Source of the DNA: a virus
Lineage: Duplodnaviria > Heunggongvirae > Uroviricota > Caudoviricetes
DNA length: 38,405 bases
Virus record (IMG/VR): IMGVR_UViG_2639762960_000007
Reading direction: 5' to 3' (one strand)
In this document: piece after piece, positions 1-38,405 of the stretch
Position numbering within the stretch: the stretch's first letter is position 1
Layout of the letters: each line of letters starts with the position of its first letter
Made by a program: the position numbers and the translations under genes
The notes under the pieces: generated by a model
What the model saw: the letters and a program-made list of their open reading frames with translations, nothing else
Databases searched by the model: none
What the model was told of the DNA's origin: nothing

Positions 1-642
1 TTATTTATTGGCTACTGCATCAATACTTAAACTTTCAACGGAGACACCTTTGGTTTCAATTCCAATGGTGGCGATAGCAATTGCGACAATAATTGAAACA
101 GCCCCCAGAAGAATAAAGACTCCCGTTACGCCATAACTACTGAGCAGCACTGCAACGGCATAAGGCGCGGCAATACCACTGATTCGCCCTACCGCATTCG
201 CCAGACCGGAGCCACGGAGTTTGGCCTCTGTTGGCCAGATCTCAGGGACATACACTGCCGAGGCATAGCAAACGTACATATAGACGAAAGTAATCAGGAA
301 GAAACCAATCAGCGTTATGAGCAACATACTGGTTTGCAGTGAATAGATATATCCGAGCACCGCAATCAGGATTAATAGCCCCATCCCCATTGTTTTACGC
401 GGAATTTTATCCATCACCAGCATGGCAATAAAAATACCAAATGGCGCGCCAAACATACTCATGGTATTTAAAACAATCGAGTCTTTTAAATTAATTCCCT
501 GGGTCATGAATATCGTTGGCAACCAGTTAATTAGTGTGTACTGCACAACGTTCATGGCAATCAGCACACAAGAGCCTAATATCACGCGTTTCAGTGATGC
601 GCCGCGCGATAAATGCACTCTATCTTGTGCGATAAATGGCAT
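1..642 (-). CDS. MFS-family transporter, C-terminal half only (5'-truncated; probably a host gene interrupted by the prophage)
   Basis: Stop TAA at 1..3 (tta on plus strand). The 213-aa translation is about six hydrophobic helices, typical of the second half of a 12-TM MFS permease. An in-frame stop lies a few codons upstream of the first Met, so the N-terminal half is absent here. Confidence 0.6.
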   Translation of the reverse strand: MPFIAQDRVHLSRGASLKRVILGSCVLIAMNVVQYTLINWLPTIFMTQGINLKDSIVLNTMSMFGAPFGIFIAMLVMDKIPRKTMGMGLLILIAVLGYIYSLQTSMLLITLIGFFLITFVYMYVCYASAVYVPEIWPTEAKLRGSGLANAVGRISGIAAPYAVAVLLSSYGVTGVFILLGAVSIIVAIAIATIGIETKGVSVESLSIDAVANK

Positions 643-672
643 CCACGCGGCGTTTCATTATTTGAAAAAGAA

Positions 673-1245
673 TTACATTTCAGGTTGCGTTATGACAGTC
701 CCAACAGGGTGATAGCGGTAGATCGTTGACAGTCCAATATCATAGATAATTGCCAGCCGCTTTCTGTCATACCCTTTCTGGAGCAATCTTGCGATCTGCT
801 CATGCTGCTCCTTCGTCAGTTTCGGGCGACGTCCTCCAACTCTTCCTTGTGCTCGCGCAGCAGCCAGTCCTGCCAGCGTGCGCTCAACTATCAGTTCACG
901 CTCCATTTCTGCCAGTGCACCCATCATATGAAAAAAGAACCTTCCCATCGGAGTGCTGGTATCGATTGAATCCGTCAGACTGCGAAAATTGACACCTTTT
1001 GCGCGTAGCTCTTCTGTGAGAGCAATGAGGTGTTTCATTCTTCTACCCAACCGATCCAGCTTCCAGACCACCAATGTATCCCCTCTTTTAAGGCACTTTA
1101 AAGCGCGTTTCAGGCCTGGTCGTTCCGACTTGGTTCCGCTCATTTTGTCCTCAAAAATCTGTTCACATCCTGCGCACATTAATGCATTGCGTTGCAAATC
1201 TGTGTTTTGGTCATTTGTTGACACACGTATGTAGCCAATCAGCAT
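673..1245 (-). CDS. gin: Serine-recombinase DNA invertase (Gin/Pin/Hin/Cin family)
   Basis: ATG at 1243..1245 gives 190 aa starting MLIGYIRVSTNDQ (catalytic Ser motif) with a C-terminal HTH (RKRLAIIYDIGLSTIYRY). The longer track ORF starts at a non-ATG codon upstream. It lies next to the tail-fibre inverted repeats. Confidence 0.9.
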   Translation of the reverse strand: MLIGYIRVSTNDQNTDLQRNALMCAGCEQIFEDKMSGTKSERPGLKRALKCLKRGDTLVVWKLDRLGRRMKHLIALTEELRAKGVNFRSLTDSIDTSTPMGRFFFHMMGALAEMERELIVERTLAGLAAARAQGRVGGRRPKLTKEQHEQIARLLQKGYDRKRLAIIYDIGLSTIYRYHPVGTVITQPEM

Positions 1246-1311
1246 TAAAAATACTCCCTTTTGAGTGGTTAAAGTACTGAGATAATGTGGGGAGGATTTG
1301 AGAGATAAACG

Positions 1312-1510
1312 TTGGTTTGGGGGAAGGCTCTGCATTGCCTGTTGGTGTACCGGTTCCATGGCCCACCGCCACACCGCCAGCAGGCTGGTTAAAGTGCGAC
1401 GGGCGCGCCTTTACAAAAGAACAATATCCTGTTCTGGCCAGAGTCTACCCGACCCTCCGTCTTCCTGATTTACGCGGTGAGTTTATCCGTGGATGGGACG
1501 ACGGGCGCAA
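1312..1510 (+). repeat. Left arm of a ~199-bp inverted repeat flanking the invertible tail-fibre segment
   Basis: Sequence from ttggtttgggggaaggctctgcattgcc to gggacgacgggcgcaa matches the reverse complement of about 2730..2928; verified by eye over the ends and several internal blocks. Confidence 0.85.
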
Positions 1511-1829
1511 AGTTGATACAGGACGTAAGTTGCTGTCCGCACAAGGGGCAACGCTGTTAAGAACAGCAATGCTGGATTATTATAACCAGGACACTACGGG
1601 AACCTCGGGGATAGTCGGCATGGGATTCAACAATGAAGATTCCATTACAGACCTTCGTGAGGGCAGCTTTAAAATGCCGGACGGGACAACATTCAGCGAT
1701 CCTGTCATGGCAATGTCAGACAATGGTATGCAGGCTACTATTCTGACCTCTATCAGAAGCGGGTATGCGAAGGGTATCACTGTCAGACCCCGTAGCATTG
1801 CACTTAATTACATTGTGAGGGCAGTTTAA
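1317..1829 (+). other. Silent alternative tail-fibre C-terminal cassette (Sv'-like); no ATG, would be fused to the fibre gene after inversion
   Basis: Frame opens at TTG inside the inverted repeat. The first ~63 aa are identical to an internal stretch of the fibre (GEGSALPVGVPVPWPTATPPAGWLKCDGRAF...GWDDGRK), followed by a divergent 106-aa tail ending NYIVRAV (the expressed copy ends NYIVRAA). Confidence 0.7.
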
Positions 1830-2443
1830 TGAGTAACACTGCAGTTCTGGATGAAAACGGTATCGCCACTGTAGCGGGCGATATCACTGTATATCACTAT
1901 GACGAGGAAACCCGGGAATACACCTCATCCTCTGTGGAGTATCTCGCCCTTGGGGTGGGTACTCCGGCACATTCGTGCGCCGATGCACCGCCGGAGGCAA
2001 TTTCGGGTTACGTGGTTTGTCGGACTGCCACGCTGAACGGGTGGGAGCATGTGCCTGATCACCGCGGCGAGACGGTATACAGCACGGAGAACGGTAACCC
2101 CGTTCTGATTACCCAACCGGGTGATTACCCGGCGGACACCACCACAAAACAGCCGGCCACGCCATGGGATACCTGGAACGGTGAGGCGTGGGTAACCGAT
2201 ACTGAACGGCAGCGAGCCGCAGAACTGGAGGTTGCCAGACAGCAACGCCAGCAACGGGTGAAACAGGCGATGGCGTCCGTCGATCTTATCAACCTCAAAC
2301 TGCGGGCAGGTCGCAGTCTGACACCAGAAGAAACGGCAAAACTGAACGCCGTGCTGGATTATATCGACGAGCTGAACGCACTGGATATCAGCACGGCACC
2401 TGAAATCAGCTGGCCGGAAGCGCCACTGGCACTTGCCAGCTGA
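1829..2443 (+). CDS. Tail fibre assembly (chaperone) protein, Tfa / Mu U-like
   Basis: ATG at 1829 overlaps the TAA of the upstream cassette, with GAGG upstream. 204 aa with the typical Tfa C-terminal region (AKLNAVLDYIDELNALDISTAPEISWPEAP). Confidence 0.75.
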   Translation: MSNTAVLDENGIATVAGDITVYHYDEETREYTSSSVEYLALGVGTPAHSCADAPPEAISGYVVCRTATLNGWEHVPDHRGETVYSTENGNPVLITQPGDYPADTTTKQPATPWDTWNGEAWVTDTERQRAAELEVARQQRQQRVKQAMASVDLINLKLRAGRSLTPEETAKLNAVLDYIDELNALDISTAPEISWPEAPLALAS

Positions 2444-2449
2444 ACGGTA

Positions 2450-4042
2450 TCACGCCGCCCTCACGATATAGTTAAACGCGATATTGCGGGGGCGGGTTAT
2501 GTTAAAGAATGCTCCGTTTAATTCGGCTTTTGCGCGACTGTTTGTTCCACCCAGAATTGCGTACCACAAATAATCGCTACGGTAATTCCCCGCAAACACC
2601 TTATCGCCGCCATAGTCAATATTATTTCCGTTACTCATGTACGAGATATCCAGCGAAGAATCGTTATCGTCATGACCGCCGACCAGTGTACCTTTCTGCC
2701 ATGAAAGCAACTTACGCCCCTCGTCAATCTTGCGCCCGTCGTCCCATCCACGGATAAACTCACCGCGTAAATCAGGAAGACGGAGGGTCGGGTAGACTCT
2801 GGCCAGAACAGGATATTGTTCTTTTGTAAAGGCGCGCCCGTCGCACTTTAACCAGCCTGCTGGCGGTGTGGCGGTGGGCCATGGAACCGGTACACCAACA
2901 GGCAATGCAGAGCCTTCCCCCAAACCAAGGTAATTGAGGACATCTTTTATACTGCCCTTAGCGATAATCGCGCGACCAATAGCTGTAAGGGTTGCCAGCG
3001 CTGCGCGGTCTGCTCCGGTAAAATAAGGCAACCGATCTGCTGCAGTGGCAAGTCCTGCGAGAGCAGTGAGCGTGGCATCTGCCGGTTGTTTTCCGTTTGC
3101 CAGATCGTATGCAGCCTTGACCGCTTTCGGTGTGGCGGCCAGTATTTCAGACGTGCTGTTGATGGCACTGCTCAGTTGTACGGTGCCTTTTGCCGTCAGC
3201 GAGGCAGCAGGCACTCCCGTTATCTGACTCCACGGGTGAGTGTGGCTGACGGGCGCCTTGCCGGCTGCAAGGTCGTATGCAGCCTTGACCGCCTTCGGCG
3301 TGGCAGCCTCAGTTTCTGATTGACTGTCCGTGGCGCTGCTCAGTTGTACGGTGCCTTTTGCCGTCAGTGAAGCCGCAGGCACTCCCGTTATCTGACTCCA
3401 CGGGTGAGTGTGGCTGGCAGGCGCCTTGCCGGCTGCCAGGTCGTATGCAGCCTTGACCGCTTTCGGTGTGGCGGCCAGCGTTTCAGACGTGCTGTTGATG
3501 GCACTGCTCAGTTGTACGATCCCTTTACGGGTCGTTGTTGCATCCTGGGCTGTGTATTTTCCCCGGGCCAGATCATACGCGATTTTCACAGCCTTCGGCG
3601 TGGCAGCCTCAGTTTCTGATTGACTGTCCGTGGCGCTGCTCAGTTGTACGGTGCCTTTTGCCGTCAGTGAAGCCGCAGGCACTCCCGTTATCTGACTCCA
3701 CGGGTGAGTGTGGCTGGCAGGCGCCTTGCCGGCTGCCAGGTCGTATGCAGCCTTGACCGCTTTTGGTGTGGCGGCCAGCGTTTCAGAGGTGCTGTTGGTG
3801 GCACTGCTCAGTTGGGTGAACCCCTTAGCTGTCAGTGTCGCGTCCGGGTGGTTACGGGAACGTACGTGTTCAGCCAGTGACTGTGCGGCTTCCTCCGTTT
3901 TCTTCTTCAGCCATTTCGTCCTGTTTGCCAGTTGCCGGGGGGCTCGATTTGATATCCCGTCTGCACCACCCAGAACCGGATCTGATGTCTCCAGTTGATA
4001 GATATTTTCTTCCCACTTTTCTGTTTCATTCAGGTTTCCCAT
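2450..4042 (-). CDS. Tail fibre protein with tandem phage-fibre repeats; C-terminal ~93 aa lie inside the invertible segment
   Basis: ATG at 4040..4042 (the track start at 4048 is TTG); the upstream gene's TGA sits at 4045..4047. Repeated SHTHPWSQITGVPAASLTAKGTVQLSSAT..ATPKAVKAAYDLA units are fibre-repeat-like. Lies directly downstream of the baseplate J/I genes. Confidence 0.85.
   Translation of the reverse strand: MGNLNETEKWEENIYQLETSDPVLGGADGISNRAPRQLANRTKWLKKKTEEAAQSLAEHVRSRNHPDATLTAKGFTQLSSATNSTSETLAATPKAVKAAYDLAAGKAPASHTHPWSQITGVPAASLTAKGTVQLSSATDSQSETEAATPKAVKIAYDLARGKYTAQDATTTRKGIVQLSSAINSTSETLAATPKAVKAAYDLAAGKAPASHTHPWSQITGVPAASLTAKGTVQLSSATDSQSETEAATPKAVKAAYDLAAGKAPVSHTHPWSQITGVPAASLTAKGTVQLSSAINSTSEILAATPKAVKAAYDLANGKQPADATLTALAGLATAADRLPYFTGADRAALATLTAIGRAIIAKGSIKDVLNYLGLGEGSALPVGVPVPWPTATPPAGWLKCDGRAFTKEQYPVLARVYPTLRLPDLRGEFIRGWDDGRKIDEGRKLLSWQKGTLVGGHDDNDSSLDISYMSNGNNIDYGGDKVFAGNYRSDYLWYAILGGTNSRAKAELNGAFFNITRPRNIAFNYIVRAA
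2730..2928 (-). repeat. Right arm of the ~199-bp inverted repeat (inside the tail-fibre coding sequence)
   Basis: Reverse complement matches 1312..1510. Confidence 0.85.
3050..3870 (-). repeat. Tandem near-identical coding repeats inside the tail-fibre gene
   Basis: Blocks such as ccgtcagtgaagccgcaggcactcccgttatctgactccacgggtgagtgtggctggcag recur at about 3361 and 3661 (300 bp apart), with a related copy near 3210. Confidence 0.8.
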
Positions 4043-4044
4043 AA

Positions 4045-4623
4045 TCAACTGCTCCCGTGGTTATAACTGCCATCATGGATGGCGGTATTGTTATAGCGAA
4101 TGGCCACAGACTGATACTCCAGGCTGGCCAGATGGCAGCGGGCCGGTGCAAATGCAGCCAGCGTCTGACGCAGCATCGCGGCCTGATCGTTAGTAATGGG
4201 CTGTTTCAGAATAACGCGATAAACTGCCCAGGCGGCTGCATCTCCATGAACAAACAGTCCGTTATAGCTGCGATTGCCGTCGTAACTGAGACGACCTGTG
4301 CCTTCAATCAGATCCACTTCACCAAAGCCAAAACGGCGGATAACTTCCCGGATTGACCACGGCGTCCCTTTATACCGGTGCAGTTCGATGGCTGCTTTTA
4401 TAAGCATGCGGCGAACATCGTCCGATTCCGCCAGCTCCCAGCCATCGCCAGACAGTGAGAACTGCTCGCCCAGCCATGGCAGCGCGGAACTGTCGACGAT
4501 ATCGACGAGAAAGACCATCAGTACGCTCAGGTCGATGTTATCCAGCCGTCCTGCCAGTCTTCCCAGCGTCCTGAGACTGATATCACCCTCAAGCGGTGGC
4601 GGGAGTTGTAATGGCTCAGTCAT
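4045..4623 (-). CDS. Baseplate protein, P2 gpI-like
   Basis: ATG at 4621..4623 (track start at 4635 is GTG). Placed between the J-like gene and the fibre gene; translationally coupled to both neighbours. Confidence 0.65.
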   Translation of the reverse strand: MTEPLQLPPPLEGDISLRTLGRLAGRLDNIDLSVLMVFLVDIVDSSALPWLGEQFSLSGDGWELAESDDVRRMLIKAAIELHRYKGTPWSIREVIRRFGFGEVDLIEGTGRLSYDGNRSYNGLFVHGDAAAWAVYRVILKQPITNDQAAMLRQTLAAFAPARCHLASLEYQSVAIRYNNTAIHDGSYNHGSS

Positions 4624-5719
4624 CAGACACTCCACTCATGTTAAGTGTGATCGCCGTACAGTTTGCCCATTCGTTTTCTGCCACCACCCTCAGTGCCGGT
4701 GTCACCAGTTCAACCTGGTACACCCCGGAAACGGACAATGCACTGATAATCTGGCTGGGGACAATATCACGCCCCAGCGTGGCGGCACGTGATGCCACCC
4801 AGTTCTGTATGGCGCTGTTAGCGGCATCTTTTACAGACCTGGCATCCTGATCACGATAGATCGTAATCCTGGCTTCAATGGTGTAATCCACCTTCACTGG
4901 TGTTTTAGCCCGCACTGTATCAGTGAGTGGCCTGACTTTCTCATCAGAGCAGAAACTCTCTACCAGCGTGAGAACACCGCCGTCCGGCAGACCGGTACTG
5001 AGCAGCGGATACAGATCTACGGTCCCGGGAACCGGGGAAAGCACAGCAACATCGACAATGTTGGGATGGGCCTGCATGGCATGAAAGCGGTATGCGCCAC
5101 GGCTTCCGGCATTGGTGAATGACTCCGGGGCCAGCCTGATACGCTCCCGGAGCCTGTCATCGTCTTCCTGTTCTGAACCGCCGGAACTGGCCGTCAGATT
5201 GCTCACCAGCAGGTCGACGTTATCAATCTCATCGAGTAACTGACTGACCTGCGCAGGTTGCCAGCCGTTACCAGCGGTACCGGGTTCGGTACAGGTGGAC
5301 GTGACATTGACCAGCAGCAATCCGGCCTTCAGTACCACATCTGTATCGGTGGCAAAAATAACGCTGTCGGAAGCGCTGACGCGGGTGCCTGCCGGGATCA
5401 GCACATCAATGGCCAGTGCCTCATCTACGGAGAACTGGAGCGTGGTAGTGGCAGGCTGCGCGGCAAGACGGTATACACCGACCAGTTCACCGAGGTAATC
5501 AATCATCGGCTCACGGGCAAAGGCGACCAGATTCTGCTTTGCTGCCTCCTGTACCGCAACCCTGACCAGCATTTCGCGATAGGCCCACAGATCAATCAGC
5601 AGACGCTCTGCCTGTGCCGGGTACAGCGTTTTGCCGGTATCCGCTTCATACTTCGCAATCATTTCTGCCGTGATTTTGTCGGCATCGCGTTCAATAAAAT
5701 CGGGTTCTGTCAGCGCCAT
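4616..5719 (-). CDS. Baseplate wedge protein, P2 gpJ-like
   Basis: 367 aa; ATG at 5717..5719; order W-J-I-fibre as in P2-type baseplates. Confidence 0.8.
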   Translation of the reverse strand: MALTEPDFIERDADKITAEMIAKYEADTGKTLYPAQAERLLIDLWAYREMLVRVAVQEAAKQNLVAFAREPMIDYLGELVGVYRLAAQPATTTLQFSVDEALAIDVLIPAGTRVSASDSVIFATDTDVVLKAGLLLVNVTSTCTEPGTAGNGWQPAQVSQLLDEIDNVDLLVSNLTASSGGSEQEDDDRLRERIRLAPESFTNAGSRGAYRFHAMQAHPNIVDVAVLSPVPGTVDLYPLLSTGLPDGGVLTLVESFCSDEKVRPLTDTVRAKTPVKVDYTIEARITIYRDQDARSVKDAANSAIQNWVASRAATLGRDIVPSQIISALSVSGVYQVELVTPALRVVAENEWANCTAITLNMSGVSDD

Positions 5720-6057
5720 AGCAGCTCCTGAGTCCGGGTCTGTCCGTCTGAGCCTTTCCAGCTCACCCGGAGCGTAAGATGTTCGCCGTCGACGGCGGGT
5801 TTAACTGACATAAGCTGGCAGCGGGGCTCCCAGCGCCGGATGGCATCGACGGATTCGCGAACCACATGCGGAATGGCCCGGTCGACAGGCCAGTCGATAT
5901 AAAGGTGCAGATTGCTGCCGAACTCCGGGCGATGCGGGTCGCTGCCGCGGGGAGTCCGCAGGATGATTTGGATGGACTGCCGGATATCATCCAGCCCCCT
6001 GACGATTTCGCCGGAAGCCTGCAGAGCTGGTTGCCAGAATACTGAGGTCGTTTTCAT
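5710..6057 (-). CDS. Baseplate protein, P2 gpW / T4 gp25-like
   Basis: 115 aa; ATG at 6055..6057; position between V-like and J-like genes. Confidence 0.75.
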   Translation of the reverse strand: MKTTSVFWQPALQASGEIVRGLDDIRQSIQIILRTPRGSDPHRPEFGSNLHLYIDWPVDRAIPHVVRESVDAIRRWEPRCQLMSVKPAVDGEHLTLRVSWKGSDGQTRTQELLWR

Positions 6058-6113
6058 GGAGGCAGTATTGCCCCCGGGAAGTAAGCGCCGATATTAAAGG
6101 CGTTTAAGAAGGT

Positions 6114-6641
6114 TCAATGGGAATGGTGATTAGAGTTCTGACCATCGGCAAATATGTCACCCGTTGCATGGGCGCTTCCGTTGATTTCCAGATCACCGTT
6201 GAGTGTCGCGTTGCCGTTGATTGTGGTAACTCCCGTGAGGTCAATGCTTTTCCCTTCCAGTGAGATATCGGCGGCAACCTCCACCACGATACGCTCAATA
6301 CCTCCTCTGACCGTCAGCGTATGGGTCGCGCGGTTATAACTGAACTCCGCGCCATCAGCGTACTTCGTGCCCCGGACGTTTTTATCACTGAACGGTGGTT
6401 TATCGACGTCTGAATACACCGCGCCCAGAATAACACCATCCTCGCCGTTGGCATCGAGCAGCACCTCAACCTGCTCCCCCACGTCAGGGAGCCAGTAATC
6501 TTTGTTATCCTGGGTATTGCGCTGCAGCACGTTAAGCCAGTTTGTGCGCAGGTTATCGCATTCAGGCAGACGAACGCGGGCCTGAACCCTGTCGGCATCA
6601 ACGGCACTGACCGTACCGACCTGACGAGTGACACCAGTCAT
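6114..6641 (-). CDS. Baseplate spike/assembly protein, P2 gpV-like
   Basis: 175 aa; ATG at 6639..6641 overlapping the upstream gene's stop; Gly/Asp-rich C-terminus with His-rich tip typical of V-type spikes. Confidence 0.75.
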   Translation of the reverse strand: MTGVTRQVGTVSAVDADRVQARVRLPECDNLRTNWLNVLQRNTQDNKDYWLPDVGEQVEVLLDANGEDGVILGAVYSDVDKPPFSDKNVRGTKYADGAEFSYNRATHTLTVRGGIERIVVEVAADISLEGKSIDLTGVTTINGNATLNGDLEINGSAHATGDIFADGQNSNHHSH

Positions 6642-7810
6642 TTTTTCTTCTCTCTTATTACTGTGGACGTGCTGCCGTCCGGTTTATAGATGGTCAGCGT
6701 CCGGGTTTTGCCGGTTTTTTTACCTTTCTTCGCCTTGCCCTGTGTGACCGGCCCCCGTGCCACTTCCAGCTCTGTGGTGTAGCCGCTGTTACGCTCAAAC
6801 GCATGGAGGGCAGTGGTTATGAGCCATGGCCCGGATAACTGCCCAAAACCCACCAGTTCAATTTTGTTGCCTGCTGTCAGTTGAGGTGTTCCCGTCAGCG
6901 TCAGGGAGCCGTTCTGCTGGTATTCGTTATGTCTGGCCAGTGCTGAATCCGCTTTAATCCGGGCACTGTCCGGGTCGCTGACGCGGCTGTTAACTTTAAG
7001 TGAGTCAGCGCTGGTAACCTTACCACCTTTGAGCTTTTTGTCGCTTTCACGGGTACCACCATCAGCTTCGTAGACGATCAGTTTTTTACTGCTGCTTTTC
7101 TGGTGTTTTACCTTTGCAGATTTATAGACCCGGTTGATGGTGTCACGCAGGGAAAAGCGGGCCACATCCTGCGGTTTTAACTGCCTGACCGGCTCCTGAC
7201 TGCGCAGTGTGGCCAGATGAGAAAAAATCAGCTGGTCACTGACCACTTTCACTGCATAACCATACTCGCTGGCCAGCCGGCGCAGAAAACCCACGTCGGT
7301 TTCAGCATACTGGGTCACCCGGTCGATTCTGATGGACTCAATGCTGCCCACCAGTTTCAGTCGGTGCTTTCTGGCAATCCGCCCCGCAACAGCTGCCAGC
7401 GTGGTGTTCTCAAAACCACGACTGGTTTTAGTCCGCAGGGCACTGTTAACCGAGGTGGCCACCCCACGGATAGAAACAACGGAAGCGGGCGAACTCACTT
7501 CGATCTCGTCTATAGAGAACGTACCGCAGGACAGCAGCTTCTCGCCCTGATAGCCCATTTTCAGCGTCAGCGTGTCACCCTTGCCCGGATACCATTTATC
7601 CAGCCAGCGGCCATCGGTGTCGTCCAGCTCCACCTCAATGGTATCGGACTCATTTTTGATGTTATCGCTCCAGGTCACACGGGTGACATAAGGCGCGATA
7701 TCAGAGGTGATGTTTTTCTGCAGATACCACAAAGTGAACACCGGTGTCAGCACATCGCTGACGCCGGTTAACGCTGATGTGACTTGCGCAGTGCTGTTTA
7801 TCTCAGCCAT
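6638..7810 (-). CDS. Tail protein, P2 gpD-like (late control D family)
   Basis: 390 aa; ATG at 7808..7810; follows X and U as in P2/Mu-like tails; Lys-rich C-terminus. Confidence 0.75.
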   Translation of the reverse strand: MAEINSTAQVTSALTGVSDVLTPVFTLWYLQKNITSDIAPYVTRVTWSDNIKNESDTIEVELDDTDGRWLDKWYPGKGDTLTLKMGYQGEKLLSCGTFSIDEIEVSSPASVVSIRGVATSVNSALRTKTSRGFENTTLAAVAGRIARKHRLKLVGSIESIRIDRVTQYAETDVGFLRRLASEYGYAVKVVSDQLIFSHLATLRSQEPVRQLKPQDVARFSLRDTINRVYKSAKVKHQKSSSKKLIVYEADGGTRESDKKLKGGKVTSADSLKVNSRVSDPDSARIKADSALARHNEYQQNGSLTLTGTPQLTAGNKIELVGFGQLSGPWLITTALHAFERNSGYTTELEVARGPVTQGKAKKGKKTGKTRTLTIYKPDGSTSTVIREKKK

Positions 7811-8010
7811 GGGGCAATATCCTCTTCTGTACGGGCTTCTTCAGCCTCAATCACCGGGATCAGTAACAACAGCCCGGAGGGCAGCACCGGCGTGATGGCC
7901 ACGTGCGGATTGGCGGCAATAATCCGGGGATAGCCCAGCGGGTCGCCGTAGTACTGCCATGCCAGCGAATCCCAGCGCTCTCCGTCACGGGTAACATGTT
8001 CAAGAAACAT
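7798..8010 (-). CDS. Tail protein X-like
   Basis: About 70 aa; ATG at 8008..8010 (track start is GTG one codon upstream); ATGA overlap with the U-like gene. Confidence 0.65.
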   Translation of the reverse strand: MFLEHVTRDGERWDSLAWQYYGDPLGYPRIIAANPHVAITPVLPSGLLLLIPVIEAEEARTEEDIAPWLR

Positions 8011-8894
8011 CACACACTCCTCGTCAGTATTCTGGCGGCCATTGCACTTAATCCCGGAGACATGCGGTTGAATGCTGTGCCGGCGGCGTTAAGCTGCCCG
8101 GAAACGGTATCCAGAGCACCTGCAATATTTCTTTTGTCCACACCACTCAGCGCAGACTGTGCCTGCTGTACATACGTGACTGCTTCGCTGGCTGTTCTGG
8201 CCAGACTGATGGCATCGGGCATGGATTCAGAGAGTGCGTTAAACGCCGGAACACTTTTCCCCAGAGCCCCGGAGATATTACCCAGTCCGCTCATCAGCCC
8301 CGGCACACGGGTCAGTGCGACAACGGGGTTATCCTTCATTTTCTGTGTCACCCGAACGGCGCTGATAGTGGTCTGGAGTACAGACTGCGCCTGTTTCGCA
8401 TAGTTGACGCCGTTGCGGATGAACTGCGCCACCCCTGAAGGTGAAGGTATGGCACCGGAGACCGCCCCGACACCCGGGAGCTTCGTGCGTATTGCCGGTG
8501 GTTGCAGAGTATTTTTCGGGTCACCGGTGTATTCCCGGAGAGACACGGTGGCACTGACAGCCAGCACGTTGCCGGTACTGTCAGTCTGCTCGCTGGTTGC
8601 AGTCACATCGGTAATCACGAACCAGCCGCGATAGTCACCGTTGCCGAAGACCAGCGCCAGTGCCTGATGGGCTTTCATGGCTGTTCGCAGTCTCGCCAGC
8701 TCCACATCGGGTACACAATAATGCTGATGGAAAACCAGAGTTATCTGGATTTCGTCCAGCCTGTCGCCGACGAACTGCAGGCCAGGCTTACCCCCGATGC
8801 GGGCATGCTCCGCATAATCGACGCCGAACGTGGCCTCGAAGCCGTCCCAGTAGGTAATCAGCTCAAACTCAATATCACCCAGTACGGCAAACAT
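8010..8894 (-). CDS. Tail protein, P2 gpU-like
   Basis: 294 aa; ATG at 8892..8894; immediately downstream of the tape measure gene. Confidence 0.65.
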   Translation of the reverse strand: MFAVLGDIEFELITYWDGFEATFGVDYAEHARIGGKPGLQFVGDRLDEIQITLVFHQHYCVPDVELARLRTAMKAHQALALVFGNGDYRGWFVITDVTATSEQTDSTGNVLAVSATVSLREYTGDPKNTLQPPAIRTKLPGVGAVSGAIPSPSGVAQFIRNGVNYAKQAQSVLQTTISAVRVTQKMKDNPVVALTRVPGLMSGLGNISGALGKSVPAFNALSESMPDAISLARTASEAVTYVQQAQSALSGVDKRNIAGALDTVSGQLNAAGTAFNRMSPGLSAMAARILTRSV

Positions 8895-11845
8895 CAGCGG
8901 TACTCCTTACGTTGTTTCTGAGCCAGCAGACGCTCCAGCATTTTTTCCAGCTCATGCAGACTCATATTCAGAGCACCAGTCAGTCCTGCAGGCGCTGTGG
9001 TTTCCCTGCCATTGAGGAAAAACTGAGGATTAAAGCTGACCTGGATACCACCAGACGTTCCACCGCCGGTTGCAGCTGCACCACGGCCTGAATATCCGGC
9101 AGCCATGATTTCAGGCGAGGGGATACGGGGAACATCCGGTGTCATCTCATTTGCCAGACGTTGCCCTGGTAAAATCGATGTCCGGGTGGAGAGCGGGATA
9201 GCGGGCATGGAAGACAAACTATTGATTACGGCTCCGATCGCATTTTTAGCAGACGACATAAACCCGTTGATATCGGGCAACGGCATACTGAAGCGAACAC
9301 CTGAAGTGTTATCCCGTATTTCTGGCCCCTGAATGCTCACGGGCATTCTGGGGAGCAGTTCACTGGCCATTCGCTGCCCGGCCAGAGCTGCAAGCGGAGT
9401 GGTCCGCTGCAGGCCAATGGCGGCCCCCTGCGCGATATTGTCACCAAAGCCCATAAACACGCGGCTCGGCGAATGAATACCCAGCTTTTCACTGAACCAG
9501 CCACTGATGCTGTCACCCATTCCGGTTACACTGGATTTGAGCGACTCCCATTTGTTTTTGATACCGTTAATCAGACCGTCGACAAGATGGCCACCGAAGT
9601 CGGTGAACTTTGCCGGCAGATCAACACCAAGATATTTCAGCGCAGCTGCAAAGGCTTTATAGAGCAGACCTGCCGGCGACCAGTTAATCAGCAGCTTACC
9701 AGTTCCCGCGATACCGCCGTTAAAGGCTTCCTGAATGTCAGCCCAGCACTGTTTAAACCAGCTACTGATGCTGTCACCCATTCCGGTTACACTGGATTTG
9801 AGCGACCCCCATTTGTTTTTGATACCGTTAATCAGACCGTCGATAAGATGGCCACCGAAGTCGGTGAACTTTGCCGGCAGAGCAACGCCGAAATATTTCA
9901 GCGCAGCCGCAAAGGCTTTATAGAGCAGGCCTGCCGGCGACCAGTTAATCAGTAACTTACCAATTCCCACAATGCCGCCGTTAAAGGCTTCCTGAATGTC
10001 TGCCCAGCGCTGTTTAAACCAGCCACTGACTGCCCCCCAGTTGCGGTAGATAAGGTAAGCTGCTGCCGCGACAGCGGTGATAACGAGACCGATGGGATTC
10101 ATCATCAGCGCACGTCCAATCCAGAGAACAGCACGTCCGGCGAGCATAATTCCGCGAACCAGCCCCCCGGAGAGCACGCCACTCAGTGTTCTGGCTCCTC
10201 TGGCGACGGCGCTAAATCCGGTCACCAGCCAGCGGAGCTTACCGCCTTGCCCCAGTGCGAGCGACAGACGAAGCCAGTTGGCCCGAAGTAAAACAGCATT
10301 TTTCCAGACACTTACAAAGGGGGAAATAAGGAGATTCAGCCCCAGTTTGAGACCAACAGTCGCTATCTTAATCGCAAGGAGCGCACTGATGAGCTTAAAA
10401 GCCCCACTGACAAATTGCGGGTGAGTCGCTACCCAGTGTTTTGCCCCCTGAATGAGTGGAAGCAGTTCCTGAGTCAAAGAAATAAAAGATGGAGCTAATT
10501 GATCGCCCAGCGTAATTGCCAGATCGCGACTGCTGACCATAAGTGTTTTAGTGGCTTCAAGGGGAGATTTCAGCCGCTGATCATAAGCACTGGCAAGCAA
10601 ATCGTTATCCGCAGCCCTGAGAGCACCGGCACGGATCTCTCGATATCTGTCCATGTTGGCCAGCATCGGGCGGATAAATGCCATGACCTGCATATCCGCG
10701 AACATATCGCCCAGACCAAAGTTTTTCGCCAGAGCCTGAAGTGCCTCATCTCTTGCCGTATCATTCTTTATTTTCATGGCTGATTTGAAGCCGGCCAGCG
10801 CTTCGGGGCTTTTGGCATTGAGGTAACGTTCTATAACACTCAACATCCCTTCAATCGGAGAGATCCCCGCAGCTTTATAACTCGCAATAGATCCCTGCAA
10901 ATCAATACCCAGATCAGCAAACTGTTTCTGAGTATCGCGGGCAAAAATTTTGGTAAGAAAGTTTTTAAAATTATTGGCTGCTTCGTCGGTGGAACCTGCA
11001 CCGATTTTTGCTATCTGGAGACTGGCCCCGATTTCAGCAACAGCCTCTTTTCCACTGGCAATACCCGCCATCATTGGGGCCAGGGACTGCATCCACTTGA
11101 CCTGATCCGGGATTTCAAATGACCCCTGGTCACCGGCATAAGCCATAATATTCTGAACGGCACCAAAATCTCTGGCCGCACCTTTCAGGGAGTTTTGCCA
11201 GACTGCGGCCACTTTTGCCCAGTCCTGAGCAGACGTGCGTGTTGCCGTTGCCGCGCGGGCAATATCCGGCATCAGAAAACCGATATCTGACACATTATCA
11301 ATATTGTCGCTGATGAGTGAACCCACCGCCTCCTGCAGCTCATCCTGATACTGATTGTATTTAAGCGCCCAGCCTTTTATCTGTCCGGCAAGTGCATCCC
11401 GCGTTTTATTGTCATATTTTGCGGTGATCGACATATCAATCATTTTGTCCTGAAAAGACATGGACTGCTGAACGGCAGGGGAAACCGTATGATAAACAGT
11501 CTGTGCCATGCCATACGCTTCAATCCCCTGACCATACAGCGCCATGCGGTTAGCTTTCAGCGCATCACTGGTAGCGGATGCCGCTGACAGACGGCGCTGC
11601 TGGCGCTCAATTTGCTCCATGGTGCGGCTTACCCGCAGCAGCTCGCTGTTGAGATGCTGCATCCGGGAAGAACCCAGTTGACCATAACGTTCTGTTGCAC
11701 GGGTTAAAGCGTTCTGACGTTCCTGCAGGCGGCGTGAGGTATCGCTCAGGGAATCAAGCGCACGGCGGGTACCGCTCATTGCAGAACGGAATGTGCTGCC
11801 AATCATCCCGCCGATAACAACGCCGACTGAAAACTGTCCCGACAT
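8894..11845 (-). CDS. Tail tape measure protein
   Basis: 983 aa; ATG at 11843..11845; long helical N-terminus, hydrophobic central segments, internal tandem duplication; sits between the chaperone and U-like genes. Confidence 0.85.
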   Translation of the reverse strand: MSGQFSVGVVIGGMIGSTFRSAMSGTRRALDSLSDTSRRLQERQNALTRATERYGQLGSSRMQHLNSELLRVSRTMEQIERQQRRLSAASATSDALKANRMALYGQGIEAYGMAQTVYHTVSPAVQQSMSFQDKMIDMSITAKYDNKTRDALAGQIKGWALKYNQYQDELQEAVGSLISDNIDNVSDIGFLMPDIARAATATRTSAQDWAKVAAVWQNSLKGAARDFGAVQNIMAYAGDQGSFEIPDQVKWMQSLAPMMAGIASGKEAVAEIGASLQIAKIGAGSTDEAANNFKNFLTKIFARDTQKQFADLGIDLQGSIASYKAAGISPIEGMLSVIERYLNAKSPEALAGFKSAMKIKNDTARDEALQALAKNFGLGDMFADMQVMAFIRPMLANMDRYREIRAGALRAADNDLLASAYDQRLKSPLEATKTLMVSSRDLAITLGDQLAPSFISLTQELLPLIQGAKHWVATHPQFVSGAFKLISALLAIKIATVGLKLGLNLLISPFVSVWKNAVLLRANWLRLSLALGQGGKLRWLVTGFSAVARGARTLSGVLSGGLVRGIMLAGRAVLWIGRALMMNPIGLVITAVAAAAYLIYRNWGAVSGWFKQRWADIQEAFNGGIVGIGKLLINWSPAGLLYKAFAAALKYFGVALPAKFTDFGGHLIDGLINGIKNKWGSLKSSVTGMGDSISSWFKQCWADIQEAFNGGIAGTGKLLINWSPAGLLYKAFAAALKYLGVDLPAKFTDFGGHLVDGLINGIKNKWESLKSSVTGMGDSISGWFSEKLGIHSPSRVFMGFGDNIAQGAAIGLQRTTPLAALAGQRMASELLPRMPVSIQGPEIRDNTSGVRFSMPLPDINGFMSSAKNAIGAVINSLSSMPAIPLSTRTSILPGQRLANEMTPDVPRIPSPEIMAAGYSGRGAAATGGGTSGGIQVSFNPQFFLNGRETTAPAGLTGALNMSLHELEKMLERLLAQKQRKEYR
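9495..10016 (-). repeat. Two tandem ~261-bp direct repeats inside the tape measure gene, plus the start of a third
   Basis: actgatgctgtcacccattccggttacactggatttgagcga at 9503 recurs at 9764; the encoded 87-aa units (WFKQRWADIQEAFNGG...GMGDSIS) are nearly identical. Confidence 0.85.
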
Positions 11846-11920
11846 AGTGGTTAACCTCCGGGGAAGGTGAAAAGACGTGAGGGGATAACGCAGAACAGCC
11901 GCTACTGGCGGCTGTCTGTA

Positions 11921-12178
11921 CTATGATTTGTCGCCGTACTCGCTTTTTATTTGCTCTTCAGCCTGCTCCAGCCACATCTCCAGATCGTCAGTATCGAGGG
12001 CATCAATCTCCCCCGGCTGAAACCGGAACCATCTCGCCAGCAGCCCCTGCGCCTGCGTCAGCGCCCTGGTTGCTCTCACCCATCCCCGTGATGAGCTGAA
12101 ATCGTTTCTGTAACTGCAGGTAATCAGCCAGATCCATATTGTCGAGATCTTCCGGGAGAAGACCAGTACTGCGGGCAA
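11921..12178 (-). CDS. Out-of-frame extension ORF overlapping the 3' end of the tail chaperone gene (E'-like; putative frameshift product)
   Basis: ORF in the +1/-2 frame relative to the E-like gene, overlapping 12003..12178 and running to 11921. This is the standard position for a programmed frameshift in tail assembly chaperones. The slip site was not identified. Confidence 0.4.
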   Translation of the reverse strand: MPAVLVFSRKISTIWIWLITCSYRNDFSSSRGWVRATRALTQAQGLLARWFRFQPGEIDALDTDDLEMWLEQAEEQIKSEYGDKS

Positions 12179-12338
12179 TCAGCGGTTCGTCCCAGTCTGC
12201 CGGGTTTTTGCTGATTTTGCGCACCTGCTTCAGGTCTTTTACCGTCAGGCGTTTCAGTTCAACCAGCTCAATTCTGGTACCTGCAGCAGTGGTGAAGGGA
12301 TAAGACAATTTAAAAGTATCGGATGGGGTCTGTGACAT
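12003..12338 (-). CDS. Tail assembly chaperone, P2 gpE-like
   Basis: 111 aa; ATG at 12336..12338; lies just upstream of the tape measure gene with an overlapping second-frame ORF. Confidence 0.6.
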   Translation of the reverse strand: MSQTPSDTFKLSYPFTTAAGTRIELVELKRLTVKDLKQVRKISKNPADWDEPLIARSTGLLPEDLDNMDLADYLQLQKRFQLITGMGESNQGADAGAGAAGEMVPVSAGGD

Positions 12339-12435
12339 GATTGTGCTCCTGTGTAAGTTCAGGGCAGTATGTCGGGAGAAGCGCGTGACGGATATTAAAG
12401 GAGATTAAGAAGAAGGGGCCGGAGCCCCTGTGATG

Positions 12436-12717
12436 TCAGCAAGTGCGAAACCCCTTGCAGTTACGCAGGAAAGCGATGAGAAGCGTCTTTCCCTCAGATT
12501 TGCCGATGCCGGAGAACCAGTGGTCGGGAGGCTCCCATGCTTCAATCAAATCCGCCAGTTTGCGGGCCTTTGAACGTGTGCAGTCAATCGGGTCATTGGT
12601 TTTACGGGTATTAAAAAGGGTTTCCACCCCCGGAATATCAAGGAGGGTAAACCACGTACCATTTGACATGCCCAGTGCCGCACATCGTCCTCCTTTATCC
12701 GTCAGTTCAACACTCAC
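12436..12717 (-). CDS. Hypothetical small protein between tube and chaperone genes (doubtful)
   Basis: 93-aa ORF whose first codon is GTG; no recognisable motif; a similar-size ORF exists on the opposite strand, so coding status is uncertain. Confidence 0.25.
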   Translation of the reverse strand: MSVELTDKGGRCAALGMSNGTWFTLLDIPGVETLFNTRKTNDPIDCTRSKARKLADLIEAWEPPDHWFSGIGKSEGKTLLIAFLRNCKGFRTC

Positions 12718-12719
12718 CG

Positions 12720-13241
12720 TCAGCCCCCGATATTGATACGGTAGTCAGTCAGTTGATCAACACCGCCGACCCGGAAGATGTTGGCCAGATAGTCCAGTTG
12801 CAGCAGCTCTTCACCATCCAGTACCTGTCTGATATACGTGCAGGTGAAGCTACTGGAGAACTCGGCGTTCTCGTGCTGTTTGAACGTCCCCAGCGGGTTC
12901 TTCTTGAACATAATCGTCAGGAAGGTGACCAGCGGGATTTCGTCAATCAGCCCCTGCGAGCTGTAGCGCTGGACGCTGGAACGACACTGCAGTGCCAGCG
13001 ACCTGTACGGGTTCGCGGCAGACAGCATCGCATCGCGGTAAAAGCTGTTCCATTTGATTTCGCCTTCCAGTTTGTCAAAACCAGCCGGGAGTTCCACCTT
13101 ACCCACCATCCCCAGCGCCTTGTGTTCCTGCATAATCATGGAGACATCGGGGAGTTTAACTTCCTCAGCCCGTCCCAGCAGGTTAGTACCATCCAGATAG
13201 ATGTTGGCATTCGTGATGCGGTTTATCTCAATCTTTGACAT
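12720..13241 (-). CDS. Tail tube protein (P2 FII-like)
   Basis: 173 aa; ATG at 13239..13241 in ATGA overlap with the sheath stop; sheath-tube order. Confidence 0.8.
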   Translation of the reverse strand: MSKIEINRITNANIYLDGTNLLGRAEEVKLPDVSMIMQEHKALGMVGKVELPAGFDKLEGEIKWNSFYRDAMLSAANPYRSLALQCRSSVQRYSSQGLIDEIPLVTFLTIMFKKNPLGTFKQHENAEFSSSFTCTYIRQVLDGEELLQLDYLANIFRVGGVDQLTDYRINIGG

Positions 13242-14668
13242 CAGTTGCCCCCTTTCAGGGTTAACAGGTATTCCGAGGTGATCTCAGTCTCAAACGTCAG
13301 TCGCTCCAGCGGCGGTGGTGGCGTATATTTGTAGCTCAGCAACAGGTGCCCGGCGGCCAGCTCCGTCTCCGGATTGCGGGCCGGATCAAACCAGCAACGG
13401 AAGCCCAGTACCGCACCATCACCAGTCATTTTGCGACCGTAGGCGTTGACCGACTCCGTCAGTGCATCAATCAGCGCCTGAGTAATCGGCATGTCGATGT
13501 ACTGCTGGCTGAAATAACGAATGGACTCGTTGATCACATCACCGGTGCGGCGAACGTTCTCAAAGTTACGCATATGGGTGACCGTTGGCCATGCTGCCGT
13601 CCGGTTACCCCACAGACGAAGGCCGCTGCCGTAACTGCTGAATACCGTGGTGATCCCCTGTTCGTTAAGCAGGTTCACCTCACTCTGCGGGTCATCAATC
13701 ATCGCGGACAGCTGGCGCTCCACGCCGGTGATCCCCAGAATCTCCTGATTGGAGGATGACCACCAGTAGCCCTTGTCCAGATCGACTCTGGCACGCAGAC
13801 CTGCTGCACGCTGGCTGAGCGGCTCCAGACGCTCTGTGTTTGTCACCGGGTCATATACCTTCACATGCGGATAGCACAGACGGACGCGGTCGGAGCTGGT
13901 ATTGAAGTTGATGGTGCCTTCCGGGCCACGACCTGCCAGAGCCTGTGCAAAGGTGGTACCGACAGGCGCATCAATGTAGGTTACCGCGCCCAGCTTCTCT
14001 GCCATGGCGATAAGCTCAACTGCGACACTCTTCTGGGTGCAGAACACCGGCGCAATCAGAATTTTGGCGAAATAGCCGTACAGGTTGAAGCTGTCGTTAA
14101 GCAGCTTCATGCCGGTTCGGTTTCCGGCGCTGTTCACCCCGCCGATGATGTCCGCCGCAGTCACCTTCGACGGGTCCGCGTACTCATAGCTCACCTTCAC
14201 GCTGCCACCGGCCTCAATAGCCTTGCCCAGGTTCGTGAGCACACCCGCCTGCGCATCAACACGGTAGTCCGTGTTCGCCGTGTGGGTGGTGCTGCCTTCA
14301 CTGTTTTTCACCACCACATTAGCGACAACCGGATGCGCCAGTCTGGCCTGCCCTGTCGATTTGTCAAAGGTAACCACCTCATCCTCGATCGCCGTTTTAT
14401 GTTTCGCCGGGTCGAGGACGTTAATGACCAGAACGGTGCCTGCACCATGGTCATAAATCGCATCCAGCGCCTGCGGAATGGTAAAGCCGGTGAACTGGCT
14501 GCCAAATGCCGCTGCGTCTTTCTCAGACAGGCACTGTACCAGCGTATTGACATCCCCCATCGGGGCGGTACCAATCAGGCCAATAACGGCAGATTTCACC
14601 GTTTTAACCGGGCGGGCACCGTTTTCCACCTCAATGGTTTCGGGACCATGCAGATAGTTAGCTGCCAT
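13241..14668 (-). CDS. Contractile tail sheath protein (P2 FI-like)
   Basis: 475 aa; ATG at 14666..14668 preceded by GGAGG; size and position typical of myovirus sheath. Confidence 0.9.
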   Translation of the reverse strand: MAANYLHGPETIEVENGARPVKTVKSAVIGLIGTAPMGDVNTLVQCLSEKDAAAFGSQFTGFTIPQALDAIYDHGAGTVLVINVLDPAKHKTAIEDEVVTFDKSTGQARLAHPVVANVVVKNSEGSTTHTANTDYRVDAQAGVLTNLGKAIEAGGSVKVSYEYADPSKVTAADIIGGVNSAGNRTGMKLLNDSFNLYGYFAKILIAPVFCTQKSVAVELIAMAEKLGAVTYIDAPVGTTFAQALAGRGPEGTINFNTSSDRVRLCYPHVKVYDPVTNTERLEPLSQRAAGLRARVDLDKGYWWSSSNQEILGITGVERQLSAMIDDPQSEVNLLNEQGITTVFSSYGSGLRLWGNRTAAWPTVTHMRNFENVRRTGDVINESIRYFSQQYIDMPITQALIDALTESVNAYGRKMTGDGAVLGFRCWFDPARNPETELAAGHLLLSYKYTPPPPLERLTFETEITSEYLLTLKGGN

Positions 14669-14909
14669 GGGTGTCCTCCGTTTTCACTTCGCTGTCACTG
14701 CTGCTTCTGCGCTTTGGTGACTGCACAGCCGGTGTGCCGGCGGGTTTAGTCTCTTCAGGTACCGGCGTCAGATGTTTCAGCGCCACCAGTACCTTCACGT
14801 AGTCATGCTCCTCCGGCAGGGAAACCGTCTTCCCCGGCCAGAGCAGGATTTCGGTTCCGTCCGACAGCGTGACGCCGCTGGCCGGGCCGGAATAGCGGTA
14901 TTCTTTCAT
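14658..14909 (-). CDS. Small conserved phage protein preceding the sheath (DUF2635-like)
   Basis: ATG at 14907..14909 (track start is GTG); ATGA overlap with the upstream gene; conserved position in Mu-like tails. Confidence 0.5.
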   Translation of the reverse strand: MKEYRYSGPASGVTLSDGTEILLWPGKTVSLPEEHDYVKVLVALKHLTPVPEETKPAGTPAVQSPKRRSSSDSEVKTEDTHGS

Positions 14910-15373
14910 CACTCGCTTTCCTCATAGTTCACTTCGGTTAACAGCGGGCCGGACGGTAAATCGCTGTCTTCGATAAAGACGCTTTCAGTCGCGAAGTCGA
15001 GGGCGTACTGCCACAGCCCCCTGACTTCACCGATAAACACCTCGCGGGTCAGCCAGATACGGCGGCGGCAGCCGGGCGGGGTGTGGCCACCGAGAATGCG
15101 GCGGACAGCATCCAGGACATTAATCGCCCCTTTTTTACCGTTGAGCTGGCGGAAGACCACCGTGACGCAGAGCTGGATAGTCTGAGACTGGATCACCGCA
15201 CCGGTATCATCCGGCCTGTCAAAGCGCGAACCGGCATAGCTCAACAGCAACGCGCCAACCGGATGGTTCAGGCGATATTCAGCCGGTTTCTCCGGGAAGT
15301 ACTCCACCTGCAGTTGCGGCAGCTTCTCGCGTAACCGGGCCAGTACCGCATCAAGGACGGGCAGAACGTTCAT
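14909..15373 (-). CDS. Mu gp37-like head-tail joining/completion protein
   Basis: 154 aa; ATG at 15371..15373; position after the gp36-like gene. Confidence 0.55.
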   Translation of the reverse strand: MNVLPVLDAVLARLREKLPQLQVEYFPEKPAEYRLNHPVGALLLSYAGSRFDRPDDTGAVIQSQTIQLCVTVVFRQLNGKKGAINVLDAVRRILGGHTPPGCRRRIWLTREVFIGEVRGLWQYALDFATESVFIEDSDLPSGPLLTEVNYEESE

Positions 15374-15819
15374 CAGTATTTCTCCAGTAAACCGTCACGA
15401 CCGCCGAAAGTGGCCGGGCGACTGCGTACACGAAACTCGCCAGGCTCAGGCACATCTTTCTGAGTGGACGGCAGCCCCAGCGTGAGCCTGTTATCACGTA
15501 ACTCCCTGAGTTGCCGCAGCGCTTCTTTGTGGTCATCCTTCACCGTATCCGGGAGGTCACCTTCCGGGCGGCGGGCGTAGAGCCGGTAACGGACCAGCGT
15601 GATGGCAATGTCCCGCAGAACAGTCGGTATCTCTGCCAGTGGCAGGATATAGCGTCCGCGCAGATGGGCATCAATCAGCTCGTCGGCATAGCGGATACAG
15701 CTGTCCACCACACGGGTATTCACTGTTGCAGGCGAGTCGAAGTCCATCTCTTCACTGGTGAGTTCGATAAGCGTCCGCTCCGGCACCTGCGCAAGCAAAT
15801 CCTCCAGGGTGCAGTACAT
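15373..15819 (-). CDS. Mu gp36-like protein
   Basis: ATG at 15817..15819 gives 148 aa starting MYCTLEDLLAQVPERTLIELT; the track ORF extends upstream with no obvious start signal. Confidence 0.55.
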   Translation of the reverse strand: MYCTLEDLLAQVPERTLIELTSEEMDFDSPATVNTRVVDSCIRYADELIDAHLRGRYILPLAEIPTVLRDIAITLVRYRLYARRPEGDLPDTVKDDHKEALRQLRELRDNRLTLGLPSTQKDVPEPGEFRVRSRPATFGGRDGLLEKY

Positions 15820-15820
15820 G

Positions 15821-16159
15821 TCACACCCCGCGCAGGATACGAATGACGTCGCCTTCACCCCCGGCTTCATCAAGTGCAATACCACAGGATTTACCGTCGC
15901 CGGACTGCGGCACGGCTCTGGCCTGAGCATCTGACTGAACAGCCACACCACGGCTGACAGCGGCCCCGGCCTCGACAGCAATAATGCCCAGAACGCTCAC
16001 CGGCGTGCTGTCGCCGGTAACAGCATCCACTTCGGCAACCCCGAGCGCTGCGGCACCGGCTTTACAGGGGGTATTATCTGCCCCGACAAAACGCTGCTGT
16101 GTCAGTGCGGCCCCTGCCGTTACGGTTGTGATCAGAATGACCTGCTGAGTGGTTCCCAT
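15821..16159 (-). CDS. Gly/Ala-rich head-associated protein (DUF2190-like)
   Basis: 112 aa; ATG at 16157..16159 preceded by AAGGAGG; directly downstream of the major head gene. Confidence 0.5.
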   Translation of the reverse strand: MGTTQQVILITTVTAGAALTQQRFVGADNTPCKAGAAALGVAEVDAVTGDSTPVSVLGIIAVEAGAAVSRGVAVQSDAQARAVPQSGDGKSCGIALDEAGGEGDVIRILRGV

Positions 16160-16168
16160 AACGCCTCC

Positions 16169-17122
16169 TTATTTACTGATACCGGTGATGAGATACCCGG
16201 CATCGCCACCAACCACGGCGACTTTGTAGATATCGGTATAACGGCAGTACTTCACCTTGCCACCGGCTCCGTCGTATTTGTCAGCAACAGGCATCCCCTT
16301 ACGACGCAGGGTGTAGCCGAAGGACGGCTCGTTCTCGTCCGCGCTGTCCGCCCCGGGCTGCGGTTTGCCGACATAGTGCAGCATCAGGTTGTCTCCCCAG
16401 ATATCCGCCGGCACGCTGTCCTTATCCATTGCCGCTTTCATGGACGGCAGGGAGACAGGCGCACCGATGACGATCTCTTCGATCTGAAAGAGGTCCTGCA
16501 GGATTTCTGTGGTGATGCGCTTGCGTTCGTTGGCTCCGATGGCAGCCTGAAGTGCCGGATGGAACTTCAGCAGCGCCATCACGCCGGCACCCATGGTCAT
16601 CAGGTTAGGACGCAGCCCCGTGGCCGTACGGACCGCTTCCATACCGGCTTCAATCACCCCGATGGGGTCCCCCTTACCACCGGCCCAGCGATCACTGGCT
16701 GTCAGTTTTTTAACGTGCCCGGTACGGTAGACCTTTTGATCCTGAGCCAGACGGGCGGCGATAAGTTCACGGCGCAGGTTCACGCCATTCGTGGCGCGAC
16801 GGATGGCCTTGCTCTCTTCGTTAAACATGGACTCCGCCTGTTCGCGGTAATCCACCGGTGCTGCCAGATCGTGTTCACCCAGCACCAGATCCAGTGTGCC
16901 GGTTTTCTCACGGACCAGAACATTGCTGTCCGCCCCGACGGCACGCTCAGTGTCATATTCCACAAAGGCGGTTTTCCCGAAGGTCGGCACACGCACGCCT
17001 TCCTTGTCCGTCAGCACGACGGGGAAAATACGTTCGCCAATGAATGCGGCATTTTTATAGCCTCGGGCGATACTGGTCAGTACCGGATCAACGACACGTT
17101 TACCTTTTAAGTAATCAGACAT
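16169..17122 (-). CDS. Major head (capsid) protein, Mu T-like
   Basis: 317 aa; ATG at 17120..17122; follows the protease/scaffold gene as in Mu. Confidence 0.8.
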   Translation of the reverse strand: MSDYLKGKRVVDPVLTSIARGYKNAAFIGERIFPVVLTDKEGVRVPTFGKTAFVEYDTERAVGADSNVLVREKTGTLDLVLGEHDLAAPVDYREQAESMFNEESKAIRRATNGVNLRRELIAARLAQDQKVYRTGHVKKLTASDRWAGGKGDPIGVIEAGMEAVRTATGLRPNLMTMGAGVMALLKFHPALQAAIGANERKRITTEILQDLFQIEEIVIGAPVSLPSMKAAMDKDSVPADIWGDNLMLHYVGKPQPGADSADENEPSFGYTLRRKGMPVADKYDGAGGKVKYCRYTDIYKVAVVGGDAGYLITGISK

Positions 17123-17136
17123 GATTTCTCCTTAAA

Positions 17137-18252
17137 TTACAGGCAGCGTGCGACAGCAGCCTCATAGCTGATGCCTTCTTTTTTGGACAGGGCCACTGCT
17201 TTCTGATGCAGGGCCAGACGCTCAGGATCGGCTTCCGCAAACTCCGCCACATCCACCTTCACCGTGTCGCCGACACGCTCCTTTGTGGCCTGTTCGGCGA
17301 AATTCATCACCGGCTCCCCGTCGGAGAGCAATGAACGGAAGGCGGTGGCCAGCGGCGTGCGGCTTTCCCCCTCAGCAAACTCCACCGGCTTGTCGCCACC
17401 GGCGACGGCATCCAGCAGGGCAACCACCACGGAGGAGGCGCGGGGAGCCAGACGCCCCTCTGCGACCAGTTTTTCTGCAAAGGCCACATTGTCCTTATGC
17501 AGTTGCTCCTGTCTGGCCTGTGCATCACGCGCATCGCGATCAGCAGCCTGCTGCTTCAGGCGGCGGTTCTCCTCCTGAAGGGCTTCAATCTCTTCTTTTG
17601 TCATCGATGATTCCTCGTTACTTGCGGAAGACGGCACCTGGCCTGTCTCACTGAATTGTGCACCTGCTGCATCCTGCGACGGTGCGTCGCGGTACGCCTC
17701 TTCGCGCAGATTGTTGAGCTGCCATTCCGGCAGGACTTTTTCTGCTTCGTCCAGACTGAAGCGGGCGATCAGAAAATCGCGCAGCTTTCCCCACAGGGAG
17801 GCATTCGTGATGGCCTGCCAGTCGGCGAACTCCACCACACCTTCTTCCTGCTCACTGAAGGACACCTGTTTCAGCCCCTTGACGGAAGGTGGCTGTGCCC
17901 CGAGAAAGCCCACATGGCGCAGGTAGAGCACGCCGGGCTTCGGATTGGACGGTGAATCCGGGAGGTAGAAAGAGGCGGACACTTTTTTGAATCGTCCGTT
18001 GGTGACCATCTCAGCAAACTGCGGGTCCAGCTGGGCAGGCTCTGCCATCAGATCGACGCCGCTGAGCGACAGGGCTTTCACCCAGCCCCACGCCGGGTCT
18101 TCCGTTCTGGGATGACCAATCACGAGTGGTGCTTCATGGACGGACGGGTCATAGGCTTTCACGCAGGCGGCAAGATCGTCTGGCGTGAACGGCAGTTTTT
18201 TGCCGTGCATATCGGTATGAGTACCGGCTTTAAAAATGTGAATGGCTGACAT
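17137..18252 (-). CDS. Head protease/scaffold protein, Mu I-like
   Basis: 371 aa; ATG at 18250..18252; charged coiled-coil C-terminal half (scaffold-like) after a globular N-terminal domain. Confidence 0.75.
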   Translation of the reverse strand: MSAIHIFKAGTHTDMHGKKLPFTPDDLAACVKAYDPSVHEAPLVIGHPRTEDPAWGWVKALSLSGVDLMAEPAQLDPQFAEMVTNGRFKKVSASFYLPDSPSNPKPGVLYLRHVGFLGAQPPSVKGLKQVSFSEQEEGVVEFADWQAITNASLWGKLRDFLIARFSLDEAEKVLPEWQLNNLREEAYRDAPSQDAAGAQFSETGQVPSSASNEESSMTKEEIEALQEENRRLKQQAADRDARDAQARQEQLHKDNVAFAEKLVAEGRLAPRASSVVVALLDAVAGGDKPVEFAEGESRTPLATAFRSLLSDGEPVMNFAEQATKERVGDTVKVDVAEFAEADPERLALHQKAVALSKKEGISYEAAVARCL

Positions 18253-18388
18253 TTTGCTGTCCCGCGTTATGTTGTCGGAGACAGTTTGTGAGAAATGCAG
18301 GCCCGGCGATTTTAATCTGCTTTAGAAAACATCAGGGGAGAAGGACAGGGAAAGCAATGCGGTGAACCGGAAGCGGTTATAAAACAGA

Positions 18389-18420
18389 GGCTGTAAAGCC
18401 TTTATAAAGGTAATACAGCC
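18389..18420 (-). terminator. Candidate intrinsic terminator between the G-like and I-like genes
   Basis: Near-palindrome ggctgtaaagcctttataaaggtaatacagcc. On the minus strand it is followed by tctgttttat. Confidence 0.35.
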
Positions 18421-18466
18421 CCTCATTCGCTGGCAATGATAAATCACCCGCCTGAAGAGAGAAAAC

Positions 18467-18925
18467 TCAGCGACGGGCCGCTGATTCAAGATGGCGGACA
18501 ATGGTATCGAGGATGGGGATTACCACTTCAGGCTGTAGTTCTCCATCCCCCGTCACCGGCAGGAACGGGCGGGCCGGAAGTTCAACAGACTCATTACGCC
18601 CCGTTTTACCCCCGAACTGGTGAATGGTACCGTAAACAACGTTGGTCCCCACAACAGCCTGCCGGTCGTCATGGTCGGTTGATACTGACCCCATCAGACG
18701 CCCGGTATCCTGCAGTGTCTGCCCGTCACGTTCTTCCGCTGCCAGCGAGGGCATCCACCCCGGACGCCCCTCATCAAGAAAGTTAAACTGTGTTTCCGCC
18801 AGCAGGGTTCCGGCGATTTTGCGCATCGCGGGCTCCAGGTCTGTGGCAGCCAGATCCAGCGCACGGAGGCTCCGGCGCAGGGATTTATCGTTAATGGTGA
18901 TACTGACCAGGTTATCGGAAGCCAT
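18467..18925 (-). CDS. Virion morphogenesis protein, Mu G-like
   Basis: 152 aa; ATG at 18923..18925; follows the F-like gene. Confidence 0.7.
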   Translation of the reverse strand: MASDNLVSITINDKSLRRSLRALDLAATDLEPAMRKIAGTLLAETQFNFLDEGRPGWMPSLAAEERDGQTLQDTGRLMGSVSTDHDDRQAVVGTNVVYGTIHQFGGKTGRNESVELPARPFLPVTGDGELQPEVVIPILDTIVRHLESAARR

Positions 18926-18927
18926 TG

Positions 18928-19749
18928 TTATCCTCTCAGTTCCTGTTGTGCCAGTGGCTGAAGCGTACCCTGATAGCGGGCCAGGTCGGGACGGTATGCT
19001 GCCCCCGGTGCATAAGACCAGCCGACGTCGGTGGTCACCTTCGTAGTGCCGGTATTAAAGGTGGCCACGTTCCGCATTTCGCCGGTTTTCTCTGAGACCA
19101 GTTTCAGTTCCTGGCCCATGGCAGAGCCGGAGCTGATAACCTTCAGGCCACGGGCACGTACATCCGCCGCACTCAGGGCAATCACACTACAGCGGCAGCG
19201 CCAGCCGTTCGGCGGGTAAAATGCCTGCCAGAACGGGTCATCCCAGCGCAGCACCAGACCATGCAGCGCCAGATGGCTCCTGCGGGTATGGCTGTCGTTG
19301 ATGCCGGTATACATCCAGTACGGCCTGTCGTCGACGTTTTCCATCTGTTCCGCCCAACGACCGGCGCTGTAGAGTACGGACATATTGGTGCGAAAGATGG
19401 TATCGAGCCGCCACGGACTGCCCTGCTGAATGGTGACCGGCTCACCCGTTACCGGGTCAGTCGTGTCACGTGGTCCCCACCATCCCTTACGCTTCAGCAC
19501 CGGCTCCAGCTCCTGCCGGAACCAGCGATCGGTTTTTCCTTCATCGACAGCCTGCTGCAGTGCCCCGCGAATATCTTCCAGAATATCCAGGCGGGTCACT
19601 TTAGCGACGGTAAAGGCGCGGGCATGGGCTTCCTGCCACATTTCTTCCCAGTCCCAGGTAATCTGATACCCTTTGGACTTCAGGTAACTGACTGCCCGCT
19701 TCGGGGGAAGCGTCATGCAGTACGCCAGTTCAGCCGTTGTCACGCTCAT
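18928..19749 (-). CDS. Head morphogenesis protein, Mu F-like
   Basis: ATG at 19747..19749 (track start at 19776 is TTG); C-terminal region with PPNGWRCRCSV matches F-type proteins; follows the portal gene. Confidence 0.75.
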   Translation of the reverse strand: MSVTTAELAYCMTLPPKRAVSYLKSKGYQITWDWEEMWQEAHARAFTVAKVTRLDILEDIRGALQQAVDEGKTDRWFRQELEPVLKRKGWWGPRDTTDPVTGEPVTIQQGSPWRLDTIFRTNMSVLYSAGRWAEQMENVDDRPYWMYTGINDSHTRRSHLALHGLVLRWDDPFWQAFYPPNGWRCRCSVIALSAADVRARGLKVISSGSAMGQELKLVSEKTGEMRNVATFNTGTTKVTTDVGWSYAPGAAYRPDLARYQGTLQPLAQQELRG

Positions 19750-21226
19750 GCAGACGCCCCCAGATATTTGCCACAAAGAGAATGCGGGCCAGCCGTTCCT
19801 GCAGATCGTCCGTGTTCATCTGAGGGTAGAGCTCCGCCAGTTCGCCCAGCAGCTCAGACGGGTTAACCCCGTTTTCGACCCGCTTAAACAGAGGTGCCAG
19901 GACGGGTTCCAGCGTGCCATTTAACACACCTCCGTTCATCAGAATGTCCAGCGCGTCGTCAAGCTGCTGCTGAGCCTGAATATCGGCATCAATCGCCTCG
20001 GCAAATGACAGCGGCAGCATGTTCTTCTCGCGTTCTGACGGTGGTGTCTCGTCAATATCGCCGTCCTGCAGCTGGTACTCACGCTTGAAGTATTGCGGGG
20101 TCAGACGCAGACCCGCCCGGGTGAGTTTTTCGTCGCGGGTGGCACGGGTGTCATCAATGGCCTCCTGTTCCCACATGGCCCAGACCGGACACGGCACATC
20201 GCCGAAGTTCAGGGTGACCACCGTTCTGATGACCTGATTCACTGCCGCCTGAATGATGTCCGCATCCGCATCGCGGATATCAGCCGTTACCTCCAGCCCG
20301 GCCTGTGCAGAGGCCTTGTTACTGTTCGCTTCCGTGGTCTGATTCTGACCGAGTAATGCAATGGAGATCTCACTGCGTGACAGCGTGATCAGCTCGCGGA
20401 ATACCTCGCTGCTGTCCGCCTTGCCATCCGCGGCTTTGAGTTCGATGCTGCTGTCATCGGGGATGGCGGCCACCGCGTCCTCCACCATCTGCTCCATGGA
20501 GTCCAGCAGTTTTTCAATCTCTGCATCATTTGCACCCCTCGGGTGCTTACCGATCACCCATGGGGAGCCAAACTTTTCGGCAAAGCGGAGCCAGAATTTC
20601 ATCCCGCCTTTCTTGAAGGCGACCGGCCAGAAGCACATGGACAGGTCAGGGAAACCGTAAGGATTGTCATACGAGGCATCCTGTGCCGGCACCACGAATT
20701 TTGACGGTGACAGCAGCTCACCCTCCACACCCGCATCACGCGCCCGGAAGCGCAGGCAGTTGTCCGTATCAAACTGAAACCACTCAGGCGGTTTGCCGAC
20801 AATATCCGTCACCGCCCACGCCCTGACCGAACGGCCCCACATGATTTCACAGGGCTGATACCCGTAGAGCACGGCATCGCTCATCTCACCGATGATGCGG
20901 GACAGATCCAGATCGTCGAGCATGTCGCGGATGAAACGGAAGACCCGGGCAGAAGCGTGACCGCGCTCCAGTCCACGCTCCAGTGATTTGAGCGCTGCTT
21001 TACGTCTGCGGATACAGCCCCCGACCAGCGGGTCGGTGCGCAGTTCGCGGTAGATACGGATATCCCGTCCCTGAGCCTTGAGAATGGGATCAGGGTTGGG
21101 CAGGTACATTCCCAGAGCGTAAAAGTCGATGGCGCGACTGCGCGAGGCAATCTGCGCGGTCAGTGATTTTTTGGGTTCGGTGAACGCCACGAACTCATCG
21201 GGTGAAACCCAGATACCTTTTGCCAT
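19730..21226 (-). CDS. Portal protein (Mu gp29 / DUF935-like)
   Basis: 498 aa; ATG at 21224..21226 overlapping the terminase stop; size and position between terminase and F. Confidence 0.8.
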   Translation of the reverse strand: MAKGIWVSPDEFVAFTEPKKSLTAQIASRSRAIDFYALGMYLPNPDPILKAQGRDIRIYRELRTDPLVGGCIRRRKAALKSLERGLERGHASARVFRFIRDMLDDLDLSRIIGEMSDAVLYGYQPCEIMWGRSVRAWAVTDIVGKPPEWFQFDTDNCLRFRARDAGVEGELLSPSKFVVPAQDASYDNPYGFPDLSMCFWPVAFKKGGMKFWLRFAEKFGSPWVIGKHPRGANDAEIEKLLDSMEQMVEDAVAAIPDDSSIELKAADGKADSSEVFRELITLSRSEISIALLGQNQTTEANSNKASAQAGLEVTADIRDADADIIQAAVNQVIRTVVTLNFGDVPCPVWAMWEQEAIDDTRATRDEKLTRAGLRLTPQYFKREYQLQDGDIDETPPSEREKNMLPLSFAEAIDADIQAQQQLDDALDILMNGGVLNGTLEPVLAPLFKRVENGVNPSELLGELAELYPQMNTDDLQERLARILFVANIWGRLHERDNG

Positions 21227-22542
21227 CAGAATCCCTCCAGCATGCGGGCGGCTTCACGGCGGCGGCGCGAACGCGCCACCACCGGCCCTGACGGTCCGTC
21301 AGTGGCGTTAATAGCCAGAAAACAGGCCCATGTACGGTCGGCGTGACCTGCTGCATCACTTTCCGCCACAAAGCGAGGCGCTCCGGTAGGTCCGGTGATC
21401 TTACGGAGTTTATGCAGATCACTGCGCAGTACCACATCTCCCGCCGGAATACGCAGGCGGCGGTCCTCAAACATCTCCCTGCCACGGGTCGCGAGGGTGA
21501 GCTTGTTCGGGCTGTTAAATATCACCCCCTCCACACGACTCCTGCCGTGGCGCTCCTGAGCATCTTCCACAGGCTTTTCCCCCATTCCTGTCTGATCCAT
21601 ACAGCAGCGCAGCACGCGATAACGGAAAAATACGTCATCCAGCAAAGCATCCTGCTCAGCAAAGGTGGCCCGTTTACGGGTGATGATTTCCCGGGTCCAG
21701 TAGACATCCCCCACCTGTTCAAGCACCCAGATCACAAACAGGTCATTACGGACAGCAATATCCACCCCCACAAAGCAGGGGCCACCCGTATAGTGCACCG
21801 GCAGTCCGGCAGCATCGTGCTCCACGCCGTCAATCAGTTCAAACGTCAGCCAGGCCGATGCCTCATCCAGCCACTTCAGTTCAAACTCCTGTGCCCAGGC
21901 GTCATCATCGTTGAGCGCCTGTCGCATCTGTGCAATGTCACGCGGAAGGCCGTCGCGCACGGCACGGTAAATATCCACGATGTGACGTGACCAGACATTT
22001 TCAAGGGCGTTGCTGGTCATCAGTTCATAAAACTTGTTTCCCTTGCCGTTCGGCGTCGATGTCACACGCAGTCTGTAGCCGTTGGAAATGACCGGAAACA
22101 GGGCGGTCCAGATTTTGCGACTGTCGGCATGGAAGGCGAACTCATCCAGAAAGACGTTAGCCGCAAACCCACGTGCCGTGTCGGGATTTGCCGGCAGGGC
22201 CGTGATACGGGAGCCACCGGGTAACTCCACCTCAAGCATGGTGTAGCGTTCGCCGCTTTCAGCACGGTAATAACTTTCCACCTCACGGGCCGCCATCCGG
22301 TAGGCGCTGCAGTGTTTTTTCACCCCCTCCACCATGGCTTCTTTTGCCTGACGCTCCCCACGCGATAGGATCACCCAGCGAGTGCGTCCCCCTGATGCCT
22401 CTGTTTCAAAACAGTCATCAACCAGTTCCAGCGTGGTGGTGAACGTCTTGCCCGTCTGGCGGGCAAACATGCCAATCTTGAAACGGGCACGATCCAGAAA
22501 CCACGCCTGCTGGTAGGGATACAGCTGAATGGCTGCTGTCAT
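21226..22542 (-). CDS. Terminase large subunit (Mu gp28-like)
   Basis: 438 aa; ATG at 22540..22542; N-terminal Walker A-like GMFARQTGKTFTT. Confidence 0.8.
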   Translation of the reverse strand: MTAAIQLYPYQQAWFLDRARFKIGMFARQTGKTFTTTLELVDDCFETEASGGRTRWVILSRGERQAKEAMVEGVKKHCSAYRMAAREVESYYRAESGERYTMLEVELPGGSRITALPANPDTARGFAANVFLDEFAFHADSRKIWTALFPVISNGYRLRVTSTPNGKGNKFYELMTSNALENVWSRHIVDIYRAVRDGLPRDIAQMRQALNDDDAWAQEFELKWLDEASAWLTFELIDGVEHDAAGLPVHYTGGPCFVGVDIAVRNDLFVIWVLEQVGDVYWTREIITRKRATFAEQDALLDDVFFRYRVLRCCMDQTGMGEKPVEDAQERHGRSRVEGVIFNSPNKLTLATRGREMFEDRRLRIPAGDVVLRSDLHKLRKITGPTGAPRFVAESDAAGHADRTWACFLAINATDGPSGPVVARSRRRREAARMLEGF

Positions 22543-23087
22543 GAGATCACCCCGTAAATCTGTTCCCGCACCATCTTCAGGGTTTCCAGACTCAGGCGGG
22601 TGTCGCCGGACTTCGCCTGTTTTTCCAGAGCATTCATCCGCGCCTCAATTTTTGCCAGCACCTCGGCCCGGAATCGCTTGTGGGTCACCGAAGCACGTAC
22701 CAGTGTGGCTATACTTTCCGAAGCAGTGGCCAGCAGTTTTGCGCGTTTTGCAGGGTCATCATTTTCCCCGATTTCCTGCAGACGCATCAGAACATCCAGC
22801 ATCTCGGTCTGAATAAGTGCCATCATCCCGGCAGAACGATCGTCCGCCTCGTCACCGGCTTCCTGTGCCATCAGACGCGCGGCCTCGGTGGCGGCGCGGA
22901 TGCGGGCCAGTTGTCGCTCCATTTTGTAGCCAAACCGCTGCAGGGAAGAGCGGGTGATGACGTATCCCTTCTCCTTCAGCAGGGCTTCCAGCCGGGCATA
23001 TCCACTGAAGTTATTCTCCGTCAGTGCCCGCTCCAGCCAGCGGCGGACCTCCGTCGGCAGAGAATCAATGCTGCTGCGACGTCCCAT
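22539..23087 (-). CDS. Terminase small subunit (Mu gp27 / DUF3486-like)
   Basis: ATG at 23085..23087 (track start is GTG); helical charged protein immediately upstream of the large subunit with ATGA overlap. Confidence 0.6.
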   Translation of the reverse strand: MGRRSSIDSLPTEVRRWLERALTENNFSGYARLEALLKEKGYVITRSSLQRFGYKMERQLARIRAATEAARLMAQEAGDEADDRSAGMMALIQTEMLDVLMRLQEIGENDDPAKRAKLLATASESIATLVRASVTHKRFRAEVLAKIEARMNALEKQAKSGDTRLSLETLKMVREQIYGVIS

Positions 23088-23089
23088 AA

Positions 23090-23401
23090 TCACTCACTCC
23101 AGTATTTTTCCGGGCGGGCAATACCCGGGCCGCATTCCACGGTGTATTCCACAATATCCACACCAAGGCGACTCAGATCGGCAAACCAGTCACCGGACGG
23201 TCTCTTCTCCAGCTCCACCATTTTGCGATCTGCCAGATAATCAAGCTCCCGGCGCAGCTCCAGTTGCGTGGTGTCCGGGTAGATGGCACGGGACACGTCC
23301 AGCAGCAACGTCTCGCTGGCGGTGTAAGGGCGGGTTTTGTTCAGGGCAACCAGCAGACTCCAGCGCAGGGATTCGCGGCGTACCCGGGTAATATCGACCA
23401 T
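23090..23401 (-). CDS. Conserved hypothetical phage protein
   Basis: 103 aa; ATG at 23399..23401; tightly packed between the membrane protein and small terminase genes. Confidence 0.45.
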   Translation of the reverse strand: MVDITRVRRESLRWSLLVALNKTRPYTASETLLLDVSRAIYPDTTQLELRRELDYLADRKMVELEKRPSGDWFADLSRLGVDIVEYTVECGPGIARPEKYWSE

Positions 23402-23727
23402 TATTGACCTCCGGTATTGCGGTACTGCTGTACCACTTCCAGTTTGTTATAAAGCGCGTCCAGTTTGGCCTCAATGACTGTCTGGCCACGGATATAATCC
23501 TCTCGACGGACATAATTCAGCGGTAAATCCGCTTTAAATCGCATAAATTCTTTTTCCAGCTCGCCCCAGTTGGAGGCGGATTGTTGCAGGGCCTGTTCAA
23601 GGGAGGCGAATCGTGCCGCCTGGCGTTCTTCTGTTTTACTGAACAACCATTTGGCGAGCCCTCCCACAAACCCCATGAAGGTGAGCAGAAAACTCACCAC
23701 CGTCCAGAATTCAACCTGCAGTGTCAT
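23401..23727 (-). CDS. Small membrane protein (one N-terminal TM), possibly lysis-associated
   Basis: 108 aa; ATG at 23725..23727; hydrophobic stretch WTVVSFLLTFMGFVGGLAKWLF followed by a coiled-coil-like region. Confidence 0.5.
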   Translation of the reverse strand: MTLQVEFWTVVSFLLTFMGFVGGLAKWLFSKTEERQAARFASLEQALQQSASNWGELEKEFMRFKADLPLNYVRREDYIRGQTVIEAKLDALYNKLEVVQQYRNTGGQ

Positions 23728-24374
23728 TTCTGTAATCCTTCCCGTTCATCCAGTAACGCGTTTATCTGGTTCCGCCAGCGACGACATTGTCCTGCGTTGT
23801 CGATGATGTTGGCGAGAACGTCACGCTGGGAGACACCCGAATCGCGTAACCGGGTGTCAGTGGTTTCAGGTTGCCCGGTCGCTGTGCCAGAGCGGGTGCC
23901 AGCGGCGGCAACTGAGTCTGAATGACCGGTGTCGACGGATGCGTTGTCATATCCGAGTGCGGCGTTGTACTGGCGCACGAAACCGCGAGTAAACACGCAC
24001 TCAATGGGATGGCTCTTACCTTTTTCATCAATCCAGCGCTGTGTGACATCGTTAATTTGCCCCTGTAGTTGTTTATTCCGGCTCTCCAGTTGAGCAATCT
24101 GCTCAAGATAACCGGCTTCAGCCCGCTGCCCGGCGGCCACCTGCTCCTGATACCGTCTGGCCCAGGCCCGCAGCGCAGCATTCTCAAGCGTTGCCTGCTC
24201 CGTTTTGTACGTGTCGAACGCTGACTGCAACTGACTGAGCGCGGTATCACCGTCACGCTTTGCAGAGTCATGACCACTTCTGTATCCCATGGCATACAGG
24301 CCGACCAGAAAGGCATTGATAAGAATGGCCAGCAGAATGCCGCGCCACGGCAGCTTTTTAACCAGATGCCACAC
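23724..24374 (-). CDS. Rz-like inner-membrane spanin (i-spanin)
   Basis: GTG at 24372..24374 preceded by GGAGG gives about 216 aa: N-terminal TM (GILLAILINAFLVGLYAMG), then a long helical periplasmic domain. Starts at the upstream M codons of the track ORF cannot be excluded. Confidence 0.55.
   Translation of the reverse strand: MWHLVKKLPWRGILLAILINAFLVGLYAMGYRSGHDSAKRDGDTALSQLQSAFDTYKTEQATLENAALRAWARRYQEQVAAGQRAEAGYLEQIAQLESRNKQLQGQINDVTQRWIDEKGKSHPIECVFTRGFVRQYNAALGYDNASVDTGHSDSVAAAGTRSGTATGQPETTDTRLRDSGVSQRDVLANIIDNAGQCRRWRNQINALLDEREGLQK
23762..24028 (-). CDS. Rz1-like outer-membrane lipoprotein spanin (o-spanin), fully embedded in the +1 frame of the Rz-like gene
   Basis: ATG at 24026..24028 gives 88 aa starting MKKVRAIPLSAC (lipobox LSAC), then a proline-rich mature region (TPHSDMTTHPSTPVIQTQLPPLAPALAQRPGNLKPLTPG). 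Confidence 0.55.
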   Translation of the reverse strand: MKKVRAIPLSACLLAVSCASTTPHSDMTTHPSTPVIQTQLPPLAPALAQRPGNLKPLTPGYAIRVSPSVTFSPTSSTTQDNVVAGGTR

Positions 24375-25098
24375 AACTGCTGCCTCCCCATGTGAGATAT
24401 CGCGGTGCCAGTTCGCGCAGGATGCGCTGCGGATAATGGCGGTTCTCCCGCCAGCTGGCCGCATTGCGTCCGGCATTCACCGTGGCGACATGTCCGAACC
24501 AGCGGGTGCTGTCCAGCCCCTGCTGCGAGGCCAGCCGTTTGTCCCGCTGTACCCAGCCCAGACCACCGTTATAGCCTGACAGCGTCATGGCCATACGCTC
24601 GCAGTCACTGGCGGCGCTGACGCGTTGCCACAGCCAGCGGTCATAGCTGACCAGCGCCCGGATGGCCCACGCCGGATTAAACGGTTCACGGCTGTTAAGC
24701 CCCGGCATCAGCTGACTTATCCAGTCAGCGGTGGTGGGCATAAACTGCGCCAGTCCCTGAGCGCCAGCCGGCGAGACCGCATCAGGTCGCCAGCCGCTTT
24801 CCTGATGCAGCTGCGCGGCGAAGTCGGCCACCGGCGCAGACAGTCCCCATTCAAGCCGGGCATTACGGATCACATCATCGCGATACTGCAGCGCAACCTG
24901 CGGAGGCTGCGCTGCGCATGCCTGGCTGAAAAAGCCGCCACACCAGAGCAACATTGCGACAAAGAATACCCATGCCATATGAACCAGAAAGGTCCCGGCG
25001 CGGACTGACAGGCGTTCGGTTCTGATGAAGACCCGAAAGGCTTCGAAAGCCAGTTTCAGGGACATGCATACAATCCAGGTGATCTGCGGCCAGTTCAT
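24358..25098 (-). CDS. Endolysin, soluble lytic transglycosylase (SLT) type, with N-terminal hydrophobic segment (possible signal-anchor-release domain)
   Basis: 246 aa; ATG at 25096..25098; SLT motif region LHQESGWRPDAVSPAGAQGLAQFMP; N-terminal hydrophobic stretch MAWVFFVAMLLWCGGFF. Confidence 0.75.
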   Translation of the reverse strand: MNWPQITWIVCMSLKLAFEAFRVFIRTERLSVRAGTFLVHMAWVFFVAMLLWCGGFFSQACAAQPPQVALQYRDDVIRNARLEWGLSAPVADFAAQLHQESGWRPDAVSPAGAQGLAQFMPTTADWISQLMPGLNSREPFNPAWAIRALVSYDRWLWQRVSAASDCERMAMTLSGYNGGLGWVQRDKRLASQQGLDSTRWFGHVATVNAGRNAASWRENRHYPQRILRELAPRYLTWGGSSCVASG

Positions 25099-25100
25099 GA

Positions 25101-25451
25101 TTAAAGCCCCATCGCAACAGCCAGACAGACAGCTGCAACAATCAGTGCACGGCGGATTAACGCAGCAGAAAATACAAGGTGAAGGCCGGTCTGCACAGGG
25201 AAACGCCCTTCAGCCATCAGCCTGTCTTCATGTTTCAGGTACTGACCGGGACGGGCTTTGGGGAAGAGCGAACGGTCAAGCCAGTACCCCAGCACTGCTG
25301 CCAGCGTGATGAGTGCCAGCTTGTAGATCACAACAGGCAACTGCTGTGGCGAGACCAGAGCGATGATGCCCAGCAACAGCACTGAGGTCAGCAGCCAGCC
25401 GCTGAGGCGAGGTTTTTTAACAGGGGGAATGAATTTTTTCAGGTTTTTCAT
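25101..25451 (-). CDS. Holin (three predicted TM segments)
   Basis: ATG at 25449..25451 preceded by GAGGAG gives 116 aa. The track ORF opens 11 codons upstream (GTG at 25482..25484, then ATG at 25479..25481). First gene of the lysis cassette. Confidence 0.6.
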   Translation of the reverse strand: MKNLKKFIPPVKKPRLSGWLLTSVLLLGIIALVSPQQLPVVIYKLALITLAAVLGYWLDRSLFPKARPGQYLKHEDRLMAEGRFPVQTGLHLVFSAALIRRALIVAAVCLAVAMGL

Positions 25452-25565
25452 GTGTGTCTCCTCGTTTGGTGGAGACAGCATCACAAATGTGGCGGGATAC
25501 GGATTTTAAACAGCGTTAATAGTGAAGATGTAAACGTGCACTGCATGATGGCTTTGAAAGAACGA

Positions 25566-25593
25566 CCAGCCCGGTACCCGAACACCGGGCTGG
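25566..25593 (-). terminator. GC-rich hairpin (10-bp perfect stem, 8-nt loop); candidate minus-strand terminator
   Basis: ccagcccggt-acccgaac-accgggctgg; on the minus strand it is followed by tcgttctttc. Confidence 0.35.
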
Positions 25594-25698
25594 CCATCGC
25601 CCCACAGGAATGCGCTGTGAGCCGACCAAGGTTCAGTCAGTCTCGCGAGACCAGACTAGCCTGCCATATTTTTTATAATTGTAAAAGGCTTACAGATT

Positions 25699-26469
25699 AT
25701 GAAAATGCAGACATTACCCATCGTTCCATGGATTGGTGGCAAACGCCGCCTTGCAAAACACATCCTGCCGCTGTTTCCGGCGCATGAATGTTATGTGGAG
25801 CCGTTTTGTGGGGCAGCAGCGCTCTATTTTCTTAAGGTACCCGGCAAGATCGAAGTCATTAATGATATCAACGGTGAGCTGGTGAACCTGTATCGGGTGG
25901 TAAAACATCATCTGGAAGAATTTGTACGCCAGTTCAAATGGGCGCTGGTCAGCCGGCAGATCTACAAATGGCTGCAGATCACCCCGGAAGAAACACTGAC
26001 GGATATCCAGCGTGCAGCACGGTTCTACTACCTTCAGAAGCAGGCGTTTGGGGGCAAGGTGGCGGAGCACAGCTTTGGTACCTCCACCATATCCCCGCCA
26101 CGCTTCAACCTGCTGCGTATTGAAGAAGAACTGTCAGCGGCACACCTGCGGCTTTCCAGAACGGTCATAGAACACATGGACTGGCAACAGTGCATAGAAC
26201 GATATGATCGCCCGCATACGTTGTTCTACTGTGACCCTCCATACTGGGGAACGGAAGGTTATGGTGTGGAGTTCGGACTAGAAAATTATGATCATATGGC
26301 AGATTTAGCACGCAGGATCAAAGGGAAGATGATTATATCGGTGAACGATATCCCGGAAATGCGGCAGGCATTCAACGGTCTAAATATTCAGTCGGTTGAT
26401 ATCAGCTACAACCTCAAGATCACTGGCAAATCCAGTCGCAAGAAGGAACTCATTATCCTCAACTTTTGA
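25699..26469 (+). CDS. N6-adenine DNA methyltransferase, Dam (D12 class)-like, orphan
   Basis: 256 aa; ATG at 25699; motif I-like EPFCGAAAL and catalytic DPPY (FYCDPPYW); no adjacent restriction endonuclease candidate. Confidence 0.85.
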   Translation: MKMQTLPIVPWIGGKRRLAKHILPLFPAHECYVEPFCGAAALYFLKVPGKIEVINDINGELVNLYRVVKHHLEEFVRQFKWALVSRQIYKWLQITPEETLTDIQRAARFYYLQKQAFGGKVAEHSFGTSTISPPRFNLLRIEEELSAAHLRLSRTVIEHMDWQQCIERYDRPHTLFYCDPPYWGTEGYGVEFGLENYDHMADLARRIKGKMIISVNDIPEMRQAFNGLNIQSVDISYNLKITGKSSRKKELIILNF

Positions 26470-27664
26470 CCGAATAGTAAGACTTCATGCAGTGAATCAA
26501 GTACTGCATGAAGTCAAGGGCTGGTTTTGTGTACCAAAAATAAACAGTGATAGCGGTAATAATTCCCATAACTAGAACACCACGTATAATCCAGAACGTA
26601 CGTTTCTGCGTGTCTAGTCGCGCAGAAATACTGCTAAATACACCAGCCACGTCATCTTTAATGAAGGAATATTCCTTATTAATCTGTTTTTCTTTGTATT
26701 CAATTTCTTCGCCTAAGGCCTTTATAGATTGCATCTGGTTCGAAAGTGCCAGCCAGATTAACGTTGCAGCAAAAATGCATCCCAGAAGAATTATTGTGTT
26801 TGTTATCCCTTGGCCTGACCATTTCGTAGCCACTTTGAATTGGGTAGCTACGATAACAGAGGCAACAGGAATGCCAAGTATATGGTTCTGGATATCTGAA
26901 AACGCTTTGTGGATTTTACCCATTTCTTCGACTTTTGCAGCACGCAGTTGATCCATTACTTTGTCATAAGAGAATCCAGAAGAGTAGATACGATACCCTT
27001 TCAGAAACTTTTCATGCAGACGCTGAATATTGTCCAGTAAATAAGCGAATACTAGAGGTGAATCAATTCCATCACTAACTGCTTGAATACTTTCAATCAG
27101 AATATCTAGCTTCTGATCCTTATGGGTATCATCATTGAAACAAGCTATAAGGTTATCAAGATACTCCCTTTGCAAATTTTGTACATTTTCTGCAGCGAAG
27201 TGCGGTAATAGCTTGATAACTTCTTTTTTCAGAAAAACTAACTGACAAGTTGAGTTATCAAAGTAGGCCGCGGCCTCTTTTAGCAGGTTAACGAACTCGA
27301 GAATCTTCCGGTAGTTGCTGATGAAAACGGGGATATCTTCATCATCATTACGAAATTTTGTTTCTAGGATGAAGTAATTAGCTGGCTCAAGGCACTGATG
27401 CTTTGGAGCATTTAGCAATTTTTCATGGGTGGAAAACACAAGTCCCAGTCCACTCCGTGGTGACGTCACACGTAGGATGATCGTGTTACCTGGAGCGATA
27501 GTGCCTGTATCAATAGAAAGACCATATTCACGAGGATCATCAAGCAAAGTATCAACCAGATCACAATCGGACTGATCTAAGAGCAACAGCGAACCGACAC
27601 GAAACCCCTCTTGGAATTCCATACGACGATACAGAGCTGTCAGCATCTCAAATGAAATCGCCAC
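26459..27664 (-). CDS. Protein with ~270-aa soluble N-terminal domain and three C-terminal TM helices; second gene of the repressor-linked cassette (candidate effector)
   Basis: 401-aa ORF starting at GTG 27662..27664, two nt after the upstream gene's TAA, with GAGG upstream; alternative ATG at 27646. Hydrophobic segments IPVASVIVATQF, ITNTIILLGCIFAATLIWLALS and TFWIIRGVLVMGIITAITVYFWY. AT-rich codon usage. Confidence 0.65.
   Translation of the reverse strand: MAISFEMLTALYRRMEFQEGFRVGSLLLLDQSDCDLVDTLLDDPREYGLSIDTGTIAPGNTIILRVTSPRSGLGLVFSTHEKLLNAPKHQCLEPANYFILETKFRNDDEDIPVFISNYRKILEFVNLLKEAAAYFDNSTCQLVFLKKEVIKLLPHFAAENVQNLQREYLDNLIACFNDDTHKDQKLDILIESIQAVSDGIDSPLVFAYLLDNIQRLHEKFLKGYRIYSSGFSYDKVMDQLRAAKVEEMGKIHKAFSDIQNHILGIPVASVIVATQFKVATKWSGQGITNTIILLGCIFAATLIWLALSNQMQSIKALGEEIEYKEKQINKEYSFIKDDVAGVFSSISARLDTQKRTFWIIRGVLVMGIITAITVYFWYTKPALDFMQYLIHCMKSYYSVKS
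26481..26515. other. Perfect 13-bp-stem inverted repeat at the convergent junction of the methyltransferase and cassette genes
   Basis: gacttcatgcagt-gaatcaagt-actgcatgaagtc, 12 nt after the methyltransferase stop and inside the last ~20 codons of the minus-strand membrane-protein ORF. Confidence 0.4.
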
Positions 27665-27666
27665 GA

Positions 27667-28674
27667 TTAAACCTCAGTCATCCACATTTCCCTAAATTCT
27701 TCAGGTACATTACGTAGGGTGATAATATTTGTTTCCGGATCATAATCAATATAGCCTTCAGTTTTCCCTTCCCGGTCAAACTTAAGTTCCCAATATTTAG
27801 ACTTGCCTTTAAAAGATACCAGAGCCCGAATGACTCGACCATCAGGAACGAAGCCATCCGATAACTCCAACTCTTCAGCAGCAAGTTTACCAGATAACTC
27901 CTCGGGAGCCTGGGGCCAAATGGCATTAACAAGGGTTTCAAGACTAAGTGGTTCACCAGCCTTACTTAGTGCATGTAAGTGTTCAAACGCACTCTTAAGA
28001 AATGCATCTTTTTCAGCGCCGTCAAGTCCTTTCTCTGCCGCAAATGCTTTTAAAACGTCACGTAACTTTTCAGACTCTCGTTTGGCGATTAAGACATCAT
28101 TACAGCCTAGGAACTGTTTAAAATAGTTTGAAACATTACCTTGCCCCTTAAGAAAACTGATATAGCGCTCTGCGCCACTTTCCCACGCGGTTAAGTCAAT
28201 GCGCCCAGCCATACGCAGCTTAGCAATATCAAGATAGGTACTATCTTGGATGTTAAAATCATCTGTGACAGTGGACCCAATGGTAGCGCTTACAATAGCT
28301 ATCAACAGGTGTTCATTGTGTCCTATCACGATATTTGCAAAAAGAACATAACCACCAGTAGCCATGTTTTCTCGCTGAGAACGTTCCGTCAGGTGATGCA
28401 TCATTCGGCAGGAACTTTGGTAGAAATCATCAACACCTTCGAGAAAGTCCCCAGCCATTCGTTCCATAGGATAGTTATCCGTATCGCCTTCAAAATAGCC
28501 ATAACCTTTACCTGTGCGTCCTGCATATTTTGCACAAATATCGTTTATAAGGCGCTGAGAGGCTTCAGTAACTAGACCTTCTTCAGGACTCAATCTCTCA
28601 GAAGCGTCTCCATTTTGTTGTTTGTCTAAAATGTGAACTACAACGTGTTTAACTTCAATGGTCTGCTCAGACAT
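27667..28674 (-). CDS. NdpA/YejK (NA37)-like nucleoid-associated-protein homologue; first gene of the repressor-linked cassette (candidate sensor)
   Basis: 335 aa; ATG at 28672..28674 preceded by GGTGGA. It matches the length and several blocks of E. coli YejK as I recall it (GGYVLF, LLIAIVS, YLDIAKLRMAGRIDLTAWESG, RYISFLKGQG, IITLRNVPEEFRE). The family call is from memory, not a search. Confidence 0.55.
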   Translation of the reverse strand: MSEQTIEVKHVVVHILDKQQNGDASERLSPEEGLVTEASQRLINDICAKYAGRTGKGYGYFEGDTDNYPMERMAGDFLEGVDDFYQSSCRMMHHLTERSQRENMATGGYVLFANIVIGHNEHLLIAIVSATIGSTVTDDFNIQDSTYLDIAKLRMAGRIDLTAWESGAERYISFLKGQGNVSNYFKQFLGCNDVLIAKRESEKLRDVLKAFAAEKGLDGAEKDAFLKSAFEHLHALSKAGEPLSLETLVNAIWPQAPEELSGKLAAEELELSDGFVPDGRVIRALVSFKGKSKYWELKFDREGKTEGYIDYDPETNIITLRNVPEEFREMWMTEV

Positions 28675-28744
28675 TGGCTATCCACCTTATTTTTTATTGC
28701 TTAATGGCAAATAATTTCTGCTATATGTTCTCGTTAGGAACACA

Positions 28745-29152
28745 TTAACCCACATTTTTTAACCGCTCAATCGTTGCGGATAATTCCTTCAGTTGTTTTT
28801 CCATCTCAATCACACGCTGTTTTTCTTCAGCGCCTCGCATGAGATCTCGCCGAACCTCAGGATCTAACTGGTTTAGAAGTTCAAGCATTTTAAGGTCTGA
28901 CGGGCTGAATTGATGTTGTGTTGGTACAGCAACAATTTCTTTAGATGGAATATGTTCTTTACCGGTAAGTAGCCAATCGATTGATACACCCAAATGGGTA
29001 CTTAGCGCAACAAGAGCCTCTGCGTTTGGTTCTCTCTCTCCACGCAAATAGTTTTGAAGTGAGCGATATGGAATTTTTGATAAGTCAGATAATGCCTTTA
29101 TTGTCATGCCATTAGCATCCATCACTTCACGCAATCTCTCTTTTGTACTCAT
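28745..29152 (-). CDS. Phage repressor, HTH (XRE/Cro-C1 type) with C-terminal coiled coil
   Basis: ATG at 29150..29152 gives 135 aa starting MSTKERLREVMDANGMTIKALSDLSKIPYRSLQNYLRG; divergent from the early operon across an operator-like region. Confidence 0.7.
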   Translation of the reverse strand: MSTKERLREVMDANGMTIKALSDLSKIPYRSLQNYLRGEREPNAEALVALSTHLGVSIDWLLTGKEHIPSKEIVAVPTQHQFSPSDLKMLELLNQLDPEVRRDLMRGAEEKQRVIEMEKQLKELSATIERLKNVG

Positions 29153-29168
29153 TTGAACATATCTCAAT

Positions 29169-29196
29169 TTGACACACTCATTTGGGTGTGTACAAT
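29169..29196 (+). promoter_or_regulatory. Candidate early promoter (-35 TTGACA, 16-bp spacer, -10 TACAAT) overlapped by an operator-like dyad
   Basis: TTGACA at 29169..29174 and TACAAT at 29191..29196, 45 bp upstream of the Ner-like ATG; dyad ACACAC-N8-GTGTGT (29172..29191) spans the spacer. Confidence 0.5.
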
Positions 29197-29240
29197 AGAC
29201 CCAATAGAGTACATCATAACCTAACAGGAACACGGTGCAT

Positions 29241-29465
29241 ATGAACAAACAACAAGTTCGGGCACGGCTGGTTGAACGAGGCAGTAGCTTGCGCCAGTTC
29301 GCGCTTAACGCGGGCTATGAACCACGAACAGTCACCCAGGCAGTCAGTCGCTGGGCTGGTAAAAGTGAACTACCTCGCGGTCGTTTGACTTATCGGATTT
29401 TGCGAGATCTATCGGTTGCAATAGGTAAAGAAGTTACCCCCGGTATCCTTAAGGAGGCGTCATGA
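29241..29465 (+). CDS. ner: Ner-like DNA-binding protein
   Basis: ATG at 29241 (track start is GTG two codons upstream); 74 aa with LRQFALNAGYEPRTVTQAVSRW resembling the Mu Ner HTH region; first gene of the early operon. Confidence 0.65.
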   Translation: MNKQQVRARLVERGSSLRQFALNAGYEPRTVTQAVSRWAGKSELPRGRLTYRILRDLSVAIGKEVTPGILKEAS

Positions 29466-29770
29466 ATAAACCAAATACATCAAGCTCAGGTATCCGTATT
29501 TTGCGCGTTCTTAAGGCCTTACGTGGCCACGCTTTGAACGGTGTTTCTAACGGGGAACTAGCGGTTGCACTGCACGAATCACCGGCAAACATCAACCGGG
29601 CACTTAACACGCTCATTGAAGAAGGGTTGGCTCTGAAACTAGAAAACGGGCGTTTCGCACCAGGCATCCAGTTGCTGCAGATCGCCATGGCCCACAGTAA
29701 CGAGATGGCACGTGCACAGGATCGCATTAACGAAATCAACCAACGTGTTATTTCAGGTAGTCGTTTGTAA
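29462..29770 (+). CDS. Winged-helix-like DNA-binding protein
   Basis: 102 aa; ATG at 29462 in ATGA overlap with the Ner-like stop, preceded by AAGGAGG; helix-turn-helix-like region NGVSNGELAVALHESPANINRALNTLIEEGLA. Confidence 0.5.
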   Translation: MNKPNTSSSGIRILRVLKALRGHALNGVSNGELAVALHESPANINRALNTLIEEGLALKLENGRFAPGIQLLQIAMAHSNEMARAQDRINEINQRVISGSRL

Positions 29771-29780
29771 GGAGTAATCA

Positions 29781-30692
29781 ATGGGACGCACCAAATCACC
29801 GGTTAGCACTGAACTGAACGTCGAGGTACCGCTGTCGGATGATCTCAATGTCAGTCTAAACGCCATGACACAGCATCGCATGGAAATCATGCAACAGTTC
29901 GGCGATGGTCTGCCTTATGAGCGCGATCGTGTTGTCCATGAGGCACGCTTTTATATGGCACAGAGCGCTGAGGCCATGCTGGAGGCAGGTAAGCGGCTGA
30001 TAATCCTTAAGGAAAATGAACCACACGGGGAGTTTATAAAGATTCTTGAAAGTGAGTTGGGGCTGGCATACCGGACATCTGTGAGAATGATGCAAGCATC
30101 GACAAAATACTTATCCCCGGCGCTGAAACCAAATGTGCCAACGTTGGCACATTTGGGAAAAGCCAAACTTTTCGAATTAATGACAGAAGACGACGAAGAG
30201 CTTGCCGAACTGGCCGACGGCGGCACAGTTGCCGGCCTGACGCTTGACGACGTTGATCGCATGTCAGTACGCGAACTTCGCCAGGCCCTGCGCGAAGCGC
30301 GCGAAACCAACGCAGCACAACAGCGCGTACTCGCCGATAAAAATGAAAAAATTGATTCTCTCTCTACCAGACTGGAAAAGAAATCCCGTATTCAGCTGCC
30401 TGAGCCTGATGAGGAGGTTAAGAAGCTGCGGGCGGAAGTGACAGCATTAGCGGTTGAGGCGGAATCTGCCATCGCCGTTCGACTGTCCAGCGCTTTTGAG
30501 ACACTGTGCGCATATTGTGCTGAAAACATGATTGATACCCCCAGAGACTTCATGGCAGGCCTGGTCTGTCAACTGGAAAGCACAGCGCGTAGCCTGCGCT
30601 CCACATTTGACCTGCCGGACGAGCCAACAGGCGATGTCGCGCCTTCATGGCTGACTGAGCCGACGCCACAGATTAACGGGCTGGAGGCATAA
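29781..30692 (+). CDS. Hypothetical early protein with coiled-coil central region
   Basis: 303 aa; ATG at 29781 preceded by AAGGAG; no motif I can assign. Confidence 0.55.
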   Translation: MGRTKSPVSTELNVEVPLSDDLNVSLNAMTQHRMEIMQQFGDGLPYERDRVVHEARFYMAQSAEAMLEAGKRLIILKENEPHGEFIKILESELGLAYRTSVRMMQASTKYLSPALKPNVPTLAHLGKAKLFELMTEDDEELAELADGGTVAGLTLDDVDRMSVRELRQALREARETNAAQQRVLADKNEKIDSLSTRLEKKSRIQLPEPDEEVKKLRAEVTALAVEAESAIAVRLSSAFETLCAYCAENMIDTPRDFMAGLVCQLESTARSLRSTFDLPDEPTGDVAPSWLTEPTPQINGLEA

Positions 30693-30695
30693 CCA

Positions 30696-32465
30696 ATGAA
30701 TGCTGCCCTGACTGAACGACTGGTTTATGTCGCCCGCGCGGCACGTGACGCGGGGCATGGTAAACGCGGTGCAATATACGACGCTGCCTGTGCTGAACTT
30801 GGCATGTCCCGCGCCACTCTGCTGCGCAGGCTGAAGGAGGTCTCTGTGACTGATAAACGCAAAAAACGCGCCGATGCCGGGCGCAGCGCCCTGACCCGCG
30901 ACGAAGCCGCGCTGATATCTGCCACACTGCGTGAGGCCACCCGCAAGAACGGTAAGCGTCTCTATTCCATCGCAGATGCAGTGGAAACCCTGCGGGCTAA
31001 CGGCTTTATCTCCGCAGGCAGAACAGATGAAACCACCGGTGAGTTTTTCCCGTTGTCCGAAGATGCCATCAGCCGTGCCCTGCGTAACTATGGCCTGCAC
31101 CCGGAACAACTGGATGCCCCTGCGCCGCATACCGAAGTGGCCAGTCTGCATCCCAATCACGTCTGGCAGATTGATGCCTCGCTCTGCACGCTTTACTACC
31201 TGAGCAATGGACACAAAGGGCTGCAGGTGATGGACAGCGCGAAATTCTACAAGAACAAGCCCGCTAACCTTGCCCGTATCGCCAGTGACCGCGTGTGGAG
31301 TTATGAGATTACCGACCATGCCAGCGGCTGGATTTACGTTGAGTATGTGACGGGTGCGGAATCCGGTGAGAACCTGTGTTCTGTGCTTATCAACGCCATG
31401 CAGGAGCGTGGCGGCGCAGACGTGCTGCACGGCGTGCCAAAAATACTCTATCTCGACCCCGGCTCGGCAAACACCGCGGGTATGACGAAAAACATGTGCC
31501 GCTCACTGGGCATTGACCTGATAGCGCACAAGCCGCATAACGCCCGCGCCACCGGACAGGTGGAAAAGGCGCGGGACATTATCGAACGCAAGCTGGAGCC
31601 GGGTCTGAAGTTCCGGCCGGTTCACAGTCTGGAAGAACTCAACGCGCTGGCCGCGAAATGGCGCAGCCACTTTAACGCCACGGCTGTTCACAGCCGCCAC
31701 GGTAAAACCCGCACGGATATCTGGCTGAAGATTACTGCTGAGCAGCTGAAAAAAGCGCCTTCCGTTGAGGTATGTCGTGAACTGGCTGTGGCGGCACCAG
31801 AACTCCGCAAAGTCACGCCAAAACTTCGTGTCTCGTTCCGGGGCACTGAATTTGACGTATCAACGGTACCGGGCGTACTGGTTGGTGAAAAACTGATGAT
31901 TACCCGTAACCCATGGCGCAGCGATGTGGCACAGGTGGTTCTGACCGGTGAGGACGGCCACGAGACGTTCTTCCTGGTCGAAGAGGTCAGAAAGAACGAG
32001 TTTGGCTTTGCTGAAGGCGCGGCGGTATTTGGCGAAAGTTACAAAGCCCTGCCGGAAACCCCGGCACAGATGGCGGCAAAAGAAACTGAAGCGCTGGTTA
32101 CCGGTACAGACAACGCCGCAGATGCAGCCGCCGCACGCAAGGCGAAGGCGCTGCCGTTCGGCGGGCGGCTTGACCCGTATAAACATATCGACGACACCAC
32201 ACTTCCGGCCTATATGCCGAAGCGTGGTCAGGCCTCTGACGTACGCGGGCCGCGCACTGAACAACGTCCCATGACTCATGTGGAGGCCGCGAAAGCCCTG
32301 CGCGATAAGTTCAGCGCCGACGGCCTTACCTGGACGCCGGAACATTACCGCCAGTTAACGGCACAGTACCCGGACGGCGTACCGGAAGCCGCACTGGATG
32401 AAGTCATGGCCACGCTGACCACACCGGCCAGCAGCAGTGTTATCAGCATTGTTAACGGCAACTGA
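30696..32465 (+). CDS. DDE transposase (Mu A-like function, integrase-core type)
   Basis: 589 aa; ATG at 30696 preceded by GGAGG; N-terminal HTH-like region; candidate catalytic acidic residues in WQIDAS and YLDPGSAN, with a downstream Glu. Confidence 0.8.
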   Translation: MNAALTERLVYVARAARDAGHGKRGAIYDAACAELGMSRATLLRRLKEVSVTDKRKKRADAGRSALTRDEAALISATLREATRKNGKRLYSIADAVETLRANGFISAGRTDETTGEFFPLSEDAISRALRNYGLHPEQLDAPAPHTEVASLHPNHVWQIDASLCTLYYLSNGHKGLQVMDSAKFYKNKPANLARIASDRVWSYEITDHASGWIYVEYVTGAESGENLCSVLINAMQERGGADVLHGVPKILYLDPGSANTAGMTKNMCRSLGIDLIAHKPHNARATGQVEKARDIIERKLEPGLKFRPVHSLEELNALAAKWRSHFNATAVHSRHGKTRTDIWLKITAEQLKKAPSVEVCRELAVAAPELRKVTPKLRVSFRGTEFDVSTVPGVLVGEKLMITRNPWRSDVAQVVLTGEDGHETFFLVEEVRKNEFGFAEGAAVFGESYKALPETPAQMAAKETEALVTGTDNAADAAAARKAKALPFGGRLDPYKHIDDTTLPAYMPKRGQASDVRGPRTEQRPMTHVEAAKALRDKFSADGLTWTPEHYRQLTAQYPDGVPEAALDEVMATLTTPASSSVISIVNGN

Positions 32466-32475
32466 GGAGGGAAAC

Positions 32476-33642
32476 ATGCTGGTACTGAAGCAGCAACTGA
32501 AAGAGGCCCGTATTCCACAGGCGGTGGTGGCGAGAGCTGTCGATGTTTCTGAGGCCACGCTGGCCCAGATTGTGAATCATAACGCGTGGCCCCGCACCAG
32601 CCCCGGAGAAGTGCGCCGGCGTCTTGCGTCCTGGCTGGAAAGTCAGGGGATTGATACAACGAAGAGTTTTGATGCTGTACAGGGCGCGGCCACGCCCCGT
32701 ACAGCGGGTACCACAGATAAAACGAGCCTCAGTGAGGAAGAGAATATGTTACTCAAAAAACAGGTGTTATTTCCAGCAACCAAAAAAGCGTTTGGTCTTT
32801 TCCGTGACCCGTTCGCCGACGAAGCCATGCAGGGTTCTGATGATGTGTTCACCACCCCGGATATTCGCTACGTGCGTGAGGCGTTGTACCAGACAGCCCG
32901 TCATGGTGGGTTTATGGCCGTCATCGGTGAGTCCGGTGCGGGTAAATCCACGCTGCGCCGCGACCTGACTGAACGTATCAACCGCGAGAATGCGCCGGTA
33001 ATTGTTATCGAGCCATACATCATCGCTATGGAAGACAACGATGTGAAAGGGAAAACCCTGAAGGCAGCAGCGATTGCCGAAGCCATTATCAGTACCATCG
33101 CACCACTGGAAAGCATCAGACGCAGTCAGGACGCCCGCTTTCGCCAGTTGCATCGCGTCCTGAAAGACAGCAGCCAGGCGGGGTTCAGCCACGTTCTGGT
33201 GATTGAGGAGGCCCACAGTCTGCCCATTCCGACACTGAAACACCTCAAACGCTTTTTTGAGCTGGAGTCCGGTTTCAAAAAACTGCTGTCCATCGTGCTG
33301 ATTGGCCAGCCGGAACTGGCGACAAAACTGTCTGAACGCAATATGGAAGTCCGTGAAGTCGTTCAGCGCTGTGAGGTGGTCGAACTTCTGCCTCTGGACA
33401 ATAACCTTGAAGAGTTTCTGACGTTCAAACTGCAACGGGCCGGTAAACAACTGACGGACATTATGGACGCCAGCGCAGTGGATGCCATACGTGCCCGCCT
33501 GAGCAATCCGGGAAGTCATCGTAAAAATATGGTCAGCCTGCTGTATCCGCTGGCCGTCAGTAACCTGGTAATAGCCGCCATGAATCTGGCCGCTGAAATC
33601 GGGGTTCCACAGGTCAACGCTGACGTTGTCAAAGGGGTTTAA
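32476..33642 (+). CDS. Transposition ATPase (Mu B-like, AAA+)
   Basis: ATG at 32476 preceded by GAGGAGGG (track ORF starts earlier, inside the transposase gene); Walker A GESGAGKST and Walker B-like HVLVIEEAH. Confidence 0.8.
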   Translation: MLVLKQQLKEARIPQAVVARAVDVSEATLAQIVNHNAWPRTSPGEVRRRLASWLESQGIDTTKSFDAVQGAATPRTAGTTDKTSLSEEENMLLKKQVLFPATKKAFGLFRDPFADEAMQGSDDVFTTPDIRYVREALYQTARHGGFMAVIGESGAGKSTLRRDLTERINRENAPVIVIEPYIIAMEDNDVKGKTLKAAAIAEAIISTIAPLESIRRSQDARFRQLHRVLKDSSQAGFSHVLVIEEAHSLPIPTLKHLKRFFELESGFKKLLSIVLIGQPELATKLSERNMEVREVVQRCEVVELLPLDNNLEEFLTFKLQRAGKQLTDIMDASAVDAIRARLSNPGSHRKNMVSLLYPLAVSNLVIAAMNLAAEIGVPQVNADVVKGV

Positions 33643-33644
33643 TA

Positions 33645-33914
33645 ATGAAATCCACCACAGGTATCAACCAGCAAATCAGCAAAGTGCAGTCAGCCATTAT
33701 GGCGCTTAAGGCGACGAACACGGATGTACAAAGCATCACCATCAGGGGTAACAAACCTGTCATCCGCGTTTCCCGGAGTGCGCATTGCATGCGCATGCTT
33801 GAGCAGGGAAAGGCCTGTTATCTGTATACCGGTCATGACCACAGGGGACATTTCCGTCAGGGCGTTTTCGAACTGCACGGCTGTCGCGTCGTGTGGCCGG
33901 AATCTTTGTGGTAA
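33645..33914 (+). CDS. Hypothetical small early protein
   Basis: 89 aa; ATG at 33645, 2 nt after the B-like stop; Cys/His-containing C-terminus. Confidence 0.45.
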   Translation: MKSTTGINQQISKVQSAIMALKATNTDVQSITIRGNKPVIRVSRSAHCMRMLEQGKACYLYTGHDHRGHFRQGVFELHGCRVVWPESLW

Positions 33915-33941
33915 TCAGCACAACAGGAGGAGTCATAAAAT

Positions 33942-34472
33942 ATGGCAAAAAGTACAAAAGGGGCAAAACGTATCAAAGCCGCAGCAGCACTCTGGGTGCC
34001 GGGGACACGCGAAGAGGTCATTGAGGGAATCAGACTGCTTGGTGACGCGCAACGTGAACTGGTCAGGGCTGAAACAGAAATGAATGACACCATTGGCGAC
34101 ATCACTGCACGTTATGCCCCGCTCACCGAGAGCCTGAAAAAACGCATGGCCGAACTGCAGTCCGGTATCCAGACATGGTGTGAGGCGCACCGTGATGAAC
34201 TGACCGGCAACGGGAAGGTGAAGTTCGCTAACCTCACCACCGGCGAGGTGCAGTGGCGAAACCGTCCGCCGTCAGTCAGCATTCGCGGGGCGGATAATGT
34301 TATTGAATTACTGAGACGTCTGGGGCTTGAGCGCTTTATTCGTGTAAAGGAGGAAATAAATAAAGATGCCATTCTGAATGAAAAAGAGGCTGTGAAAAAT
34401 ATTCCCGGTATTACCATAAAAAGTGATATTGAGGATTTTTCAATAATTCCTTTTGAGCAGGATGTGCAGTAA
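33942..34472 (+). CDS. gam: Host-nuclease inhibitor Gam (Mu Gam family, Ku-like DNA-end binding)
   Basis: 176 aa; ATG at 33942 preceded by GGAGGAG. It resembles Mu Gam along the whole length as I recall it, including the shared C-terminal motif GIEDFSIIPFEQ. Confidence 0.9.
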   Translation: MAKSTKGAKRIKAAAALWVPGTREEVIEGIRLLGDAQRELVRAETEMNDTIGDITARYAPLTESLKKRMAELQSGIQTWCEAHRDELTGNGKVKFANLTTGEVQWRNRPPSVSIRGADNVIELLRRLGLERFIRVKEEINKDAILNEKEAVKNIPGITIKSDIEDFSIIPFEQDVQ

Positions 34473-34569
34473 ACACACCACGTTAATTATTTAATAAAAA
34501 CATTTTCTTTTTTATTCCGGCGTCAGCGCCGCGGGCTTCTGCACGCCGGAAACAGAGGAGAATTAAATT

Positions 34570-34764
34570 ATGATATTTAAATGTATTCAGTGCGAGAGGG
34601 ATATAACAGCCCTGCGTTTTCACAGCGCCATCGCCGTGATGTCCGGTAAGTATCACATACCTGCAGTACGTGTCACCCTGGTCTGCCCGTACTGCAGCCA
34701 GCATTTTTCGGCGGACGTGCCCGTCATAGAATTCTCCCGCCCTGACAGGGAGGACGCGCAATGA
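34570..34764 (+). CDS. Small zinc-ribbon protein, Com-like
   Basis: 64 aa; ATG at 34570 preceded by GAGGAG; two CxxC pairs (FKCIQCERDI and LVCPYCSQHF). Confidence 0.45.
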   Translation: MIFKCIQCERDITALRFHSAIAVMSGKYHIPAVRVTLVCPYCSQHFSADVPVIEFSRPDREDAQ

Positions 34765-35033
34765 TTACCCCACAGGAAGCACGACAGCGCACCCGAACTC
34801 TTGTTGAACACTATGTCAACGAGTGTGAATGCCGCGACCTCACCGATGTGAAGCACGTCCTGACGGCGCTAATCAGCATGGCCACACAGGCCATTGTGGC
34901 GACCAACGGAAAGGAGGCTGCCCTGCAGGTACTGATGAACACACTCACCCACACGGCAGAGCATGAGGTGCCGTACCGGATGGAAACCACTGCAGAAGGC
35001 GGCCTGCACATCACCGTCAGCCGGAAGCACTGA
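34761..35033 (+). CDS. Hypothetical early protein
   Basis: 90 aa; ATGA overlap with the upstream gene. Confidence 0.45.
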   Translation: MITPQEARQRTRTLVEHYVNECECRDLTDVKHVLTALISMATQAIVATNGKEAALQVLMNTLTHTAEHEVPYRMETTAEGGLHITVSRKH

Positions 35034-35042
35034 GGGCGCGGC

Positions 35043-35339
35043 ATGACACGAAACACCGAACTCACCCGCACCGCCCTCTACCGTCTGGCCCTGCAGCGTT
35101 TCGGGCCGGACGCACAGGCCCTGAAACTGACAGAAGAGGCCGCTGAACTGGCGGCCAGTGCTGCCCGCAATCTGAACGGACAGGGCAGCGAAAGTGACCT
35201 CGCGGCAGAGCTGGCAGACGTGGAAATCATGACAGAGCAACTGCGCCTTCAGGGGATGGACCGGCTGATTGACTTCCACAAACAGAAAAAACTGGAACGT
35301 CTGGCTGCACGACTGGGCGTGATTTACACGAACGAGTAA
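35043..35339 (+). CDS. MazG-like nucleotide pyrophosphohydrolase domain protein (tentative)
   Basis: 98 aa; ATG at 35043 preceded by GAGGG; acidic helices LTEEAAELAASAA and AELADVEIMTEQL resemble the EExxE/D motifs of small MazG-like proteins. Confidence 0.4.
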   Translation: MTRNTELTRTALYRLALQRFGPDAQALKLTEEAAELAASAARNLNGQGSESDLAAELADVEIMTEQLRLQGMDRLIDFHKQKKLERLAARLGVIYTNE

Positions 35340-35353
35340 CCGGGAGGCATTCA

Positions 35354-35569
35354 ATGGCTGACATACTCAGGGAAATCACCGCATGGACACTGATTCTTAC
35401 TGGCCTGGCGACATGCCTCAGTGCGGGGGCAGCCCTGGCTGCCCTGCTGATGCACATAACAACACAGTGGTTATGGGAAAAGCTTAAAGCAGCATACAGC
35501 CTGAAAGAGCTGTCCGACGCTGTCCGGGCATGGAAACGGCAGAAAAATACCGGAGATACAGAACAATGA
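35354..35569 (+). CDS. Small membrane protein
   Basis: 71 aa; ATG at 35354 preceded by GGGAGG; hydrophobic segment WTLILTGLATCLSAGAALAALLM. Confidence 0.45.
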   Translation: MADILREITAWTLILTGLATCLSAGAALAALLMHITTQWLWEKLKAAYSLKELSDAVRAWKRQKNTGDTEQ

Positions 35570-36249
35570 CAGACCAGAATAAACACATTGAGAAACTGAA
35601 AAAGTTGCTGGCGCTGGCCGCATCCGGCAACCCGCACGAGGCCGCTCTGGCACTGCGCCGAGCCCGTAAACTGATGGATGTTCACGGCATCACACATTCC
35701 GACATTGCTATGAGTGATATTGATGAAACCATCAGTCATTACTGGCCGACAGGCAGTCTCCGTCCACCGCGCTACATGCTGGGCCTGATGAACATCATCC
35801 GCGAGGCATTTGGTGTTAACTCCATCATTCACCCCGGCACGCATCCGTCTGTGGGGTTCTACGGTAACCGGGAACGAGCGGCACTGGCTGCGTACACCTG
35901 GGAAGTGCTGGTCCGCCAGCTGAAAAAGGCGCGTCAGCAGTATATCAGCGCACAGAACAAAAGAATAAAAAACGCCACCCGTACCAGCCGTGGAGACCAG
36001 TTTGCTGAAGGCTGGGTACTGGCCGTTATCAGTGAAATACAGTCCTTTGCCCTGACCGATGATGAGCGTGAACTGATGCAACAGTGGCTGGAACATAAAT
36101 ACCCGCAGACGCAAACCACCAGGGCGCGTAAACCGGGAAGAAGCCGCAATGGCGACGCCTCGCGCTATGCGGGGTTTCGTGAAGGGCAGAACGTCAGACT
36201 GCACCGCCCGGTCAGTGGGCAGGAACAACAGAAACTGGAGGCCAGATGA
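35566..36249 (+). CDS. DUF2786-like phage protein
   Basis: ATG at 35566 in ATGA overlap with the upstream gene, preceded by GGAGA; N-terminus IEKLKKLLALAASGNPHEAALALRRARKLMDVHGI matches the DUF2786 signature as I recall it. Confidence 0.55.
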   Translation: MTDQNKHIEKLKKLLALAASGNPHEAALALRRARKLMDVHGITHSDIAMSDIDETISHYWPTGSLRPPRYMLGLMNIIREAFGVNSIIHPGTHPSVGFYGNRERAALAAYTWEVLVRQLKKARQQYISAQNKRIKNATRTSRGDQFAEGWVLAVISEIQSFALTDDERELMQQWLEHKYPQTQTTRARKPGRSRNGDASRYAGFREGQNVRLHRPVSGQEQQKLEAR

Positions 36250-36476
36250 TTACGCTATCAGGTAACAGCCGGAAATTAAAAGCCTGCCGAATATCTGCCA
36301 GATACCTTTTTGCCCGCGCCTTTTTTAAGAACGTCAGGCCGGGGATCACAATTGGTGTTATTGCCGGACGCGAACAGGTTGAAAAATACATGTCAGGTGC
36401 ATGGTGGAATAACGACCCTGTCATTGCTGCCCGTAATATTCATATCGAATGGGGAGGTATTCAGAATGACTACTGA
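36246..36476 (+). CDS. Hypothetical small protein
   Basis: 76 aa; ATG at 36246 overlapping the upstream stop. Confidence 0.35.
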   Translation: MITLSGNSRKLKACRISARYLFARAFFKNVRPGITIGVIAGREQVEKYMSGAWWNNDPVIAARNIHIEWGGIQNDY

Positions 36477-36672
36477 AACCATTGTCTGTTTTCTTTTCTG
36501 GTATATGTACGCAGGATCATGCAGCGCAAGACTTCATCGTTCCCTGGGCTATGGCAGGCACTACGACACCGCGCATTACATCCTGTACATGACCGCCGTC
36601 ATGTTGTTCTGGCCAGTCACCCTGCCAGCTGCAACCGACATTGTTGCCGACAGACTGAAAAAAAGGAGATGA
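36466..36672 (+). CDS. Small membrane protein
   Basis: 68 aa from ATG 36466 preceded by GGGGAGG; two hydrophobic segments. Confidence 0.4.
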   Translation: MTTETIVCFLFWYMYAGSCSARLHRSLGYGRHYDTAHYILYMTAVMLFWPVTLPAATDIVADRLKKRR

Positions 36673-36673
36673 T

Positions 36674-37123
36674 ATGCAGAAAAAACGCCTGATACAGCTT
36701 ATCCATATTGCCCGTAATGAACTGGGTATGGATGAAGACACCTACCGCCAGATGTTACAGGGGCTGACCGGTAAAGCCTCAACCAAAGGAATGGATACCA
36801 CACAACTAAACTGCGTGCTGGAATCCATGAAAAAGAAAGGCTTTCGCGTTAAACCAGCCAGAAAAGCCAGCTCCGGTTTACCGCTGGATAACCATCCGCA
36901 GTCCAGGAAAATTCGTGCGCTATGGCTTGAAATGGCTGCTGCCGGCATTGTTCGTGACCGTTCAGAAAATGCATTAGCGCGGTGGATCAAGCGGGAAACG
37001 GGCATCAGCGCCCTGCGCTGGCTCAATACTGAACAGGCAAGCAGTGTTATTGAGAAACTGAAGAAGTGGCAGCACAGAGCTGCGGGAGTAAAACATGAGC
37101 GACCTGAATCAGTTTCGAAGTAA
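36674..37123 (+). CDS. gemA: GemA-like protein (Mu gp16 family)
   Basis: 149 aa; ATG at 36674 preceded by AAGGAGA; N-terminal LIQLIHIARNELGMDEDTYRQMLQGLTGKAS matches the GemA signature; sits immediately upstream of mor. Confidence 0.75.
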   Translation: MQKKRLIQLIHIARNELGMDEDTYRQMLQGLTGKASTKGMDTTQLNCVLESMKKKGFRVKPARKASSGLPLDNHPQSRKIRALWLEMAAAGIVRDRSENALARWIKRETGISALRWLNTEQASSVIEKLKKWQHRAAGVKHERPESVSK

Positions 37124-37493
37124 AGGGCCGGAACTCCTGGTGGAGCTGGCACAGCATACCTCTGAGACCGTTCGCGAGATTATTGATATTGAGCCCGCAA
37201 TTGCCGACCAGATTGGTCAGGCCGTCGCGAACCGAATGATGCAGGTCTGGGGCGGGCAAAACGTTTATTTCCCGATGGGCATGGTATGGAAGGTCAGTCA
37301 GCGCGACCGGGAAATCTTCAGGGAGTTTAACGGACGCAACCACCACGAACTGGCCCGCAAGTTTGGTGTTTCGCTTCAGTGGGTCTACAGCGTGGTTAAG
37401 CGGGTCAGAAAAGAAGAACTGGATCGGATGCAGGGCAGGTTGTTTGATGAAGATCTGCCAGAGGAGACGAAAGACGTTAACAAATCCAGATAA
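37095..37493 (+). CDS. mor: Mor-family transcription activator (middle operon regulator)
   Basis: 132 aa; ATG at 37095 preceded by GGGAG; C-terminal HTH ELARKFGVSLQWVYSVVKR resembles Mor/C family; overlaps the gemA 3' end. Confidence 0.8.
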   Translation: MSDLNQFRSKGPELLVELAQHTSETVREIIDIEPAIADQIGQAVANRMMQVWGGQNVYFPMGMVWKVSQRDREIFREFNGRNHHELARKFGVSLQWVYSVVKRVRKEELDRMQGRLFDEDLPEETKDVNKSR

Positions 37494-37536
37494 TTCCTGC
37501 TTGTTAAAGTCCTTTCAAAAATCTCCTTATTGTATA

Positions 37537-37569
37537 AAAGCACGGTAGACCCCTTACCGTGCTTTTTTT
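37537..37569 (+). terminator. Rho-independent terminator after mor
   Basis: aaagcacggta-gacccct-taccgtgcttt followed by a T-run, 44 nt after the mor stop. Confidence 0.75.
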
Positions 37570-37607
37570 ATGCTCTCTCTTTAGTATTCAGGATGCAGGG
37601 AGAAAAT

Positions 37608-38240
37608 ATGTTTGACGTTTCGTTGTTAAATCTGCCATGGGCAACACTGGTGACCCTGACCAGTGGCTATATTGGGTATTTTATTGCGAATGTGGGACTG
37701 AAGGATCACCACAAGCCCATTGAGGTGACTTTTTCTTCGCTGATTTTTGGCCTGACAGCAATGATGGCTTACCAGGCTGTTATGTGGGCAGGTCTGAATG
37801 CCTGGCTGGCAACACCACCAGCACTTCTGTGTGCCGTTACATGCGGTGCGTGGTGGCGCAGGTACGGTCGCAAATGGATGTACAGATTACTGTGGAATAA
37901 TGATGTTTCATGGTCTGACGATACCAGCTCAGCATGGCAGGCAATGTTTGATCAAACAGGCTTCAGCGTTACCGAGGTCAGAGTGATTCTTCGCGATGGT
38001 TCCGGTATGATGTCACGGCTGCCAGGGAACTTTGAAGAGTGGCCTAACGGTCCGTTTACCCTGGGGAATAAAGGCGATATGGTTCTTTACGTCACGCACA
38101 GCAGCCCTTCAGGCAGTAACGAATGGGAAGAGTATAAAGGCGTGGTTGATAAGTACTGGGGAGCTCTGGCAACCTATATTCCAGCAGATCAGATTGCCAG
38201 AGTGGAGATCAGGCGCGTTCGTGCAACGAACGATGAATGA
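37608..38240 (+). CDS. Membrane protein (three N-terminal TM helices plus ~110-aa soluble C-terminal domain), function unknown
   Basis: ATG at 37608 preceded by AGGGAG gives 210 aa (track ORF starts upstream inside the terminator); hydrophobic segments WATLVTLTSGYIGYFIANV, VTFSSLIFGLTAMMAYQAVMWAGL and ALLCAVTCGAWW. Confidence 0.55.
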   Translation: MFDVSLLNLPWATLVTLTSGYIGYFIANVGLKDHHKPIEVTFSSLIFGLTAMMAYQAVMWAGLNAWLATPPALLCAVTCGAWWRRYGRKWMYRLLWNNDVSWSDDTSSAWQAMFDQTGFSVTEVRVILRDGSGMMSRLPGNFEEWPNGPFTLGNKGDMVLYVTHSSPSGSNEWEEYKGVVDKYWGALATYIPADQIARVEIRRVRATNDE

Positions 38241-38405
38241 TGTTTATTTTTTCCCTGGGGCAGGGGCTGCCGGCATAGTGGTTTTATTGGCAGAGGAAGA
38301 CGATTCTCCTTTTCTACCGGAATCGCGCTCGAACGTCACGATGTGCTTGCTTTTGGGCTTTTCTGAGTAATCCAGGCTATCATGCTTATTGTTTTGAGTA
38401 GTCAT

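Follow-up and report, generated by a model that had tools for sequence, protein, structure and literature searches.

The 88-bp interval between positions 29153 and 29240 of the window (the whole 38,405-nucleotide stretch of DNA analyzed here) corresponds exactly to the gap between two divergent genes, extending from the start codon of a putative prophage repressor gene (ATG at 29152-29150, minus strand) to that of a gene predicted to encode a 74-aa HTH protein (ATG at 29241, plus strand). A Cro/C1-type HTH was predicted at the N terminus of the repressor and a helical region at its C terminus, and the protein matched several PHROG transcriptional repressor families; the same 408-nt repressor coding sequence is annotated in RefSeq in a relative. 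A Pfam search of the 135-aa repressor returned HTH families only and no S24 peptidase domain, so RecA-type autocleavage of this protein is unlikely. The preliminary description, based on the letters alone, had named the interval a divergent immunity control region, and this assignment was borne out by the HTH_3/Cro-C1-type repressor gene on the minus strand, the small HTH gene on the plus strand, and the 88-bp gap between them. Coordinates of all features are collected in Table 1.

Table 1. Coordinates of features in and around the control region, with spacer sequences of relatives (positions refer to the window)
Feature	Position	Strand	Sequence	Basis or remarks
Prophage repressor gene, 135 aa	28745..29152	-		Pfam HTH_3, E = 3.4e-12; Phage_CI_repr, E = 1.5e-6
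Immunity-specific module	28906..29206 (approximate limits)	.		Repressor DNA-binding domain and gap to just past the -10 hexamer
O_L, tentative third operator	29146..29159	.	TACTCATTTGAACA	Left half-site good, right half-site poor
Pe -35 hexamer	29169..29174	+	TTGACA (6/6)	Direct reading; scans; TTG kept in all 12 immunity types
Dyad as first described	29172..29191	.	ACACAC-N8-GTGTGT	ACACAC at 29172-29177, GTGTGT at 29186-29191
O_M, main predicted operator	29175..29188	.	CACTCATTTGGGTG	Core ACTC-ATTT-GGGT, 29176-29187
Pe spacer, window	29175-29190	+	cACTCATTTGGGTg	Recognition helix IPYRSLQNYLRGER
Spacer, L001 and 8 further loci with identical promoter sequence			tACCCGTTTGGGTg	
Spacer, L032			ACCCGTTCGGGT	
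Spacer, L097			TACTCGTTTGAGTA	
Spacer, L073			GCCCATTTGAGT	
Pe -10 hexamer	29191..29196	+	TACAAT (5/6)	A2 and T6 present; direct reading; promoter scan
O_R, second predicted operator	29198..29211	.	GACCCAATAGAGTA	Core ACCC-AATA-GAGT, 29199-29210; inverted repeat I14
Candidate Pc -10 hexamer	29213..29218	-	TATGAT	Weak -35 TATGCA, 29241-29236; 17-bp spacer; total 8/12
First early gene, 74-aa small HTH protein, Ner/Cro position	29241..29465	+		PHROG 8503, E = 5e-35

Genomic context and neighboring genes

The 74-aa gene is followed by genes annotated as an IclR-like HTH protein, a DUF3102 protein, and an rve transposase, and then, in relatives, by an ExeA-like ATPase gene. The transposase shared 69% identity with the BcepMu enzyme across 98% of its length and 57% with those of B3 and Fc02, and the structural half of the window was 98% identical to Escherichia phage PhiKM. 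On the basis of these matches, the window was identified as an E. coli prophage of the BcepMu-like transposable kind. Eighteen complete E. coli genomes contained the same 1.2 kb at ≥99% identity, and part of it was found in 626 of 5,426 complete E. coli genomes (approximately 11%). Relatives in this family also occur in many other Enterobacterales.

Two accessory genes (26459-28674, minus strand) lie between a Dam methylase gene (25699-26469) and the repressor gene. One is predicted to encode a 401-aa membrane protein (phrog_5023), the C-terminal part of which gave a weak PADLOC match to KwaA of Kiwa defence (E = 8e-5), and the other a 335-aa NA37/NdpA-type nucleoid-associated protein (Pfam E = 1e-80). 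AREA_C483 also has both genes, other genes take their place in KP12_2 and AR_0067, and LH50-c and AR_0058 lack them. Judged from these comparisons, the slot beside the repressor is one of variable cargo, and in the window it possibly holds a defence pair made up of a membrane sensor and a DNA-binding protein. Near the end of the repressor gene, within its 3' part, a promoter-like sequence (TTGAGA-18-AATTAT, 9/12; 28780-28809, minus strand) is oriented toward the NA37 gene and might permit repressor-independent expression of the accessory genes. At the other end of the window (positions 1 to 2450), a Hin-like recombinase gene adjoins tail-fibre gene segments, according to the annotations of matching phage records; by analogy with the G segment of Mu, this is probably an invertible host-range segment.

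The early promoter

The hexamers TTGACA and TACAAT, separated by 16 bp (29169-29196), had been read as a near-consensus promoter directed toward the Ner-like gene. These coordinates proved exact, and the two hexamers match the consensus at 11 of 12 positions. This predicted promoter, here designated Pe, ranked first in a promoter scan of the region from 27.5 to 31 kb (runner-up, 9/12) and was the sole match of at least 11/12 in the whole window when both strands were scanned. A match of at least 11/12 was also present in 28% of dinucleotide shuffles of the window (mean, 0.33), and the hexamer match alone is weak evidence window-wide; placement and comparative data carry the argument. Pe gains its weight from its position in the 88-bp divergent gap, in the correct orientation and with 44 nt between the end of its -10 hexamer and the start codon of the first early gene. 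Near-consensus hexamers, a spacer within the 16- to 18-bp range, orientation toward a gene, and a position kept among relatives are all features of a sigma-70 (housekeeping) promoter. Transcription is predicted to start at A29203 or A29204, given the usual 7-nt distance from the -10 hexamer. No terminator was called within the control region by the prediction scan.

For comparison, 95 related loci were collected by means of the conserved IclR-like early protein, along with 6 from E. coli genomes or phage records. Clustering of the repressors on their N-terminal 90 residues gave 12 clusters, which correspond to approximately 11 real types, as cluster 8 partly duplicates cluster 5 (mis-called start). 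In 91 loci, the first early gene was preceded by a sigma-70-like promoter at a constant distance: 44 nt separate the end of the -10 hexamer from the start codon where that gene is the 74-aa one, and 47 nt where it is an alternative 62-aa gene. The TTG of the -35 hexamer carried 2.0, 2.0, and 1.6 bits of information across clusters, and A2 and T6 of the -10 hexamer were invariant in the 12 aligned cluster representatives (2.0 bits each). A few loci have TGCAAT or TGCACT as the -10 hexamer, with A2 lost. Among the loci with a -10 hexamer lacking A2 are L082 and L023 (from Pantoea stewartii and an IMG/VR copy; approximately 2208-2235) and also L084, in which the operator and -35 hexamer are intact. 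The early promoter in these three is probably crippled, which suggests that they are domesticated or decaying prophages.

Covariation of the promoter spacer with repressor type

Spacer identity was 0.84 within repressor clusters and 0.30, about random, between them. Palindromes were detected in the spacers of 9 of the 16 representative promoters tested (P ≤ 0.022), covering 9 of the 12 clusters; examples of these type-specific palindromes are GCTCATAATTATGAGC, AGAACAATAGTTCT, TATACACGTTTGTGTATA, TATTCATTTTGAATA, TACGCAATTTGCGTA, GTCCCATTTTTGGGAC, and GTCTAATTTTTTAGAC. No ungapped spacer palindrome was found in cluster 3, cluster 11 (L099), or cluster 12 (L075). A spacer that varies with repressor type is the expected signature of an operator placed to block RNA polymerase, and the comparison thereby supports the earlier suggestion that a spacer dyad would allow the repressor to occlude the early promoter.

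A pairwise comparison with E. coli AR_0067 (L003) gave approximate limits for the segment that varies. The C-terminal half of the AR_0067 repressor is nearly identical to that of the window and its N-terminal DNA-binding domain is different; at the DNA level, similarity is lost across positions 28906 to 29206, and near-identity returns from GAGTACAT (29207). The Ner-like protein of AR_0067 differs from that of the window by one residue. These observations indicate an immunity module made up of the DNA-binding domain and the promoter core, which move as one, and show the Ner-like gene to be outside this module.

Ner of phage Mu occupies a site between the early promoter and the repressor promoter, and the first early gene here encodes a small HTH protein. 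This precedent would fit a reading in which the dyad is the site of an early Ner/Cro-like protein that lowers Pe activity in lytic growth, rather than a site of the prophage repressor. That reading is improbable in view of how spacers and early proteins are combined among the relatives. Nearly identical 74-aa proteins occur with unrelated spacers (the window type, ACTCATTTGGGT, and the AR_0067/L051 type, TATTCATTTTGAATA), and clusters 3 to 8 and 10 have one common 62-aa early protein and seven different dyads. Furthermore, the leader that follows the -10 hexamer (GAGTACATCATAACC...) tracks early-protein class and is a better candidate site for such a protein. Because the spacer tracks the repressor across shared early proteins, the spacer dyad is more readily attributed to the repressor than to the early protein.

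Each of three genomes carried two members of the family (L019/L038, L046/L048, and L089/L092), and their types always differed. This observation fits heteroimmunity but was set aside as evidence for it, since differing types are expected in approximately 65% of cases from the type frequencies.

The dyad and the predicted operators

The dyad ACACAC-N8-GTGTGT was placed correctly in the preliminary description, and its center is retained here; its (CA)3/(GT)3 arms are not conserved in relatives of the same immunity. The pattern had a single match in the window even with one mismatch tolerated. With the same tolerance, shuffles of the window contained a mean of 0.08 matches, and 8 of 100 shuffles had a match; the palindrome score of the promoter span was reached by 1% of its shuffles. 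Relatives of the same immunity read ACATACCCGTTTGGGTGCGT at this position, and the closest of them differ from the window by the disruption of two outer pairs and the presence of one further inner pair. From this pattern, the functional symmetry is most likely ACYC-N4-GRGT (29176-29187), which has the same center as the dyad, and not ACACAC/GTGTGT. The corresponding main predicted operator, O_M, fills the Pe spacer, with its center near -21.5.

The sequence (A/G)CYC-N4-GRGT is kept in five spacer variants (the window, L001, L032, L097, and L073; Table 1) whose repressors have the same recognition helix, IPYRSLQNYLRGER. In the 14-mer form, each half-site reads NACYCR. Identity over the gap is 97% in the closest relatives, so that conservation among them largely reflects recent common descent, and independent support for conservation comes only from L073 and L097.

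The poor conservation of the outer arms, together with the 8 matching shuffles in 100, is what would be expected if a (CA)n/(GT)n dyad had arisen by chance in a strong promoter and had no regulatory role, with repression exerted elsewhere. Such an origin has a low probability, however, as the inner core is kept through the five sequence variants, most heteroimmune relatives have a palindrome of their own at the same place, and the boundaries of the module swap enclose the dyad.

Recognition of the dyad by a host regulator (LexA, a MerR-type activator, IHF, or Fis) in place of the phage repressor was also considered, given that some host input into induction would be expected for a repressor without an S24 autocleavage domain. 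MerR-type activation typically involves an overlong spacer of 19 to 20 bp, and the 16-bp spacer of Pe is not of this kind. The CTGT-N8-ACAG arms of a LexA site are absent from the sequence, and both a LexA box and a MerR-type spacer were rejected on account of this misfit. A site for a host factor, moreover, would not change with the type of the phage repressor, and a role for any of these proteins at the dyad is considered highly unlikely.

A second predicted operator, O_R, is located 23 bp downstream of O_M, with its center near +1.5, over the predicted start site. It fits ACYC-N4-GRGT and is retained as ACCCAATTGAGT in the divergent loci L073 and L097. The own-type match of O_R was 10/12, compared with a cross-type maximum of 8, and cluster 2 has an evident counterpart of this second site (TATTCATATTGAGTA). 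Together, O_M and O_R have the appearance of an immunity switch in the usual sense, that is, repeated dyads, specific for repressor type, over a putative lytic promoter.

A third site, O_L, overlaps the repressor start codon (CAT, 29150-29152) and includes one copy of the direct repeat ACTCATTTG, found at 29147 and 29176 (D13). The 29 bp between O_L and O_M are the same as in cluster 2 relatives, whose upstream copy is clear; in cluster 2, three clear operator copies occur at 29-bp and 23-bp spacings. Over all types, own-type matching of the upstream copy differed significantly from cross-type matching (Mann-Whitney test, P = 8e-5), which marks this copy as type-specific. In the window alone, O_L scored 9/12 and the cross-type maximum was 10, so that it was not above background, and it is retained here only as a tentative operator.

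There were 7 occurrences of ACYCNNNNGRGT in the window, compared with 1.8 expected, an enrichment that is partly circular because ACYC-N4-GRGT was derived from the same sites. One sequence, ACCCAAATGGGT (28988-28999; inverted repeat I1), matches ACYC-N4-GRGT perfectly and has an A/T center. It is located inside the repressor coding sequence, 176 nt from O_M, where it encodes Thr-His-Leu-Gly, and relatives retain only part of it. It may represent a fourth operator, acting at a distance through DNA looping, or a match produced incidentally by the codons at that place.

The repressor promoter

No leftward repressor promoter scoring at least 9/12 was found between 29153 and 31000 in the promoter scan, minus-strand candidates scoring 7 to 8/12 only. 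The better of two weak candidates is TATGCA-17-TATGAT, designated candidate Pc (Table 1); the other is TTGTAC-17-TCAAAT, a mirror of Pe. The candidate Pc -10 hexamer is kept as TATGAT, TATCAT, or TATTAT across repressor types in relatives of the 74-aa class, and in L070 it reads TATTGT. With low confidence, transcription from this candidate would start near 29206, face to face with Pe.

If the repressor promoter does lie at 29213-29218, the dyad would be transcribed, and in the window or in the version of the relatives it could form 7 of 8 pairs with G-U pairing allowed. The dyad might then act as an RNA hairpin in the leftward repressor leader, controlling translation or stability, or as a terminator. 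The putative leader folded no better than its shuffles (z = -0.39), though, and its minimum-energy structure skips the dyad; no T-run follows the dyad. The folding score and the lack of a terminator call led to the rejection of this reading. Partly non-palindromic copies at fixed 29-bp and 23-bp spacings are also what protein sites would look like, and an RNA element is considered very improbable.

The first early gene and its leader

The 74-aa protein had been called Ner-like. In agreement with this label, it matched the Pfam family HTH_35 (Ner/Nlp family) with an E value of 0.007 and was 33% identical to Mu Ner over 42 aa (BLASTP, E = 5e-4 against that single sequence). The Pfam match, at 16.7 bits, was below the 25-bit cut-off, however, and a phmmer search found no match to a Ner among PDB sequences. 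The protein also matched phrog_925/769 weakly. The label is used below as a weakly supported one.

The leader with GAGTACAT (29207) is invariant within the 74-aa early-protein class and may be the most plausible target of the Ner-like protein. Within it, just past the -10 hexamer, GAGTACA(T/C) (29207-29214) is invariant across heteroimmune phages with the 74-aa gene, as judged from the homologous position in L003, L051, L070, L073, and L097, and the right half-sites of three repressor types (GAGT, TGAGTA) all use this sequence. It may represent a recombination junction of the immunity module, a part of the repressor promoter, or a target of the Ner-like protein.

Proposed organization of the switch

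The features described above provide good support, at the level of sequence, for the 88-bp gap being the lysis/lysogeny switch of a Mu-type (BcepMu-like) E. coli prophage. The best explanation of the control region, and one that we regard as quite likely, is a BcepMu-like switch in which the repressor would block Pe by occupying O_M and O_R. Pe, a strong sigma-70 promoter with a predicted start near 29203, would drive an early operon comprising the Ner-like gene, the IclR-like HTH gene, the DUF3102 gene, the transposase gene, and the ExeA-like gene. In lysogenic cells, one dimer of the HTH repressor would bind the core of O_M in the spacer, and a second dimer would bind that of O_R, over the start site. 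Both dimers would sterically exclude RNA polymerase, and transposition and lytic genes would remain silent. The weaker site O_L may provide a third contact, possibly cooperative or autoregulatory. Upon loss of the repressor, Pe would transcribe the Ner-like gene and the transposition operon, a behavior that can be compared with that of pE of Fc02 as seen by RNA-seq (PMC9936078).

A broader and more speculative reading joins three proposals. The family would amount to a natural collection of 11 or more orthogonal repressor/operator cassettes on a fixed promoter scaffold; the hexamers and the 29-bp and 23-bp spacings stay constant, and recombination within the repressor gene and O_R would exchange HTH domains and operator cores. 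The 88-bp gap would be an unusually compact three-operator switch, and the S24-less repressor would be inactivated by a route undescribed for this group. Taken jointly, these proposals are possible, and we hold them to be doubtful.

The predicted layout provides a concrete, testable map of the switch for a family of Mu-type prophages, with one promoter and two to three predicted operators, and it points to diversification of immunity within the family by joint exchange of repressor DNA-binding domain and promoter spacer. A practical use could lie in the set of type-specific palindromes on one shared promoter, as a source of orthogonal repressor/promoter pairs and as an aid in predicting superinfection immunity between prophages. 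The modular repressor/operator pairs on one promoter scaffold are the sole aspect with some wider appeal; the gap is otherwise an ordinary kind of phage control region, and the general concept of phage regulation is unchanged.

Comparison with known phage switches

The control region is an uncharacterised member of a well-known kind of phage switch. As in the lambda-type CI/Cro systems (lambda OR, 434, P22, and 186), a repressor gene and a gene for a small early regulator are divergent, the repressor has a Cro/C1-type HTH, several dyad operators (predicted ones in the window) lie in a short gap over the lytic promoter, and immunity is swapped as a module of DNA-binding domain and operators. 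The sites of lambda OR are 23 to 24 bp apart from center to center and are bound cooperatively, and the 23 bp between O_M and O_R resemble this spacing. In contrast to the lambda-type systems, the repressor here is 135 aa long, with a short helical C-terminal region and without an S24 peptidase domain; the main predicted operator fills the space between the -35 and -10 hexamers and covers neither of them; and the downstream operon encodes transposition functions.

Mu c/Ner (Muvirus) likewise belongs to a transposable phage with a leftward repressor gene and a rightward early operon, in which a gene for a small DNA-binding protein comes first and is followed by those for the transposase and its ATPase partner. 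The Mu gap contains O1 to O3 and an IHF site, and the Mu repressor has a MuA-like winged-helix domain. The c-ner gap of Mu is 235 bp long, compared with 88 bp here; the HTH_3 repressor has another fold than that of Mu, and the first early protein is only marginally similar to Ner. The window thus lacks the features of a Mu-type control region in the strict sense (a gap of about 235 bp, O1 to O3, and a Mu-type repressor).

A closer parallel to the position of O_M is found at Pant of P22, where a strong promoter has the Arc operator between its -35 and -10 hexamers, which puts repressor and RNA polymerase in direct competition. Arc itself, encoded in an accessory immunity region, belongs to the ribbon-helix-helix proteins and is not homologous to the proteins encoded here.

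Among BcepMu and the B3-like phages (B3, Fc02, and JBD67), repressor and operator sequences differ from those of the window. A literature search found no experimentally defined operator in these relatives and nothing specific on the switch of PhiKM, Phi06_2974, or BcepMu-like E. coli prophages. The gene order is nevertheless shared: in BcepMu, the early genes (BcepMu08-17) have the same order as in the window, and BcepMu and B3-like phages have in common a cI-like repressor gene followed by divergent genes for a small HTH protein, a transcriptional regulator, a gp10/DUF3102 protein, a transposase, and an ExeA-like protein. In the B3-like phage Fc02, pC2 and pE overlap in a 106-bp gap, the distal promoter pC1 also feeds the repressor gene, and RNA-seq indicated that pE, upstream of ner, fires after thermal inactivation of the repressor (PMC9936078). 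No counterpart of pC1 was found for the repressor gene of the window. In BcepMu itself, a promoter with TTGACA contains the dyad GGTAATC/GCATACC between its hexamers, the same arrangement as that of Pe and O_M.

Follow-up and report, generated by a model that had tools for sequence, protein, structure and literature searches.

The right end of a 38,405-nt stretch of E. coli prophage DNA (hereafter the window) carries two converging genes directly after mor, one coding for a 210-aa inner-membrane protein and the other for a 53-aa partner protein. The features of this region, some of them given in extended coordinates that run past the end of the window, are as follows.

37095..37493, plus strand: mor (Pfam Mor PF08765, E 1.1e-43), the last gene of the early operon, outside the cassette
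37454..38405, both strands: the part of an optional cassette of ~1.1 kb that lies in the window; the cassette runs on to ~38561 in extended coordinates
37536..37572, both strands: two-way intrinsic terminator (stem 37536-37548 / 37554-37566, loop ACCCC, then a T-run)
37546..37574, plus strand: predicted weak sigma-70 promoter (-35 TAGACC at 37546-37551, 17-nt spacer, -10 TATGCT at 37569-37574)
37598-37602, plus strand: Shine-Dalgarno GGGAG, 5 nt before the ATG, read from the sequence
37608..38240, plus strand: gene of the 210-aa inner-membrane protein (phrog_12870 match; remote DUF6338 relative)
38405..38244, minus strand: gene of the 53-aa partner protein (phrog_15726, E 9.9e-42; annotated WP_001571575.1)
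38478..38449 in extended coordinates (L001 10050-10079), minus strand: near-consensus candidate sigma-70 promoter of the small gene (TTGAAA-18-TAGAAT), outside the window

Position of the cassette in a transposable prophage

The window ORF map showed the late genes on the minus strand, from 1 to about 25500, and the early operon on the plus strand, from about 29780 to 37493, the latter coding for a DDE transposase, a B-like AAA protein, Gam, GemA (PF06252) and Mor (PF08765). The gemA (36674-37123) and mor (37095-37493) genes overlap in different frames over 29 nt (37095-37123). The closest isolated phage was PhiKM, classed as Bcepmuvirus, and by its gene order the prophage is a transposable element of the BcepMu type with a divergent layout that is not that of Mu. 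The window DNA was present as a chromosomal prophage in many E. coli strains, with right flanks that varied by genome (rstB in two, gspL, and an alkaline-phosphatase family gene). Such differing flanks are a mark of random transposition, which indicated an active Mu-like phage. Alignment of four insertion-site right flanks showed that the phage actually ends 196 bp past the window, at ~38601 in extended coordinates, where the right-end sequence reads …ATTTATCTCATGTCTGATCA; the window itself stops at the start codon of its last annotated gene (38405), and the prophage continues over those 196 bp (L001 10007-10202). The terminus, …CGTTATTTATCTCACGGATCCCCCTTCATTTATCTCATGTCTGATCA, contains two direct ATTTATCTCA repeats and a terminal CA, the repeats being likely transposase-binding sites.

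Because the right end was mapped beside mor, mor is the last early gene there, in a layout unlike that of Mu. The first-pass annotation had compared the position of the membrane-protein gene with that of the middle promoter and late activator C of Mu. The cassette does directly follow mor, as the Mu middle operon (Pm, late activator C) does, but the late genes lie on the other strand, unlike in Mu, and most relatives end right after mor. No second protein of the Mor/C family was found in the window, which has Mor alone. Together with the BcepMu-type layout, this result led us to abandon the comparison.

Other parts of the window carry additional genes.

1-642, minus strand: serine recombinase (the M-17 prophage equivalent is annotated 'recombinase family protein')
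25699-26469, plus strand: DNA adenine methylase (name from the RefSeq annotation of the M-17 prophage)
26459-28674, minus strand: 401-aa hypothetical protein and 335-aa 'nucleoid-associated protein' (names from the M-17 prophage RefSeq annotation)

The segment at 25699-28674 is likely to be a second accessory block, flanked by the late operon and the repressor. At the left end (window 1-2443), the serine recombinase adjoins oppositely oriented tail-fibre and tail-fibre-assembly ORFs, an arrangement that suggests a Gin-type invertible host-range segment. Positions 37400-38405 were 100% identical to the M-17 prophage; the tape-measure gene measured 3213 bp in that prophage (L076 10176-13388) versus 2952 bp here (8894-11845), and thus the window is not identical to the M-17 prophage. 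Rfam searches over the cassette region and the prophage end returned chance-level matches only.

Two converging genes and their transcription signals

The mechanical ORF covering the membrane-protein gene (37530..38240) opens at a TTG, and the real start is the ATG at 37608, with which the RefSeq start call agrees; all homologues begin M-F/I/L-D. The AlphaFold2 model of the product (mean pLDDT 84.6) contained helices at residues 11-28, 37-60 and 65-97 followed by a beta domain at 119-205, bearing out the three transmembrane (TM) helices plus soluble domain attributed to this protein in the first-pass annotation. By the positive-inside rule, which would put the KDHHK loop and the RRYGRK segment inside, the predicted topology has the N-terminus outside and the C-terminal domain in the cytoplasm. 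In the model, the beta domain resembles an Sm/LSm-like beta-barrel carried on the three TM helices, with scores that were modest for a small and common fold. Unlike the Sm/LSm (Hfq-like) proteins, however, the cassette protein is anchored in the membrane by its three TM helices and has no sequence similarity to them; a sequence search of the PDB with the membrane protein gave nothing below E 0.5 and no similarity to Sm/LSm or other solved structures. The homologue alignment revealed invariant residues in TM1 (LPW, GY and Y), in the first cytoplasmic loop (H35) and in the barrel (S101, D104, G148, G153, D157, Y161, T163 and R202). The protein has 72 close homologues, and the family as a whole comprises 521 clusters at 50% identity, nearly all of them 200-215 aa long.

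Neither the membrane protein nor its small partner has a family in Pfam or NCBIfam, or in PADLOC-DB 2.0 at E up to 1, and both fell into PHROGs families of 'unknown function' only. Neither cassette protein belongs to a known defence or exclusion family as represented in PADLOC-DB 2.0 and the Pfam Sie/Imm families. The membrane protein matched no known holin family, its TM part giving weak Foldseek matches to LydA-type holins in BFVD (E 0.03-1), and the Pfam, NCBIfam and PDB sequence searches found no transporter or enzyme signature. Weak matches to DUF6338 (PF19865) came from 19 of 34 family members, the best at E 8.5e-6; the window protein itself gave no match to DUF6338 at E up to 0.1, below the Pfam gathering threshold. 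The two groups are alike in being membrane proteins of similar size, and since DUF6338 is an uncharacterised family, the link adds no mechanism. A literature search on the cassette proteins and DUF6338 found nothing relevant.

The first-pass annotation had included neither the conserved partner gene, which converges on the membrane-protein gene with the two stop codons 3 nt apart, nor the 196 bp of prophage that lie beyond the window. An ORF of 33-58 aa with matching position and strand was present in nearly all loci with room for one, and the partner ORF was called independently by other gene callers. The exceptions (L038, L064 and L065) are degraded prophage ends or symbiont copies; at L043, the membrane-protein gene is intact and no partner was detectable. 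The partner ORFs are hydrophilic and contain no hydrophobic segment, and the 53-aa protein is probably disordered. Its tail reads …MPAAPAPGKK, and most partner ORFs likewise have a proline-rich tail, usually with a basic end (PAAPAPGKK, PPLPLKKK, PPPSPKKK, PPPPKK, PPMPKKK), while a few variants end in acidic residues. Differences among the enterobacterial partners were about twice as frequent at the third codon position as at positions 1 and 2, an excess indicating that the partner is a translated gene. Alphaproteobacterial partners (L008, L047, L050, L052, L067, L070 and L074) carry two or three [N/S]-[Y/F/H]-x-P-x-T repeats before the proline-rich tail, as in KSYTPRT…GNYTPTT. Clade-specific HMMs failed to cross-detect, the enterobacterial model missing the alphaproteobacterial small proteins and vice versa, and homology of the small proteins across clades was therefore rejected as unproven. 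Across clades, the partners share position, size and composition only.

The strong terminator that had been proposed after mor was confirmed by folding. The terminator scan found a 13-pair stem at 37536-37566 followed by TTTATGCTCT with seven T's, that is, at 37536-37572, a stable G+C-containing hairpin directly before a T-run, as is characteristic of intrinsic terminators. The plus-strand fold of 37530-37576 reached -19.1 kcal/mol (z -6.72; none of 200 shuffles was as stable). The fold of the reverse strand (-16.7 kcal/mol, z -6.08) is followed by UUUUAU, indicating that the terminator can work both ways. A hairpin and T-run occurred at the equivalent site, 30-60 nt before the start codon, in the compared loci where the gene directly follows mor (clearly in about nine, weakly in L040/L065), with stem sequences that differ between loci (GCACGGTA, GGGCAGA, GCGCAA and CACAGTGG). 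The element is predicted to insulate the early operon and the cassette from each other.

A candidate promoter for the membrane-protein gene is nested in this terminator, with its -35 element in the hairpin top and loop and its -10 element just after the T-run. It has 8 of 12 consensus matches and scored 9.4 with a weight matrix built on consensus frequencies, a value that 3.5% of random 110-nt segments reach. In 9 of 11 distinct loci, whose stems differ, a site of the same nested geometry scored highest (TGGATA-17-TATTCT in one of them). A stricter promoter scan of the window did not call the nested site. We infer that the membrane-protein gene has a weak promoter of its own within the terminator. 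The earlier proposal that the gene is expressed on its own is thus favoured by the predicted promoter and by its recurring geometry, and not by the stricter scan; "independently expressed" is an interpretation rather than an observation. An 8-mer, CTTTCAAA, was judged compatible with chance.

The candidate promoter of the small gene is considerably closer to consensus, with 10 of 12 matches at a distance of 43 nt from the ATG and a weight-matrix score of 14.0, which 0.05% of random segments reach. Nine enterobacterial locus types retain it at 37-43 nt from the ATG, unchanged or with a single base altered. Upstream of it lies a terminator-like hairpin facing the host DNA (L001 10117-10135). A 10-bp inverted repeat (AATCATCCTT … AAGGATGATT), read from the sequences, flanks the promoter on both sides and spans the ribosome-binding site; other loci show base changes that match between its two arms. 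This repeat may insulate the small gene against read-through from the insertion site, and it resembles the fold-back that protects the IS10 transposase against outside transcripts.

A terminator between the converging genes was unsupported (z -0.4 on the plus strand; z -2.1 on the minus strand, where no T-run follows), and the two transcripts must therefore overlap. The transcript of the small gene probably runs antisense through the membrane-protein gene and ends at the two-way terminator (37566-37536). The signals point to autonomous sigma-70 expression of both genes with overlapping transcripts; given their own predicted promoters, both could be expressed in the lysogen whatever the insertion site. 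In the fetched Mu-like loci, the membrane-protein gene is co-oriented with the early operon. At L038, L039 and L041, an upstream ORF abuts the gene with no terminator in between, and thus early-operon read-through may be the main route of expression there. L044/L058 likewise have an upstream ORF and no obvious terminator.

Presence, absence and spread of the cassette

The gemA-mor region of this phage was found in 642 of 5426 complete E. coli genomes and the membrane-protein gene in 132, so that about 20% of the E. coli prophages carrying gemA-mor have the gene and about 80% are missing it. In most genomes, as well as in PhiKM and KP12, the isolated phages nearest to this one, homology ends at 37453, inside the 3' end of mor, and most relatives have nothing after mor. 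The cassette-less prophage EcPF18 ends ~160 bp after mor; it matches the window over 37095-37453 (97% identity) and, beyond that, solely over the final ~41 bp of the right end. Since it shares just these flanks, the cassette corresponds to an insertion or deletion of ~1.1 kb. Its absence from PhiKM, KP12 and EcPF18 agrees with the first-pass view of the gene as accessory rather than core. About 2% of complete E. coli genomes carry the cassette, including ABU 83972, ST131 and probiotic M-17 isolates.

Between mor and the right end lies a cargo hotspot, which also takes up other genes, with or without the cassette. Examples are an 80-aa ORF ending PPPPPPKC in SCU-105 (L078 2164-2406), an 80-85 aa ORF at L041 4743-5000, and a 110-aa ORF in KP12 (L003 4826-5155). 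The 80-85 aa slot ORF is, judging from its motifs, presumably DUF551-like.

Among enterobacteria, the gene is found at the prophage end behind gemA-mor, including loci with a Mor of just 32-39% identity, and the membrane proteins are 57-72% identical; relatives located after Mor occur in Klebsiella, Serratia, Salmonella and Proteus. Distant members (37-46% identity) occupy other genomic contexts. A 42%-identical relative lies between Phage_connect_1 and Phage_HCP (head-tail connector / head closure) in an HK97-like module. The other contexts are a position following terminase, portal and Mu-F-like genes, the interval separating tape-measure from tail-tip genes, sites immediately downstream of an Ogr/Delta activator and of serine recombinases (resolvases), a site downstream of a D12 methylase, a place beside DUF4411/Peptidase_M78 on a sphingomonad chromosome, and the end of a Synechococcus phage genome. 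The alternative set against the accessory view from the start, that of a conserved core component with a morphogenetic role in related phages, was ruled out by this scatter of an optional gene over unrelated phage modules.

HK97 gp15 and lambda bor and lom are examples of morons. A moron is described as an independent transcription unit added between phage genes (PMC3594210). Like morons, the cassette is polymorphic in presence and absence among near-identical phages (132 versus 642 genomes, and EcPF18), has reached unrelated phages (HK97-like, lambda/P2-like and Mu-like ones) and tail modules, sitting at junctions between modules and at the ends of genomes, and has an upstream terminator and predicted promoters of its own. 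Unlike morons, it consists of two converging genes instead of one, a terminator downstream of the membrane-protein gene was looked for without success, and the promoter of that gene, weak and predicted, is nested in the clear upstream terminator. Taken together, the comparison makes it very probable that the two genes form a horizontally mobile, accessory cassette of the moron type, with mor on one side and the last ~40 bp of the right end on the other. The cassette is an uncharacterised phage moron whose architecture is unusual and well conserved.

Accessory genes of prophages are one of the main sources of new functions in anti-phage defence and host modification, and the relatives of this cassette fall into more than 500 protein clusters. 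Its architecture offers three testable design features: a promoter nested in a terminator, a tightly converging partner, and insulation against outside transcripts at the terminus of an element that transposes at random.

Possible functions of the cassette

Converging transcripts that overlap at their 3' ends are known from prophage type I toxin-antitoxin pairs such as txpA/RatA and bsrG/SR4. The cassette resembles these pairs in joining a prophage-borne membrane protein to a converging, strongly promoted and overlapping transcript, as predicted here. It differs from them in that the membrane protein has 210 aa and a folded cytoplasmic domain, not the form of a peptide under 60 aa, and in that the opposing transcript encodes a conserved protein. 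The gene arrangement alone, a tight converging pair with one strong and one weak promoter, is suggestive of a toxin-antitoxin reading. By this analogy, we tentatively propose that the cassette is a protection or addiction module of toxin/antitoxin-like type expressed in the lysogen. The membrane protein would be a membrane-acting effector with the topology of a class I holin, perhaps assembling into rings via its LSm-like domain. An abundant small protein would hold it in check, possibly through docking of its PxxPxK-type tail onto the barrel, with antisense transcription perhaps contributing to the restraint. The small protein would run down, and the effector be set free, once another phage infected the cell or the prophage was lost. 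As the best overall explanation, the accessory cassette and this mechanism together, we give it a probability of roughly 45%.

The same reading can be extended to a widespread and previously undescribed two-component module of abortive infection or addiction that Mu-like, HK97-like and other proteobacterial phages would carry as a moron and in which an LSm-like membrane protein, possibly a ring-forming pore, is restrained by a proline-rich peptide together with antisense transcription and fires on infection or prophage loss. In this full form, we consider the proposal doubtful. If a defence or addiction module is indeed present, it would represent a new type of effector, an LSm-like barrel on three membrane helices; if not, the cassette remains an ordinary moron.

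P22 SieA, T4 Imm and HK97 gp15 block the entry of phage DNA at the inner membrane, and classical superinfection exclusion of this kind, in which the membrane protein alone would stop incoming DNA and the small gene would be a regulator or unrelated, is the first alternative to the toxin/antitoxin-like module. An inner-membrane protein encoded in an optional moron-type unit at typical moron sites (the prophage end and the head-tail joint) is what such a function would predict, and P22 SieA is described as an inner-membrane exclusion protein expressed from the prophage (PMC10883804). We nevertheless regard exclusion, the function that the first-pass annotation had suggested along with immunity, as unlikely, because the protein has no sequence match to known exclusion families and because exclusion leaves unexplained both the tightly linked, strongly promoted converging partner and the conserved cytoplasmic domain of 110 residues with its invariant S101, D104, D157, Y161, T163 and R202.

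Orientation after mor on the same strand in the fetched Mu-like loci, and the abutting upstream ORFs without a terminator at L038, L039 and L041, would also fit a helper of the lytic cycle, expressed by early-promoter read-through or from a Mor-dependent start and acting on the membrane in replication or in lysis timing, for example, as a holin/antiholin-like modulator. The model and the charge distribution fit the topology of a class I holin (three TM helices, N-terminus out, C-terminus in), and the structural matches to LydA-type holins are weak. Unlike a holin, however, the cassette protein has a folded cytoplasmic domain of 110 aa, and the gene does not lie by an endolysin gene in a lysis cassette: the phage has its own lysis genes (a putative holin and an SLT transglycosylase) at ~25484-24358 on the minus strand, at the start of the late operon. 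The absence of the gene from about 80% of such E. coli prophages and from PhiKM and KP12 indicates that it is dispensable, a strong terminator precedes it here, relatives occur also outside phages, and the predicted nested promoter is kept in loci where Mor is just 32-39% identical. A lytic role is thus improbable as compared with the toxin/antitoxin-like module.

An equally improbable alternative is a host-fitness or lysogenic-conversion factor acting outside phage-phage conflict, for example in envelope stress tolerance, transport or signalling, which would suit a moron-type unit with sigma-70 signals that is common in human, animal and food isolates of E. coli and in insect symbionts, but which is countered by the lack of a transporter or enzyme signature in our searches, by a converging pair with overlapping transcripts that is atypical of a simple fitness gene, and by carriers that are almost all phages and mobile elements, with the gene in many unrelated modules.
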